Virus record (IMG/VR): IMGVR_UViG_3300045950_000203
Location: 1 to 41,805 of that record
Reading direction: 5' to 3' (one strand)
Length of the DNA: 41,805 bases
Source: a virus
Shown here one piece after another: positions 1 through 41,805 of the stretch; the stretch's first letter is position 1; each line of letters opens with the position of its first letter. A model generated the notes under the pieces. That model made no database searches and had not been told where the DNA came from. It saw nothing but the letters and a program-made list of their open reading frames with translations. Made by a program: the position numbers and the translations under genes.

Positions 1-127
1 TCAAAGTAAAATCTGTATTTTTGGCGTTATTCGCTGTGCCTGGTGCAGCAGAATCCACCGAAGTAGGAGCTGGATAGGCAGCGGTATAATCTCCGCTTCC
101 CTTAATACTTACGCCTAGTCGGCAGTT
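1..127. repeat. Terminal direct duplication, identical to 41679..41805. The contig closes into a 41678-bp circle or circular permutation.
   Basis: Exact identity read at both window ends (tcaaagtaaaatctgta...gcctagtcggcagtt). 127 nt is also a typical assembler k-mer overlap. Confidence 0.95.
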
Positions 128-3100
128 GCCAGTTGTAACACTTGCTGTCCAAATGATTCTGAAAGTTACACTTGTTGCAGGGGCAACAAAGGAAACCTCT
201 GCGGAGAGCGTAGAACCATCGGCAAAATCTAAAGTCCGAACCCGATCGTCACCTGTTCCGATAGTTCCTAGAACTGCGGGCGCGGCGAAGAAGAGCGATG
301 CTTCTTCAGGATTCATCGATTTGAAAATGTCACCATTGGGGCCCTGAACTGAATCACGAGAAATATATCTGCCTTGGGCTTGAGCGGTATCTGTAGCCTG
401 AATAATTCCGTCAATGGTTCGCAACCGACGATCGGCTACAGGAGAGGCATCCTGATCATTTAGCTCAACATCTTTGAACTCATTGACTGTGCCTGTAAAA
501 TTATTTGATTCATCTTCGTAAGCAACAGCAGCCGGTAATTCTGTTTTTGTTAAGAGTTCAAGAGAAAGTCTAGAAATATATCGTCCCTCCGCTTGAGCGG
601 TATCCGTAGCTTTGATGATCCCATCTATGGTTCTAAGCCGGCGATCTGCAATGGGGGTAGCATCCTGATCGTTCAGTTCAACATCTTTAAACTCATTGAC
701 TGCACCTGTAAAGTTGTTCGCTTCATCTTCATAGGCAACGGCGGCAGGAAGCTCCGTTTTTGTTAAGAGTTCAAGCGATGTCTTGGAAATGTATCTTCCT
801 TCAGTCTGAGTACCATCGGTTGCTTTCAGAATACCATCGATATTTCGAAGCCGGCGAGCACCTACCGGTGTAGCGTCTTGATCGGTAAAGACAACATCTT
901 TGAATTCATTCGTTGCGCCTGTAAAAACGTTTGCTTCATCTTCATAGGCAACAGCAGCGGGCAGCTCCGTTTTAGAAAGGAGTTCAAGAGATGCTTTACT
1001 GATATATCTTCCTTCGGCTTGAGTACCGTCGGTCGCTTTAATAATTCCGTCAATATTTCGCAGGCGACGGGCACCGACAGGTGTAGCATCTTGATCTGTG
1101 AGGACGAGGTCTTTTACCTCCTGGGTTGCTCCAGTGAAAACGTTAGCTTCGTCTTCATAAGCCAAAGCAGCAGGAAGTTTAGAACGGGTTGTAATACCTG
1201 TTGCATCGATTTTAGCATCGGAAACAGCGCTAGCAGCAAGTTTGGCGTTGGTAATTGCTAAGTCACGGATATGATCAGTTGTGACAGCTCGGTTAGCATC
1301 TGTCGTTGCATCATCTTTGAGCTTGGTAGCATCGACTGCGTCATTTGCCAATGCCGCAGTATCAACGACTCCCGCGGCAAATTGAGCACTCGCAGAAACT
1401 CCGCCTGTAGCGATTTTACCAGCAGTTACGGCGGCCGCGGCTAACTTTGCAGAGGTAACTGCCAGGTCGCGGATATGATCCGTGGTTACCGCTCGATTCG
1501 CATCGGTTGTTGCATCATCTTTGAGCTTCGTTGCGTCTACGGCATCGTTGGCGAGCGCCGCAGTATCCACTACGCCAGCTAAAAACTGATTACTTGCGGA
1601 AATTCCACCTACTGCGATTTTTCCCGCGGTTACAGCCCCCGCGGCTAATTCAAGTGAGCCTACGCCTGAAGCTGCAATTTTAAGCCCTGTTGGACTTTTA
1701 GCAAGCGTTGTGCCATCGAGTTTGACAGTTACGGCATCGGGATCTACCTGGATACCATCACCTGCTCCGACTGCAAGAGCTGTTCCATTTCCTCCGGTTA
1801 AACCTCCTCCGGCTACACTAGTATTAAGCTTAGCTTCAGTAACGGCTTGAGAAGCTAATTCAGTAGTACCCACTGAACCAGGTCCCAAAGCAGCAGCGGC
1901 TTGCCCTGCAACAATAGGAATCCCAAGACCAGATTTGACAGGTACATTATTAAGCGTAAAAACTTCGGGGACCGCTAAAGCAGCATTTGTCAAAGAAGTA
2001 TCTGGGGTAAAGGGAGTTTCAAAGCCGTCGCTTGCTCGACGATAATAAAACCACAAACGCCATTTAAGATCAACACCTAAATCAGACCGATAGGAAAGAT
2101 ACCCATAAACTCTTGCGTTAATATCAGCACCGGTTGCTGTGCTTAACACATCTTTAAGTAAAACATCATCTCCATCGGCTTTTTGAAGGAGCACTGTAAT
2201 ATCAGTTTGCCCTGGAAAGTCCGTTGAATTATAGGGTTGATTTGATGCTGCCGCAGAACCAAGTCCAGCTTGTGTAGCCGCTGTGCCTGTTTCTGCGGCA
2301 GCAGTTGCAAAGCTTCCCGCCACAACGCCATCGGTGCCGTTTCCGTTGATAGCACCCCCTGCCACTTTCCCAGTGAAAAGCGAATCTGCCAGAGAAAGAG
2401 GCTGTGCTGTACCAGTGGTGAGTGTAGAAGAAACAGTTACATAGGCAGAGGCTCGTTTTGCATCGGTAAGCAGGTTTGTAGCGTCACTCGCAAGTTTTGC
2501 TTTTGTGACTTGAGCATTTCCAATAGCAGCAGTATCAATGACTCCTGCCGCAAACTGTCCGGCCGCTGAAATACCTCCTGTAGCAATTTTTCCTGCTGTT
2601 ACGGCACTTGCTGCCAATTTTGCACTGGTAATCGCTAGGTCGCGAACATGGTCCGTGGTTACAGCTCTGTTGGCGTCAGTTGTTGCATCGTCTTTGAGTT
2701 TCGTTGCATCGACGGAATCGGCCGCCAACGCGGCGGTATCGACAACTCCAGCAACAAACTGGTTGGATGCGCTTATGCCACCTACTGCGATTTTTCCTGC
2801 TGTTACGGCACTTGCGGCTAGTTTTGCACTTGTGACCGCCAGATCGCGAATATGGTCAGTGGTAACTGCCCGATTTCCATCGACAGTTGCATCGTCTTTG
2901 AGTTTGGTAGCATCGACGCTATCGTTAGCGAGTTCAGTTGTTGTAATTCCAGCAGAAGCAACTTTAAGACCTGTAGCAGAAACCGACAATGTTGTTCCAT
3001 CAAGCTTATGTTCAAGCCCTTTGTTAACTGCATCAAACTGAAGTCCTGCGTCCGTTTCGAGTTTAACTGCTACATCATTGGCGGCAACTGCAATACCATC

Positions 3101-4129
3101 ACCAGCTCCAACAGCAAGTGGTGATCCATTTCCTCCTGTAAGCCCTGCACCGGCAACACTAGTATGAAGTTTCGCCTCAGTGACAGCTTGAGCGAGAATC
3201 ATAGAGGTTACAATACCGTCGGTTGGGATTGAGACCTCGTTAGCGGTTGCAGCAAGTCCTGCTCCTACTCCTACGGCTAGAGGTTGTCCTCCTCCTCCTG
3301 TAAGTCCTGTTCCTGCAACTGAAGCGGCGAGCTTCGCTTCTGTAACCGCGCTGTCTCGGATATGGTTTGTGGTAACCGCTCGGTTTGCATCCGTTGTTGC
3401 GTCATCCTTGAGTTTCATTGAGTCAACGGAATCGTCAGCTAATTTTGCCGTGGTTACAGCGAGATCTCGAAGATGATTTGTGGTGACGGCACGATTAGCA
3501 TCTGTAACTGCATCATCTTTGAGTTTAGCTGAATCAACTGAGTCGTCAGCTAATTTTGCCGTGGTTACCGCTAAAGCAGCAAGCTCAGTTGTTGTAACTC
3601 CATCCGTGTTGATTTTTAGACCATTTACTCCTTTGGCAAGTGTTGTACCATCTAACTTGACAGTAACCGAATCTGCATCAACTTGGATTCCATTCCCTGC
3701 GCCGACATCCAAAGTAGAACCGGTTAAAGTAAGACCTGCCCCAGCAGTATAACTTCCTGTTGCGCCTACATCTCCTGCAACTCCAAGTTTCCAGTCAGCA
3801 AAAGTTCCCGAACCACCAGTTTGATTGACGTTAAGGGTAACGCTAGTTGCGTCCAATGCAGTAATCTGGCCTTCCATGTAATTCGCAACATTAGCATTAC
3901 TAGCGGCGCGAATCCGCATTCCGACAATCCATCCTCCATTAGTAAAGGCAACAGTAAAAGAAAAAACTTTAGAACCAGTACCAATGGTAAAGGAAGTAGT
4001 GGAATCACGCGTCATTTGAGCATTGATTCCGTTACTTCCAGGAGAACCGGCTGCTCCGGTTGCTCCGGTTGCTCCTGCTGGTCCTGCTGGTCCTGGAGTA
4101 CCTAATTCAACCACAGTTACATCGGCCAT
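1..4129 (-). CDS. Giant modular collagen-like fibre protein, N-terminal part. ATG is at 4129..4127. The frame runs open off the window start and resumes at 41678..41566. The full product is 1413 aa.
   Basis: Hand translation of the minus strand gives MADVTVVELGTPGPAGPAGATGATGAAGSPGSNGINAQ... with no in-frame stop down to base 1. 4129+113 nt = 4242 = 3x1414 codons, ending at TAA 41568..41566. It is missing from the ORF track only because it has no stop inside the window. Confidence 0.85.
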   Translation of the reverse strand, partial: MADVTVVELGTPGPAGPAGATGATGAAGSPGSNGINAQMTRDSTTSFTIGTGSKVFSFTVAFTNGGWIVGMRIRAASNANVANYMEGQITALDATSVTLNVNQTGGSGTFADWKLGVAGDVGATGSYTAGAGLTLTGSTLDVGAGNGIQVDADSVTVKLDGTTLAKGVNGLKINTDGVTTTELAALAVTTAKLADDSVDSAKLKDDAVTDANRAVTTNHLRDLAVTTAKLADDSVDSMKLKDDATTDANRAVTTNHIRDSAVTEAKLAASVAGTGLTGGGGQPLAVGVGAGLAATANEVSIPTDGIVTSMILAQAVTEAKLHTSVAGAGLTGGNGSPLAVGAGDGIAVAANDVAVKLETDAGLQFDAVNKGLEHKLDGTTLSVSATGLKVASAGITTTELANDSVDATKLKDDATVDGNRAVTTDHIRDLAVTSAKLAASAVTAGKIAVGGISASNQFVAGVVDTAALAADSVDATKLKDDATTDANRAVTTDHVRDLAITSAKLAASAVTAGKIATGGISAAGQFAAGVIDTAAIGNAQVTKAKLASDATNLLTDAKRASAYVTVSSTLTTGTAQPLSLADSLFTGKVAGGAINGNGTDGVVAGSFATAAAETGTAATQAGLGSAAASNQPYNSTDFPGQTDITVLLQKADGDDVLLKDVLSTATGADINARVYGYLSYRSDLGVDLKWRLWFYYRRASDGFETPFTPDTSLTNAALAVPEVFTLNNVPVKSGLGIPIVAGQAAAALGPGSVGTTELASQAVTEAKLNTSVAGGGLTGGNGTALAVGAGDGIQVDPDAVTVKLDGTTLAKSPTGLKIAASGVGSLELAAGAVTAGKIAVGGISASNQFLAGVVDTAALANDAVDATKLKDDATTDANRAVTTDHIRDLAVTSAKLAAAAVTAGKIATGGVSASAQFAAGVVDTAALANDAVDATKLKDDATTDANRAVTTDHIRDLAITNAKLAASAVSDAKIDATGITTRSKLPAALAYEDEANVFTGATQEVKDLVLTDQDATPVGARRLRNIDGIIKATDGTQAEGRYISKASLELLSKTELPAAVAYEDEANVFTGATNEFKDVVFTDQDATPVGARRLRNIDGILKATDGTQTEGRYISKTSLELLTKTELPAAVAYEDEANNFTGAVNEFKDVELNDQDATPIADRRLRTIDGIIKATDTAQAEGRYISRLSLELLTKTELPAAVAYEDESNNFTGTVNEFKDVELNDQDASPVADRRLRTIDGIIQATDTAQAQGRYISRDSVQGPNGDIFKSMNPEEASLFFAAPAVLGTIGTGDDRVRTLDFADGSTLSAEVSFVAPATSVTFRIIWTASVTTGNCRLGVSIKGSGDYTAAYPAPTSVDSAAPGTANNAKNTDFTL
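340..1186 (-). repeat. Four tandem repeats of about 213 nt (71 aa) inside the fibre gene.
   Basis: The unit ELPAAVAYEDEANxFTGAxNEFKDVxxxDQDAxPxxxRRLRxIDGIxxATDxxQxxGRYISxxSLELLxKT is read four times. DNA landmarks (g/a)aaat(a/g)tatc recur at about 361, 574, 786 and 1001. Confidence 0.85.
1235..1660 (-). repeat. Two tandem repeats of about 204 nt (68 aa) inside the fibre gene. This is pair A, related to pair B at 2520..2925.
   Basis: The unit is AVDATKLKDDATTDANRAVTTDHIRDLAxTxAKLAAxAVTAGKIAxGGxSAxxQFxAGVVDTAALAN. gtc(a/g)cggatatgatc recurs at 1262 and 1466. Confidence 0.8.
2520..2925 (-). repeat. Two tandem 68-aa repeats (pair B), paralogous to 1235..1660. Shorter 38-aa relatives lie at about 3355..3580.
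   Basis: The same amino-acid unit is read twice. gtcgcgaacatggtc is at 2639 and gatcgcgaatatggtc at 2841. Confidence 0.8.
4028..4102 (-). repeat. Collagen-like Gly-X-Y x8 tract at the fibre N-terminus.
   Basis: GTP GPA GPA GAT GAT GAA GSP GSN G read on the minus strand. Confidence 0.9.
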
Positions 4130-4139
4130 GATTCTATCC

Positions 4140-4484
4140 TCAAACTTGCGTTACAGATCTGGAAATCGTGATTTTTCCTTGAAAAACTCTTTGCTTTTGT
4201 CCTCCAGGAGCTACAAGGAGAACATCATAAACTCCACTGGTTGCTTGAGTCAATCCAGCAGTTTGTGCTGCGGTAAGTTTCGCATCAAATTTTCCATTAA
4301 CTGCATCGGTAACGACAATTGTAAAATCAAACCACTTTGCTGTAGCTCCATAAGCTGTACGGGCAGTAGAATAAATTGAATAGCCTGTAATATTTAAAGC
4401 AGTAGTGGCATTTTGTTTTAGAGTGACATTCATCAAATAATCAGCATGTTGCTCGATTGTAATGTCTTTAGTTGCAGCGCCCAT
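4140..4484 (-). CDS. Small beta-sandwich (Ig/BppU-N-like) virion protein, paralogue of 40719..41093.
   Basis: 114-aa ORF. Its C-terminal motif ATSGVYDVLLV..QKQRVFQGKITISRSVTQV matches ATAGVYDIEMT..ISRILQGTVEFLPEVTV of the other ORF. It is the first gene of the leftward late operon. Confidence 0.6.
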   Translation of the reverse strand: MGAATKDITIEQHADYLMNVTLKQNATTALNITGYSIYSTARTAYGATAKWFDFTIVVTDAVNGKFDAKLTAAQTAGLTQATSGVYDVLLVAPGGQKQRVFQGKITISRSVTQV

Positions 4485-4593
4485 TTTTTTTTCTTGACTC
4501 TTTTTTTTTCTTGATTTATGATAGTTTCAACGTTAAATTATTTAACATCAAAAAGAGTATCAGAACTTTTTTTAAATTGCAAGAAAAAAAAAC
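4485..4593. promoter_or_regulatory. Divergent control region between the two late operons. It contains a dyad GTTAAAT-t-ATTTAAC (4532..4546) and a tandem TTTTTTTTTCTTGA(C/T)T repeat.
   Basis: 109-bp AT-rich gap between the divergent genes 4484(-) and 4594(+). A possible + promoter is TTGATT 4511-16 / 17 nt / TAAATT 4534-39, overlapping the dyad. The same 23-mer recurs at 29852-29874. Confidence 0.5.
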
Positions 4594-5631
4594 ATGTCTG
4601 CAAAATCAGCAAAAGAAACTCCTTGGTTTGAAGTTTTTAAAACCGGAAAACATGTTGATCGAGATGGAAAAGAAGAAAACTTTTCTGAAGCAGATTTAGA
4701 TCAACTTGTTAAGAACTATGAAATAGGAGAACATGCTGCTCCTATATGGGCAGGAAAAAAAGCGCCTAATATTCTAGGTCATATCTTACCAAAGGAGAAT
4801 GCTCCTCGATACGGAGTTGTTAGCTCTCTAAAACGGGAAGGTGATAAATTACTGGCTAAAATCAAGGATTATCCATCTGAGTTTGCTGATTGGCTGAATC
4901 AAAAGCTTTATCATGAGCGATCTATTGCTATAGTGAAGGACCCTGAAAGGGGTTGGCTTTTAGAACATTTAGGTTGGTTAGGAGCAGTCCCACCTGCTAT
5001 TAAAGGATTAGCCGATCCTAATTTTGAGTTCTCTTTCGATAATGACTCCACAGTTCATTGCTTTTTTCAGCAGCAAGAGAAAACCATGAAAGAAGAATCT
5101 AAAGATTTTGACAATAATTTTGAGAAAAGATTCCAAGAACAGGAAAAACGGATTGAAGCTCTTAATAAAGCTATTTTAGCTCGTGAAGCAGAGATCAAAG
5201 AGGAAAGAACAAAACGAATTCGTTCTGAATTTTCAGCTTTTGTTGATTCTCTTTCTTCTTCTGAGAATCCTCGAATTTTGCCAAAAGAAAAATCAGATAT
5301 TGTGGATTTTCTCATGATTTTTTCGTCAATAAATTCCTATGCTTTTTCTTCATCAGGAACAACAAAATCTCCTGTGGTGAAATTTCAAGAGTTTCTTCAA
5401 GGTTTACCTAATAGATTACATTTCAAAGAGATTGCTACAAAACAAGAAGCAGAAGAGGAAATTCCAGAACTTCCAAAGGACGAGGAGTTTAAAGGAACTG
5501 TAAATCCCGAACTAGCTGTTTTAGATAGGAAGGCATTCGCTTTTTCTAAGAAACATAATATCTCTTATCTAGCGGCATTAAAAATTATTCGGTCGGGACA
5601 AACATCTCTTTATGAAAAGGGGAATAAATAA
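4594..5631 (+). CDS. Prohead protease/scaffold (Mu gpI-like).
   Basis: 345 aa. The N-terminal half resembles the Mu I protease family (WFEVFKTGKHVD..G....FSEADLDQLV). The coiled-coil K/E-rich C-terminal half suggests a scaffold. It lies immediately upstream of the capsid gene. Confidence 0.6.
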   Translation: MSAKSAKETPWFEVFKTGKHVDRDGKEENFSEADLDQLVKNYEIGEHAAPIWAGKKAPNILGHILPKENAPRYGVVSSLKREGDKLLAKIKDYPSEFADWLNQKLYHERSIAIVKDPERGWLLEHLGWLGAVPPAIKGLADPNFEFSFDNDSTVHCFFQQQEKTMKEESKDFDNNFEKRFQEQEKRIEALNKAILAREAEIKEERTKRIRSEFSAFVDSLSSSENPRILPKEKSDIVDFLMIFSSINSYAFSSSGTTKSPVVKFQEFLQGLPNRLHFKEIATKQEAEEEIPELPKDEEFKGTVNPELAVLDRKAFAFSKKHNISYLAALKIIRSGQTSLYEKGNK

Positions 5632-6563
5632 TGGCGGATCGGCTTAGTAAACTACGTGTTGTTGATCCAGTTTTATCTCGACTGGCAAGGGGATATAGTA
5701 ACAATGCTGCTGTGATGCAATTCGCTTTACCTCAAGTACCAGTTCCAAAGTTAACAGGAATCATTCCTCAGTTCACTAAAGAGTCCTTCAAGATTTATGA
5801 GACTCTGCGGGCTCCGCGAGCAACAACAACTCGGAGAATAAATCCTGAAGATCGAACGACCTTAACCTTCCGATTGGAAGAGCATGAGCTTGAATATCCG
5901 ATTGATTGGATGGAAGAGCATGAGGATATGTTTCCTCTCCAACAACATGCGATGCTGACAGTTACGGAAGCAATGGCCGTAAAACAAGAAAAACTTGCAG
6001 CCGATTTAGTTTTTGATGCTACCCAATACGATGCTTCCCATGTTCGGACTTTATCAGGTACGGCTCAATGGAATGATGCCGCTTCTAAACCGATTAAAGA
6101 CATTAAGGACATGAAAGAGACTCTTCGAGAGACTATAGGTCGGAATCCTAATAGTTATGTTGGAATCATGGGACCTAAAGTTTTTGCTAATCTAACTGAA
6201 CATGCGTCTTTTCTTGATGTAATCAAATATACTCAAACAGGTATTGTTACCTTAGAATTGATGAAAAATAAGCTTGAGTTAGCTCAGTTACATGTTGGAT
6301 ATATGGTTTATGCTGAGGATGATGGAACTTTCAAAGATGTAATCGGTAAAGACATGTGGATTGGATATGTTCCTCAGTTAGATCCTCAACTGCGCTCTCC
6401 CTATAATCCATCCTTCGGATATACCTTAATGATGGAAGGTTGGGCACCAATCGATAGATATACTGAAAAAAATAAAGTAGAAATTGTGCGATCCACCGAA
6501 GTTTTCAAACATGTAATCCTGGGTAAGGAAGCTGGAGTTCTAATCAAAAACGCAGTGGCCTAG
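5631..6563 (+). CDS. Major capsid protein (HK97-fold, Mu gpT/lambda gpE-like).
   Basis: 310 aa, start overlapping the protease/scaffold stop, with the position and size typical of a capsid gene. Confidence 0.75.
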   Translation: MADRLSKLRVVDPVLSRLARGYSNNAAVMQFALPQVPVPKLTGIIPQFTKESFKIYETLRAPRATTTRRINPEDRTTLTFRLEEHELEYPIDWMEEHEDMFPLQQHAMLTVTEAMAVKQEKLAADLVFDATQYDASHVRTLSGTAQWNDAASKPIKDIKDMKETLRETIGRNPNSYVGIMGPKVFANLTEHASFLDVIKYTQTGIVTLELMKNKLELAQLHVGYMVYAEDDGTFKDVIGKDMWIGYVPQLDPQLRSPYNPSFGYTLMMEGWAPIDRYTEKNKVEIVRSTEVFKHVILGKEAGVLIKNAVA

Positions 6564-6571
6564 AACAAAAC

Positions 6572-6817
6572 ATGAAATATCGAGTAAAAAATTGTGAATT
6601 TCAACGCCACTCAAAATTATATAAACCAGGAGATATTGTTGAAGTTCCTCAAACTGAAGCGCGAAATTTAACGACATTCTTAGAACCTCTTTCTACAGAA
6701 GAACAAAATTTACCATCTAATCCTTCAATGGAAGAAGAGGAAGAGGAAAATTGGCCAGAATTTGAATCGGAACCCGAACCAAGAGGAAGAAAGAGCGGAA
6801 AAGGAAAACGTAAATGA
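6572..6817 (+). CDS. Hypothetical head-module protein with an acidic C-terminal tail.
   Basis: 81-aa ORF in operon context. The acidic run is SMEEEEEENWPEFESEPEP. Confidence 0.5.
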   Translation: MKYRVKNCEFQRHSKLYKPGDIVEVPQTEARNLTTFLEPLSTEEQNLPSNPSMEEEEEENWPEFESEPEPRGRKSGKGKRK

Positions 6818-7206
6818 GAACTTATTTTCCCTTTCATACACGATCCATTGCTCCATCTGGTACTGTAGGAGCTGTCCTTGCTAAAGAGCGCTTTATCGGT
6901 TTTGATGGAGCACTTTGTGGATTAGGAAAAAAGGCTTTTGGAGTATCCGATGCGGATACTGAAGTACCTAAAGCTGGTGAAAATAACATGATGCCTGTTG
7001 TTGTTTCCGGTGAAGTGAATGTTCTAGTAGGAGCAACAATTTCTTGGACGGGTTCGGATTTTTATGCAAAAGTGACAAGTGATGCGAACGGTCAGGCGAT
7101 TCCACAAGGGACAGGACAAGAACTTAATGGTTATGCAATTCGACCGAATTCAGCAACTACCTCTGTTAATGCTGGTAGCTACGTGCTGGTAAGGTTAGTT
7201 TACTAA
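6814..7206 (+). CDS. Head decoration/cement protein (DUF2190-like).
   Basis: 130 aa, translationally coupled (ATGA overlap). The small beta-rich protein following the capsid gene resembles the DUF2190 family. Confidence 0.5.
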   Translation: MRTYFPFHTRSIAPSGTVGAVLAKERFIGFDGALCGLGKKAFGVSDADTEVPKAGENNMMPVVVSGEVNVLVGATISWTGSDFYAKVTSDANGQAIPQGTGQELNGYAIRPNSATTSVNAGSYVLVRLVY

Positions 7207-7646
7207 TGCCTAATTATTTTGAATTATCAGATTTAAAGTCTGCTCTTTCAGAGGAAATTTTGCTTGATCTTACTGATGAAAAGGGAGAAGGTCAAATTTC
7301 AGAAAAAAAAGTTGCTTATTTCAGAGGGCGAGCTGAGAATCTAGTAAATGGATTCGTTCGAGGTAATCCTGATATTCCCTTTCCATTTACTACAATTCCA
7401 CCTCTCATTAGAGATCTTGCAGTTGAGGCAGCTCGAATTGATCTTCTTAAGGCACGATATTTGACGGATTTACCGGAAAGCTTGCTTAAAGATGAAGAGT
7501 TACTTTTGAGGAAACTAACAAATTTACAGTCGGGACGAATAAATTTAGGATTGGGTGCAGGTGATTTTACTAAAACAACTGAATTTCGCATAAACAAAAC
7601 AGCAACTAATCGAGTTTTTACTAACACTGAACTAGCAAAATGGTAA
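7206..7646 (+). CDS. Head-tail connector (DUF1320, Mu gp36-like).
   Basis: 146 aa. The N-terminal YFELSDLKSALSEEILLDLTDE pattern and the position are typical of DUF1320. Confidence 0.6.
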   Translation: MPNYFELSDLKSALSEEILLDLTDEKGEGQISEKKVAYFRGRAENLVNGFVRGNPDIPFPFTTIPPLIRDLAVEAARIDLLKARYLTDLPESLLKDEELLLRKLTNLQSGRINLGLGAGDFTKTTEFRINKTATNRVFTNTELAKW

Positions 7647-8104
7647 GCAGCGAAGAAGCAATTGAATTAGTTTTAAAGCGAGAGGGAGAATATTATCGTG
7701 ATTCTGAAACAGGAGAAGAATCACGATGGGGAATCGATAAGCGATCTTATCCAGATGCTAAAATTGAAACCCGAGAAGATGCAAAGGAATTCTACAAGAA
7801 ATTTTACTGGTTATCGATTTATGAAAAGATCGAATCGCAACGAGTAGTTAATTTAATTTTTTCTTTAGCTGTTAACATGGGACATGCGCAGGCTCATAAA
7901 TTAGTACAAAGGGCCTTGAATGAGCAAGGGGCGAATTTAGTAGTTGATGGTGTTTTTGGTCCTAAAACGCTTGAAGCTGTTAATAATGTTGTTTTGTTGG
8001 GAATTAAGGAGAAAGCTAGAGCATTTTATCGTTACTTGGCAGCTAATAATCCGGTACACACGAAACATCTTAAAGGCTGGTTAGCAAGAATCGAGAATAT
8101 TTGA
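7640..8104 (+). CDS. Endolysin (GH108 lysozyme-like N-domain plus PG_binding_3-like C-domain).
   Basis: REGEYYRDSETGEESRWGIDKRSYPD resembles the GH108 EGGY..D..DxGG.T.yGI motif. VVDGVFGPKTLEAVN resembles a peptidoglycan-binding repeat. Confidence 0.65.
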   Translation: MVSSEEAIELVLKREGEYYRDSETGEESRWGIDKRSYPDAKIETREDAKEFYKKFYWLSIYEKIESQRVVNLIFSLAVNMGHAQAHKLVQRALNEQGANLVVDGVFGPKTLEAVNNVVLLGIKEKARAFYRYLAANNPVHTKHLKGWLARIENI

Positions 8105-8757
8105 TGCCAACATCCCCAGTAATTAAAATAGGAAAGCAAGAATATCATGATCCTACAACTATTTCTGCTTTAATCACTGGAATTAAGGAAAGATTAGTCC
8201 TTTTTACTAAGGAATTAGGTGCTAAAGTTGAAGACTGGCCGGAAGATCCCATCGAGTATTGGAAGAGTTTCCAACATCCCAAAGGAGCTTATTTAGTTCA
8301 TTTCCGTGGATCAGATTTTAGCGACTCCAGAACTCTCGATTTCATCCATCAAGAAGAAACGATCGAGATGTTAATTGCAGTTTGTCGCCGACATGTTCGT
8401 CAGAAAAATTATCAACTAAACGCAATCAATATGCTTGAAATTGCTAAATTCGCATTAACTGGATTTCAAGTACCAGGATTTAGCAGACTTTATCCAACAA
8501 AGCGAATTACACTTGAGCCGACATCCGGAGAGGGACTTTATGGAGTTCTCTTTTATGGAATTCTATTTCAAACCAAAACTCCGGCAGTTCAATTGATAGA
8601 TCCGCTTCTCAAAGTCAAACTTAAAAAACTGATTTTTGATGCTTCCTTTGAAACAGGAACTCCATTTGAGCAATTTATCGTTCCTTCAACAGAAACAGGA
8701 ATTAGTGAAGGAGTTAAACCTCCTCCTCCAGTTCCTCCTCCTCCTCCGCAACCATGA
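8101..8757 (+). CDS. Hypothetical virion protein (neck/tail-completion position) with a proline-rich C-terminus.
   Basis: 218-aa ORF between the connector/lysin and the sheath. It ends KPPPPVPPPPPQP. Confidence 0.45.
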   Translation: MMPTSPVIKIGKQEYHDPTTISALITGIKERLVLFTKELGAKVEDWPEDPIEYWKSFQHPKGAYLVHFRGSDFSDSRTLDFIHQEETIEMLIAVCRRHVRQKNYQLNAINMLEIAKFALTGFQVPGFSRLYPTKRITLEPTSGEGLYGVLFYGILFQTKTPAVQLIDPLLKVKLKKLIFDASFETGTPFEQFIVPSTETGISEGVKPPPPVPPPPPQP

Positions 8758-8769
8758 AGGGATTAAACC

Positions 8770-10443
8770 GTGCCAGTTGATTTTATTCATGGGTTAGAAT
8801 TCGTCGAGATTAAAACTAAAAAGCGGCCAATTCGTGTTGTTACTACGGCCGTATGGGGTCTGGTCGGTATAGCTCCTGAATTTGATGCTATTGCTCCGAA
8901 TACAAATAAACTAGATTTAATTGATTCCGATGTTGAAGCTGAAGAAAAATACGGTGATCCTAACATCCTTTATGCTCTTTCTGGCACAGTTTCAACTACT
9001 AAAGATTCTAACTCAGTTACAGGTACTTCTACTAAATTTCTTTCTGAATTAGGAGAAGGAGAAGCATTCAAAGTCGGTTCTGAAGTTCATATCGTTAAAT
9101 CGATTACTTCAGATACAGCTTTGTTAACTGAAAAAATCTTTACTACTACTAATTCTAATGTTCCTGCTTTTAAAGAAGGCTGGACAATCACTTCGGCCCT
9201 CCGTCGTCTTTTTGCTACTAGCTTGGGGCAAGCATTAGTTGTTAATGTTTTCGATCCCAACAACACGAATCATTTTGTTGCAGAAGCAGAAAAAAGTTAT
9301 ACAGTTCCTTCAACTCTCAAAGTTCAATTAGATTATCCTGTAGTTCTTAAAACAAGTCCTGCAACGTTAGTCGTAAAAGTAGGAACTGTTGTTCAAGTGG
9401 AGGGAACAGATTATACTGTTGATTATCGTAAAGGCATTTTAACGATGATTACAGTTGCATCAGGAGCAACAATTCTCGTATCCTATCGACGCGCCAAGCC
9501 TTCGGGAGTAACTTCCAGCGAGATTATTGGAACTGTTTCGGGTGGAGTTAGAACGGGGCTAAAAAAGCTTTTAGATTCCTATTCTCAATTCGGACTTAAT
9601 CCTAAACTCATTTTATGTCCTGGCGCGCATGGAGAAGGAAGCACGACAGCCGGAGTAGCCCGAGAGATGGAATCTATTGCGGGTAAAACTCGTGCTCTTT
9701 GTTTTGAAGATCATCCTAAAGGAACTAAAAATCCTGATACTGTTATTTCCAACAGAAATGCTTCTAATCATACTTTTAACACAAGTAATGGCCGAGGATT
9801 GCTTTGTTATCCTCATATTAAAACATTTTCAACTGGTTTAAATTCTGCTACATTAGAACCTCATTCTCAAAACCTCGCTGCTGTTGCTGTAAAAACCGAT
9901 TTTGAGCAAGGATACTGGAAGAGCTTTTCAAATAAGCAGCTTGATGCTGCAATTGGAATGGAATTTCCTCTTACTGCCTCATTATCTGATCCAACCACCG
10001 ATGTCCAGAAATTAAATAAAAATGGAATTTGGACAGTGCTATCAATTCCAAATAGTGGTTATCGTTCATTTGGAAATCGAACGGCTGCTTATCCGACTGA
10101 TACTGATCCGATAACCTATGCAAAGATGCGGCGTATTGCCGACGTTTTGCATGAGTCAATCGAACTTAGCTTTCTTCCATTTTTAGATGAGGATATTGAT
10201 GATGCGTTAATTTCTGGAGTAGTTGAGTCAGTCAATCAATTTATGTCGACTCTAATAGGCCGAGGTGCCTTACTTGTTGGTAGTAAGTGTGTTTTCAATC
10301 CAAAGAAAAATCCTACTACAGAAATCGCAAAGGGCCATTTGACTTTTGACTTAATTTTCATGGGTAAAACGCCGGCAGAAACTTATACCTTTGAAAGCTT
10401 CATCGATATTGATTTACTCAAGGCCACTTTACCAGCTACATAA
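8770..10443 (+). CDS. Contractile tail sheath protein.
   Basis: 557 aa, GTG start after GAAGGGA. The C-terminal region (NGIWTVLSIPNSGYRSFGNRTAAYP) is typical of sheath proteins, and the tube gene follows. Confidence 0.8.
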   Translation: MPVDFIHGLEFVEIKTKKRPIRVVTTAVWGLVGIAPEFDAIAPNTNKLDLIDSDVEAEEKYGDPNILYALSGTVSTTKDSNSVTGTSTKFLSELGEGEAFKVGSEVHIVKSITSDTALLTEKIFTTTNSNVPAFKEGWTITSALRRLFATSLGQALVVNVFDPNNTNHFVAEAEKSYTVPSTLKVQLDYPVVLKTSPATLVVKVGTVVQVEGTDYTVDYRKGILTMITVASGATILVSYRRAKPSGVTSSEIIGTVSGGVRTGLKKLLDSYSQFGLNPKLILCPGAHGEGSTTAGVAREMESIAGKTRALCFEDHPKGTKNPDTVISNRNASNHTFNTSNGRGLLCYPHIKTFSTGLNSATLEPHSQNLAAVAVKTDFEQGYWKSFSNKQLDAAIGMEFPLTASLSDPTTDVQKLNKNGIWTVLSIPNSGYRSFGNRTAAYPTDTDPITYAKMRRIADVLHESIELSFLPFLDEDIDDALISGVVESVNQFMSTLIGRGALLVGSKCVFNPKKNPTTEIAKGHLTFDLIFMGKTPAETYTFESFIDIDLLKATLPAT

Positions 10444-10453
10444 GGATTAAACG

Positions 10454-10990
10454 ATGGCCGCTTCTTCTTCTAAACTTTTAGTTAATCAGATTACTAACGC
10501 ATCGATTAAAATCAATGGTCAAATTCTTCATGGTCGGGCAGAAGAAATTGATTTTCCTAAAATCACCTACAAGATGGTTGAACATCGTGGATTAGGTATG
10601 GTTGGAACTCCACGAGTTTTCGCTGGCATTGAGGCAATGGAAACCCGCATTAAGTGGGCCGCGTTTTATGAGGAGGTTTACAAACATTTAGTTAATCCGA
10701 CCAAAGTAGTTAAAGTTGAGGCTTTTGCATCTCTGGAATCTTGGACAGGATTAGATGGCCGTGTTTCAGAGTTACCACTTTCGGCTGTGCTTCTTGGAAC
10801 CTTTATGACTGTTCCAGGAGGAAATTATCGATGGCAAGATAAAGCTGAATTTGAAAATGAGATGAATCTTAACTCATTTAAGATCGTGGTTGACAAAACT
10901 GAATATCTTTATATCGATGTATTCAACAATATTCTTATAGCAAACGGAATCGATGTTTTGGCGAAGTTTACACAAAATATCGGAGGTTAG
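10454..10990 (+). CDS. Tail tube protein (P2 FII/Mu gpM-like).
   Basis: 178 aa directly after the sheath gene. INGQILHGRAEEIDFPKITYKM resembles the tube family. Confidence 0.7.
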   Translation: MAASSSKLLVNQITNASIKINGQILHGRAEEIDFPKITYKMVEHRGLGMVGTPRVFAGIEAMETRIKWAAFYEEVYKHLVNPTKVVKVEAFASLESWTGLDGRVSELPLSAVLLGTFMTVPGGNYRWQDKAEFENEMNLNSFKIVVDKTEYLYIDVFNNILIANGIDVLAKFTQNIGG

Positions 10991-11143
10991 ATGAGAAAGA
11001 TTTTTCGAGGATTACTTTTTATCTTTCTACTTTTTTCGATGGAATGCGGAGATGATGAAGAGATGCAGCTAGAATCAAGCTCTAGTAGCGAAGAAAGTAC
11101 AGAGGATTCAACAGAATTATCCGCAGAATCGGAGCAAGATTGA
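10991..11143 (+). CDS. Small secreted or lipoprotein-like acidic peptide (50 aa). It is below the ORF-track size cut-off.
   Basis: GGAGG lies 5 nt before ATG 10991. The product is MRKIFRGLLFIFLLFSMECGDDEEMQLESSSSSEESTEDSTELSAESEQD*, with a positive n-region, hydrophobic core, Cys19 and then an acidic tail. Confidence 0.5.
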   Translation: MRKIFRGLLFIFLLFSMECGDDEEMQLESSSSSEESTEDSTELSAESEQD

Positions 11144-11568
11144 AAAAGAAGAGTATCATTGAAGAAAAACTTTCTGAATTTAAACCTATTCCAGGTGTTG
11201 AAGTTGATATTAACCGATTGGTTCCTCCTAGTTCTACAAGTATTGCTAGTTCTCAAGAGAAAAAATCTTCAAATGGCAAGCCTCCTTCTGAAGAAATTTA
11301 TCAGATTTTAGAATTGCCCATTTGTAAAAAGCAAGCAATAATTCGACGTGGAACAGGATATGATTGGCAAAAGTGCATCCAAAACATTCCTGAAAACCAG
11401 GACGCTTTCTCAACTTGCCTTGCTCTTTTAGTTCCTCTTGTAAAAATTGATGGACAAGACGTAACACTTCCCGAAATTTTGAGAATGGATATGCAAGATG
11501 TTTTAAAATTGCAGGAAGTAGCAAACCGTTTTTTTTGGGGCTTTGTTATGAGTCTTTCCTCTTTTTAA
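11140..11568 (+). CDS. Tail assembly chaperone (P2 gpE/Mu gp41-like), zero-frame product.
   Basis: 142 aa lying between the tube and tape measure genes. It ends just after a T8 slippery run. Confidence 0.65.
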   Translation: MKKKSIIEEKLSEFKPIPGVEVDINRLVPPSSTSIASSQEKKSSNGKPPSEEIYQILELPICKKQAIIRRGTGYDWQKCIQNIPENQDAFSTCLALLVPLVKIDGQDVTLPEILRMDMQDVLKLQEVANRFFWGFVMSLSSF

Positions 11569-11678
11569 GTCATTTTACAGGTTGGAAAAAAACAGAAATT
11601 CTCGAAACTGAACTCACTCTCCTAAAACGATATATTTATGAGGCAAGATTACTTTGGAATCGAATCCATAAAATCTAG
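11140..11678 (+). CDS. Tail chaperone -1 frameshift product (gpE+E' analogue).
   Basis: A -1 slip on T_TTT_TTT (11529..11535) opens a 47-codon extension, LGLCYESFLFLSHFTGWKKTEILETELTLLKRYIYEARLLWNRIHKI*. It ends at TAG 11676..11678, 9 nt before the tape measure ATG. Confidence 0.65.
11529..11535 (+). promoter_or_regulatory. Slippery heptamer T_TTT_TTT for programmed -1 frameshifting.
   Basis: The zero frame reads CGT TTT TTT TGG. This is a perfect X_XXY_YYZ heptamer at the conserved position between chaperone and tape measure. Confidence 0.65.
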
Positions 11679-11687
11679 GAGAGTTCT

Positions 11688-13838
11688 ATGCCAATTCCCA
11701 CAAATTTCACCCTCAAATTAACTCTAATCGCTAGGGACTTATGGTCTAAAATTCTAGGAGCTTCTTCACGCAGCGCAACAGAAAATCTTAATCGAGTAAC
11801 TAGATCATCGAGAAGATTCGCAGATGAAGCAGGAAGAAATTTAGATCTAGGTGGCCGACGTATCATTACTACTTATCAAGATATTGCATTCATCACTGAT
11901 AAAATCAAATCAGTTCTTGCGGCTCCTCTAATAGCGTTTTCAGAAGTTGAAGATGCCTTAACTCGTCTTAAAGTGGCCTTTCTTGAAGTAGGAGGAGTTT
12001 TACCCTCCGAATTTGAGCGAATCATAGAAATCAATAAAACTTTAGGTAATATGCTTCCAGGTTCGATTAAGGATATGGCTGATCTTACTCGAACAATGGC
12101 AGAACAAGGAGCTACTATCCAAGAGTTAGTGGGTCAACAGGATCAACTAAATACTTCTTTAATTACTGCTGCTGCCTTTTTTAAGACTATTAGTGAAGAT
12201 CTTACTTTTGAAGATGCAGGTCGATTTATTGTCAATTTTAGCCGGAATCTAGGTATTGCTTCCTCTGACATGATCAAGTTTGTAGATATAATGCAGCGGG
12301 CTCATAGTCGATTAGGAGTCCAATTAGGAGGTCGAACAGGATTAGCATTTTTACTCAAACATGCAGGTCCAGTTTTTAGACTTGTTGGTATAGAGGGATT
12401 AACAGGAGCTAAGCGAGTTTTACAACTAGCTGGCGCACTTTCTCAAATGGGATTAAAAGGACAGCAAGTAGGTACAGCTTTGGGCAACCTAATTATTGCT
12501 GCTCCTTCTTTACGAGAAAAGCTCGATAAACTGCTTGCATCAACAGATCTTATTTCAGCAAAAACAGCAAACATCGTTCGAGGCTTTCAATTCTTCAAAG
12601 ATGGAGTATTTCAAATTGAGCAAGTTGTTATTGCTATGGATGCATTAGCACGCGCTCAAGTACCAGTAGAAGAACGACTTATTCTACTTAAACAGCTCTT
12701 TGGAAAACAAGCGGCCGTAGCTCTAGCTGCTATAGGAGCAATAGGAGTCAAGAGTTTCAACGAAGCTGGCCGGCGAATGGAATCTAGTGCCGACATTTTC
12801 ACCAAAGTCAACGTTATTATGGATGCAATGGCACAAAAGACCGAAACTTTGGGTGGAAATATTAAAAATCTTGGATTCGATCTTGTAAAACCTACTTCTG
12901 GATTTTTTAAAGGTCTACAAGATATTCTTATTGAAACAACCGCAGCTTTAGATGAATGGGTTAAGACTCATCCTACTTTAGTTGGCGCTATCATGGGTCC
13001 TGTTCAAGCTTTTGCTGGAATTTCAGTTATCAGTGGATCACTTTCGTTAATCTTAGCTGGAGCAACTAAGTTTCTTCAGATTTCAGCCGACTTGCCTCGA
13101 AATTGGCGGCGCTTTTCAGTTCTCCTATCAACTTCTCAAGGAGCCTTTGGCAAACTAATTCGTCTTTCCAAAATGCTAACTTTTACTATTGCCGGAATGC
13201 AAGTTGCTTTATTTCCGACAGTTGCAATGAGTTTAGTTCTTTATGGTATCTGGAAAAAAGTTTTAGATCTTTGGAAAGAAGCGAAATTTGAACCTGGGGA
13301 TTGGGCCAAAATCGTTCAGCATTCTACTGCCTTAGAGCGATTAAAAGCTCTTTATATTCCCTTTTATTTTAAAACGTTAGATAAAGAAGAAAAGAAACGC
13401 TTTCAAGAACAGAATCAACAATTTAAACGAGGACTTGGGGGAAGACGTTTTCAAGATTTATTGCCTAAAGAAACAGGAAGATCCTCTAAAGTTTTACCGA
13501 TTTTACCGACTGAAACTGAAGCCTTTAATAAATTTAGACTTATCTTTGAACGCTTCAAACTATTAGTTTCTCCTCCTGCTCCTAGTCGGCCTACTTTACA
13601 TCGGATGCCGATTGAATCCGGTCGTGAAATTCGAGAAATAGAAAGAGTTACACCTGAACCCTCTTCGATTTCTATCAATTTTGCTCCTACTATCAACATT
13701 CAATCTGATAGAATGGCTAAAGAACAAACAACCGAGGAAACTTTACTTAGTGCTTTACGAAGATATGAACGGCATCTCCTTGCTTTAATCGACGAGGCAA
13801 GGAGGAAACAAGAACGGCTTTCCTACGGAATAGGATAA
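11688..13838 (+). CDS. Tail tape measure protein.
   Basis: 716 aa, helical and Gly/Ala-rich with hydrophobic segments, an AGGAG SD, and located after the chaperone pair. Confidence 0.85.
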   Translation: MPIPTNFTLKLTLIARDLWSKILGASSRSATENLNRVTRSSRRFADEAGRNLDLGGRRIITTYQDIAFITDKIKSVLAAPLIAFSEVEDALTRLKVAFLEVGGVLPSEFERIIEINKTLGNMLPGSIKDMADLTRTMAEQGATIQELVGQQDQLNTSLITAAAFFKTISEDLTFEDAGRFIVNFSRNLGIASSDMIKFVDIMQRAHSRLGVQLGGRTGLAFLLKHAGPVFRLVGIEGLTGAKRVLQLAGALSQMGLKGQQVGTALGNLIIAAPSLREKLDKLLASTDLISAKTANIVRGFQFFKDGVFQIEQVVIAMDALARAQVPVEERLILLKQLFGKQAAVALAAIGAIGVKSFNEAGRRMESSADIFTKVNVIMDAMAQKTETLGGNIKNLGFDLVKPTSGFFKGLQDILIETTAALDEWVKTHPTLVGAIMGPVQAFAGISVISGSLSLILAGATKFLQISADLPRNWRRFSVLLSTSQGAFGKLIRLSKMLTFTIAGMQVALFPTVAMSLVLYGIWKKVLDLWKEAKFEPGDWAKIVQHSTALERLKALYIPFYFKTLDKEEKKRFQEQNQQFKRGLGGRRFQDLLPKETGRSSKVLPILPTETEAFNKFRLIFERFKLLVSPPAPSRPTLHRMPIESGREIREIERVTPEPSSISINFAPTINIQSDRMAKEQTTEETLLSALRRYERHLLALIDEARRKQERLSYGIG

Positions 13839-13839
13839 A

Positions 13840-14445
13840 ATGCCAGAGGAAAATTTTGTTAGTGTAGTTTGGGGAGTACTTCAGAGTCAGAATGATTCAT
13901 CGAAGTCTATAATATTTCAAGTGTTTAATCCAGTTAGAGGATTAAATCGGCGATATGGTTATCTTTGGCCTGAGCATCCAATTCTCAAAGAAAAGCCTTC
14001 CTTAGATTTTGCCGGTGAAGAATTAAAAAGGGTGTTCCTAGAAATTCGCTGGAATTGGGCTTTATTAGAACAACAAAGTCCTGCTACAACTCCTTTATTG
14101 GAGCTGAATAAATTGTTAGCATTAGCGGCGACTCATGATCCACTTTTATTTACCAAAGGTCCAGAATCTATGGGGACCTTTGTAATTGAAAATATTGAAA
14201 TAGATAATCAGGAAGATGGTCAAGATGGAAATCCAATTGATTTAGAGGTTCGAGTTGCTATGAAGGAATGGGTCGAAGATCCGATAATTGCAACTCAAGT
14301 TGTTCCTCAGAAGGAAAAGAAAAAGAAGAAAACTACAGCTAAAAAGCAAGAATCAGATTTTACGATTCAAGAAAATGAAAACTCGATAATCATTGAAGAC
14401 AAAAATTCGATTCCTCCAGGGGACATTCTTAGACGGCCAGAATGA
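13840..14445 (+). CDS. Tail protein (P2 gpU-like).
   Basis: 201 aa directly after the tape measure gene. GTFVIENIEID...GNPIDLEVRVAMKEW resembles the gpU family. Confidence 0.55.
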   Translation: MPEENFVSVVWGVLQSQNDSSKSIIFQVFNPVRGLNRRYGYLWPEHPILKEKPSLDFAGEELKRVFLEIRWNWALLEQQSPATTPLLELNKLLALAATHDPLLFTKGPESMGTFVIENIEIDNQEDGQDGNPIDLEVRVAMKEWVEDPIIATQVVPQKEKKKKKTTAKKQESDFTIQENENSIIIEDKNSIPPGDILRRPE

Positions 14446-14684
14446 CAGAATATATCGAATATATAACCAAAGATGGAGATAGGTGGTGTAATATCGCTTA
14501 TATTCACTATGGTGATGATCCAGATGGAGTACATCGAATTATTAAAGCTAATCCCACAGTTCCGATAATCCCTTTGTTATCGGCCGGATTTATATTAAGA
14601 ATTCCGCTTCTTTCAAAAACACAGCAAGCAAAAATTCTTTCAGATAAGAAGACTGCACCGTGGCTACGAAAAAGCCCTCAATAA
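14442..14684 (+). CDS. Tail protein X (P2 gpX-like, LysM-like).
   Basis: 80 aa. YITKDGDRWCNIAYIHYGD...IIKANP matches the gpX pattern. Confidence 0.65.
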   Translation: MTEYIEYITKDGDRWCNIAYIHYGDDPDGVHRIIKANPTVPIIPLLSAGFILRIPLLSKTQQAKILSDKKTAPWLRKSPQ

Positions 14685-15739
14685 TTATTGAATATCAAGG
14701 AGTAGATATTACTGCCGATCTTATGCAAAATCGCATGATTGAACGGTTACAAGTCACCGATTATCTTTTCGATCAAGCTGATAATTTCGAGCTTGTTTTG
14801 AATAATAAACATAATCTCTGGAATAAAGAATGGTTTCCTAAAAAAGGCTCGAAGGTTAAGATTATTCTAGGATGGGAAGGAGAAGAACATATTGATTTTG
14901 GAACCTTTGAAATAGATGAAGTTGAAATAGACAAAAATGTTTCAGGACAACGAACTTGCGAAATGAGAGGAATAGGAGTTGCAATTACTAAAAGACTAAG
15001 AACTAAGTTTTCTCAGACATTTGAGAATAAATCTTTACGTGAAATTTTAACTCTTTTCGCCATTCGTCATAATCTTCAGCTTATTGGAGTAGAAAAAATT
15101 AAAGACATCCGAATCAAAGCTTTAACTCAGAATCATGAATCTGATCTAGCTTTTTTATCTCGTCTAGCCCAAGAATACGGATATATCATCAGAATCAAAG
15201 AACCTTATCTTTACATTTCAGAACTTTTCTCCTTAGAAGTCGGACAACCTCTTTTGGTTCTTCCAAGTAATCAGCTCTTGACTTATCACTTCAAACATGT
15301 CTACACTAAACGAGAGGCAGAAGTTAGTTATCTCGATCCTGAAAGTAAAGAAGAAGTTAAACACGAGTTAACTGCTGATCAAGTTAAGGAAGAATTTCAG
15401 AGTTTAGGAGGTTTAGTTTCTGAAGGATTAGATGCGGTCTTTGATGATCCGGCTTTTAATGATGTTCTCAAGGATCTTATTAAATCAAATAAAAGAGCGA
15501 AGACTAAGGAAGAAGCAGAACGAAGAGCATTAGGGATAATCAAACGAGCAACCCGAAAAGAATCAGACGGAAACATCTCTTTTCGTGGAAATATTTTGGC
15601 CTATGCAGGAGCAATCATTGATCTTCAAGATTCAGGTGACTTAGGTGTTTGGAGTGGAAGAAAACAGATTTTATCCGCCACCCACTCAGTTATTCGAGAT
15701 GAATCTTACATTGTAGAATGTGAGGTTAAACGTGTTTAA
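14660..15739 (+). CDS. Late control D/baseplate hub protein (P2 gpD-like).
   Basis: 359 aa with a GTG start. The order X-D-V matches P2. Confidence 0.65.
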   Translation: MATKKPSIIIEYQGVDITADLMQNRMIERLQVTDYLFDQADNFELVLNNKHNLWNKEWFPKKGSKVKIILGWEGEEHIDFGTFEIDEVEIDKNVSGQRTCEMRGIGVAITKRLRTKFSQTFENKSLREILTLFAIRHNLQLIGVEKIKDIRIKALTQNHESDLAFLSRLAQEYGYIIRIKEPYLYISELFSLEVGQPLLVLPSNQLLTYHFKHVYTKREAEVSYLDPESKEEVKHELTADQVKEEFQSLGGLVSEGLDAVFDDPAFNDVLKDLIKSNKRAKTKEEAERRALGIIKRATRKESDGNISFRGNILAYAGAIIDLQDSGDLGVWSGRKQILSATHSVIRDESYIVECEVKRV

Positions 15740-16310
15740 ATGGGGATTAGTTGAGGAAATTGATACAAATCTTATCCGTGCTAAAGTTAAGATTTTAGAT
15801 CGGAAAAACGCTGATCAAAAAGCCTTTGTATCTCATTGGCTCCCTGTTCTTCAGATTGCAACATTTAAAAATCGAGTTGCTTGGATACCTGTTAAAAATC
15901 AATTGGTTTTCTGCGTATTTGATGAGGACTTTGTGGATGGAGCAATCATCGGAGCTGCTTATTCTAAAGCTGATAAACCTCCGACGAATTCTCCAGATAT
16001 ATTCATAATTGAATTTGACGATTCTACAAAAATTCAGTATGATAAAGTTAAGAAAGAATTTTTGATCGATACCAAGCTAGGCTCAATTTCATTACAAGCA
16101 GCGATAGGAAAATCAGGAGCAAACTGGCTTATTGAAGGAAATCTAATGGTAAATGGAAATATCTTCGCCGGCGGACTTTTAACAGGCCGACAAGCAAAAT
16201 TTGATTCGCATACGCATAATGATGCTCATACTCATAATGTAGATACTCAAACTGGAGTAACAATAAGTCAGACTCCTTCAGAAACTTTACTACCTACAAA
16301 GGGGACTTGA
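15720..16310 (+). CDS. Baseplate spike (P2 gpV-like).
   Basis: GLVEEIDTNLIRAKVKI...SHWLPVLQ resembles the gpV OB-fold. A C-terminal HTHNDAHTHN His-rich apex motif is present. The likelier start is GTG 15732, after GAGG. Confidence 0.7.
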   Translation: MRLNVFKWGLVEEIDTNLIRAKVKILDRKNADQKAFVSHWLPVLQIATFKNRVAWIPVKNQLVFCVFDEDFVDGAIIGAAYSKADKPPTNSPDIFIIEFDDSTKIQYDKVKKEFLIDTKLGSISLQAAIGKSGANWLIEGNLMVNGNIFAGGLLTGRQAKFDSHTHNDAHTHNVDTQTGVTISQTPSETLLPTKGT

Positions 16311-16311
16311 A

Positions 16312-16731
16312 ATGCCAGTAATAGCACCGAATGAATGGGCATCCTTATCAATTGCTGGTCTTTGGGATGGATACAATAAGTGGATTCAAGATGCTCAAGC
16401 TAAAATCAACAATTTTCAGAATTTTACTGATAGCATAAAAAAACAGATGGATGATCGATTAGCTACTGCTAATGCGATGGTTGACTTTACTCAATCGATG
16501 TTAGCCTCTTTAGGAGCATCAGGAATTTCTATTCTGCTCTTAGATCCTCAATCCGGCGGATTTTTTACTCGCGCTCAAAATGCACCAGGAGCTAAACCGC
16601 CAAACAATCCGAATAACTATTCAGGAGGTTCAATTATTGCTTTTGAATATCCTGATTTAGCAACAGTAACAGACAAGTATAATCAGATGATCAAAGCTCT
16701 TACCGGAAAAATGACTTTACCAGAATTATGA
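16312..16731 (+). CDS. Hypothetical baseplate-module protein.
   Basis: 139-aa ORF between the V and W analogues, with a GGGGA SD. Confidence 0.5.
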   Translation: MPVIAPNEWASLSIAGLWDGYNKWIQDAQAKINNFQNFTDSIKKQMDDRLATANAMVDFTQSMLASLGASGISILLLDPQSGGFFTRAQNAPGAKPPNNPNNYSGGSIIAFEYPDLATVTDKYNQMIKALTGKMTLPEL

Positions 16732-17111
16732 GTGAACCAGTTGATATAACTACTATTAAGGAAATCTTCTGGAGTCGAAAGGTAGGCTCAATTGGAGAAA
16801 TTGTTACAGGAATCGATGATATTCGACAGAGTCATCAAATTATTCTGAGAACTCTAAAGGGAACAGTACCTTATCGTCCTTGGTTCGGATCGGATTTGCC
16901 GGATTTATTAGATGAGGATTATCCTGACGTTATTCCTCGCTTTACTGCCGAGACAGTAAGAGCAATTCAAATCAACGAAGAACGAACGGTGGTAAAAAGA
17001 TCAGTGATTAAACCTTCAATTACAGATCACACAAAGATCAAAATCGAAATGGAATGGACAGGCAAAGTAGAGGAAGATCAAAACGTGAATGTTTCAGTAG
17101 TGGAAATCTGA
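16728..17111 (+). CDS. Baseplate wedge protein (gpW/T4 gp25-like).
   Basis: IRQSHQIILRTLKGTVPYRPWFGSDLPDLL matches the GPW_gp25 signature. Confidence 0.8.
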   Translation: MSEPVDITTIKEIFWSRKVGSIGEIVTGIDDIRQSHQIILRTLKGTVPYRPWFGSDLPDLLDEDYPDVIPRFTAETVRAIQINEERTVVKRSVIKPSITDHTKIKIEMEWTGKVEEDQNVNVSVVEI

Positions 17112-17112
17112 A

Positions 17113-18261
17113 ATGCCCACTGAACCAAAATACATAGATACTCAGTTTGCTCCAATTAGAAATGCAATGATTTCTACTTGGGAAAGTTCAACGGGCAGAA
17201 AACTCTATGGAGCACAACCTGAAGCTTTAGAAATCGATATGTTCGCTGATCGAGAGCAACTTTTGCGAATCGCCTTTCAAGAAGCTTCCTTATTGAATCT
17301 AGTCGATTTTTCTAAGGCTCCGATGATTGACTTTTTGGGAAAACTTCTAGGGGTTGTTCGTCTTCCTTCTCAACCAGCTAAGGCAACTCTTCGATTTTGG
17401 GCAGTTCAATCTCGAACTGCCGATGTGATTATCATCAAAGGAACTAAAGTTCTTACTAAGGACAGCAAGTTTACTTTCACTACTGATTCTGATCTGCTTC
17501 TTCCGATTGGAACTTATTATGCTGACGTAAAATCTACTTGTACTGAGGAGGGGCCTCAAGCGAATGGTTATCAACCTGCTATTGTTGACTCGATGGGTAA
17601 TATTACTCAAGCTGGAGAAATTAACATTTTAGCTACAGTGATCCCTAATGTAGAGGCAGTTCATAACATGACTGTTTCTAGTGGAGGAAGCAAGGAGGAA
17701 GATACCGAGCATCTAAGAACTCGAATTTTAGAGGCTCCTGAATCTTTTACCACAGCCGGATCTTTTGGAGCCTATCGTTTTCATGCATTATCTGTTTCTT
17801 CTGATATTATTGATGCTACTGTTTTAACTCCTGAACCTCTCGCTATTCATGTTTATATTTTAGCTATATATGGTGAGCCTTCTCCTGAGTTAATAGCCGA
17901 TGTCGCTACTAAATTATCTGCTGACAAAGTTAGACCTATTTCAGATAAAGTAACTGTTAAAGCTGCGGTGCGTCGATCTAGCTCGATTGAGGTTGACTTA
18001 ACTTTATTTAAGGATGCCAGTGAAGAAATCGTAAAATCTGATTTACAACAAAAGCTTACGATTTATCAAACTACGATGAAATCGAAACTCGGAAAGGACT
18101 TAATTGTCAATCAGATTCGAGGGATTATCGGAGATTTACCAGGAATTTACGATTTTAATTTGAAGAATCCAATTTCAAATCCTGATCCTCAGACGCAAAG
18201 TTTTGAATGGTGGGATATAGGACCGATTATCATCAACATAACAGGTCGAGCCAATGAGTAA
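17113..18261 (+). CDS. Baseplate J-like protein.
   Basis: 382 aa following the gpW analogue. Size and order are as in P2 gpJ/Mu gp47. Confidence 0.7.
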   Translation: MPTEPKYIDTQFAPIRNAMISTWESSTGRKLYGAQPEALEIDMFADREQLLRIAFQEASLLNLVDFSKAPMIDFLGKLLGVVRLPSQPAKATLRFWAVQSRTADVIIIKGTKVLTKDSKFTFTTDSDLLLPIGTYYADVKSTCTEEGPQANGYQPAIVDSMGNITQAGEINILATVIPNVEAVHNMTVSSGGSKEEDTEHLRTRILEAPESFTTAGSFGAYRFHALSVSSDIIDATVLTPEPLAIHVYILAIYGEPSPELIADVATKLSADKVRPISDKVTVKAAVRRSSSIEVDLTLFKDASEEIVKSDLQQKLTIYQTTMKSKLGKDLIVNQIRGIIGDLPGIYDFNLKNPISNPDPQTQSFEWWDIGPIIINITGRANE

Positions 18262-18961
18262 TGATATTCGTTTGATTCCTGCCGGAATTTTAGACGCTCA
18301 TTCTAAGGCACTTAATCAAATTCTTCATGAAAGAATTGATAAGTTTAGTTTAACTTTTGCTTTAACCTATCGGATTCGTTCGGTTCCCTCAGAAGTTCTA
18401 CCTTGGCTTGCGCACCAATTCAAGCTACTTGGTCCTAAAGGTTGGTGGATTATCGAACAAAAACAAAAGGAAATCGATCAATATAAGACACAACCGACAA
18501 CTCAAGGAGGACAAACGGTTACTGCTGAGCAGATTGCTCAACTTGAAAAAGATTTAGATACTGCAAAACGAGATTTAATTGAAGCAGCAGCAGAAATTAA
18601 CAATCATTTAGGAACTCCCTTTGCGATAAGACAAGCACTATCGCGAGGATTAGGGATTCCTTACGAAAACATAATTATTGTTGAAGATTTACCTTCTGCT
18701 TATTTTGATGGATTTTATGATTTTTCAGGAGAAATTGATTTTAGTGGTGGCCCCAAATTAGCGGCCTTTGCTGTTATCATCTATTTACCTTCAGAAAAAT
18801 GGACTTTTACAACTACTGAGCAGCAAAATATTATTATCGAGGTTATTTTAGCTCATAAACCTGGACGATCTTGGTTAGAGTGGGTTCAATTTATTCAACT
18901 AGATAGTGCAGGAAATCCGACTACAACTCAGCTAACCAAAACAGTCAATCGAGGTCAATGA
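18254..18961 (+). CDS. Baseplate/tail protein (P2 gpI-like).
   Basis: 235 aa after the J analogue. LPWLAHQF resembles the gpI family motif. Confidence 0.6.
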   Translation: MSNDIRLIPAGILDAHSKALNQILHERIDKFSLTFALTYRIRSVPSEVLPWLAHQFKLLGPKGWWIIEQKQKEIDQYKTQPTTQGGQTVTAEQIAQLEKDLDTAKRDLIEAAAEINNHLGTPFAIRQALSRGLGIPYENIIIVEDLPSAYFDGFYDFSGEIDFSGGPKLAAFAVIIYLPSEKWTFTTTEQQNIIIEVILAHKPGRSWLEWVQFIQLDSAGNPTTTQLTKTVNRGQ

Positions 18962-19836
18962 TGGCCGACATCAGTGAAGAATCTAAATGGCATGATGCAG
19001 TCTATCAATGGAGTAATCTAACCCGAGAGCAAGGCGGCGATCCCGTTCAAGGTGGTGCTCCTAGTTCATCAAGTCCACAGACTAAGATTGCGATTGCTAC
19101 ATGGCCCGTCAAACAACTTGTTGACCGAACCAAGTATCTTAAAGATCAATTAGGAACTCATACGCATCCTGGTTCTGGTACTACAGGAACCACGGTCGGT
19201 TATTTGAACAAGAAGCATCAGTTTCACTATAAAACCAGTGGAATGAAGGTCAAAGCTACGACAGGTTCTCGATTCTTAACAGTATATGAAGCAGACGACA
19301 TTCAGTTTGGTAAAGGAATCAACCAAGGAGTAGTTGACGGAATTTTAGTTACAATGCCAGATACAACTACTGCCGCCGAAGTTCCTAAAACAGTTGGGTT
19401 ACCTTCCACTGTATATTATTTGTATCTCGATAAAGATTCAAACAACAAATACAATTGGGCAATTACAAGTAGTGTTCCTGTTCAGTTTGCGATAGCGAAA
19501 GTAACTGTTCCTGGAAACGATAATACAAGCAATTTAGCGAATTCCACGATTGAGGCATATGGAGAGGGAACTAGAGGTCCCTTTTCTTTTAATACATGGA
19601 GTAATCCTACAATCGGAGAATCTTTTTCATTGCAACTACCTTCAGGATTTAAGCTTAAAACTAAGGCAGTTTTATTGCTTCGAGACAGTGTTCCTCTTCT
19701 AAATGAAGATCCTGGATTTTTCAAGTATAGTATTTCTCAAAGTGGTATAGATCCGAATGTTTATTTTCTAAATGCAACGATTCAAGCGAACCTCGATAAT
19801 ATCGATTTAGATGTTGTGCTATTTCCAGGGGAATAA
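18958..19836 (+). CDS. Tail fibre protein (short).
   Basis: The N-terminal WPVKQLVDRTKYLKDQL resembles the conserved fibre N-terminal (L)A(N)RT.YLK motif. It lies after the baseplate genes. Confidence 0.6.
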   Translation: MMADISEESKWHDAVYQWSNLTREQGGDPVQGGAPSSSSPQTKIAIATWPVKQLVDRTKYLKDQLGTHTHPGSGTTGTTVGYLNKKHQFHYKTSGMKVKATTGSRFLTVYEADDIQFGKGINQGVVDGILVTMPDTTTAAEVPKTVGLPSTVYYLYLDKDSNNKYNWAITSSVPVQFAIAKVTVPGNDNTSNLANSTIEAYGEGTRGPFSFNTWSNPTIGESFSLQLPSGFKLKTKAVLLLRDSVPLLNEDPGFFKYSISQSGIDPNVYFLNATIQANLDNIDLDVVLFPGE

Positions 19837-19839
19837 ATT

Positions 19840-21234
19840 ATGGCTATTCCTGATTTTTGGTCTAAAAGTGATGTAGATAAGTATCGGCAGAATGCCGAAA
19901 TGCTCTCAGGAGGAAAGTGCACAATTATCTATGATGCCTATGGGTATCCGAATGTTATGGTTCGGATTCCGGCTTACCGAATTCAGACCGTAGATAATTC
20001 ACTTACTCCTAATCAGACAGGTCAAGCGAATACTTTTCCAGGTTTGCATCCAGCATTTATCGTTAAAGGTAAAGAGGTTCGGGAAATTTATGTTTCAAAA
20101 TATTTGAATACTTTAGTTTCAGCAGGTCAAGAAGTACCTACAGAAGGAAAAGCAATCGCGGCTGGAATTCCTGTTTCTTGGCCTTTTCAAAGACCCTGGA
20201 CTTTCGATTTAGGAGGGTCGCCTTTTTACAATGACTTGGTTACAGCATGTCGTAAAAAGGGACCTGGTTGGAGTTGCATGACTAACGCAACTTGGAGTGC
20301 CATTGCTTTTCTTGCTTATCGCTTTGTAGCGGATGGAAGAAGAACATGGCCGGGAGGTAACGGTTATTGGGGTCAGCAGTCTAAAACAGGGCAGTTTGCT
20401 CCTTATGAGACTGCCGTTCGAGTAGACCGGTTGGGACAGCCTGGAATTGAGGATACAAATGGATTTTGGTATACCGATTTAAACTATAATCCTCGAACTG
20501 TAGCGGCTCAAGTGCCATTTTTAGGTATCACTCGAACTGGATCGGGACCTTTAGAATGGAGTCATGATGGCTCTCCCTATGGAATCGACGATTTATCTGG
20601 CAACGTTGCTGAAATTTGTCTGGGGTTAAAACTTGAAGGAGGGGTCATACAAGTCATAAAAAATAATGATTGTGTTCATCCAGATACGGATGTATCTGAA
20701 GCGAGCACAGAATGGAAGGCGATTGGAACAGATCAAGAGGGAGTACTATTAGATCCAGCTTCAGGAACTCCAAGATGTGTGTTTGACGCTTTTTCAGTTG
20801 GAGATGGAACCTATAAGGCATTTTTATCGAATGGAGTTGCAACGCCCCTATCAAGTACCAGTTTTACCTATAATAAATTCTGGGATTTAAAGAATCTTTA
20901 CAATACAAATGTCTGGTCAACATTAGCTAGTATTCCGAAATTGCTTCGAGTTTTAGGAATATTTCCGGTAATAATTCCTTCCAATACAACGAATTTAGCA
21001 GGAGTCCAAAATTTCGGGTTAGGAAGTGGTCCTTATATTTCGATTGCTAATCAAGACAGAAGAATTTGTATTCGTGGAGGGCATTGGAAAAATCGGTCTG
21101 AAGATAATGGTTTATTCGCGTTGAATTTATCGAATTTATTCACTCATACAACAGGGGATAATGATCCTAATGTTGTGGGTTCAGGAACCCCTTATGGAAC
21201 TCTGGGATTTAGGACGGTTTACATTCCGATATGA
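19840..21234 (+). CDS. Receptor-binding/tail fibre protein with an FGE-sulfatase/C-type-lectin-like C-terminal domain.
   Basis: LSGNVAEICLG and RGGHWKNRSEDNGLFALNL...LGFR resemble the GNVWEW and RGGSW...GFR motifs of the FGE/CLec fold. Confidence 0.5.
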   Translation: MAIPDFWSKSDVDKYRQNAEMLSGGKCTIIYDAYGYPNVMVRIPAYRIQTVDNSLTPNQTGQANTFPGLHPAFIVKGKEVREIYVSKYLNTLVSAGQEVPTEGKAIAAGIPVSWPFQRPWTFDLGGSPFYNDLVTACRKKGPGWSCMTNATWSAIAFLAYRFVADGRRTWPGGNGYWGQQSKTGQFAPYETAVRVDRLGQPGIEDTNGFWYTDLNYNPRTVAAQVPFLGITRTGSGPLEWSHDGSPYGIDDLSGNVAEICLGLKLEGGVIQVIKNNDCVHPDTDVSEASTEWKAIGTDQEGVLLDPASGTPRCVFDAFSVGDGTYKAFLSNGVATPLSSTSFTYNKFWDLKNLYNTNVWSTLASIPKLLRVLGIFPVIIPSNTTNLAGVQNFGLGSGPYISIANQDRRICIRGGHWKNRSEDNGLFALNLSNLFTHTTGDNDPNVVGSGTPYGTLGFRTVYIPI

Positions 21235-21539
21235 CAAATATCACTGAAAAAAACTTTGGGACTTTTATTTTAAAAGGTTCAACTTTTCTATTCCTTTATA
21301 GTCCGCGAGTTTTAAACTCTCTGTTTATCGAGAAAGATTTAAAAGATCTTGAGAAGATTTATACACAGTTTAATTTTGGTCGAGTGAACATAGATCAAGA
21401 GCGCGCGTTAGCTATCAAGTTACAACTTACAGTGGTGCCTGCCTTTTATCTTTTTAAGAACAATGGTATTTTGGTTGATTCTCGAAGTGGAGTTTTACAG
21501 AGATCCCAACTTGAAGCTTTTATTAAGGGTCATATCTAA
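21231..21539 (+). CDS. Thioredoxin-fold protein lacking the CxxC active site.
   Basis: 102 aa. ITEKNF...FLFLYSPRVLNS (where Trx has WCGPCK) ...VVPAFYLFKNNG...QLEAFI follows the Trx fold order with no cysteines at the active-site position. Confidence 0.55.
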   Translation: MTNITEKNFGTFILKGSTFLFLYSPRVLNSLFIEKDLKDLEKIYTQFNFGRVNIDQERALAIKLQLTVVPAFYLFKNNGILVDSRSGVLQRSQLEAFIKGHI

Positions 21540-21553
21540 ACTACAATCGACGA

Positions 21554-21582
21554 TTGACAATCAGATAAGGAGAAAGTATATT
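21554..21582 (+). promoter_or_regulatory. sigma70-type promoter.
   Basis: TTGACA 21554-59, 17-nt spacer, TATATT 21577-82. Confidence 0.6.
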
Positions 21583-21652
21583 AAAAGAAGAGATTGTCGA
21601 TCGTAGCTCATTTCTAAAACGCAACTTATTGAAAAATAAAGAGAACCGAAAA

Positions 21653-22474
21653 ATGAATACCATAGAGCATGTTTTATCTGTGGATGATAAGCTATTTCGT
21701 CGAGAAACAGGAGCATGGGGGAAACGAATTTATGTCGATGAAGCGGGAAGAGAGTATGCAAACATCACAGGAATTTTGAAGGTGATTCCTAACCCGGCAT
21801 TATCGAATTGGAAAGCTAAAAATGAGAAAAATGCTTGCTGGAAAGCAGCGTGGAAAGTTTCTCAAAATTCTCATGTTGAAACTGAAGAGCAATTTTTTCA
21901 GCATTGCGAATCTGAATTTAAGAAAGAAAATATAGAACAAGAAGGGCAAAATGCAGCGACAATCGGTTTTATGATTCATGAAACAATCGAGCAAGAAATT
22001 CAGATCATGATGAGTCGGCAACTTGAGCTTCTAATTCAAACGCCTTCGTTGTTATCGGAGATTGATATAGCTTTAGATCACTTCCGAGAATTTGTAAAAA
22101 CTTTCAAACTTGATTTTATTTGTGCAGAGAGAGTTGTTTATTCAGAGAGGCAGCCTCGATTTGCCGGAACCATTGATGCAATAGCAAACATAAATGGAAT
22201 TGCTACACTCATAGACTGGAAAACGAGTAAGGCAATTTATCCTGAGTATTGGATTCAACTTGCGGCTTACCATAAAGCCTTTTTTAGGACCACGATGGTT
22301 GAACTGCCTCAAGTAGCGGTTGTCCTTATTCCTAAAGTTTCCTCTAAAGTCCCAGAAATTCAAATCTTAAAGGCTCACAGTTTAGAGAGATATTATCGAA
22401 CTTTTGAAGCGGCCTTTGAACTTTATCTATGGCAGAATTCCGACTTCTCTAGTTTAGCTCCTCATAGCACTTGA
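21653..22474 (+). CDS. PD-(D/E)xK (RecB/Cas4-like) exonuclease.
   Basis: GTIDAIANINGIATLIDWKTSK (D...DxK) and QLAAY motifs are present. The ORF track starts at TTG 21629, but ATG 21653 is more plausible. Confidence 0.65.
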   Translation: MNTIEHVLSVDDKLFRRETGAWGKRIYVDEAGREYANITGILKVIPNPALSNWKAKNEKNACWKAAWKVSQNSHVETEEQFFQHCESEFKKENIEQEGQNAATIGFMIHETIEQEIQIMMSRQLELLIQTPSLLSEIDIALDHFREFVKTFKLDFICAERVVYSERQPRFAGTIDAIANINGIATLIDWKTSKAIYPEYWIQLAAYHKAFFRTTMVELPQVAVVLIPKVSSKVPEIQILKAHSLERYYRTFEAAFELYLWQNSDFSSLAPHST

Positions 22475-22499
22475 CTTGTATTACAATTTGTAATATGAT
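22471..22499 (+). promoter_or_regulatory. sigma70-type promoter with an embedded TTGTATTACAA dyad.
   Basis: TTGACT 22471-76, 17-nt spacer containing TTGTATTACAA (22476-86), TATGAT 22494-99. Confidence 0.65.
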
Positions 22500-22522
22500 G
22501 GTATTCTATTTTGGAGGTAAAC

Positions 22523-25219
22523 ATGTCTATGCTCGAAGCTGCTCTATTCTATCTTGGCTGTGGTATTTCGATCATTCCTTGTCAGTATAAAGAAAAGCAT
22601 CCTCTTCTTACCTGGAATTCTTATCGTGAGAGATTTCCTACAAAGGAAGAGTTAAAAAAATGGTTTCCTAAAAAGATCGAGAGAAATTTAGCTGCGATTA
22701 TGGGGAAAATCTCGGGAAACATGGAGGCCCTTGATATTGATGAAAAACATGAAGAAAATTTATCTCAGGAGTTTTTAAAGCGAGCTTCGGAATATGGACT
22801 TGATGAACTCATTGAGCGAATTCCTAGACAAAGAACTCCTACAGGGGGATTCCATTTAGTTTACCGCTGCAATACGATTGCTGGATCACAGAAGCTTGCA
22901 TTAAACGAGAAAAAAGAGGTCATCATCGAGACCCGAGGAGAAGGAGGATATATCATCATTTCTCCTTCCTTCGAATATAAATGGGAAAACAAAGAGCTAC
23001 TTCATGCAATTCCAACGATAACAGAAGAAGAACGGGATTCTTTGCTCTCTTTAGCTCGCAGTTTTAATAAGTTATCTTCAAACTATAATCCCCCCATTCC
23101 AGAGCAACAAAAAGCCGGTCCCGGAACAGTTTTCAATGAGAAAGGAAACTGGAAGGACATCCTTGAATCGCACGGATGGACTTTCGTTTTTAAGAGAAAG
23201 GGAATAGAATATCTTCGGCGACCAGGAAAGGATAGAGGAATTTCAGCTACTATTAACTATGATGGAAAAAATCTACTCCATGTGTTTTCCACCAATGCCT
23301 TTCCATTTGAGAACAAAAACTACAATAAATTCGCTGCTTATACTCTTCTAAACTTTCAGGGAAACTTTTCCAATGCGGCTAAAGATCTTTTTCAGAAGGG
23401 ATATATTCCCGATAAACCCTCGAAGCTTCGATTAGTTAATGAATCCGAAGATTTTCGTCAAATCAAAGATTTTATCAAGGATGCTCCTGAAGAGGATTTA
23501 TATTGTCCTTCAAACTGGAAAATTCAAGAAGGTGGAATTTTCCGAGAAGAAATTTCGATCGATGCCACAGGAGCTAAATCAATTCAATCACAAAGAATCT
23601 GCTTTCTTCCAGTCTATATCACCAAACGAATTTATGACATCGACACAAATGAAGAGAAAGTAGAAATTTCCTGGTATAAAGACGACTTATGGCATCAACA
23701 AGTTATCTCTCGATTAACTCTAGCTTCTAGCAATTCGATTATTTCTCTATCAAATCTTGGAATTCCGATTAACTCAAATAACGCCAAGATGATGATTAAA
23801 TTCTTTGAGGCTTTTGAATGTCTCAATTTAGATCAAATTCCAATAAAGCGTGCAACTGGCATTTTTGGGTGGCATGGATCTAATCTATTTATGTGGGGAA
23901 ATCAACTCATTGAAAAGAGTCATATCTGGATGGAAGATCCACCCTTGATTTTTTCAGGTAAAGATGCAGGAGAAGAGCAAGTCGCTAAGGCACTATATCT
24001 GCATGGAACCTTTGAAGAATGGTCCACCGTTTTAGAATTGATTCAGAACTATCCGCGGGTTATCTTTGGTCTTTACGCCTCCTTGGCTCCTCCCTTGATA
24101 AAAATTCTGAAAGCTCCTAATTTTGTGGTCAACTGGAGCTACATTACTTCGGCTGGTAAGACTTCACTCTTACGGCTTGCTGCTTCCGTTTGGGGCAACC
24201 CAGATGAAAAGTCGGCAGCTAGTCTCATAAAGTCATGGGATACTACTCGAATCGGACTAGAGAGAACGGCAACATTGCTAAACGATCTTCCGATTTTTTT
24301 AGATGATACCAAGCAAGTTCCTAGTTCCGAGCTTCTATCCTCTACTATCTACAAAATTTCAGCCGGAATTGGAAGAATTCGAGGTTCACCCAAGGGCACT
24401 CAAGTTATGGGAACTTGGAACTCGATCCTCCTGACTAACGGTGAATATCCTATAAACTCTAATAGCTCAGATGGAGGAGCCTTTGTGCGAACTATCGAAA
24501 TGTGGGGAAATCCTTGGGAAGAATCTAATAGATATATCGCAAAACTGATCGATACTATCTGGACAACTATATCTCGAAATTACGGGCACTTAGGTCCTAT
24601 ATTCATTCAGATTTTGATGAAACTTGAACCACAATGGAAAGAGTTAAAAAATATTTATGAAAAATCGATAACCAAGTTTTTAGCGATTGAAACAAACTCA
24701 CCGGCTGAATTCCGAATGGCAGCCTATTTTGCTTTACTAGACGTAACCGCAGCATTAGCCGATGCCCATTTTAAATTCCCCTGGAGTGGAGAGAAAGTAT
24801 TGGAGAAACTATGGAAACAGGTGGCAAAGGATACTGCCTATGCTGCCGACAAAGCTCAAGAATTCTTAGTTCAAACTCTCGAATGGGCTCACATTCATGA
24901 ATCGGAATTTTATGAACGCGCTCGCCTCGATAGTAAAGGAAATCCTATACCTCCTGTAAATGGATGGTTAGGTAGTTGGGAAAGGGACAACAAAAATAAC
25001 GGGTTCAGATGGGAATTTATCGGAATATTTCCTAACCGATTAAAAGCCTTTATCACTAGCTTAGGTGGAAACTATAACGCAACCATAAAAATCTGGAAAG
25101 AACGAGGATGGCTACTCGAAGATGAAATTCGCCATTTTCGTAAACAGATTAGAATCGGAAATGAACGATGGGATGTATTAGCGATTCCTCGTAACAAAAT
25201 CGAGGAAATAAGAGGATAA
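22523..25219 (+). CDS. Primase-polymerase (PrimPol N-domain) fused to a DUF927/SF3-type helicase.
   Basis: ALFYLGCGISIIPCQ, LDIDEKH and TPTGGFHLVY are prim-pol motifs. TSAGKTS is a Walker A and PIFLDD a Walker B. GGAGG lies 5 nt before ATG 22523, and the track's TTG 22511 overlaps this SD. Confidence 0.75.
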   Translation: MSMLEAALFYLGCGISIIPCQYKEKHPLLTWNSYRERFPTKEELKKWFPKKIERNLAAIMGKISGNMEALDIDEKHEENLSQEFLKRASEYGLDELIERIPRQRTPTGGFHLVYRCNTIAGSQKLALNEKKEVIIETRGEGGYIIISPSFEYKWENKELLHAIPTITEEERDSLLSLARSFNKLSSNYNPPIPEQQKAGPGTVFNEKGNWKDILESHGWTFVFKRKGIEYLRRPGKDRGISATINYDGKNLLHVFSTNAFPFENKNYNKFAAYTLLNFQGNFSNAAKDLFQKGYIPDKPSKLRLVNESEDFRQIKDFIKDAPEEDLYCPSNWKIQEGGIFREEISIDATGAKSIQSQRICFLPVYITKRIYDIDTNEEKVEISWYKDDLWHQQVISRLTLASSNSIISLSNLGIPINSNNAKMMIKFFEAFECLNLDQIPIKRATGIFGWHGSNLFMWGNQLIEKSHIWMEDPPLIFSGKDAGEEQVAKALYLHGTFEEWSTVLELIQNYPRVIFGLYASLAPPLIKILKAPNFVVNWSYITSAGKTSLLRLAASVWGNPDEKSAASLIKSWDTTRIGLERTATLLNDLPIFLDDTKQVPSSELLSSTIYKISAGIGRIRGSPKGTQVMGTWNSILLTNGEYPINSNSSDGGAFVRTIEMWGNPWEESNRYIAKLIDTIWTTISRNYGHLGPIFIQILMKLEPQWKELKNIYEKSITKFLAIETNSPAEFRMAAYFALLDVTAALADAHFKFPWSGEKVLEKLWKQVAKDTAYAADKAQEFLVQTLEWAHIHESEFYERARLDSKGNPIPPVNGWLGSWERDNKNNGFRWEFIGIFPNRLKAFITSLGGNYNATIKIWKERGWLLEDEIRHFRKQIRIGNERWDVLAIPRNKIEEIRG

Positions 25220-25223
25220 AATC

Positions 25224-25430
25224 ATGCCAGTTAAAGTCGAAAAGAAAGGTGATAAATACCGCGTAGTTGAAGCTAAAACAGGAAAAGTTGCCAAAAATAA
25301 GGGGGGCACAGCCCTCGACGGAGGCGGCTACTCTTCCAAAGCCAAAGCAGTCAAACAAGCTCAAGCAGTCAACATGTCGATGGAGCGAAAAAAAGGAAAC
25401 AAAAAGATTCCACCTCCTTCTAAAAATTGA
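25224..25430 (+). CDS. Small basic hypothetical protein.
   Basis: 68 aa with an AGAGGA SD, chosen over the overlapping frame 25267..25476. Confidence 0.45.
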   Translation: MPVKVEKKGDKYRVVEAKTGKVAKNKGGTALDGGGYSSKAKAVKQAQAVNMSMERKKGNKKIPPPSKN

Positions 25431-25455
25431 TCTTTCTGCAAAAAAAATATATAAT
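25427..25455 (+). promoter_or_regulatory. sigma70-type promoter upstream of the receiver gene.
   Basis: TTGATC 25427-32, 17-nt spacer, TATAAT 25450-55. Confidence 0.6.
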
Positions 25456-25461
25456 CACTCT

Positions 25462-25575
25462 CAGAATAATTTCTGAATGGGAATCTCCTTTGTTATCCTT
25501 ATCTACAAAGAGCATAGACCAAAAAAGATCGACAGTCTTTTAAACTATCCTAAAATTCCCATTCAGAAAATTCTC
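25462..25575 (+). repeat. Long-range inverted repeat in the receiver-gene leader.
   Basis: TTCTGAATGGGAAT (25471-84) is the exact reverse complement of ATTCCCATTCAGAA (25555-68). The arms extend imperfectly to about 22 nt and the spacer is about 70 nt. Confidence 0.8.
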
Positions 25576-25589
25576 TCTCCAAAACAAAC

Positions 25590-25976
25590 ATGAAAGCCTT
25601 TATTATCGAAGATGATATAAACTTCGCTAACTCTCTAGCAGAGAAACTAGGCAAACTCAGCTTTCAAATTGAAATCTTCGATTCTAGCGAAAAAGCAGAA
25701 GATGCTTTGTCTAATGAAATCCCAGATTTAATCACTCTTGATATAGGTCTTCCTGGAAAATCCGGTCTTGAACTTTTAAAATCTATTCGAGAAAATCCTA
25801 GAACTGAAAATATTTATGTTATCATTATCACTTGTATGGAATCTCAAATCCTTCGGATTATCGCTAAAGAATTGGGCGTTACCAGTTTCCTCTTGAAACC
25901 CTCTCTTTCCACTTGTTTAGATCTTGAAAAAACTATAAAATATCTATATGGACTCCGAGACGAACAAACTTCTTGA
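25590..25976 (+). CDS. Stand-alone CheY-like response-regulator receiver domain.
   Basis: All canonical residues are present: IIEDD (acidic pair), ITLDIGLPG (phospho-acceptor Asp), IIITC (Thr), LLKP (Lys). There is no output domain. Confidence 0.8.
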   Translation: MKAFIIEDDINFANSLAEKLGKLSFQIEIFDSSEKAEDALSNEIPDLITLDIGLPGKSGLELLKSIRENPRTENIYVIIITCMESQILRIIAKELGVTSFLLKPSLSTCLDLEKTIKYLYGLRDEQTS

Positions 25977-26268
25977 AAATATCCTTAACAAACTTAGCTT
26001 CGTAGATCGCTCCTCCGAGCTGCTTACTGAACATGCCCTCTCTCTTGCTAAACTTACGATGGAAATCGAAGCTATCAAACGACAACTAGCCCATTTTGAA
26101 ACAAATCAAGAAAAACTCTCTCCCGATCGCCGACTCTCCGCCCTAGAAGCAAAAGCCGAACTCCAAAAAACCCGTGAAACTGGAAAATGGCAACTCGCTG
26201 CTTCCCTCATTACCGGCCTCGTTGCTTTTATTACCGCCCTACTTGCCTATCTCAAAAACTCTCCTTGA
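25948..26268 (+). CDS. Coiled-coil protein with a C-terminal transmembrane anchor.
   Basis: 106 aa, overlapping the receiver gene by 29 nt. Heptad-like helices are followed by WQLAASLITGLVAFITALLAYL. Confidence 0.5.
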   Translation: MDSETNKLLENILNKLSFVDRSSELLTEHALSLAKLTMEIEAIKRQLAHFETNQEKLSPDRRLSALEAKAELQKTRETGKWQLAASLITGLVAFITALLAYLKNSP

Positions 26269-26293
26269 CTTAACCCATAAATTATTCTATCCT
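26265..26293 (+). promoter_or_regulatory. Possible sigma70-type promoter.
   Basis: TTGACT 26265-70, 17-nt spacer, TATCCT 26288-93. Confidence 0.4.
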
Positions 26294-26324
26294 ATAAAAC
26301 ACAAACAGAAAACTCCTCCTATTC

Positions 26325-26888
26325 ATGGAGACGGTTCTTTCTCCGCTACCAACTTCGGTAGCTTCTTTTTCTAATATGATAGTCATCTCCAATTCTCAAA
26401 AATCCATAACCCTAAAATTCCAAGGAGAAGATATTCTCGAAAGGGCCCTTCAACAATATATCCAAAACGTCAAAACCCGAAAATCTGCGATGAAAGCCGC
26501 TTCCCACATCCTCTATCTAGCCTCTAAAACCCAATTCAAAAAGGAGGGCGAACCTAAATGGCTCCCCCTTAAACCTTCTACCCTCAAAACCCGCAAAAAA
26601 CGAGGCTACAAACCAGGCCCCATCCTCCAACGCTCCAAAACCCTCATCCGCTCCATCCTCAAAGCCTGGGATAACAACTCCGCCTCCATCTATACAACCA
26701 CCTCCTACGCTCCATTCCATCAATTCGGAGCTAAAAAGTCAACTAGAAAATCCTCAACCCTAGCTAAAATCAGAAAAATCCTCTCCTCCCATCGATCTCT
26801 CCCCCCCCGCCCCTTCTTTAACCTCACCCCCACCGATGTCCAAAAACTTATCAAAACCTTCGTCGATCACCTTACCAAAAAAAAATAA
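26325..26888 (+). CDS. Virion morphogenesis protein (Mu gpG/P2 gpS-like family).
   Basis: KWLPLKPSTLKTRKKRGYKPGPILQRSKTLIRSI...YAPFHQFG...LPPRPFFNLTPTD matches the family pattern. The start is uncertain (ATG 26376 is possible). Codons are strongly C-ending. Confidence 0.6.
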   Translation: METVLSPLPTSVASFSNMIVISNSQKSITLKFQGEDILERALQQYIQNVKTRKSAMKAASHILYLASKTQFKKEGEPKWLPLKPSTLKTRKKRGYKPGPILQRSKTLIRSILKAWDNNSASIYTTTSYAPFHQFGAKKSTRKSSTLAKIRKILSSHRSLPPRPFFNLTPTDVQKLIKTFVDHLTKKK

Positions 26889-26963
26889 CCCTTGCATAAA
26901 ACATAAAAATCCGATAAAATACGAATCAGTTACCAAAGCAAGTACATACTTTGTATCTCCATC

Positions 26964-26987
26964 CCCGCTATAAAGCGGGTTCTTTTT
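26964..26987 (+). terminator. Possible intrinsic terminator.
   Basis: CCCGC-tataaa-GCGGG followed by TTCTTTTT. Confidence 0.45.
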
Positions 26988-26999
26988 GAGGAAATAACC

Positions 27000-27131
27000 A
27001 TGCCGAAAACAATCGTCGATACCTTCGATGTAATCTTTGAAAACCTAGAAAAATCCCCTCCTCCAGAATCAGAAGAAACCGAAAAAGAGGAAGAGGAAGA
27101 AGAATCAGAAGAAACCGAGGAAGAAGACTAA
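27000..27131 (+). CDS. Small highly acidic protein (43 aa, below the ORF-track cut-off).
   Basis: A GAGGAA SD precedes MPKTIVDTFDVIFENLEKSPPPESEETEKEEEEEESEETEEED*. The TAATG stop overlaps the next start. Confidence 0.5.
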   Translation: MPKTIVDTFDVIFENLEKSPPPESEETEKEEEEEESEETEEED

Positions 27132-27367
27132 TGCCTAAACATACCGTAAAGGAAGCCCTCCGCCATCCCGATGTCCTTGGCGCTGGCGCTAAAAAACGAA
27201 AAAAACTCAAATCCACCAAAGAAAAAATCCACGCCGTCATGGCCGAATTTGAACGCGGAACCCTTCACTCCGGCTCCGGCGAAAAAGTCACCTCCCGCAA
27301 GCAAGCCGTCGCTATCGCTATGTCCGAAGCCGGAACCTCCAAAAAGAAAAAGAAAAAAAGGAACTAA
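27131..27367 (+). CDS. Small basic protein (DUF6496-like).
   Basis: VMAEFERGTLHSGSGEKVTSRKQAVAIAMSEAG resembles the conserved core of that family. It is chosen over the overlapping frame 27171..27386. Confidence 0.5.
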   Translation: MPKHTVKEALRHPDVLGAGAKKRKKLKSTKEKIHAVMAEFERGTLHSGSGEKVTSRKQAVAIAMSEAGTSKKKKKKRN

Positions 27368-27369
27368 CC

Positions 27370-27651
27370 ATGCCCCAAACCCTTAACATCAAACCCGAAC
27401 AAGTCGCTAAACTTAACTCCGCCATCAAAAAGGCAACCCCCTTCGTCTCCGCTGCCTCCACCTTCGCCCCACCCCACCTCCAAGATCAAACAGAAATGCT
27501 CGCCACATTCCTCATGGAATACACCACCAAAGTCGCCCCCCTCCTCACTAAAGCCGCCTCTGACGGAAAAATCGATGAATCCGAAATGCTCACCCTCGCA
27601 ATGGCCCTACTCTCTGCCGTCTCCCTCGCCACTACCCCACAAAATACGTAA
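27370..27651 (+). CDS. Hypothetical protein.
   Basis: 93-aa ORF, last gene of the C-rich plus-strand island. Confidence 0.45.
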   Translation: MPQTLNIKPEQVAKLNSAIKKATPFVSAASTFAPPHLQDQTEMLATFLMEYTTKVAPLLTKAASDGKIDESEMLTLAMALLSAVSLATTPQNT

Positions 27652-27774
27652 ACCACTATGGCTAATTTACTCCCTGCATCCTCATAACCTAATAAATCAT
27701 AAATAAACTTTACAATCCCCCTACTCCCTGCTATCCTAAAACCATAATTCTATAGCCAGCAATCCCAAAACACA

Positions 27775-27800
27775 AAAGCCACGATCAAAACCGTGGCTTT
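27775..27800. terminator. Bidirectional hairpin terminator between convergent operons.
   Basis: AAAGCCACG-atcaaaac-CGTGGCTTT is a 9-bp stem with A/T runs on both sides. Confidence 0.6.
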
Positions 27801-28105
27801 CGTCTTGCCAAAATCTCTGCTTGTCAGCTATATCCTAGCTTATATCCTATATATATACATCAATTTAAAACTCCTATCAATCAATTTATATAGATGTATA
27901 ACGATTGTATTACAAGGAAATCATGCTCATGTGTATGAAACCCTGAGCCCCCAAAAGCGAGTTTCATAGAAAAAACGGAAATTTTTTATCCATTCAGAGG
28001 AAAGAAGAGGTAGACAAAAGAGAGTTGAGAAGCAGAAATGAAGGAGGGAGAGAAACCATCAGCGAGAAGAATCACATCGAGGACAGAATTCGTTTGCCTC
28101 TTTTT

Positions 28106-28182
28106 TCGGACTTGGAACCGGCTATCGCCCTATGCGATGGAGGGTTTACGCCCTTTCGGGCGCTTTCTCTGTAGAACTGTCC
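28106..28182 (-). other. Structured 3' element Y (minus strand) after gene 28183..28440, related to element X.
   Basis: On the minus strand it reads GGACAG..., then CGCCC-GAAA-GGGCG (28149-62, GNRA loop), ATCGC-atagg-GCGAT, and ...CCGGTTCCAAGTCCG (28107-21). Confidence 0.5.
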
Positions 28183-28440
28183 TCACCTATCCAAACTTCT
28201 TACTGCATTTTCTATCTCGGAATTTACAGAGTTTCCATAAAAATCGAAGATTCCTCCGGCCTTAGAGACGATCGTTCTTTCCCACTCATCTTGGGTATAA
28301 TTCCATCCACCAGTAGCAAAGTCCTCACGATAAAATTCTGGTGTTTGAAAATACCAGCTCACTCGTTGATATTTACCATTCTGCTTCACCCGATAAACAG
28401 CAACACCATGATAAGACGAAATAAACTCTACTGTAATCAT
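28183..28440 (-). CDS. Hypothetical protein.
   Basis: 85-aa ORF with an AAGGAAG SD. Confidence 0.5.
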   Translation of the reverse strand: MITVEFISSYHGVAVYRVKQNGKYQRVSWYFQTPEFYREDFATGGWNYTQDEWERTIVSKAGGIFDFYGNSVNSEIENAVRSLDR

Positions 28441-28476
28441 ATTTTCTTCCTTTGTTTACTTTTGTTGTTTGTTTAT

Positions 28477-28540
28477 TCCGGACTTGGAACCGGACCTCGT
28501 TTCACGAGGGGCCTTACAGGGGTTGCCCCCTGTCCTCGGT
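28477..28540 (-). other. Structured 3' element X (minus strand) after gene 28541..28855.
   Basis: On the minus strand it reads GGACAG, then CAGGGG-GCAA-CCCCTG (28517-32, GNRA loop), CCTCG-tgaaa-CGAGG, and CCGGTTCCAAGTCCGG (28479-93). Confidence 0.5.
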
Positions 28541-28855
28541 TTAGAACGGGCCATTCTGGCAATGCTCGATGCCGTAGCCGAAGCGCCGGCATCGGCAAGG
28601 CTCACCTGCCAGATCGCAGGGACACGGTGGAGGAGTAGATGGCCGATCTTCGCAAGCGACACAAAGGACATCAGCTTCCAACCGAATACCATCGACCTCC
28701 AGAACGGCATAGTCCTTGCGGGTGTCCTCGCAAACTACACACCCAGAAAACCCGCTGCCTCCACATACCGGACATGAAATTTCACGGAGGCGACCTGTCG
28801 GCCCTTCGATAATTACTGTCTGCCAACCCATGCACTCACGACATTTTTGACTCAT
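28541..28855 (-). CDS. Cys-rich zinc-ribbon protein (four CxxC motifs plus CPC and CRC).
   Basis: 104 aa with a strong AAGGAGGG SD. Motifs are CREC, CPVCGGSG (DnaJ-type CxxCxGxG), CVVC and CVAC. Codon usage is GC-rich, unlike the rest of the phage. Confidence 0.65.
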   Translation of the reverse strand: MSQKCRECMGWQTVIIEGPTGRLREISCPVCGGSGFSGCVVCEDTRKDYAVLEVDGIRLEADVLCVACEDRPSTPPPCPCDLAGEPCRCRRFGYGIEHCQNGPF

Positions 28856-29018
28856 TTTCCCTCCTTTCTCTAGGACACCGAGTACTGACCTCCGTTACCG
28901 ACGTAAATACTTTCGATGTCCATGTACACACATCACAAACAGCCACGAACAGTGAGTAAACATTCCCCTGCTCACTACGCTCTGGCCGCCAAAAGATCTT
29001 TAGCTCATGCTGCATCAT
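28836..29018 (-). CDS. Hypothetical small protein (60 aa).
   Basis: An AAGGAG SD lies 7 nt before ATGATG at 29018. The longer track ORF (to 29117) lacks an SD. Confidence 0.45.
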   Translation of the reverse strand: MMQHELKIFWRPERSEQGNVYSLFVAVCDVCTWTSKVFTSVTEVSTRCPRERRENESKMS

Positions 29019-29178
29019 GATCTTCTCCTTTCTCAGCTTGCGTCTCCAGATAAATCCAGAGCAGCGACAGAAACATGCGAGGCCGGAAATAGACCGGGAA
29101 AGCATAGTAAAACTCACGAATTCCCGGCCAGATTTGATCGGCTTGTCTGAGGTTCCTTGTAGTAATCACGCCTTTCAT
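29005..29178 (-). CDS. Hypothetical small protein (57 aa, below the ORF-track cut-off).
   Basis: An AAAGGAG SD precedes ATG 29178. The product is MKGVITTRNLRQADQIWPGIREFYYAFPVYFRPRMFLSLLWIYLETQAEKGEDHDAA*. The stop overlaps the next start. Confidence 0.4.
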   Translation of the reverse strand: MKGVITTRNLRQADQIWPGIREFYYAFPVYFRPRMFLSLLWIYLETQAEKGEDHDAA

Positions 29179-29208
29179 TGTTTTTCTCCTTTGTTATCCT
29201 TATTTATG

Positions 29209-29418
29209 CTAAATATCGGCGATCGTCACAAGTCGGTCGATTTTCACAGCTAGTTTGTGCCAACGCCGCGCTAGTCCATGATCTTGCCAGTTAACTTCAA
29301 CATGCTGCCATTTATCAAAACAGACTTGTGCCAGCGCTTCAAGCACTGACGAAATACCATTTCGATCGATCAATATTTCAAGCTCTTCTTCCAATTTTTT
29401 CATATCTTCCTGATTCAT
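29209..29418 (-). CDS. Hypothetical small protein (69 aa).
   Basis: An AAGGAG SD precedes ATG 29418 (MNQEDMKKLEEELEILIDRNG...). The upstream part of the track ORF overlaps the promoter. Confidence 0.5.
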   Translation of the reverse strand: MNQEDMKKLEEELEILIDRNGISSVLEALAQVCFDKWQHVEVNWQDHGLARRWHKLAVKIDRLVTIADI

Positions 29419-29461
29419 AGAAAACTCCTTTAAACTATCCTGTTTTACTATTTCTATGGAC

Positions 29462-29490
29462 AGTATAATATGATTGTAATACAATGTCAA
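29462..29490 (-). promoter_or_regulatory. Near-consensus sigma70 promoter (leftward) with an embedded TTGTATTACAA dyad.
   Basis: On the minus strand: TTGACA (29490-85), a 17-nt spacer containing TTGTATTACAA (29484-74), TATACT (29467-62). Confidence 0.7.
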
Positions 29491-29607
29491 GGAAAAAAAG
29501 CAGGCAAGAAGATTTTTTTTGATTTTCAGAAATAGCAGGAAATTAGGGACTCTTCCGGGACACAACAAAAAATACACCGATCAACGATGTCCGTCTGAAA
29601 TGAACTC

Positions 29608-29636
29608 TTGACATTTCTGCTCTACGGATATATACT
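29608..29636 (+). promoter_or_regulatory. Near-consensus sigma70 promoter (rightward) with no ORF downstream.
   Basis: TTGACA 29608-13, 17-nt spacer, TATACT 29631-36. Confidence 0.7.
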
Positions 29637-29664
29637 GGTATTAGAGGAAAGAGACTTATCGATC

Positions 29665-29869
29665 GGCCGGCCGGTAGAACTAGTGGGGCTATCTACCAAC
29701 CGGTCGGTAGATAGCCCGCGGCAGTTTTACCGCAATGGTGTGGTAAATTTACCACAGTGGCAGTTCTGCCACATATAGCAATTTCGCCACATCTATGTGG
29801 TAATTTCGCCACAGTTTTAGCTCCGACCGACCGGTCGGTAGATAATTTGATGTTAAATCGTTTAACATC
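29665..29869. promoter_or_regulatory. Dense dyad-symmetry/iteron array (candidate operators, origin or ncRNA template).
   Basis: It contains a 32-bp palindrome (29686-29717) and GTGG-N8-CCAC dyads at 29740-55, 29757-72 and 29797-812. It also contains CCACATCTATGTGG (29787-800), ACCGGTCGGTAGATA twice (29699-713, 29830-44) and GATGTTAAA-tcg-TTTAACATC (29849-69). Confidence 0.7.
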
Positions 29870-29919
29870 AAAACATTCCCGATGAGAAATCGGCAATATC
29901 GTGTCCAATTTTAAGCTTT

Positions 29920-30351
29920 TTACTCGGATTCTGAGAATTCTTCGACTAAATCTACGATTTCCTGGTCTTTTTTCAGATCATCCATGAACGATTTCTGAAG
30001 TAGTTGGCGAGCTAAAGCTTGACGCGCTTCTGGATATGGACCAAGTACTTCCATCAATGTGCCGATCATCTTATCCCAGTTAACGTTCTGCGTTTCCCGA
30101 GTATGATGTGAAATCTGGGTAGGTTTGCCTAGAATACGATCCAGCAGCTCATGAATCGCAGGAAGCGAACCTCCTCGCGCTTGTCGAACCAGCTCACGTA
30201 CTACAGCAATCATATCCTCCAATGACACCGCATAATAAAATGCCTCACGAAACTTCGAGATGTCTACTTTCTTCGCTTTATGCGTTAAATAGGGCACCGC
30301 CGGATTCTCAATCGACGGTAGAGATCTAAAGTGTGGTTTTTTCCTACTCAT
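29920..30351 (-). CDS. Hypothetical helical protein, possibly DNA-binding and possibly leaderless.
   Basis: 143 aa from ATG 30351 (MSRKKPHFRS...). A TATAAT -10 lies only 6 nt upstream. The segment ...ARGGSLPAIHELLDRILGKPTQ resembles a motif seen in small phage DNA-binding or small-terminase-like proteins. Confidence 0.5.
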   Translation of the reverse strand: MSRKKPHFRSLPSIENPAVPYLTHKAKKVDISKFREAFYYAVSLEDMIAVVRELVRQARGGSLPAIHELLDRILGKPTQISHHTRETQNVNWDKMIGTLMEVLGPYPEARQALARQLLQKSFMDDLKKDQEIVDLVEEFSESE

Positions 30352-30357
30352 ACACCC

Positions 30358-30386
30358 ATTATAGCATAAAATTATCTGTTTAACAA
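30358..30386 (-). promoter_or_regulatory. sigma70-type promoter abutting the start codon.
   Basis: On the minus strand: TTGTTA (30386-81), 17-nt spacer, TATAAT (30363-58). ATG is at 30351. Confidence 0.55.
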
Positions 30387-30394
30387 ATGACAAA

Positions 30395-30415
30395 TGTGTT
30401 CAATTTTTGAACACA
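30395..30415. promoter_or_regulatory. Perfect 9-bp-arm palindrome upstream of that promoter.
   Basis: TGTGTTCAA-ttt-TTGAACACA. Confidence 0.7.
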
Positions 30416-30642
30416 TCACCTGTGAAAATATTTTCATATTGAATAAAACAGAAAAATGGTAAACTATTACCCACAAATATATAATTATTTAATACTAATT
30501 ATATCTACCTAACTGAAGAACGACATTCAGCTATTAACTGTATAATATTAAAGAACTTTAGAAGTGTTGGATAACCCTACACTTTTGTCACTTTATACCG
30601 CAAAGTGGAAAAACCCTAATAATTTCAACTACTTACGCGATT

Positions 30643-31324
30643 ATGTGACAATGTGACAGTGAAACCTCGCGGGTTGGCATGGAGGTAGGCGGGATCATTG
30701 AGGAATTTGTTAAAAATTGTATATATCTGGTATTATTCAGGAATTTGGTCGTGGAAATTGGAAATGTGACAATGTGACAAAATGATTTTAACAGATAATC
30801 AAGTAATATCAGATAGATGAGTGTGTTTTTCGGTTTCAAAAAATTGTCACATTGGAGGGAAGGTATATTGCGCGCGTATGCGCGCGTATACTATGTACTG
30901 TCAGTAGATACTATTCACGCGCGCGCAGGTAAAAGTATATGGTCCTATGTCTTCGATGTGACAGTTTTTTGAATCTCAACTACTTTGGAGATGGGTGATT
31001 TTTAACAGGAATTTTCATTTTAGGGTTTGTCACATTGTCACATTTTCGATTTCCGTGGCCGGAATCGTGAATAATTTCGGGTAGTTACGAAAACGCTTTA
31101 AAAGCATAGGGTTACTGGTCGGTTGGGGTTCAGATGGAAATCAATTGAAGGTGTTTAAATCGTAAGTTATTGAAGTAGAAGGGTAAAAAAAATGTGACAA
31201 TGTGACAGGCCGGAAATTGAGGGTTTTGGGGGCGGAATTTTTTACAATTAGAGTATAATTGTTAGAGTTGGAGAAGAAAGGATAAGGAAGTCAATGAATT
31301 AGGGGCGTGAAAAAAAATGTGACA
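30643..31324. repeat. Dispersed ATGTGACA iterons (four tandem doublets plus three singles, in both orientations).
   Basis: ATGTGACAATGTGACA occurs at 30643-58, 30764-79 and 31192-207, and inverted at 31028-43. Singles occur at 30845-52 (inverted), 30956-63 and 31317-24. Most are preceded by an A-run. Confidence 0.85.
30838..30970. repeat. Dyad element of about 133 bp with alternating purine-pyrimidine GC cores.
   Basis: The outer arms are AAAAAATTGTCACAT and ATGTGACAGTTTTTT. The inner elements are TGCGCGCGTATGCGCGCGTATA (30869-90, 22 nt strictly alternating Py-Pu) and CACGCGCGCGCA (30916-27). The central element is TACTGtCAGTA. Confidence 0.8.
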
Positions 31325-31644
31325 AAATTTAATGCGATGGATAGGGGGGGATTGGGGCTTATTGAGATTTTAGGTTATGGGGACAGAGGAAGTGGCGGAT
31401 TTTGGTGTTGGTTTTTTGGGGGTTTTGGGGTGACATTGATTTAAAGGGGTCAAATTTGACCGCTATTGCACGATCGTTTTTATGATGGAGGAAGAGGCTA
31501 TCAGAGAGGTGATCGTTTAATCTGGAGGCTTTTTAGGGCATAGAAATTAGGAATAGTTGATTAGTGGTTGGGTTTTAAGAAGGGGGTATCAAGGATCTTC
31601 ATCGTCGAATTCAGAAGATCTTTCGTTTGGATGGATGTGGTAAA

Positions 31645-31881
31645 TCAGTGATTGCTTTCATCATTGTTTATTACTCCTTTTTGGCATTCTTTTTTTTCGA
31701 GTTGACGGCCGTGGTGAATACCAAGTTGGACGCCGAGCGCGAAGACGATTGTTATTGTAAGCAGGATCATTAGAAAGCGGTTTAGAGAGTCGGTTATCCA
31801 GAATTCCCAGTTTTCGGGATTAGGATATTTTGGTTTCCACAGGTGCATCGGTTCTATTCTCCTTTTTTTCTTCGAGGGCAT
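31645..31881 (-). CDS. Small membrane protein.
   Basis: 78 aa with one clear TM segment (FLMILLTITIVFALGVQLGI). Confidence 0.5.
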   Translation of the reverse strand: MPSKKKRRIEPMHLWKPKYPNPENWEFWITDSLNRFLMILLTITIVFALGVQLGIHHGRQLEKKECQKGVINNDESNH

Positions 31882-32251
31882 CGAATTTTTGATGGATTTT
31901 TCTCCAGTAATTGAGTTCTCCTCCAGATTTAGATTTTGTGATTTCTTGGAATATTATAACTGCATCGTCGATAGAAAGTCCCAATTTGTTTCTTCTGTAA
32001 TCTGCTTCTCTGCGAAGAAGATCGATATTCTCTGTTATTTCATACCATTTTCTTTCTTCTGTTGTATGGATATTTTGAACAAGTTGATATTGTCCGCACC
32101 AATCTTCAGGTTTGACTAATGGGAATCGACTTGTAAAGGCACCTGAGATTTCAAATATTTCGGGAGGCCAATAACGGCACCAGCCTATTTTTTCCAGTTC
32201 TTTTGTTGGATCTTGTTTCCAGAATCGGCAGTTTTCGCATTTTTCGTTCAT
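31820..32251 (-). CDS. Hypothetical protein with an N-terminal Cys-rich (CxxC...C...C) domain.
   Basis: 143 aa. CENCRFW...GWCRYWPP...DWCG resembles a small domain recurrent in phage early genes. Confidence 0.55.
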   Translation of the reverse strand: MNEKCENCRFWKQDPTKELEKIGWCRYWPPEIFEISGAFTSRFPLVKPEDWCGQYQLVQNIHTTEERKWYEITENIDLLRREADYRRNKLGLSIDDAVIIFQEITKSKSGGELNYWRKIHQKFDALEEKKENRTDAPVETKIS

Positions 32252-32397
32252 TAGAGGATTTCCTTTCTATCTTTCTTTTAAAAACAATGGGTTACAAATT
32301 GGAAATGGTCTATAATCGGTGATCTTCTTTTAATTGAAGGGAGGGACGATCTAGGAGGTGATCGTTGATTATAGAGCCAATTTGACATCAAGGAATG

Positions 32398-33060
32398 TCA
32401 TTCCTTTTTTTGGTAGTCAGTAATTTCTTGAATTTCTCCGACAGTCATTTTGATTTCTGGGTTTTTTCCACTGGGATAAAATAATCCATAGATTCTAACT
32501 GGTCTTTGAGGGTTATTGGATTTAGCGATTTCAAACTTTTTTTCTTGATAGCATTTGATAAGAGATTGTGAATCTAATTCTCTAAAGCCTTGTCGGAAAG
32601 GAACATTTTTCAGGAAGAATGGAAAATCAAAAGTATCTGATTTTTCAATTAGAGAGCCGATTACGAACATCTTTGCTTTGGGATTTTCCTTTATTATTTC
32701 GTCAGCGATTTTAGGTAGAGAATCTTCTGTTATTCCTCGGGTTCCGCAGATTATTTTTCCGCATTCTCTCATTTCTGGGATGCCGGGAAGATATTCTCCT
32801 GGATATAAATCGATTGTAATGCCTTTTTCCTTCAGTTTTTGTAGAGGGATATCAGAGCGGACTCCGATGATTTTTCCTTGACAGAAAATTTCTGCCCCGG
32901 ACCGATCTGTATTTTGGGCAAAGAGGATCATATCCCCGAAGTTCATTTTGCAGGCGACGTTTGCTGCGACTCGTCGGCAGAATTCGAGCAAATTTGCCTC
33001 TCTAATAAATTCCTTTTTTTTGTAGTACTGTTGTCCTATGAAATGTAACCAAACTATCAT
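32398..33060 (-). CDS. Hypothetical protein.
   Basis: 220-aa ORF with an AAAGGAG SD. No motif recognised. Confidence 0.55.
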   Translation of the reverse strand: MIVWLHFIGQQYYKKKEFIREANLLEFCRRVAANVACKMNFGDMILFAQNTDRSGAEIFCQGKIIGVRSDIPLQKLKEKGITIDLYPGEYLPGIPEMRECGKIICGTRGITEDSLPKIADEIIKENPKAKMFVIGSLIEKSDTFDFPFFLKNVPFRQGFRELDSQSLIKCYQEKKFEIAKSNNPQRPVRIYGLFYPSGKNPEIKMTVGEIQEITDYQKKE

Positions 33061-33092
33061 TTTTTTCTCCTTTGTTTTATCACTGTAATATA

Positions 33093-33121
33093 AATGTAAT
33101 ACTTCGGAACGAGATTGTCAA
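33093..33121 (-). promoter_or_regulatory. sigma70-type promoter for the 33060 -> 31645 operon.
   Basis: On the minus strand: TTGACA (33121-16), 17-nt spacer, TACATT (33098-93). Confidence 0.5.
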
Positions 33122-33140
33122 GAGAAAAAAACAGAAAATT

Positions 33141-33335
33141 TTAGGCTGTCAGATAATCGGACAGAATTGTGCGTATAATGGAGGATTTAGTCCGGTTGTT
33201 CTTTTTTGCAATTTGACTTACGAGAAGATGGAGGTCTTTGGGTAAACGCACACAGATTGTTTTTCCTTCTTTCATGGTTCCGTAATCAATGTTATCGAAG
33301 CTGATTTCAGATTTTCGATTTTCTTTTTCTTCCAT
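33141..33335 (-). CDS. Ribbon-helix-helix (CopG/Arc-type) transcriptional regulator.
   Basis: KTICVRLPKDLHLLVSQIAKKNNRTKSSIIRTILSDYL shows the beta-strand, helix, helix pattern. An AAGGAG SD is present. The gene is divergent from the recombination operon. Confidence 0.7.
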   Translation of the reverse strand: MEEKENRKSEISFDNIDYGTMKEGKTICVRLPKDLHLLVSQIAKKNNRTKSSIIRTILSDYLTA

Positions 33336-33354
33336 GTTTTTACTCCTTTATATA

Positions 33355-33421
33355 AAGATAATACATTTTTTTTACATTGTCAATATTTTTCTCTTGACAA
33401 TTGTAATATAATGTGTATATT
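33355..33421. promoter_or_regulatory. Overlapping divergent promoters (switch region).
   Basis: Leftward: TTGACA (33383-78) / 17 nt / TATCTT (33360-55). Rightward: TTGACA 33394-99 / 16 nt / TATATT 33416-21. A TTGTAATATAA dyad-like motif lies in the spacer. Confidence 0.55.
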
Positions 33422-33460
33422 TAGATGAAAGGAAATCAAAAAGAAAATAGGAGATACAAA

Positions 33461-34531
33461 ATGAATCAAGAAGTGACAATTTCTATATCGCATCTAATGC
33501 CTCAGACTTTAGCTGAAAAGCTAAAGATGGCAGATGTATTCGTGAAATCGGGACTTATGCCTTCTGGTTTCCGAACAGCAAGTCAGGTACTTGTGGCCCT
33601 TCAGATGGGTCACGAGTTAGGTATTCCGCCAATGAGGGCAATTCAGAACATCGCAATAGTCAATGGTCGGCCGACACTCTCTGCCGATCTTCTTTTGGCT
33701 ATCGCGATGAGAACGGGGGAAGTTGAAAATTTCGATGATAATGACTGTAATACCGAAAAAGCGGTGATTAAATTAAAACGGCGGGGATATAGTGAAAAAA
33801 TTTCAGTTTTTACTTGGGAAGATGCGAGGAAAGCGGGACTAACAGGAAAAGAGAACTGGCAGCGATTTCCACAGAGAATGCTCAGGGCTAGGGCGCTTGC
33901 TTTTGCAGTGAGAGACCGTTTTCCTGACGTTCTCGCCGGCCTTTACACAGCTGATGAAATTTCTGGAGGTTTAGTAGAAGATGTGATTGATGTAGAAATC
34001 CTGGAAACAAAAGAAAAATTCCCCTCTCCACAAGAACAAGAAATCAAACCTGTCGATTCCAATTCTGAATCAATGACACCGGAACAAAAAAAAGATATAA
34101 TTTTGATTTCATCTCTCCTTAAATCGATGGGAATCACCTCGAAAGAGGCTTGCCTGGAAAAAATTAGATCAATTATCCCAAGAGAAAATGGCTCTCCGAT
34201 TCAAAGCAGAAAAGATCTTACCTCAGAAGAACGAAAATCTGTTATCGATTTTCTTAAAAAAGAAGAAGCTGAACTTTTCAAAATCCTGATAACAGCTCTC
34301 ATTCAGGATTTTCAAACAGCCAAAATAAAATCAGAATTTATGATGGATAAAATCATTGACTATATCGGTCATAATGTCTATGATTTAAAAGAACTCTCTC
34401 TGCAAGAAATCAAAGAAATTCGTGAAAAGCTTCAAACAGAATATTCAACTTTTTTCCCTTTAACTCCTAAAGAATGGAAAAAAATCCATCCACCAAAAAG
34501 AAAGGAAACAAGTGAAAATCCTCATAACTAG
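33461..34531 (+). CDS. RecT/Red-beta-superfamily-like single-strand annealing protein with a long C-terminal tail.
   Basis: LQMGHELGIPPMRAIQNIAIVNGRP..SADLLLAIAMRTG and ENWQRFPQRMLRARALAFAVRDRFPD parallel the RecT core blocks. TAGGAGA precedes ATG 33461. The track start at 33425 lies inside the promoter. Confidence 0.55.
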   Translation: MNQEVTISISHLMPQTLAEKLKMADVFVKSGLMPSGFRTASQVLVALQMGHELGIPPMRAIQNIAIVNGRPTLSADLLLAIAMRTGEVENFDDNDCNTEKAVIKLKRRGYSEKISVFTWEDARKAGLTGKENWQRFPQRMLRARALAFAVRDRFPDVLAGLYTADEISGGLVEDVIDVEILETKEKFPSPQEQEIKPVDSNSESMTPEQKKDIILISSLLKSMGITSKEACLEKIRSIIPRENGSPIQSRKDLTSEERKSVIDFLKKEEAELFKILITALIQDFQTAKIKSEFMMDKIIDYIGHNVYDLKELSLQEIKEIREKLQTEYSTFFPLTPKEWKKIHPPKRKETSENPHN

Positions 34532-34643
34532 CTGGACTTCGGTGGATCTAGTAAAACCATGTACGCTCTGTCACAAAATAATCAAAAAACATTTTGAAGC
34601 ATAAAAAGCTTGGAATCAAAGAGCTAAATAAGGATAAAATTAT

Positions 34644-34988
34644 ATGACTGAAACTCAGCTTATAGCCGTAATTCTTGAGTATCTGAAACTTCACCATATT
34701 CCTGCATGGCGAAATAATACCGGTGCTTTTGTCGGTGAACACAAAGGAAAGCATCGATTTCATCGCTATGGATTCAAAGGAAGCAGCGATATTTTGGGAA
34801 TAATTCCTCCGAATGGTCGATTATTAGCGATTGAAGTAAAAATCGGGAAAAACAAGCTTACTCTCGATCAATTACAATTTTGGCAGATGATCCGCGATAA
34901 TGGAGGACTGGCATTTGTAGCATATAAACTAGAAGACGTTGAATTGGCTCTAAAATCGAAAATCGATCTTTCGGATGAGGAAAAATGA
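34644..34988 (+). CDS. VRR-NUC domain nuclease.
   Basis: GSSDILGIIPPNGRLLAIEVKIGKNKLTLDQLQFWQMIRDNGGLAFV matches the D...ExK plus Q pattern of VRR-NUC. Confidence 0.7.
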   Translation: MTETQLIAVILEYLKLHHIPAWRNNTGAFVGEHKGKHRFHRYGFKGSSDILGIIPPNGRLLAIEVKIGKNKLTLDQLQFWQMIRDNGGLAFVAYKLEDVELALKSKIDLSDEEK

Positions 34989-35015
34989 TCGTCGAATGCA
35001 AAAATAACCCATAAT

Positions 35016-35888
35016 TTGAAGAAAAACATGAGCAAACAAGCGATTACTAATGCAACTCGAACGGATCTATTTTTGATGGACCCAGCGCAGTTAACTATCA
35101 TCGGACTAGACACTCCCGATAAGGAGAATCATCCTCTTTATGATTCGCGGATTCATTTGCCTCTTGATGAGGCAATGGTAAAAAATATAATGACATTCGG
35201 AGTACTAGAACCTGTTTTAGTCAGAAAAAACGGAGAAAATATCGAGGTTCTTGACGGTAAACAGCGGGTCCGACATGCCAGAGAGGCAAACAAACGATTA
35301 GAGGCTCAAGGTAGTAAACCTCTGAGAATTTCGGTACTTGCCCCCAAGAGAGAATCAGATAAGAATCTCGCAGGAATAATGGTTTCTGCTAATGAGATTC
35401 GTAGGAGCGATGAATGGGTTCAAAGAGCTGAAAAAGCTCTAAAACTCCTAAATTTCGGTTACACAAAACCTGAGATTGCTAATCTTTTTAATGTATCAAT
35501 GGCGACAGTTACTCAATGGCTTATGTTTTTTGATTTGGATGAAACCATTAAAGCAAAAATTGTCAATGGCGATTTGGCTCCTTCTACGGCTACATTATTA
35601 GCCAAGTTTTCCCATGAACAGCAAAAAGAAGAGTTGTTAAAACTTGAGAAAGCCAAAGACAATAATGGCAAAAGCAAAATCAGAAAAAATTCTGTTATCG
35701 AAACTATTTCTAAATCAAAATCTAAACCTCTCCCAGGAAAAAAACTCCTTAAAGGTATTCTGAAACATCAAGAATATTCAGATATTTTGCCTAATGGTTT
35801 CTTGGCTGCTCTTGAGTGGATTCTCGGCGAAATTCAAACAGAAGATATTCCCGGTCTCTCTGAAATTTTAAAGGAGTTGGAAAAATGA
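35016..35888 (+). CDS. ParB N-terminal-domain protein with an HTH.
   Basis: LEPVLVRKNGENIEVLDGKQRVRHA is a ParB/Srx box, and KPEIANLFNVSMATVTQWL is an HTH. An alternative start is ATG 35028. Confidence 0.65.
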   Translation: MKKNMSKQAITNATRTDLFLMDPAQLTIIGLDTPDKENHPLYDSRIHLPLDEAMVKNIMTFGVLEPVLVRKNGENIEVLDGKQRVRHAREANKRLEAQGSKPLRISVLAPKRESDKNLAGIMVSANEIRRSDEWVQRAEKALKLLNFGYTKPEIANLFNVSMATVTQWLMFFDLDETIKAKIVNGDLAPSTATLLAKFSHEQQKEELLKLEKAKDNNGKSKIRKNSVIETISKSKSKPLPGKKLLKGILKHQEYSDILPNGFLAALEWILGEIQTEDIPGLSEILKELEK

Positions 35889-36274
35889 GTCTTATAGCAA
35901 TCATCGGAAAACTCATAGGCCCGATTGCAGAAGTAATAGATCGCGTGATTCCAGACAAAAACGTCTCGAATCACTTGACGTCTCAGATTCAAAAAGAGCT
36001 TATGGAAAAAGTTTACAAGAATCTCGAACAGGAGCTTGATGCTCAGGTTCAGGTTTTACTGGCAGAGGCCAAGGGTGATCTCTGGATTCAGAAAGCATGG
36101 CGGCCCATTGCCATGCTCGCGTTTACGGCAATTGTCTTTTTTTATACGCTTCTACCTGCTGTCGCTGGCACAAATCCACCACCATTACCAGATCAAATCT
36201 GGTATTTTTTGGATATTAGCATGGGTGGTTACATCGTGGGACGGTCGGCGGAGAAAATTCTGAAAAAGCCATGA
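35885..36274 (+). CDS. Putative holin (3-TM, GTA-holin-like).
   Basis: 129 aa. LAEAKGDLWIQKAWRPIAMLAFTAIVFFYTLLPAV plus a further hydrophobic segment resembles the Holin-of-3TMs family. Confidence 0.5.
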   Translation: MSLIAIIGKLIGPIAEVIDRVIPDKNVSNHLTSQIQKELMEKVYKNLEQELDAQVQVLLAEAKGDLWIQKAWRPIAMLAFTAIVFFYTLLPAVAGTNPPPLPDQIWYFLDISMGGYIVGRSAEKILKKP

Positions 36275-37140
36275 AATCAAAGAAAGGAATTATTATGAAA
36301 ACTTGGCATGATAATTCATCCTTAAAAGATCATTTTATTACTCAAATGCAATCTCATTATGATGCAGATGAATTGGTTAAAGGGTATTATTGGGAAAATG
36401 GGAAAGGTTGTGCAATCGGATGTGTTACGCATAGCGGAAAAAATCCGCATTCAGAATTTGAAAAACTAACAGGGATTCCTCGGATAATTGTAAGGATTGT
36501 AGATTTAATTTTTGAGCGACTTTCAAACGAAGAAGCGAAGAAGTGGCCTTTGCAATTTTTGAAGGCGGTGCCAGTTGGTGTTAATCCGGTATTCTGGTGG
36601 CCGAAGTTTTCACTTTGGCTTTTAATAGATCCTAAAGAAGGTATTATCCGGTTTGCCAAAACTAACCGTACAGAGGTAATAAATCAGGTAGCCAATCTTT
36701 ATAAACGACAGATTTTAGGAGAGCGAATTTCTCAAGAGGATTGGCGAAATTCCGCCGCCGCCGCCGCCTACGCCGCCGCCTACGCCGCCGCCTACGCCGC
36801 CGCCGACGCCGCCGCCTACGCCGCCGCCTACGCCGCCGCCTACGCCGCCGCCTACGCCTCCTACGCCGACGACGCCTCCTACGCCGACGACGCCTACGCC
36901 GCCGCCTACGCCGCCGCCTACGCCGCCGATGCCGCCGCCGCCTACGCCGCCGCCTACGCCGCCGCCTACGCCGCCGACGCCGCCGACGCCGCCGCCTACG
37001 CCGCCGCCGCCTACGCCGCCGCCTACGCCGCCGACGCCGACGCTAAAACTGCGACATATCAAAAAGCATATCAAAAAATGAGAGATAAACTATTAGAGAT
37101 TGTAGGAAAAACTAAGGAATGCAATAATGAAATCAGATAA
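36271..37140 (+). CDS. Hypothetical protein: globular Cys/Trp-containing N-domain plus a low-complexity region of about 95 aa, (AAAY)n/(AAD)n.
   Basis: 289-aa ORF with ATGA overlap with the holin gene. The repeat is in frame and flanked by normal sequence. Confidence 0.7.
   Translation: MKSKKGIIMKTWHDNSSLKDHFITQMQSHYDADELVKGYYWENGKGCAIGCVTHSGKNPHSEFEKLTGIPRIIVRIVDLIFERLSNEEAKKWPLQFLKAVPVGVNPVFWWPKFSLWLLIDPKEGIIRFAKTNRTEVINQVANLYKRQILGERISQEDWRNSAAAAAYAAAYAAAYAAADAAAYAAAYAAAYAAAYASYADDASYADDAYAAAYAAAYAADAAAAYAAAYAAAYAADAADAAAYAAAAYAAAYAADADAKTATYQKAYQKMRDKLLEIVGKTKECNNEIR
36752..37043 (+). repeat. Tandem 12-nt repeat array, GCCGCCGCCTAC and variants.
   Basis: Read directly. About 24 units with GAC/GAT/TCC variants. 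It is very GC-rich, and all frames on both strands are open. Confidence 0.9.
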
Positions 37141-37228
37141 AAAAACATGGGATAATTTAAGCCCAGAATTAAAGAAAATTCTCACTCCAGATCGCGATAA
37201 ACCTATAAGTCAACTACCCGTCCCCTAA
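37127..37228 (+). CDS. 33-codon ORF, possibly the truncated N-terminus of a duplicated copy of the upstream gene.
   Basis: MKSDKKTWDNLSPELKKILTPDRDKPISQLPVP* can be compared with MKSKKGIIMKTWHDNSSLKDHFI of 36271..37140. Its stop sits in the loop of hairpin 37217-38. Confidence 0.3.
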   Translation: MKSDKKTWDNLSPELKKILTPDRDKPISQLPVP

Positions 37229-37590
37229 AGGGGACGGGCTTGTCCGGAAGCAATCCTGAACAGGCCCCACGTTGACCAGCTTCAGCCAGGGCCTTCGGGC
37301 TACCGGGCTACGTTATCTGAGTCAGGACACCCTGGGGTGCTTCGCCAGCTCCAGGCACTTTGTGTCGTCCGGCATTAAACAGGTGTAAGGGGTTTAGGCC
37401 AGTGTGCCGGATGTAAAAAGCTCGGATAACATTGGCGAGGAGAGACTCCGATCTCATTCGGAGCGTTACCAGCCCCTTACGGGGACCGCTTAGAGGGGAG
37501 GGCCTTCGGGCTCTCCCCTTGTGAGCGGATGCTAAAAAGGCGCTCCTCCCCTTCCCTCTCATAGAAAGGGTGTCCGCGCCTGGGAGGATT
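37212..37590 (+). ncRNA. Candidate structured non-coding RNA of unknown class.
   Basis: A GC-rich island with no ORF of 60 aa or more on the + strand. It has at least six strong hairpins, including two C(UUCG)G hairpins, and G-T wobbles compatible only with the + strand. See findings. Confidence 0.5.
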
Positions 37591-37615
37591 TATGACTTTT
37601 AAAAGGAGCTGAAAT

Positions 37616-37705
37616 ATGGGATATATATTTTATCATTGTACAAAACATAATTGGGAATCAGTCGATCCTTGTCTCTTTTGCCAAAAAGAAAAACAATCGG
37701 TATGA
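37616..37705 (+). CDS. 29-aa Cys/His mini-protein.
   Basis: An AAAGGAG SD lies 7 nt before the ATG. The product is MGYIFYHCTKHNWESVDPCLFCQKEKQSV*. Confidence 0.4.
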   Translation: MGYIFYHCTKHNWESVDPCLFCQKEKQSV

Positions 37706-37788
37706 TCGAAACAGCAGGAGGTTTTACAATTATTGCTCGCTCTTTAGGAGATGTGATTCAAGCTTTAGAATCATTGAAAGGAGAATGA
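37702..37788 (+). CDS. 28-aa hypothetical peptide.
   Basis: ATGA start/stop overlap with the previous ORF. The product is MIETAGGFTIIARSLGDVIQALESLKGE*. Confidence 0.35.
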   Translation: MIETAGGFTIIARSLGDVIQALESLKGE

Positions 37789-37797
37789 AATAAATAA

Positions 37798-37986
37798 ATG
37801 GAACCAGATGAAATATGGGAATTTTTCAGCTTTATACGAGAAGTAGCTTTGTATGAAATATATCAAACTTTGATTTTTCATCAAGAACAGAGCATGACTA
37901 TTGTTGAATGTGCTTTTCTTGATCTCTATGGAGAACGGCTGAATTACTTCAGAGAATGTGCGGAATTTGAAAATCGAGCAAGATAG
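37798..37986 (+). CDS. Hypothetical protein.
   Basis: 62-aa ORF with a GGAGAA SD upstream. Confidence 0.45.
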   Translation: MEPDEIWEFFSFIREVALYEIYQTLIFHQEQSMTIVECAFLDLYGERLNYFRECAEFENRAR

Positions 37987-38031
37987 TTGTAAAATTTTGG
38001 CAGAATTTAAAAAAATAAAATAGTTTGTAGC

Positions 38032-38667
38032 TTACCACAGATCCCAATTAAAATTCTGCTCTCTGTCTAAAGTAGAAATAATCGGAATTTCATTTCGAGA
38101 AGGACGGCTATGAATATTCCCCCCCATTTTGAATTGTTCTGCATACCAAAGAGGCAAAGCTAGAGCAATCACCATGTCGTCATGTTTACCTCGATCCGCT
38201 TCATAAGAATCCTCACCTTGTGTTCCAATTTTGACTCTGAAACTGATAAGTTGATTTCTTAGAGTTCTAGCTAAATCCATTTGTCCTGCAATTTTTAGCC
38301 GGCCTGATTCTAGTACAATTGCTAAAGCGCCAACTAAATCACGCTTTGGTAGGCGATAGTCAACTAAATTCACTTCGACAACATTGTAACCTCCCGTGAT
38401 TTGAACAGAAATTACAGAGAGTTTTTCTCGAAGATAATCAATAATCGGAGTTCCGATTCCTGTTGCATCTACCACAAGAGTATGATTTTCTTTGAATGGT
38501 TCTTTGTTTAGACATTCAAACAGAAAACTTACAATCTGTGGATAGGGAGTATGTAAAGGAAAACTGCGGATATTCCTCAATAGATATAGATCTGATGTCT
38601 GCTCGATTAAAGTCAATGTAGATGGATCTTTTGTTTTTCCTAGATCTAATCCGAATAGGAATCTCAA
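38032..38667 (-). CDS. terL: Large terminase, nuclease (RNase H-like) domain as a separate ORF.
   Basis: LFGLDLGKTKDPSTLTLIE supplies the first catalytic Asp and HDDMVIALALPLWY the last Asp. The start is TTG 38667, overlapping the TGA of the ATPase ORF. Confidence 0.75.
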   Translation of the reverse strand: MRFLFGLDLGKTKDPSTLTLIEQTSDLYLLRNIRSFPLHTPYPQIVSFLFECLNKEPFKENHTLVVDATGIGTPIIDYLREKLSVISVQITGGYNVVEVNLVDYRLPKRDLVGALAIVLESGRLKIAGQMDLARTLRNQLISFRVKIGTQGEDSYEADRGKHDDMVIALALPLWYAEQFKMGGNIHSRPSRNEIPIISTLDREQNFNWDLW

Positions 38668-39419
38668 TTGAAAAACTCCATCGGTTCTATAGAATTGTCA
38701 AAGGCTCTTTCAATCGCAGTCAATGAAAAAAACTGATCTTCACTTTCAATAAACTCGCATAAAAAGTCCTGACGAAAAGCCCAATCTGACATGCGATCGC
38801 GTAAATTTTCAAGATAATTCTGATCGATTCGAGGATTTTGATAAGCATTTATTAAAATTTTTTTCCAGGTTTCTTTTGAATTCCATTCTTGCCAAAAAAT
38901 TCCTCTTTTTCCTGCCGGTGTAGAAAGTAAAATCAGTTTTCCTTTTGAAACTGCTAACATTGGAAGAACTGAATAATAAAGGTTATCTTCGATTCGAGCT
39001 GCTTCATCAATGATCAGAAGCGAAACTGATGAATATCCTCGAATCGTTTCCTCTTTACCAGGTAAACAAATGATCCTTGATCCATTTTCACATTCTAATT
39101 TAAGTGCTGATTCTTCCGTAACTGGAAGTTGAACTTCCTTCAAAATCGCATAAAACTGACGAACTTTCCTAAAAAGTTCCTGACTCTGACGCAAACTAGG
39201 AGATAAAATTAGAGTAAGCGCGTGAGAGCGAGATATTGTGTTATGAAATCCAGCTAAGGCAGCTATTGTACTTTTTCCTGATTGTCGAGCGCAATTTAAG
39301 ATAATCTTTGGAGCCTGAGAAAGTAGAACTTCTTCTTGCCACGGATCGAGCTTTAATCCGGCTAACTCTGCTAATAGTGTAGGATCAAGAGCAGTTCCGA
39401 TTTTAAGATTAGGATTCAT
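38664..39419 (-). CDS. terL: Large terminase, ATPase domain as a separate ORF.
   Basis: Walker A is CARQSGKST, Walker B is LLIIDEAA, and the coupling motif is LLSTP. The product is 251 aa. Confidence 0.8.
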   Translation of the reverse strand: MNPNLKIGTALDPTLLAELAGLKLDPWQEEVLLSQAPKIILNCARQSGKSTIAALAGFHNTISRSHALTLILSPSLRQSQELFRKVRQFYAILKEVQLPVTEESALKLECENGSRIICLPGKEETIRGYSSVSLLIIDEAARIEDNLYYSVLPMLAVSKGKLILLSTPAGKRGIFWQEWNSKETWKKILINAYQNPRIDQNYLENLRDRMSDWAFRQDFLCEFIESEDQFFSLTAIERAFDNSIEPMEFFN

Positions 39420-40713
39420 AGTCTTCTGGTAGTTTCATCTGACTCTCATAAATTCCTTGCTTTTCAGTTCTAGGAATTTCTTCAATATCCTCTGGATTAT
39501 ATCCATATTTTCTTAGATAATACTGAGTCGAAAAGCGACGCTGTGTTGCTCCTTTTTCTCGACTCCATCCTTCAATGACCTTTGTATCTTTAAGAAGAGT
39601 TTCATATTGATTTTCTCGATATAAACAATAAATCGGAGGATAAGGATCATCAAAATTTAGTTCATTTATTTTAGCGATTAACTCATTTCCTGCATTCTCT
39701 GCCATCGCTTTAATAGCTAATTCTGCTAGGTTCATTCCCTCCTGGTGAGTTTTTGCGGCTCCATAGGAGCTTGATTCTGCCCCCCGCATTTCAACGGTAA
39801 GCGTTTGACCTAGCAGAGCCTTTGAAATTTCGTTGTTCCAAAATATTTCATATCGCTCGTAAATATCGGAACTTTTACCGCTACTTTCATGAAAGTCGAT
39901 TGAAGAATCATTCGGCACAGTTCCGACTCCATCTTGACAGAGCTTGTCAAGTGCATCCAAAATAGCGGAAATCTCTCGTTCTCCAAGTCCCCTCGGATGT
40001 TTAGCGATCGGCCAGGGCATTCCATATTTTTCAACAAATTTTATCCACCATTTTGCTCCGTTCTTTTTTGCAGATACCGGCCAGAAAACCAGAGATAAGA
40101 GTGGAAATCCTTGAGGACGTTCATAAGTAGACATATGTTGAATGACAAGAAAGTTTTCATCTGGTATCGAAATACCAGGAAATGGATTTTCTTTTGTTTT
40201 GAATAAAATCCGATTATCAGGAGCCCAATTAAACCACCACGGAGGTTTAGCTTCAATAGCTTTTAAATTTTTTGCCTTATTGGAACCTGGTAACCACCAT
40301 CCTCCTTCAGAAATCCAATTAATTTCTAAGGGTTGATAACCCCACAATTTTGCATCAACAATAAAAGAAACAAAATGAAAATTATTGATATTTCTAAAAC
40401 TGGTTTCAATTAGTTTTAATGTCTTCTTTTTTGTTAATTGCTGTGGTTCAATTCGATATGAATAGGATTGAATTCCTCGTTTAAGTTGACTGACACAAGC
40501 AAAAACATGAGGGTCCGTTAGAAGTTCACGATAGACCTTCATGTCCTTATTAAGTTTTTTTAAGATGTCGTCAGGATTAGGTAGATAACCAAAAGCAGTT
40601 AAATAAAAATCTTCAGAAATTTCGCGGGAAGCTATTTGACGGGAAAGAGAACGAGAGGGGGCCTCAAAATGATAACTTTCATGCTCATTTAACCAGAGTG
40701 TTAATTGACTCAT
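39409..40713 (-). CDS. Portal protein (Mu gp29/DUF935-like).
   Basis: 434 aa. LLTDPHVFACVSQLKRGI, WWIKFVEKYGMPWPIAK and NNEISKALLGQTLT match the DUF935 pattern. Confidence 0.75.
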   Translation of the reverse strand: MSQLTLWLNEHESYHFEAPSRSLSRQIASREISEDFYLTAFGYLPNPDDILKKLNKDMKVYRELLTDPHVFACVSQLKRGIQSYSYRIEPQQLTKKKTLKLIETSFRNINNFHFVSFIVDAKLWGYQPLEINWISEGGWWLPGSNKAKNLKAIEAKPPWWFNWAPDNRILFKTKENPFPGISIPDENFLVIQHMSTYERPQGFPLLSLVFWPVSAKKNGAKWWIKFVEKYGMPWPIAKHPRGLGEREISAILDALDKLCQDGVGTVPNDSSIDFHESSGKSSDIYERYEIFWNNEISKALLGQTLTVEMRGAESSSYGAAKTHQEGMNLAELAIKAMAENAGNELIAKINELNFDDPYPPIYCLYRENQYETLLKDTKVIEGWSREKGATQRRFSTQYYLRKYGYNPEDIEEIPRTEKQGIYESQMKLPEDYES

Positions 40714-40718
40714 TCATC

Positions 40719-41093
40719 TTAGACCGTGACTTCTGGTAGAAATTCGACAGTACCCTGTAAAATTCTTGATATTTTTGCAGAAGAATCTGTCATTTCTATA
40801 TCGTATACACCTGCTGTTGCTGTTATCTTAGTAGAATCGTTCGTCGTATTCGGTGAATTGATTGTTAATGATCCTGCACTTGCATTAACAATTGTTATCG
40901 TAAAGTCTGCTAATTTTGTTCCCTTTGGAGCAAAAGTATCTCGAATTTGACCTTTAAAAGTAGCTCCTGTAAGATTTACTGCATTCCCATTAGAATCCAA
41001 TAGCGTAACATCTAAACTCCAGTCAGTTCCTTGCTGGATTCTAATATTATACGCATAAGCAAGATCTCCTTTGGTAACTTTAATGGATGCCAT
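40719..41093 (-). CDS. Small beta-sandwich (Ig/BppU-N-like) virion protein, paralogue of 4140..4484.
   Basis: 124 aa with the shared C-terminal motif described above. GDLAYAYNIRIQQGTDWSLDVTLLDSNGNAVNLTGATFKGQIR is typical of this domain. Confidence 0.6.
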   Translation of the reverse strand: MASIKVTKGDLAYAYNIRIQQGTDWSLDVTLLDSNGNAVNLTGATFKGQIRDTFAPKGTKLADFTITIVNASAGSLTINSPNTTNDSTKITATAGVYDIEMTDSSAKISRILQGTVEFLPEVTV

Positions 41094-41096
41094 GAT

Positions 41097-41387
41097 TTAA
41101 GATTTCAATCGATGAACGTTTTTCCCATTTCCTTCTTTTTTCGGATCTACTGAAGGGACTTCCTCTTTTTCTTTTTGAAGAAATTCTTGCTCTTTAGCTG
41201 CCCAATAGTTCTCTTCTTCTTCTACGCGAAGTAAGGCTCCCTGATTTTCGACTTTTTTATTTCGTGCTTCTTCAGCTTGATTTAAATGACGCTGCCGTTC
41301 TTCTTCAAACATCCTTACAACTTGTTGAAGCTCCTGTTTTCTTTTGTAAACTCTCATTTTTTCCTGTCTGATTTCTTCAAGAGTCAT
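41097..41387 (-). CDS. K/E-rich coiled-coil protein.
   Basis: 96-aa ORF immediately downstream of the fibre gene. Confidence 0.5.
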   Translation of the reverse strand: MTLEEIRQEKMRVYKRKQELQQVVRMFEEERQRHLNQAEEARNKKVENQGALLRVEEEENYWAAKEQEFLQKEKEEVPSVDPKKEGNGKNVHRLKS

Positions 41388-41562
41388 TTTCTAAATCCTC
41401 GATAATTTCAACTAATTGATCATATTGTTTCTGATATTGTTTTTTTCTTTTTTTAATAATTTCAAGTCGTTTTTCTAAATCTTCTTCATCTACTGATAGT
41501 TTTTCAACTTCTGACCATAACATTTCTTTCTGTTTTTGAAGAATATCAATAAGTTCTTTCAT
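41377..41562 (-). CDS. K/E-rich coiled-coil protein.
   Basis: 61-aa ORF starting 4 nt after the fibre stop. Confidence 0.5.
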   Translation of the reverse strand: MKELIDILQKQKEMLWSEVEKLSVDEEDLEKRLEIIKKRKKQYQKQYDQLVEIIEDLENDS

Positions 41563-41565
41563 TGG

Positions 41566-41805
41566 TTAGACGAATACAACAAACATCATTACATTCGCTG
41601 TTGCCGCCATTGTATCGTTGGCGTGACCTCCTTCTCGTCCAATTCGCACTTTGATTAGGTTTCCTACGGTTAAACTGCTCAAAGTAAAATCTGTATTTTT
41701 GGCGTTATTCGCTGTGCCTGGTGCAGCAGAATCCACCGAAGTAGGAGCTGGATAGGCAGCGGTATAATCTCCGCTTCCCTTAATACTTACGCCTAGTCGG
41801 CAGTT
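41566..41805 (-). CDS. C-terminal end of the same fibre gene (...NTDFTLSSLTVGNLIKVRIGREGGHANDTMAATANVMMFVVFV*). 41679..41805 duplicates 1..127.
   Basis: The frame is continuous with the 1..4129 ORF across the circular junction. The TAA stop is at 41568..41566. Confidence 0.85.
   Translation of the reverse strand, partial: NCRLGVSIKGSGDYTAAYPAPTSVDSAAPGTANNAKNTDFTLSSLTVGNLIKVRIGREGGHANDTMAATANVMMFVVFV
41679..41805. repeat. Second copy of the 127-bp terminal duplication (= 1..127).
   Basis: Same as above. Confidence 0.95.

Follow-up and report, generated by a model that had tools for sequence, protein, structure and literature searches.

A two-fold symmetric array of palindromes behind a consensus promoter in a phage genome is most likely a protein-binding DNA site

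The segment 29657-29872 of the window, the whole 41,805-nucleotide stretch of viral DNA that was analysed (IMG/VR record IMGVR_UViG_3300045950_000203), is most likely a double-stranded-DNA assembly site for sequence-specific proteins and not primarily an RNA gene. This protein-binding site is most likely part of a replication origin or a DNA-packaging start site. The favoured reading, with a probability of about 0.4, is that the array is one iteron set of a transcription-coupled origin and early-control hub at 29.45-31.4 kb. The contig closes on itself with a 127-nt overlap and the phage genome is complete; the array that it carries is a known kind of element in an unusual layout. The features on which the argument draws are listed below.

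29462..29490, - strand: leftward promoter, driving the 69-aa gene 29418..29209 and the operon beyond
29608..29636, + strand: rightward sigma-70-type promoter, predicted start ~29643, pointing into the array
29665..29678, + strand: degenerate copy (GGCCGGCCGGTAGA, 68% identity) of the A motif (CCGGYCGGTAGA)
29686..29717: near-perfect 32-bp palindrome of two inverted A motifs, 16-nt arms 94% complementary
29718..29812: five iteron-like dyad units G[T/C]GG-N8-CC[A/G]C, with flanks TGTGG..CCACA
29718-33: dyad unit 1, GCGG-N8-CCGC
29740-55: dyad unit 2, GTGG-N8-CCAC
29757-72: dyad unit 3, GTGG-N8-CCAC
29775-90: dyad unit 4, left arm degenerate
29797-812: dyad unit 5, GTGG-N8-CCAC
29826..29844, + strand: right-hand A motif ACCGACCGGTCGGTAGATA, which includes the palindrome CCGACCGGTCGG (29827-38) and mirrors the left palindrome across the array
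29846..29872: perfect palindrome with 12-bp arms, TTTGATGTTAAA-tcg-TTTAACATCAAA, inside a 79% AT stretch (29844-77)
29879..29893, - strand: terminator-like hairpin CCGATTTCTCATCGG and then a partial U run, past the stop codon of the leftward gene
29920..30351, - strand: 143-aa DUF5681-family protein, probable small terminase (TerS), convergent with the rightward promoter
30425..30504: most AT-rich 80-bp window of the genome (85% AT), candidate DNA-unwinding element
30643..31324, both orientations: second repeat array, 11 exact ATGTGACA octamers (0.8 expected) in ORF-poor DNA

The five dyads lie between two copies of the second palindrome, the whole forming one element of ~190 bp with two-fold symmetry in which two motif families are combined, the CCGGYCGGTAGA palindromes and the TGTGG-N8-CCACA dyads. 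The units are 16-18 bp long with centres 22, 17, 18 and 22 bp apart (unit list and spacing read by eye from the sequence), and the outer TGTGG/CCACA is kept while the A/T-rich cores vary. GTGG-N8-CCAC was found at three sites only in the 41.8 kb (29740, 29757 and 29797) and CCAC-N6-GTGG at a single site in the genome, 29787. The 32-bp palindrome is centred at 29701.5 with 15 of 16 arm pairs complementary. The sequence ACCGGTCGGTAGATA is present at 29699 and 29830, with an inverted copy carrying one mismatch at 29690, against an expectation of 0.01. The global self-complementarity of 29657-29845 was 22, while 300 control segments of the genome gave -19 ± 12.5 with a maximum of 18. The hairpin at 29849-69 extends to perfect arms at 29846-57 and 29861-72, and this palindrome may terminate transcription of the leftward gene, serve as an element for unwinding or binding, or do both. 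Two motifs of the array are candidate protein targets, the TGTGG-N8-CCACA unit and CCGGTCGGTAGA.

The rightward promoter (TTGACA-17-TATACT, 29608-36) and its leftward twin with identical hexamers (29490-62) both score 11/12, with 118 bp between the -35 boxes. Six sites in the genome score at least 11/12, compared with 1.9 ± 1.1 in shuffled sequences, and sites with an exact TTGACA gather at intergenic operon starts (21554, 29490, 29608, 33121, 33383 and 33394). The 69-aa gene behind the leftward promoter has an AGGAG ribosome-binding site. The 29608 promoter, strong and very probably real, is followed by no credible ORF on the + strand, the frames there being one of 42 aa from a GTG with no ribosome-binding site and one of 56 aa whose TTG falls on the -35 box. 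It points into the array with nothing to express, which is an origin-type context. A preliminary description of this DNA had claimed the high quality of this promoter, the back-to-back promoter 118 bp away and the lack of a + strand ORF, and all three claims stand, as does every motif that it had listed. Its count of three dyads is correct for the exact GTGG-N8-CCAC sites, but the units number five with the addition of 29718-33 and 29775-90.

The predicted RNA folding of 29643-29900 bears on whether the array acts as DNA or as RNA. The + strand folds with z = -8.8 and -107 kcal/mol, making this the second most structured 260-nt window genome-wide with only the HEARO RNA ranking above it, and the opposite strand folds better (z = -10.9). 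Counted from the sequence, the mismatches within the dyads comprise 2 G-T and 3 A-C, which is no strand bias. Since both strands fold equally well and wobble pairs favour neither, the symmetry of the array is a property of the DNA and not of one RNA strand.

By sequence comparison the phage appears to be without close relatives. A blastn search of 29400-30400 against 50,697 phage records returned nothing, IMG/VR scans with the 143-aa protein, RecT and a 220-aa protein gave nothing alignable, and among 5.8 billion proteins searched the 143-aa protein matched nothing but itself. No homologue of this protein exceeds 43% identity, and tblastn of its family members against annotated phages found nothing. 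The nearest relatives of RecT are 65-68% identical and belong to unrelated phages with only that gene in common, and the nearest portal proteins are 40% identical.

The grammar of the array resembles that of a lambda-type origin, the five dyads at their observed spacing fitting tandem iterons of that type. The likeness extends to several 16-19-bp dyad units set at intervals of about two helical turns, whose A/T cores are expected to bend the DNA in phase, to a strong promoter reading toward the array and, less clearly, to an AT-rich segment with a palindrome on one side (here the 34-bp stretch of 79% AT with a 27-bp palindrome that abuts the dyads). Within the hub at 29.45-31.4 kb are also found the two early promoters that stand back to back, the most AT-rich block and the ATGTGACA array, composed of four tandem doublets and three single copies. 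Cumulative GC skew reaches a local minimum at 30.2-30.5 kb, and this minimum and the most AT-rich 80-mer lie 0.4-0.7 kb from the dyads. In the proposed mechanism, dimers of a phage DNA-binding protein would occupy the in-phase dyads and wrap the DNA, the candidate binders being the primase-helicase (Prim-Pol/DUF927), through its winged-helix C-terminus (residues ~780-902), or the small HTH protein of the neighbouring gene. Transcription from 29608 would then run through the complex toward the AT-rich block and may aid opening or priming like PR transcription at ori-lambda, with a transcript antisense to the convergent 143-aa gene as a presumed by-product.

The departures from a lambda-type origin are substantial. 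The array is not inside a gene, copies of a second palindromic motif flank its five units and make the whole two-fold symmetric, and the largest AT-rich block is 550 bp off, across a gene. O and P homologues are absent here: Phage_rep_O was not found in Pfam scans of the window proteins, and a profile of six O proteins, run against every ORF of the window, reached a best hhalign probability of 1.5%, arguing that an O-type initiator is not encoded. The replication protein is instead the primase-helicase (22511..25219) with Prim-Pol and DUF927 (SaPI-Rep-like) domains and a weak C-terminal HTH match. Its gene is 4.4 kb from the array, which also speaks against an origin at the dyads, and only a weak 16-nt pair was found downstream of that gene. 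Of the two models in the preliminary description, the one with more support is the lambda-like iteron origin that needs transcriptional activation, although this support is confined to grammar and falls short of an O-type initiator.

At the origins of P4 (ori/crr) and the SaPIs, a Rep of the primase-helicase type uses its C-terminal domain to bind short iterons, usually close to its own gene. The replication protein here is of this class, with the Prim-Pol domain, a DUF927 helicase that matches 8TCH, a 'pathogenicity island protein' of SaPI, and the weak C-terminal HTH. P4 has two non-coding repeat clusters, ori and crr, and two separate repeat clusters in non-coding DNA are likewise present here; however, the two differ in motif, neither abuts the rep gene and a binding role is putative. 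The ATGTGACA array directly adjoins the AT-rich block and is a more canonical, or at least as good, origin core, so the dyad array may be accessory or unrelated. The sequence TTnnCCACA, which we take to resemble TTATCCACA, had raised the idea of a DnaA-box cluster, and this idea was dropped.

Similar dyads occur in other viral DNA. In about 25 unrelated IMG/VR contigs a gene for 264-271 aa, identified as Pfam Phage_rep_O in 6/6 tested, contains at nt 355-395 a pair of 18-bp dyads TGTGGCGTTTCYACCACA with a spacing of 23 bp, and an A-rich tract and a palindrome come after them. The lambda origin is located inside gene O, a layout that these dyads share. Unit 29796-29813 of the array has both 7-nt half-sites in common with the Phage_rep_O-gene iterons. 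Two points count against an origin here: by our own estimate, multiple testing could account for this half-site match, and the same scan turned up dyad pairs in an operator-like position between divergent small genes and, once, in a terminator-like one. Searches with exact words were uninformative: the 15-mer ACCGGTCGGTAGATA gave 9 single, chance-like matches in IMG/VR (the one inspected was unrelated DNA), and an exact 18-mer gave 21 single matches in GTDB genomes, all but one of which (L054) were chance-like and devoid of further dyads nearby. Contig L114 was rejected, its gene in the TerS position not being DUF5681 and its 'dyads' looking like a terminator, and the 244-aa gene of contig L081 has no homologue in the PDB or in the window. 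Host repeats of the HIP1 or REP type were also rejected, GCGATCGC occurring once.

A possible but doubtful alternative to the origin is a packaging site, pac or with lower likelihood cos, at which the neighbouring small terminase recognises the DNA. Headful packaging would then begin with a ring of TerS on the phased dyads, just 3' of the terS gene itself, and a cut made close by through the large terminase. The pac and cos sites of phages usually lie in or beside terS (P22, SPP1, P1, lambda cosB R-repeats), and the array starts ~50-75 bp past the stop codon of the 143-aa gene; its extent of 50-260 bp from the end of this gene favours a packaging site over an origin. The gene, 29920..30351, had been taken for a regulator in the preliminary description and instead encodes a member of the DUF5681 / phrog_38011 family found in the small-terminase position. 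It is probably the small terminase, since the three closest homologues (L012-L014) are directly upstream of a split large terminase 45-50% identical to that of the window. Four further homologues (L018 and L032-L034) precede probable TerL genes, and the C-terminal PYPEAR block recurs in the product of the gene just ahead of the homologous TerL in two phages, Riverbug of Thermus and MMP17 of Meiothermus. An AF2 model of the 143-aa protein shows an HTH-like three-helix bundle and a long helix (pLDDT 83; the single-sequence model is poor, pLDDT 57), and no other TerS candidate was found beside TerL. Headful packaging is suggested by the Mu-type portal and T4-type terminase.

The identity of this TerS is, however, drawn from gene position in the homologues. 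Foldseek with the model retrieved no PDB match and no solved TerS, profile searches against PDB sequences and NCBIfam returned nothing, and the BFVD matches were weak DUF5681 entries with 'terminase small subunit' entries at E 5-10. One group of homologues, in phages with a T7-like portal, is not adjacent to TerL, and the authors of Riverbug gave the name TerS to a different gene. In lambda cosB (R1-R3), the SPP1 pacL/pacR sites and the P1 pac hexamer repeats, short repeated sites lie beside the small-terminase gene, as they do here, and the GC-rich palindromes could mark the cleavage region. In contrast to those systems, the terS-like gene is 7.7 kb from terL and unlinked to it, the array is 3' of the gene, and it is strongly symmetric with a consensus promoter firing in. 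Five-unit symmetric arrays are rare among known pac sites, it is not obvious what a consensus promoter firing at such a site would do, and TerS could just as well bind the ATGTGACA array upstream of the 143-aa gene. Next to terS in L012-L014 no comparable repeats were found.

It is unlikely that the array is an operator, roadblock or centromere-like site at which a bound regulator gates the convergent promoters (29608 versus 30386), or a partition or silencing site. Candidate regulators are encoded: an RHH protein, a ParB-like protein (N-terminal domain and HTH) and the 143-aa HTH protein. The preliminary description had seen no repressor nearby, but the RHH protein, small and Arc/CopG-like, is encoded at 33141..33335, on the - strand and not the + strand. 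Clustered 16-18-bp palindromes resemble parS or operator sites, and a near-identical dyad pair (GGTGTGGTAAATTTACCACA...) is located in an intergenic, control-like region of five unrelated contigs, to which the scan matches between divergent small genes may be added. The 143-aa gene is apparently leaderless, as had been proposed, with an extended -10 (TGcTATAAT) ending 6 nt before the ATG, a start that recalls lambda cI. Against an operator, the sites are at +20 to +230 from the promoter and not over it, the dyad half-sites do not recur at other early promoters, and no integrase is found among the ORFs tested, leaving lysogeny unproven. A ParABS centromere was rejected despite the ParB-like protein and clustered palindromes, a ParA-type Walker A motif being encoded in no frame of the genome. 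A protelomerase target (telRL) or attP was likewise rejected, with neither protelomerase nor integrase among the ORFs scanned, which for Pfam were all but three structural-region ORFs of 218-292 aa.

It is also improbable that the main product of the locus is an RNA, either a structured small RNA of ~175-230 nt or a longer read-through transcript, with a role in antisense or immunity control of the convergent 143-aa gene or as a sponge for protein. The strong promoter, the array without an ORF and the very stable predicted fold are what such an RNA gene would present, and a weak hairpin followed by GUUUU is located at 29796-29818. Read-through is possible and would be antisense to 29920..30351, beyond which it would enter a G-rich ORF-free tract, and a twister-P5 ribozyme and the HEARO RNA show that the genome carries other structured RNAs. 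However, apart from the better fold of the opposite strand, the perfect palindromes without loops and the conserved outer half-sites suit recognition of duplex DNA. An Rfam scan of 29400-30000 at E <= 10 returned only noise (miRNA and snoRNA models), with no match to C4-type antisense RNA or CRISPR repeat families, no convincing intrinsic terminator was found on the + strand after the 29608 promoter, and the repeated motifs of the array have neither further copies nor complementary targets elsewhere in the genome. The phage RNA regulators P4 CI, P1/P7 c4, lambda oop and P22 sar have in common with the locus a constitutive-looking promoter and then a structured non-coding leader convergent with a gene. 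The array differs from them in having no Rfam match, no terminator to set the end of a short RNA, no seqA/seqC-like target repeats, and a structure as strong on the untranscribed strand. These results lend no support to the RNA-based immunity or antisense model (P4 CI, P1 c4, oop) offered in the preliminary description, and for a C4-type or P4 CI antisense immunity RNA in particular both a family match and target repeats in the genome are missing. Other RNA-level candidates were rejected individually: a ToxI-like type III toxin-antitoxin, the next gene being convergent and the 17-22 nt unit period irregular; a CRISPR-like repeat RNA, with the same irregular period and no match to CRISPR-DR or other families; a Cas12a-like repeat or RNA anti-CRISPR, the UCUAC/GUAGA likeness being only a 6-mer and no CRISPR-DR family matching; a retron, reverse transcriptase being absent; and nut/put antitermination, there being no co-oriented operon.

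Very unlikely is a broader scheme that makes the 2-kb ORF-poor hub at 29.45-31.4 kb a centre of control for replication and packaging together. In it a leaderless, unlinked terS would lie between two iteron arrays, and a G-rich non-coding transcript from the consensus promoter would cross the first array, pass antisense over terS and enter the AT-rich block, priming or opening the origin (R-loop) and holding back packaging until late. Unrelated initiators would all read TGTGG-N8-CCACA as an 'iteron word' common to many phages.

For annotation, the results teach that a perfect promoter followed by ORF-less palindromes is more probably the sign of a protein-DNA machine than of an sRNA gene. The array is a compact, clonable test object of 300 bp whether it belongs to an origin or is a pac site. 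As a pac site, it would give the uncharacterised putative small terminases of the DUF5681 family their first proposed recognition site, and would document a terS gene apart from terL. If the array is an iteron set of an origin, lambda-style iterons would be paired with a Prim-Pol/DUF927 helicase instead of an O protein, extending the known pairings of initiator class and origin grammar in a phage without known relatives.

The gene-free block of palindromes at 29657-29872, downstream of a rightward sigma-70-type promoter (29608..29636, +), is on the evidence of its sequence a real, non-random array of putative protein-binding sites at the DNA level with a real-looking promoter feeding into it. 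Every motif listed in the preliminary description was found in its place, and the near-total dyad symmetry claimed for the transcribed stretch was borne out by its exceptional self-complementarity (z = -8.8 versus shuffles), which ranks second among 640 genome windows by structure, exceeded only by a HEARO RNA. The three GTGG-N8-CCAC dyads reported initially are present, but the count was too low, as five units were found. The array comprises:

29665-78, degenerate copy of the CCGGYCGGTAGA motif
29686-717, inverted pair of the CCGGYCGGTAGA motif forming a 32-bp palindrome
29718-33, unit 1, GCGGCAGTTTTACCGC
29740-55, unit 2, GTGGTAAATTTACCAC
29757-72, unit 3, GTGGCAGTTCTGCCAC
29775-90, unit 4, ATAGCAATTTCGCCAC, left arm decayed
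29797-812, unit 5, GTGGTAATTTCGCCAC
29826-44, right-hand copy of the CCGGYCGGTAGA motif

With flanks, most units read TGTGG..CCACA; their cores are A/T-rich and their centres are spaced 22, 17, 18 and 22 bp apart, approximately two helical turns. The CCGGYCGGTAGA motifs bracket the five units, and 29657-29845 has approximate two-fold symmetry with a score of 22 versus -19 ± 12.5 (maximum 18) for genomic segments. A perfect palindrome with 12-bp arms follows this block within a 79% AT stretch.

The strength ascribed to the back-to-back promoters at 29608 and 29490 was confirmed, each matching 11 of 12 consensus positions with a 17-nt spacer. Six sites in the genome match at least 11 of 12 positions versus 1.9 ± 1.1 in shuffles. 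Since sites with an exact TTGACA coincide with the starts of evident early operons, the 29608 promoter is very probably real. As described previously, no credible ORF was found downstream of it. There is also no convincing + strand terminator, the sole candidate being a weak hairpin followed by GUUUU (29796-29818). A transcript is likely made, and it would extend antisense into the neighboring gene for a 143-aa protein (29920..30351, -). A 13-bp perfect palindrome, ATTGTAATACAAT (29474-29486), occupies part of the spacer of the leftward 29490 promoter, and the RecT promoter (33394) has the related ACAATTGTAAT (33395-33415) in its own spacer; the 29608 promoter has no such palindrome. The two promoters may share an operator, to which the RHH protein, for instance, could bind.

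The dyad grammar was sought in other genomes. A scan of GTDB genomes for the exact 18-mer TGTGGTAAATTTACCACA returned 21 single matches, all but one chance-like and without other dyads nearby. The exception, in the Phycisphaerales MAG contig CAWBEY010000001.1 (locus L054, 4990-5216), has five TGTGG-N8-CCACA dyads within 200 bp, the inner arms of which vary by copy with self-complementarity kept except for at most one central mismatch, one copy being more degenerate. The perfect 18-bp palindrome CTACGTCAATTGACGTAG precedes these dyads, and the cluster is flanked on either side by a fragment of a tyrosine-integrase-like pseudogene, in a locus with no homologue of any window protein. A gapped two-dyad pattern retrieved 88 loci from IMG/VR. 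In about 25 of these (L075, 9895-9935; L066, L071, L088, L102, L127 and ∼20 more contigs) TGTGGCGTTTCYACCACA occurs twice, as 18-bp dyads with a 23-bp spacing, within a gene encoding 264-271 aa (dyads at nt 355-395) that was identified as Phage_rep_O in all six cases tested. The A-rich tract CAATAAAGACAGTAAAGACAAT and a palindrome follow the pair, and a large group of lambda-O-type phages apparently has its origin here. The layout is the one in lambda, where ori is inside gene O. On the opposite strand unit 5 reads TGTGGCGAAATTACCACA and has both 7-nt half-sites in common with TGTGGCGTTTCYACCACA, a match that alone is not significant given the number of comparisons. In the five contigs of the L081 group, GGTGTGGTAAATTTACCACA is paired with another dyad in DNA that is intergenic and poor in ORFs, and a GTGACAAAATTTGTCAC dyad is 50 bp away. 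Some other matches are terminator-like, and others are flanked by small divergent genes, as an operator might be. No homologue of a window protein was found near any of these sites. Judging from these settings, in Phage_rep_O genes and between divergent genes, the dyads follow the grammar of putative iterons or operators, sites read by DNA-binding dimers, and the precedent for an origin is clear. At a probability of roughly 0.4, the array is best read as a set of iterons belonging to a control hub and origin coupled to transcription. The lambda-like origin model of the preliminary description gains partial support; no O-like protein was found in the window.

The wider region, 29.45-31.8 kb, is almost without ORFs except for the 143-aa gene, and contains:

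30.2-30.5 kb, local minimum of cumulative GC skew
30425-30504, most AT-rich 80-mer of the genome (85% AT)
30643, 30764 and 31192 (+) and 31028-43 (-), four tandem doublets of the ATGTGACA octamer, plus three single copies

The AT-rich 80-mer coincides with the skew minimum just upstream of the promoter of the 143-aa gene. Eleven exact ATGTGACA octamers (0.8 expected) occur between 30643 and 31324 in a 1.4-kb ORF-poor stretch, and larger ∼60-nt modules form an inverted repeat (30719-81/31026-88). The octamer array beside the AT-rich block is a candidate origin core at least as good as the 29657-29872 array, or alternatively a candidate site array for an RHH-type binder. Amid the octamers (30869-30930) are alternating purine-pyrimidine GC tracts, tgcgcgcgta twice and then cacgcgcgcgcagg, which look Z-DNA-prone. 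Downstream of the 29608 promoter, the strand on which it lies (+) is strongly enriched in G at 31100-31700 (GC skew +0.45 to +0.68; G runs including gatagggggggattggggc and ttgggggttttgggg), a tract that could form R-loops or G-quadruplexes.

The window is an entire JGI contig, the ends of which overlap by 127 nt (1-127 = 41679-41805), and the genome is therefore closed and circular at ∼41.7 kb. By gene content the phage is of the myovirus type, with genes for:

tail sheath, tape measure and baseplate
RecT and a VRR-NUC nuclease
a ParB-like protein and a holin
21629..25219, exonuclease and Prim-Pol/DUF927 primase-helicase
33141..33335 (-), Arc-like RHH protein
38032..39419 (-), large terminase in two ORFs
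39409..40713 (-), Mu-type portal

No integrase or protelomerase was detected among the ORFs scanned, and no ParA. Of the two terminase ORFs, one encodes the ATPase (251 aa) and the other the nuclease (211 aa), with an overlap of 4 nt. L012 and L014, the two closest metagenomic relatives, have the terminase divided in the same way, so the split is conserved and does not reflect an error of assembly. The phage lacks close relatives: identity to the nearest portal proteins is 40%, RecT has its nearest matches (65-68% identity) in unrelated contigs, and the 143-aa protein matched only itself among 5.8 billion proteins. A stand-alone response-regulator receiver domain (25590-25976, +; 128 aa; Pfam Response_reg, E 1e-17) is encoded downstream of the primase-helicase. 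The GC-rich first 4.4 kb contains tandem repeats of 204-213 nt (359-1648; 3354-3568) and probably encodes a giant repetitive tail-fibre gene on the - strand spanning the contig junction. Several 6-bp palindromes are strongly avoided genome-wide (observed versus expected: CTCGAG 0 vs 10.9; GATATC 1 vs 18; GAGCTC 0 vs 7.8; CTGCAG 0 vs 7.6; ATTAAT 1 vs 12; TTCGAA 2 vs 15), suggesting that the host has many restriction systems. The window shows no enrichment of HIP1 (GCGATCGC).

The 143-aa gene was previously taken for a possibly leaderless regulator. Its start does look leaderless, the extended -10 TGcTATAAT ending 6 nt 5' of the ATG, but the product belongs with the DUF5681 family. Searched exhaustively with HMMER, 1.84 billion representatives yielded 99 weak relatives, with Pfam DUF5681 matched in 44 of 66 aligned members and phrog_38011 in 33. 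For the three closest homologues (33-35% identity across the full-length alignment and as much as 43% locally), the gene is directly upstream of, or overlaps, a large terminase split exactly as in the window and 45-50% identical to it; another four homologues are encoded ahead of probable TerL genes. The TerL proteins of Thermus phage Riverbug and Meiothermus phage MMP17 are 47% identical to that of the window, and in both phages the gene directly upstream of TerL shares a C-terminal LEALAPYPEARAAL block with the 143-aa protein. One homologue subgroup, in phages with a T7-like portal, has no terminase linkage. The alignment-based AF2 model (pLDDT 83), a three-helix bundle plus a long helix, matched no solved structure. 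Weighing these caveats against the position of DUF5681 relatives upstream of TerL, the protein is probably a small terminase, here unlinked from terL: the portal precedes terL, and the terS-like gene is 7.7 kb away. The array could then be a pac or cos site for this adjacent protein, a reading considered rather unlikely.

An operator, roadblock or centromere-like array is improbable. The operator-like loci in IMG/VR are compatible with it, and the premise that no repressor is encoded nearby required correction in view of the Arc-like RHH protein. It is equally doubtful that RNA is the principal product, and the RNA-immunity model is unsupported. Of the two strands the - strand has the stronger fold (z -10.9 versus -8.8 for +), and an Rfam scan of 29400-30000 (E <= 10) returned noise only, which together with the missing + strand terminator is evidence against a defined small RNA. 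Two half-site flavours, GTGGTAA and GTGGC(A/G)(G/A), are paired symmetrically and asymmetrically across units, and there is therefore no consistent hairpin-preserving covariation among copies. Because of the better - strand fold, the 2:3 strand split of G-T and A-C mismatches in the dyads (manual count) and the several dyads that are perfect loop-less palindromes, the array fits recognition as duplex DNA by dimeric proteins rather than as strand-specific RNA.

Structured RNAs occur elsewhere in the genome. In the leftward early operon a type-P5 twister ribozyme (28478-28540, -; 40.1 bits, above the Rfam gathering threshold) directly follows a zinc-ribbon ORF of 104 aa. The surrounding DNA is GC-rich, with the + strand strongly skewed towards C (26.0-28.0 kb, skew as low as -0.63). 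The genome is most structured at 37209-37449 (+), where a full-length HEARO (IscB-associated omega) RNA scores 138.7 bits; no IscB-sized ORF follows it, and the 289-aa ORF ahead of it contains ∼23 copies of the 12-nt repeat CGCCGCCGCCTA (36759-37033).

Overall, the unusual points are that the phage is an orphan, that its putative lambda-like iterons lack an O protein, and that its probable terS gene, unlinked from terL, sits between two repeat arrays. The array itself belongs to a known kind of element, though laid out unusually.

Follow-up and report, generated by a model that had tools for sequence, protein, structure and literature searches.

The Rep proteins of SaPIs use a C-terminal winged helix to contact 6-12 short iterons, which flank an AT-rich centre on both sides in opposite directions (PMC9371898); for the SaPI origins, the work cited in PMC9371898 and PMC7581432 is that of Ubeda et al. 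(2007). Cch, a DUF927 protein, is a relative of SaPIbov1 Rep (PMC7581432). Cch itself has no defined origin; at the putative origin of Cch2, the C-terminal domain has been shown to bind short repeats near the helicase gene, and Cch2 recognises just three AAGTG repeats (PMC7581432). In fusions of a Prim-Pol with a helicase, the C-terminal winged helix has likewise been predicted to be the origin recogniser (PMC5862659).

Here we describe a region (positions 30395-31644) of a 41,805-nucleotide stretch of viral DNA, the whole of which was analysed and is called the window below. This region is probably the vegetative replication origin of the phage, of the kind on which self-loading initiator helicases act (SaPI Rep, SCCmec Cch, P4 alpha). 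The octamer ATGTGACA is found in 11 exact copies in the 41.7-kb circular phage genome (41,678 bp), all within 30643-31324, grouped as four doublets and three singles with both orientations represented (seven octamers on the plus and four on the minus strand, plus two degenerate sites). Dinucleotide-preserving shuffles of the window gave an expectation of 0.79 +/- 0.98 copies, and none of 100 shuffles reached 11; copies with one mismatch are not enriched genome-wide (25 versus 25.3 expected). The 16-mer doublet ATGTGACAATGTGACA is present four times in the window, spacings of 121-125 bp occur between iteron units, and the two degenerate GTGACA sites border the iteron field on its two sides. The octamer set of the original prediction, with its four doublets, three singles and their positions, agrees exactly with our ATGTGACA search. 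The elements of the region and the candidate initiator are as follows:

30393-30417: palindrome with an 11-bp stem, directly upstream of the promoter-like site of gene 29920-30351
30420-30560: AT-rich tract (22% G+C), candidate DNA-unwinding element
30586-30593, minus strand: degenerate iteron AAGTGACA
30643-30658, plus strand: iteron doublet ATGTGACAATGTGACA
30719-31088: outer imperfect palindrome, 63-nt arms 30719-81 and 31026-88, 76% complementary
30764-30779, plus strand: iteron doublet in the left 63-nt arm of the outer palindrome
30780-30844: 65-bp AT-rich spacer (25% G+C) between a rightward doublet and a leftward single that converge
30835-30973: inner dyad, arms 30835-57 and 30951-73, 87% complementary
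30845-30852, minus strand: single iteron in the left outer arm of the inner dyad
30956-30963, plus strand: single iteron in the right outer arm of the inner dyad
30964-31027: 64-bp spacer (31% G+C) between a rightward single and a leftward doublet that converge
31028-31043, minus strand: inverted iteron doublet in the right 63-nt arm of the outer palindrome
31192-31207, plus strand: iteron doublet within a unit of about 37 nt that is repeated 124-125 bp to the right
31208-31644, plus strand: G-rich, C-poor tract (144 G, 32 C)
31317-31324, plus strand: single iteron preceded by an A8 run
31428-31435, plus strand: degenerate iteron GGGTGACA, the exact iteron sequence of the homologue locus L144
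22511-25219, plus strand: candidate trans-acting initiator with Prim-Pol, DUF927 (MCM-like) helicase and C-terminal domain
about 24791-25216, plus strand: predicted Cch-type HTH/winged-helix domain at the C-terminus of this primase-helicase

Like a SaPI-type origin, in which 6-12 short iterons are opposed with at least two per side, the window holds 11 octamers in both orientations, and AT-rich DNA lies between opposed iterons in both spacers, the second of which is the mirror image of the first; the symmetry centre itself is GC-rich. Moreover, no separate loader gene is evident in the window, as in SaPIs. The iterons differ in that those of SaPIs are penta- or hexamers, whereas those of the window are octamers that mostly form abutting doublets, and the window field spans about 680-850 bp in contrast to the compact SaPI origin. 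Short repeats are shared with Cch2 too, which recognises just three of AAGTG type, and Cch and Cch2 reside on chromosomal cassettes, while the window is a phage.

A member of the Rep/Cch family is encoded on the same replicon as the iterons. In the primase-helicase (22511-25219), Pfam detected Prim-Pol (1.9e-17) and DUF927 (5.1e-46), and phmmer matched it to PDB 8tch, SaPIbov1 Rep (2.1e-29). The AF2 model of residues 340-902 (pLDDT 88.8) had as its best Foldseek matches 8tch (E 8e-28, TM 0.70) and Cch, 5dgk (E 5e-26), both of which aligned over the full length of the helicase and C-terminal part. The primase-helicase falls into the SaPIbov1-Rep/Cch (DUF927) family, whose members are self-loading initiators that bind iterons. 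It is homologous to SaPI Rep in structure and sequence and has a predicted C-terminal winged-helix/HTH domain; unlike SaPI Rep, it carries a fused Prim-Pol primase domain. With Cch (5dgk) it shares the DUF927 fold, and its C-terminal domain matches the HTH_56 domain of Cch below the cut-off (E 3.4e-4, 21 bits versus a gathering score of 26.2), which counts against the origin reading; the homologues P0126 and P0129 pass this cut-off. The modelled C-terminus follows the order strand-strand-helix-helix-hairpin-helix (block-mean pLDDT 66-92). Residues 197-337, which are shared with proteins of the L140 type, were also considered as iteron reader and rejected, since they are part of a widespread primase module fused to many helicase types.

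An unbiased scan for clusters of 7-mers was applied to seven independent loci that encode DUF927 homologues and for which DNA was available. The motifs of their top clusters were:

L144: GGGTGACA
L146: CGGMGACA, 11 copies
L147: GTGTWACA, 11 copies
L150: CGGGGACA, 11 copies
L151: YGGGGGCA, 12 copies
phage THSA-485A: GGTWACC, 10 copies
phage FP_Epona: AGGTGAAA, 10 copies

In six of the seven, the highest-ranking cluster anywhere in the locus is found immediately 3' of the helicase gene, and in L151 it is found 2.8 kb downstream. All seven clusters consist of doublets or triplets in both orientations, some with an AT-rich core, so that DUF927-type helicase genes are associated with iteron clusters of the same grammar as in the window. 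The motifs of five metagenomic and genomic loci (L144, L146, L147, L150 and L151) align at or near NNGNGACA, those of L147 and L151 each deviating at a single fixed position. ATGTGACA conforms to this consensus, which the closest homologues have in common; the iterons of the window are thus related to those of homologous helicases. The common NNGNGACA core suggests a conserved mode of DNA reading. This comparative evidence, made up of the initiator family, the clusters at homologue loci and the NNGNGACA core, is decisive and makes an iteron origin cognate to the primase-helicase the most likely reading.

Pattern scans with 16-mers and 19-mers covered viral, metagenome and genome collections. 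Arrays of ATGTGACA abut the stop codons of primase-helicase genes in L140, L010 and L017 (DUF3987 type) and in L019 (VapE type), and the array of L013 lies about 3 kb from a helicase gene. Many other matches resemble eukaryotic minisatellites (L049, L079, L100) or are single arrays that run in one direction, mostly in Bacteroidota genomes, with no helicase nearby. Some bacterial contigs, L124 and L131 among them, carry ATGTGACA arrays and have no helicase gene in the DNA available; no Pfam matches were obtained for the small ORFs next to the arrays of L124 and L131, and the 241-aa ORF of L085 matched no family and no PDB entry. Because arrays also occur in contigs that lack a helicase gene, the motif by itself is not diagnostic; it proves nothing alone, and we therefore relied on the protein-anchored comparison.

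The position of the iteron field departs from this pattern and speaks against the origin reading. Adjacency to the rep gene, as present in SaPIs (where the origin is immediately downstream of rep) and in six of the seven homologue loci, is not seen in the window, in which the field starts 5.2 kb downstream of the primase-helicase stop codon. Since no repeat cluster was found in the segment directly after the helicase gene (25220-25589), the iteron field is the only candidate site. We take adjacency to be usual in the narrow SaPI case and not to be required for the mechanism, because the cluster of L151 is also displaced.

The original prediction had left origin and centromere side by side, and the two have fared differently. 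The initiator family, the homologue clusters, the most easily melted DNA of the genome and the minimum of the GC skew (see below) speak for the origin. That the region is a centromere to which the ParB-like protein (35016-35888) binds, so as to stabilise a plasmid-like prophage, appears very improbable. This protein (phrog_1033 7.8e-39, HTH_ParB 8e-5) passes the HTH_ParB cut-off (23.2 bits versus 22.6) and falls below that of ParB_N (18.8 bits versus 26.3); its gene is 4 kb from the repeats, some centromeres characteristically have dispersed repeats, direct as well as inverted, and an extrachromosomal lifestyle is conceivable since no integrase was found in the complete genome. However, a ParABS centromere needs ParA, and those window proteins that were compared with Pfam or PHROGs include no ParA/CbiA-type or Walker partition ATPase. 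The ParB-like gene is situated away from the repeats, between a VRR-NUC nuclease gene and a holin gene, and the genes called in homologue loci that share this repeat grammar include no ParB family. Among the ATGTGACA-containing loci of L001-L142 (apart from L022), moreover, the primase-helicase is the only window protein that has relatives. The lack of ParA, together with homologue arrays that occur without ParB, leaves the centromere unsupported.

The gap that the original prediction had described as poor in ORFs has indeed no coding capacity in six frames. TAA, TAG and TGA each occur in all six frames, so that hidden coding by stop-codon reassignment could be discarded and the region is non-coding even under a recoded stop; no known RNA family or tRNA was detected in it. 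The AT-rich tract that had been pointed out at 30420-30560 contains the least stable 50-bp duplex of the entire window (30459-30508; -48.7 kcal/mol versus a mean of -63.7, sd 5.0), beside the iterons. At the left edge, a promoter-like site (30386 to 30358, minus strand) precedes gene 29920-30351, and the palindrome adjacent to it could, judged by its sequence, be an operator or terminator at the edge of the origin. The entire region might also be read as an operator array or regulatory hub for the leftward genes (for example of a handcuffing or immunity type) that acts through a DNA-binding protein and is not an initiation site. Such a hub would fit the location upstream of this minus-strand gene with its promoter-like site and adjacent perfect palindrome, and nested palindromes are typical of operators; we nevertheless regard it as unlikely, given that no repressor gene was found and that eleven sites over 680 bp in both orientations go far beyond a usual operator. 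Neither would it explain the association with DUF927 helicase genes across loci.

The centre of the region is built of nested palindromes. The dyad with iterons in its outer arms, as originally predicted, proved to be real (DNA fold z = -5.5). It is enclosed, along with both spacers, by the outer palindrome (about 355-378 bp, DNA fold z = -7.7), which the original prediction did not mention. Within the inner dyad lie two copies of TGCGCGCGTA (30869-30888), the central palindrome TACTGTCAGTA (30896-30906) and an inverted TGCGCGCG (30920-30927); the three exact TGCGCGCG copies at the palindrome centre are the only ones in the window. The alternating pyrimidine-purine tracts TGCGCGCGTATGCGCGCGTATA (30869-90, 22 nt) and CACGCGCGCGCA (30917-28, 12 nt) and the self-complementary arms are what the sequence of a Z-DNA or cruciform element would look like, and the dyad is compatible with that idea. 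This GC-rich alternating purine-pyrimidine centre is unlike the AT-rich tract at the centre of a SaPI origin, and counts against the reading as an origin.

Two further interpretations start from this centre. The palindrome could be a MITE-like mobile insert bounded by inverted ATGTGACA arrays and without function for the phage, since imperfect terminal inverted repeats of 63 nt delimit a unit of about 370 bp, and in the bacterial contigs L124 and L131, inverted ATGTGACA arrays of similar build, which have AT-rich cores, are located between housekeeping genes. This is hardly credible, as four of the 11 iterons and both degenerate sites are outside the palindrome, the window contains neither a transposase nor a second copy, no target-site duplication was seen in the flanks, and the arrays of L140, L010, L017 and L019 are located, origin-like, at the 3' ends of helicase genes. 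The other interpretation, which we put forward only as a tentative and rather doubtful extension, is that the origin is bipartite and combines the iterons with a second conserved cis element, a (CG)3-TA box, represented here by the dyad at the symmetry centre. A TACGCGCG box lies 9-27 nt 5' of the ATGTGACA arrays in L124 and L131, two unrelated bacterial contigs, and CGCGCG is found 35 nt before the array in L164. If this were true, ATGTGACA plus the CG box would be a portable origin module common to phages and chromosomal elements, the alternating tract could serve as a supercoil-sensitive switch or as a priming start site, and the strongly G-rich flank could belong to the same device.

That flank, the distal part that had been described as G-rich on the plus strand, is borne out by the base counts of 31208-31644, where the GC skew reaches up to +0.68. 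It contains no canonical G-quadruplex motif and is not a general trait of such origins, as it was not seen in 11 other loci. GC skew, which the original prediction had suggested plotting in order to locate the origin, gave a mixed result: the global minimum of the cumulative curve for the circular genome falls within the region (30,636), but the curve is dominated by two odd blocks (C-rich at 25.3-29.2 kb and G-rich at 31.0-32 kb) and shows no classical replichore pattern, since its maximum and minimum are a mere 5.3 kb apart.

Known pac sites, for example those of P1 and SPP1, also have short repeats around the cut site. The region might accordingly be a pac site, and the adjacent 143-aa protein (29920-30351) the small terminase that binds repeats upstream of its own gene, which we judge quite improbable. 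The protein is weakly similar to DUF5681 (E 0.011; remote relatives reach 1.3e-6), its model shows a bundle of three helices and then a long helix at the C-terminus, and no small-terminase gene is evident beside the large terminase gene (38032-39419). On the other hand, the structure has no significant PDB or BFVD match, a small terminase appearing only among the non-significant ones, and the large terminase is 8 kb from the region. In THSA-485A, the cluster is beside the helicase gene and about 2.9 kb upstream of the gene for the terminase small subunit, with seven genes between them. Moreover, the iteron core is common to loci with a homologous helicase and not to loci that share a terminase.

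The origin reading can also be compared with the origins of phage P4 and of iteron plasmids. According to the Ziegelin/Lanka and Calendar laboratories, the P4 iterons are reportedly octamers (TGTTCACC) in direct and inverted orientation, and crr is said to lie kilobases from ori and to be built of roughly 120-bp repeats, which resemble the 121-125-bp iteron-unit spacings of the window. P4 has two iteron fields (ori and crr), while the window has a single one. Iteron plasmid origins of the RepA/pi/TrfA type share with the window the clustered short repeats beside an AT-rich unwinding element; they differ in having direct repeats of 17-22 bp, a Rep that is not a helicase and a need for DnaA and DnaB, and no such Rep is encoded here. 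The P4 alpha protein has the same order as the window initiator, namely primase, helicase and a C-terminal winged helix (PMC2777425), which in the window protein is predicted, with a DnaG-type primase and a D5-type SF3 helicase in place of Prim-Pol and DUF927.

We infer that binding, melting and priming take place at the region, possibly in the following way. The C-terminal winged-helix/HTH domain of the primase-helicase would recognise the ATGTGACA octamers, and hexamers would assemble on oppositely oriented iterons, most likely at the mirror-image units 30764-30852 and 30956-31043, in each of which a doublet and a single converge over a 64-65-bp AT-rich spacer. The duplex would open at these units and/or in the adjacent AT-rich tract (30420-30560). 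The helicase would then travel 3' to 5', the Prim-Pol domain would make primers and a host polymerase would extend them, while the RecT and exonuclease genes may aid later recombination-dependent replication.

No close relatives of the phage were found by DNA comparison in INPHARED, nor in IMG/VR when the primase, RecT, the 143-aa protein and a 220-aa protein were used as queries; a collection of 5.8 billion proteins contains no close homologue of the 143-aa neighbour, and there is no other contig apart from a Logan assembly that is 100% identical. For this phage lineage, which is without cultured or sequenced close relatives, the present work provides a concrete and testable pair of origin and initiator. 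In silico, the element is well supported as one of an ordinary and familiar kind, and none of these results overturns current understanding. They extend the rule known from SaPI and SCCmec, a Rep helicase with downstream iterons, to primase-helicases of the Prim-Pol/DUF927 and DnaG/DUF927 types, in phages as well as integrated elements. Among those covered are the cultured phages THSA-485A and FP_Epona, whose annotations, in the records as shown, carry no feature on the iteron-bearing gap. The NNGNGACA core could help to predict origins from helicase sequences and to build orthogonal replicons.

The 1.25-kb gap at 30395-31644 is likely to be a replication origin, as sequence comparison suggests. 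The original prediction had offered an origin or a centromere, and the first of these is well supported in silico by the family of the phage's helicase and by the repeat clusters of its homologues. The elements that it listed were all recovered at the coordinates it gave, and the gap and its immediate edge contain the following features:

30393-30417, perfect palindrome with an 11-bp stem (AATGTGTTCAA/TTGAACACATT), adjoining the -35 element of a site that resembles a promoter of gene 29920-30351; the palindrome's half-site starts ATGTG, as the iteron does
30420-30560, tract of 22% G+C, in which lies the 50-bp duplex of lowest stability in the genome
30586-30593, degenerate site AAGTGACA
30643-30658 (+), 30764-30779 (+), 31028-31043 (-) and 31192-31207 (+), 16-nt doublets of the octamer iteron ATGTGACA
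30845-30852, 30956-30963 and 31317-31324, single copies of ATGTGACA
30719-31088, larger palindrome enclosing the dyad, its 63-nt arms bearing two doublets (fold z -7.7)
30835-30973, dyad of 139 nt (fold z -5.5 against shuffles)
31208-31644, G-rich flank, with 144 G against 32 C on the + strand
31428-31435, degenerate site GGGTGACA

The octamer occurs 11 times in the window against 0.79 expected, always within 30643-31324; the four doublets have no counterpart elsewhere in the window, and the degenerate sites widen the field. The core is mirror-symmetric, running from a rightward doublet through 65 bp of 25% G+C to a leftward single, the GC dyad, a rightward single, 64 bp of 31% G+C and a leftward doublet. 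Its centre is GC-rich with alternating purines and pyrimidines, and the three copies of TGCGCGCG found in the genome all lie in the dyad. The gap is almost ORF-free, as had been claimed, with stops of all three kinds in all frames; it contains no tRNA, and an Rfam scan of it gave no significant match (one sub-threshold, E 0.25). The G-rich flank holds no canonical G4 motif and has no equivalent beside 11 other iteron clusters compared.

The contig is a complete myovirus-like phage genome. Since its first 127 nt are repeated directly at 41679-41805, the genome closes circularly at 41,678 bp; a Logan contig is 100% identical to it, and no close relative was found in INPHARED or IMG/VR. Its gene map is as follows:

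4.5-21 kb, structural module
21629-22474, exonuclease
22511-25219, primase-helicase, 902 aa
25.3-29.2 kb, C-rich block of odd composition
29.2-33.1 kb, leftward genes, broken by the 1.25-kb gap
33.4-36.3 kb, RecT, VRR-NUC, ParB-like protein and holin
38-40.7 kb, terminase and portal

Several further features of this map were recorded. The ORF at 2-4150 (-), longer than 1383 aa, carries collagen-like Gly-X-Y repeats, runs past the left end of the window and is probably a tail fibre. The large terminase (38032-39419, -) apparently consists of two neighbouring ORFs with a 4-nt overlap, of which 38664-39419 matches large-terminase PHROGs and 38032-38667 weakly matches the Terminase_6C nuclease; the portal gene is placed not downstream of it but upstream. 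Within ORF 36271-37140, a coding tandem repeat of 12 nt (36767-37030, +; CCGCCGCCTACG with variants) causes a local G+C peak, and its 7-mer CCTACGC (18 copies) forms the densest short-repeat cluster of the genome. A strong HEARO/omega-RNA match at 37209-37449 (+; Rfam RF02033, 138.7 bits, gathering score 83) is followed by no ORF of IscB/HNH size, the ORFs in 37300-38000 having only 45-84 aa, and appears to be an orphan HEARO RNA. A match to the type-P5 twister ribozyme at 28478-28540 (-; RF02684, 40.1 bits, gathering score 37.6), flanked by minus-strand ORFs (a Cys-rich one of 104 aa at 28541-28855 and one ending at about 28150-28441), could process a polycistronic phage transcript.

The primase-helicase combines Prim-Pol and DUF927 domains. 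By sequence, the helicase part is similar to PDB 8tch (E 2e-29), which is the replication-initiator helicase of SaPIbov1, and an AlphaFold2 model covering residues 340-902 (pLDDT 88.8) aligns over its full length with both 8tch (E 8e-28, TM 0.70) and 5dgk, the SCCmec protein Cch (E 5e-26). The last 140 residues match the Pfam family HTH_56, 'Cch helix-turn-helix'; in homologues the match passes the threshold, and that of the window protein (E 3.4e-4) falls short of it. Cch, a DUF927 protein, is a relative of SaPIbov1 Rep (PMC7581432). The Reps of SaPIs, helicases that load themselves, use a C-terminal winged helix to bind 6-12 short iterons directly downstream of rep, and these iterons flank an AT-rich centre on both sides in opposite directions (PMC9371898). 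For Prim-Pol fusions, recognition of the origin by a C-terminal winged helix has been predicted (PMC5862659).

Homologues of the helicase, which share only about 30-35% identity, should on this view have iteron clusters of their own, and this was tested on the seven independent loci with DNA available by an unbiased search for the densest repeated 7-mer across each whole locus. The top cluster lies immediately 3' of the helicase gene in the first six loci listed here, and 2.8 kb downstream, beyond an integrase gene, in the last:

L144, GGGTGACA
L146, CGGMGACA, 11 copies
L147, GTGTWACA, 11 copies
L150, CGGGGACA, 11 copies
L148 (Thermoanaerobacterium phage THSA-485A), 7618-7982, GGTWACC, 10 copies
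L149 (Faecalibacterium phage FP_Epona), 7831-8157, AGGTGAAA, 10 copies, AT-rich core
L151, YGGGGGCA, 12 copies, AT-rich core

All seven show the grammar of the window, with abutting doublets or triplets in both orientations. Aligned at their 3' ends, the five metagenomic or genomic motifs give NNGNGACA, from which L147 and L151 each deviate at one fixed position, and ATGTGACA fits this consensus. When only L144, L146 and L150 are used the consensus is NGGNGACA, and ATGTGACA agrees with it at five of six fixed positions; a rough estimate allowing for register and strand puts the chance of this at a few per cent. No repeat cluster directly follows the window helicase gene, and the field at 30.6-31.4 kb is therefore the only candidate for its cognate site. 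An operator array, which is unlikely, and a MITE-like insert, which is extremely improbable, are less consistent with these data. The gap might instead be a pac site, as the adjoining 143-aa protein is helical and weakly DUF5681-like and a small terminase is not evident elsewhere in the genome; this reading leaves the helicase-linked comparative pattern unaccounted for and is decidedly unlikely.

A 16-mer scan of IMG/VR and metagenomes returned mostly noise, together with several contigs bearing inverted ATGTGACA arrays around an AT-rich core. In four of them no more than about 40 bp separate the start of the array from the stop codon of a gene for a primase-helicase of about 820 aa, of BT4734_N + DUF3987 type in L140, L010 and L017 and of VapE type in L019; the primase-helicase is the only window protein with relatives in the array loci. 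A partition centromere, the other half of the original prediction, is unsupported and very improbable: no ParA was found among the window proteins scanned against Pfam or PHROGs, the ParB-like gene lies far from the repeats, and the called genes of the array-bearing homologue loci include no ParB family. The centromere, pac, operator and MITE-like readings are all compatible with an origin.

Arrays of ATGTGACA were also seen in bacterial contigs (L124 1579-1760, L122 3906-3921, L131 1363-1837, L164 5412-5476), between housekeeping genes (carB, oxaloacetate decarboxylase beta), with no helicase gene in the DNA available. Those of L124 and L131 are inverted around AT-rich cores and have a TACGCGCG box 9-27 nt on their 5' side, and CGCGCG stands 35 nt before that of L164. 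A 1.2-kb metagenome contig (L085, 1-1224) has seven ATGTGACA sites in the window's grammar (A-run and single, doublet and G-run, inverted doublet and T-run), flanked on one side by the end of an HTH ORF and on the other by a 241-aa ORF with a DYD...H motif and no family or PDB match.

The cumulative GC skew, proposed as a check on the origin, has its global minimum at 30,636, about five bases before the first doublet, but it carries little weight, because two odd blocks shape the curve and only 5 kb separate this minimum from the maximum (25,306). The block at 25300-29200 (42-58% G+C against about 38% for the genome; + strand GC skew down to -0.57) encodes a protein with a response-regulator receiver domain (25590-25976). 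It also contains a tail-completion gene (26325-26888) away from the tail module and, at 27001-27652, three small C-rich ORFs, of which one is DUF6496.

At such an origin, the C-terminal domain of the helicase would bind the octamers and hexamers would form on opposed iterons, the obvious loading sites being the two mirror-image units of doublet, AT spacer and single. The duplex would open in the spacers and/or the adjoining 22% G+C tract, the 3'->5' helicase would unwind it, and its Prim-Pol domain would prime. As the window encodes no DNA polymerase, the host polymerase would extend the primers. Compared with the narrow SaPI pattern, the proposed window origin differs in position and in its central dyad: SaPI iterons are immediately downstream of rep, whereas in the window 5.2 kb separate the field from the rep gene, with the C-rich block between, which may be a foreign segment parting the two. 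The element belongs with the iteron origins of self-loading initiator helicases, a known kind, and the clusters of THSA-485A and FP_Epona, unannotated and in the gap right after DUF927 primase/helicase genes, are probably the replication origins of these two cultured phages.

Follow-up and report, generated by a model that had tools for sequence, protein, structure and literature searches.

The G+C-rich, hairpin-dense island at positions 37209-37591 of the phage genome described here is probably, on its plus strand, a PATE-like mini-element: a non-autonomous member of the IS200/IS605 family, of the IscB type, which has lost its iscB gene and whose read-through omega-RNA would need a host IscB and TnpA in trans. 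Its RNA is assigned by sequence to the HEARO/omega guide RNAs, a family already known, and it does not constitute a new RNA class. What is new here is a member that is well preserved and lacks its nuclease, found in a complete phage genome; the RNA family and the kind of mobile element are both known. The island belongs to the HEARO family, its RNA architecture is intact, it carries an end module, and neither IscB nor TnpA occurs in the complete phage genome.

37209-37591, plus strand: whole element, without IscB or TnpA, approximately 383 nt, G+C 0.59; boundaries placed by comparison with homologues

HEARO RNAs are non-coding RNAs located upstream of IscB genes and are now recognised as the omega-RNAs that guide IscB, a transposon-borne ancestor of Cas9 (PMC9755519; bioRxiv 10.1101/2023.03.14.532601). 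Viral and prophage contigs are known to carry HEARO systems (PMC9755519). Read along the plus strand, the layout of the element begins with the right end, which doubles as the 5' start of the omega-RNA scaffold, and continues through the HEARO core, three 3' hairpins and about 10 nt to the left-end hairpin. The interior holds no protein-coding gene, while both ends are present. The element occurs as a single copy in the window, in contrast to its relatives, among which multi-copy behaviour occurs.

Composition and folding of the island

The window denotes the whole stretch of DNA that was analysed, 41,805 nucleotides in length. In 200-nt windows, G+C reaches 0.57-0.58 over 37200-37599 as compared with 0.32-0.45 in the flanks, and the element has a G+C of 0.59 versus 0.40 for the window as a whole. 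No plus-strand ORF longer than 38 aa lies inside the island. These values agree with an earlier, sequence-only reading of the same DNA, which had described a G+C-rich, non-coding island.

RNA folding of the plus strand (37190-37600) yields -189.6 kcal/mol, against -153.5 +/- 5.4 kcal/mol in dinucleotide shuffles (z = -6.65), whereas folding of the minus strand is weaker (z = -3.03). The structure thus exceeds dinucleotide-shuffled controls, and the difference between strands bears out the earlier argument from G-U pairs that the RNA is read from the plus strand. Every hairpin that had been listed is present in the sequence, and the strongest of them are also recovered as inverted repeats; the arms of the first hairpin (37217-26/37229-38) are 100% complementary, and the arms 37494-504/37509-19 are complementary at 91%. 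The 14-mer AGGGCCTTCGGGCT, reported as a repeat, is found at both of its positions (37288-301 and 37499-512). The island contains no tRNA or tmRNA, and Rfam families other than HEARO produced only noise in it, at E up to 5. Neither an intrinsic terminator nor a convincing promoter is present inside the element.

A full-length HEARO core

37209-37449, plus strand: HEARO / IscB omega-RNA scaffold core, including the right-end boundary and the first hairpin (37217-38), by Rfam RF02033

With cmscan (Rfam 15), the island matches RF02033 on the plus strand at 138.7 bits (gathering score 83, E 5.9e-29), and the match spans model positions 1-211 of 211. This removes the novelty that had been proposed for the RNA, an outcome which the proposal itself had named. 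HEARO copies linked to IscB score 109-148.5 bits; the island's 138.7 bits lie inside this range, which argues that the RNA is not decayed. Binding to IscB and guided DNA cleavage would be expected of the island's RNA.

On viral contigs, a stricter, two-anchor pattern of the HEARO core identified seven HEARO copies in six loci, all seven of which are followed after 25-60 nt by an ORF of 426-493 aa; the four of these ORFs that were scanned all carry the Pfam domains RRXRR and HNH and are thus IscB. Behind the HEARO of the window, no ORF longer than 45 aa lies within 440 nt downstream, and no IscB ORF follows. Copies without an ORF are common in the HEARO family.

Homologous copies in other genomes

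Relatives were collected by means of a 21-mer from the HEARO 3' end, which led to 19 loci in MAGs of Clostridia, other Firmicutes, Desulfallas, Thermotoga and other lineages (15 of the 19 being confirmed as HEARO by cmscan), and by means of a core pattern, which led to 23 metagenome loci checked by blastn and tblastn only. Two IscB-less families are found in Clostridia MAGs, namely UBA6811 (loci L012, L025 and L030) and B1Sed10_159 (L014, L016, L019 and L023). Independent deletion derivatives also occur (L029, L042, L060), in which the first 4-5 or the last 21 codons of IscB are kept, and viral contigs carry another two IscB-less HEAROs (L075, L083).

Searches of IMG/VR with the 16-mer GATAACATTGGCGAGG returned mostly chance matches, of which only the cmscan-confirmed ones were used, and a window-specific 29-mer pattern returned nothing there. 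Against plasmids, the island gave a single weak 126-nt match to the HEARO core, in Cetobacterium. The genome and metagenome collections held no near-identical copy, the best match reaching ~81% identity over 181 nt. With the closest omega-RNA at only this level of identity, nothing indicates that the element transposed recently, and no nuclease can be named as its cognate partner.

Conserved hairpins downstream of the core

37446-37484, plus strand: 3' extension of the omega-RNA, comprising H1 (37446-63), the linker GTTACCAG and H2, CCCC-UUAC-GGGG (37473-84); conserved and covarying
37486-37528, plus strand: H3, a long terminal hairpin of 43 nt with a UUCG loop, seen in the sequence as an inverted repeat

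According to Meers et al., the RF02033 model does not include the structural elements further downstream (bioRxiv 10.1101/2023.03.14.532601). The additional conserved hairpins which their extended omega-RNA model places 3' of RF02033 are present in the island as H1 and H2, and in full-length copies both follow the HEARO core and precede the IscB start codon. The check for compensatory covariation that the sequence-only reading had suggested gave a clear answer for these two hairpins: across 14 sequences 98.3% of cells are paired and seven of the nine pairs have changed on both sides. The observed pairing was reached by none of 500 shuffles, and slid controls were paired at 32-48%.

The pattern of substitution also bears on whether the minus strand could be coding, via an 84-aa ORF at 37308-37562, to which we give practically no chance. 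An ATG-initiated ORF of 84 codons is indeed present, but long chance ORFs are to be expected in G+C-rich DNA; among homologues the stop-free length varies from 37 to 113 codons and the frame is not conserved, and their variation is compensatory in helices, not codon-like.

At the position of H3, full-length copies have a short hairpin, CUCC-GAAA-GGAG, which holds the Shine-Dalgarno (SD) sequence of IscB. A longer, unrelated hairpin is also found at this position in five IscB-less copies, namely the three of UBA6811 and two of B1Sed10_159 (L016, L019). A 24-mer of the UUCG hairpin matches five viral contigs, over the hairpin alone (24-27 nt); these matches were set aside as due to chance or terminator-like.

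The left-end module and the boundaries of the element

37538-37581, plus strand: left-end subterminal structure, which folds like those of 12 homologues (left in TnpA terms, the active strand being the minus strand of the window)
37582-37591, plus strand: putative spacer GGGAGGATTT between end hairpin and boundary, by analogy with spacers of 7-10 nt in 12 homologues
37592-37596, plus strand: ATGAC (GTCAT on the TnpA strand), candidate target-adjacent motif, part of the flank and not of the element, by homologue comparison

From the outside in, the left-end module consists of an outer stem AGGCGC/GCGCCT, an internal loop TCCTC, an inner hairpin and an internal loop TGTCC. In a MAFFT alignment of the module the stems did not line up, and per-sequence folding was used instead. 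When each copy is folded alone, all 13 (the window and 12 homologues) give the same architecture, with compensatory outer stems such as GGCGCA/TGCGCC, AACGGTT/AACCGTT, GGTGCT/AGCACC and GTCGCA/TGCGAC. In four full-length elements (L013, L022, L027 and the second L020 copy) the module coincides with the IscB stop codon or follows it closely, and it also terminates IscB-less copies in other genomes. The similarity between the left-end and right-end hairpins of the window is marginal, as their local alignment score of 20 was reached by 24 of 500 shuffles.

The island had originally been read as a novel structured RNA with a 3' translational switch, in which an SD-like GGGAGGA would be masked or freed by alternative pairings, with control of the next gene as the result. 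This now appears highly improbable. Both of the competing 3' pairings can be drawn in the window copy, and one MFE fold does contain TCCTCCC:GGGAGGA. Across homologues, however, only AGGCGC:GCGCCT persists as a conserved helix, the stem and the inner hairpin being the fold shared by 13 of 13 copies, whereas the GGGAGGA partner is not conserved and the sequences downstream are unrelated genes or no gene at all. The RNA moreover has a confident Rfam family match, the next gene possesses its own SD (AAGGAG, 37603-08) outside the element, and the ATG of the supposed 6-codon mini-ORF belongs to the candidate A-T-G-A target-adjacent motif. The 3' part is accordingly the subterminal end hairpin of a transposon.

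GTGA occupies the place of the motif, 7-10 nt past the hairpin, in 11 of the 12 homologous copies, and the window has ATGA (37592-95), 10 nt past the hairpin; on the TnpA strand this reads GTCAT in the window and NTCAC in relatives. In the Geobacillus IscB element, TnpA and GstIscB read the same motif, TTCAT (bioRxiv 10.1101/2023.03.14.532601). For OgeuIscB the motif is NWRRNA (PMC12660989), and N-T-G-A on the RNA strand is compatible with its first four positions.

At the opposite end, GTCA marks the point where similarity among copies begins, both in 11 loci and in two multi-copy families, and the window has GTCAAC at 37209. In three IscB-less copies of UBA6811 and two of B1Sed10_159, similarity runs precisely from GTCA to GTGA and the flanks are unrelated; these copies therefore represent gene-free mobile units of 360-400 nt. 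By analogy, the element of the window would begin at GTCA on the 5' side and end, to within ~3 nt, before ATGA on the 3' side.

Putative guide, insertion site and adjoining genes

37127-37228, plus strand: small ORF with its 3' end altered by the proposed insertion; now 33 codons, ending ...KPISQLPVP*
37193-37208, plus strand: putative omega-RNA guide CGCGATAAACCTATAA, phage sequence that immediately precedes the scaffold, outside the element, by the published IscB rule
37603-37705, plus strand: downstream phage gene, outside the element and intact; SD AAGGAG at 37603-08, ATG at 37616, 29 codons

Guides in IscB systems are 16 nt in length. In IscB elements the right end supplies the omega-RNA scaffold, and the flank that adjoins it on the 5' side, outside the transposon, serves as the guide; transcription must begin outside the element, and insertions preferentially share the orientation of the gene upstream of them (bioRxiv 10.1101/2023.03.14.532601). 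The upstream genes of the window (35016-37228) all lie on the plus strand, in the same orientation as the island RNA, and no second site in the window matches the putative guide CGCGATAAACCTATAA when up to 3 mismatches are allowed.

If 37209-37591 is removed, the sequence reads ...AAA CCT ATA AAT GAC TTT TAA AAGGAG..., a typical tight phage junction. The empty site would accordingly be ...AAACCTATAA|ATGACTTTTAAAAGGAG, with the element taken out between the two halves, and the predicted empty-site or excision junction is ...GATAAACCTATAA|ATGACTTTTAAAAGG. Free of the element, the small ORF would have 30 codons and end in ...KPINDF*, its stop standing directly before the SD of the next gene; the insertion would have swapped its last three codons for six. 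Translation of the small ORF as it stands enters the first 20 nt of the scaffold and might interfere with RNA folding.

The sequence-only reading had supposed that an element was inserted into a duplicated gene copy. The part concerning a foreign insertion holds; the part concerning a duplicated copy is not supported. The insertion lies close to where a small ORF ends, and the N-terminal 'echo' of the upstream gene amounts to just a 15-nt match at 87%. A fusion of the small ORF with the downstream ORF, constructed for comparison with the 289-aa protein, gave a BLASTP E of 0.49, which is not significant.

The phage genome and the search for its relatives

The ends of the window overlap by 127 nt, which indicates a closed circular genome of 41,678 bp, and truncation at an edge therefore does not explain why IscB and TnpA are missing. 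Pfam annotation of all ORFs of at least 90 aa portrays a Mu/P2-like myovirus with portal, split terminase, sheath, tube, baseplate, primase-helicase, ParB and holin, together with recombination and nuclease genes of the RecT family, VRR-NUC and PD-(D/E)XK nuclease types. Among the same ORFs of the closed genome, Pfam found no RRXRR/HNH protein and no Y1_Tnp (Y1/HUH TnpA). Likewise, six IscBs used as tblastn queries on the whole window revealed no IscB remnant, the best E being 0.085 and located away from the island.

Related phages and an empty site were sought in several ways. The region 35000-39500 had no blastn match in 50,697 phage records; the terminase and portal proteins had relatives in IMG/VR at motif level only or none; and look-ups of exact proteins led to no contig beyond the source (Logan SRR35774032, 41,450 bp). 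Homologues of the upstream 289-aa gene (40-50% identity) are found in unrelated, non-syntenic phage contexts. No empty-site allele in related phages was found in these searches.

Proposed mechanism and competing explanations

We propose that read-through from the upstream plus-strand phage genes would produce an omega-RNA whose first 16 nt are the phage flank CGCGATAAACCTATAA. An IscB of the host, or of another element within the host, would load this RNA in trans and would then cut the element-free allele only (...CGCGATAAACCTATAA|ATGA...). Recombination would subsequently copy the element back, a step for which the phage has its own RecT-family and nuclease genes, and the outcome would be either retention of the element after excision or homing into co-infecting element-free genomes. 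Movement itself would depend on a host Y1 transposase TnpA, which may act on the two end hairpins. PATEs with omega-RNAs that act in trans have already been described (bioRxiv 10.1101/2023.03.14.532601).

It is possible, if rather unlikely, that the element is instead an inert fossil, which once entered the phage or its prophage form and is now unused, the host having no compatible IscB or TnpA and the RNA being a read-through passenger. A complete genome without IscB or TnpA, a nearest relative only ~81% identical and the presence of a single copy would all fit such a history, as would a motif one base off that of 11 relatives and the long H3 and duplicated 14-mer that are peculiar to the window copy. 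Against it, the covariance score equals the level of IscB-linked copies, and H1, H2 and the end hairpin are all still paired. The G+C of 0.59, kept in a genome of 0.40, would also be expected to erode without constraint, given enough time.

We consider it quite unlikely that the phage itself exploits the guide, in the sense that the orphan omega-RNA, with a host IscB, would cut co-infecting or resident (prophage) relatives that lack the insertion, and would thus act as a gene drive or exclude competitors. The insertion is nearly harmless to the phage, its orientation permits expression by read-through, and RecT-family, VRR-NUC and PD-(D/E)XK nuclease genes are available for recombination; 'transposon non-restorative homing' into co-infecting phages is moreover a category in a 2026 review (PMC13565253), and L075 and L083 provide two more IscB-less HEAROs on viral contigs. 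All of this speaks for compatibility, and the proposal is purely an extrapolation from it. As the guide is fixed by the insertion site, the target could only be the empty allele of the same locus, and related phages that might serve as targets were found in no collection.

Comparison with known systems and significance

As a probable PATE-like mini-element, the island combines traits of several known systems. With the omega-RNAs of HEARO RF02033 and IscB it shares the full-length model match, the 3' hairpins of IscB-linked copies, the orientation of the upstream genes and a scaffold that starts at the GTCA boundary. It differs from them in that no IscB ORF is present, a 43-nt UUCG-capped hairpin replaces the hairpin with the IscB SD, and the phage genome lacks the nuclease.

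PATEs, or palindrome-associated transposable elements, are protein-less derivatives of IS200/IS605, some of which are related to ISGst5, the IscB element of Geobacillus stearothermophilus (bioRxiv 10.1101/2023.03.14.532601). Like them, the island has both ends and an omega-RNA but no coding capacity; TnpA and nuclease would be needed in trans, and a TCAY-type motif adjoins (TTCAT in ISGst5, GTCAT in the window). The island nevertheless belongs to another sequence family (~70-80% identity to Clostridia-type copies), and it is a single viral copy known from sequence alone, in contrast to a multi-copy chromosomal family. The IscB-less families of Clostridia display the same order of GTCA, HEARO core, H1, GTYACNAG linker, H2, long hairpin, end hairpin, spacer and motif, within 360-400 nt. 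Their identity to the window copy is 70-73%, and they have GTGA and are multi-copy, whereas the window has ATGA.

The same logic applies to the omega-RNA or reRNA of TnpB (IS200/IS605, IS607), where a scaffold from the transposon end and a guide derived from the flank direct cleavage of the empty donor joint. The TnpB RNA, however, lies at the 3' side, its guide is 3' of the scaffold and its motif 5' of the target; its fold is unrelated and has no Rfam HEARO match.

For annotation, these results trace a G+C-rich, non-coding and hairpin-dense island of an AT-rich phage to a mobile guide-RNA element of a known kind, which does not warrant description as a new RNA class. They also offer a clue to the host, as the phage would replicate where an IS200/IS605 TnpA, and probably an IscB, is active; relatives of the element come from MAGs of anaerobic Firmicutes and Clostridia type and from bioreactor metagenomes. 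The value of the finding is modest and concerns the ecology of OMEGA systems and host inference. The predicted empty site, guide and motif together provide a directly testable target. If the phage did exploit the guide, this would amount to an RNA-only homing system on a virus, driving its own allele and linked genes or excluding competitors. For OMEGA biology, the closed viral genome supplies a clean case of an omega-RNA apart from its nuclease, a case which supports the notion that the components can work in trans and travel on viruses.

Internal duplication and related loci

The element (37209..37591, plus strand) is most likely an IS200/IS605-type mini-transposon with neither IscB nor TnpA, and within it the 14-mer AGGGCCTTCGGGCT, which forms a UUCG-capped hairpin, occurs twice (37288-37301 and 37499-37512). 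One copy lies in a variable stem of the HEARO omega-RNA and the other at the tip of H3, the long UUCG-loop hairpin; this duplication was seen in none of the relatives examined.

Three of the loci that carry related omega-RNA copies are independent deletion derivatives of IscB, the omega-RNA-guided nuclease. L042 and L060, each compared with locus L043, retain the omega-RNA and the first 4-5 IscB codons; in L029 the omega-RNA persists together with the final 21 codons of IscB and with the end module, the subterminal hairpin structure of the transposon left end. At a metagenome locus (L061, 61-117), a left-end-like module, CCCACGGCTAAAGCCGTGGGCTTCCTGCGGTGTGTCCC, immediately adjoins the omega-RNA start, GTCATAGAC, the arrangement expected of a tandem insertion or of a circle junction between right end and left end.

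Upstream repeat gene

Upstream of the element, the gene at 36271-37140 (plus strand) contains a repeat (36704-37088) of approximately 22 copies of a GCC-rich 12-nt unit that codes for (AAAY)n, and the public Logan contig ends within this repeat. Other phage-like contigs carry homologues, at 40-50%, of the N-terminal 165 aa of the product, in which no Pfam domain was found; the surroundings of these homologues are not syntenic.

A second G+C-rich island

The window holds a second G+C-rich island (28451-28900), where G+C reaches 0.60 vs 0.40 for the genome. It includes a match to the Twister-P5 ribozyme (Rfam RF02684; 40.1 bits, with the gathering score at 37.6) directly 3' of a Cys-rich ORF with CxxC motifs:

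28478-28540, minus strand, Twister-P5 candidate
28541..28855, minus strand, Cys-rich ORF of 104 aa

The phage genome

Positions 1-127 and 41679-41805 of the window are identical, and the assembly is therefore circularly closed at 41,678 bp. The large terminase (38032-39419, minus strand) is apparently encoded by two ORFs that overlap by 4 nt:

38664..39419, minus strand, terminase ATPase ORF (Terminase_6N)
38032..38667, minus strand, terminase nuclease ORF (weak Terminase_6C; TTG start)

The gene could be genuinely split, or a frameshift or a fault in the assembly could account for the two ORFs. The phage also encodes a recombination toolkit composed of a RecT-family protein, a VRR-NUC nuclease and a PD-(D/E)XK nuclease (33425-34988 and 21629-22474), which could mend a break made by IscB with a sibling genome as the template.
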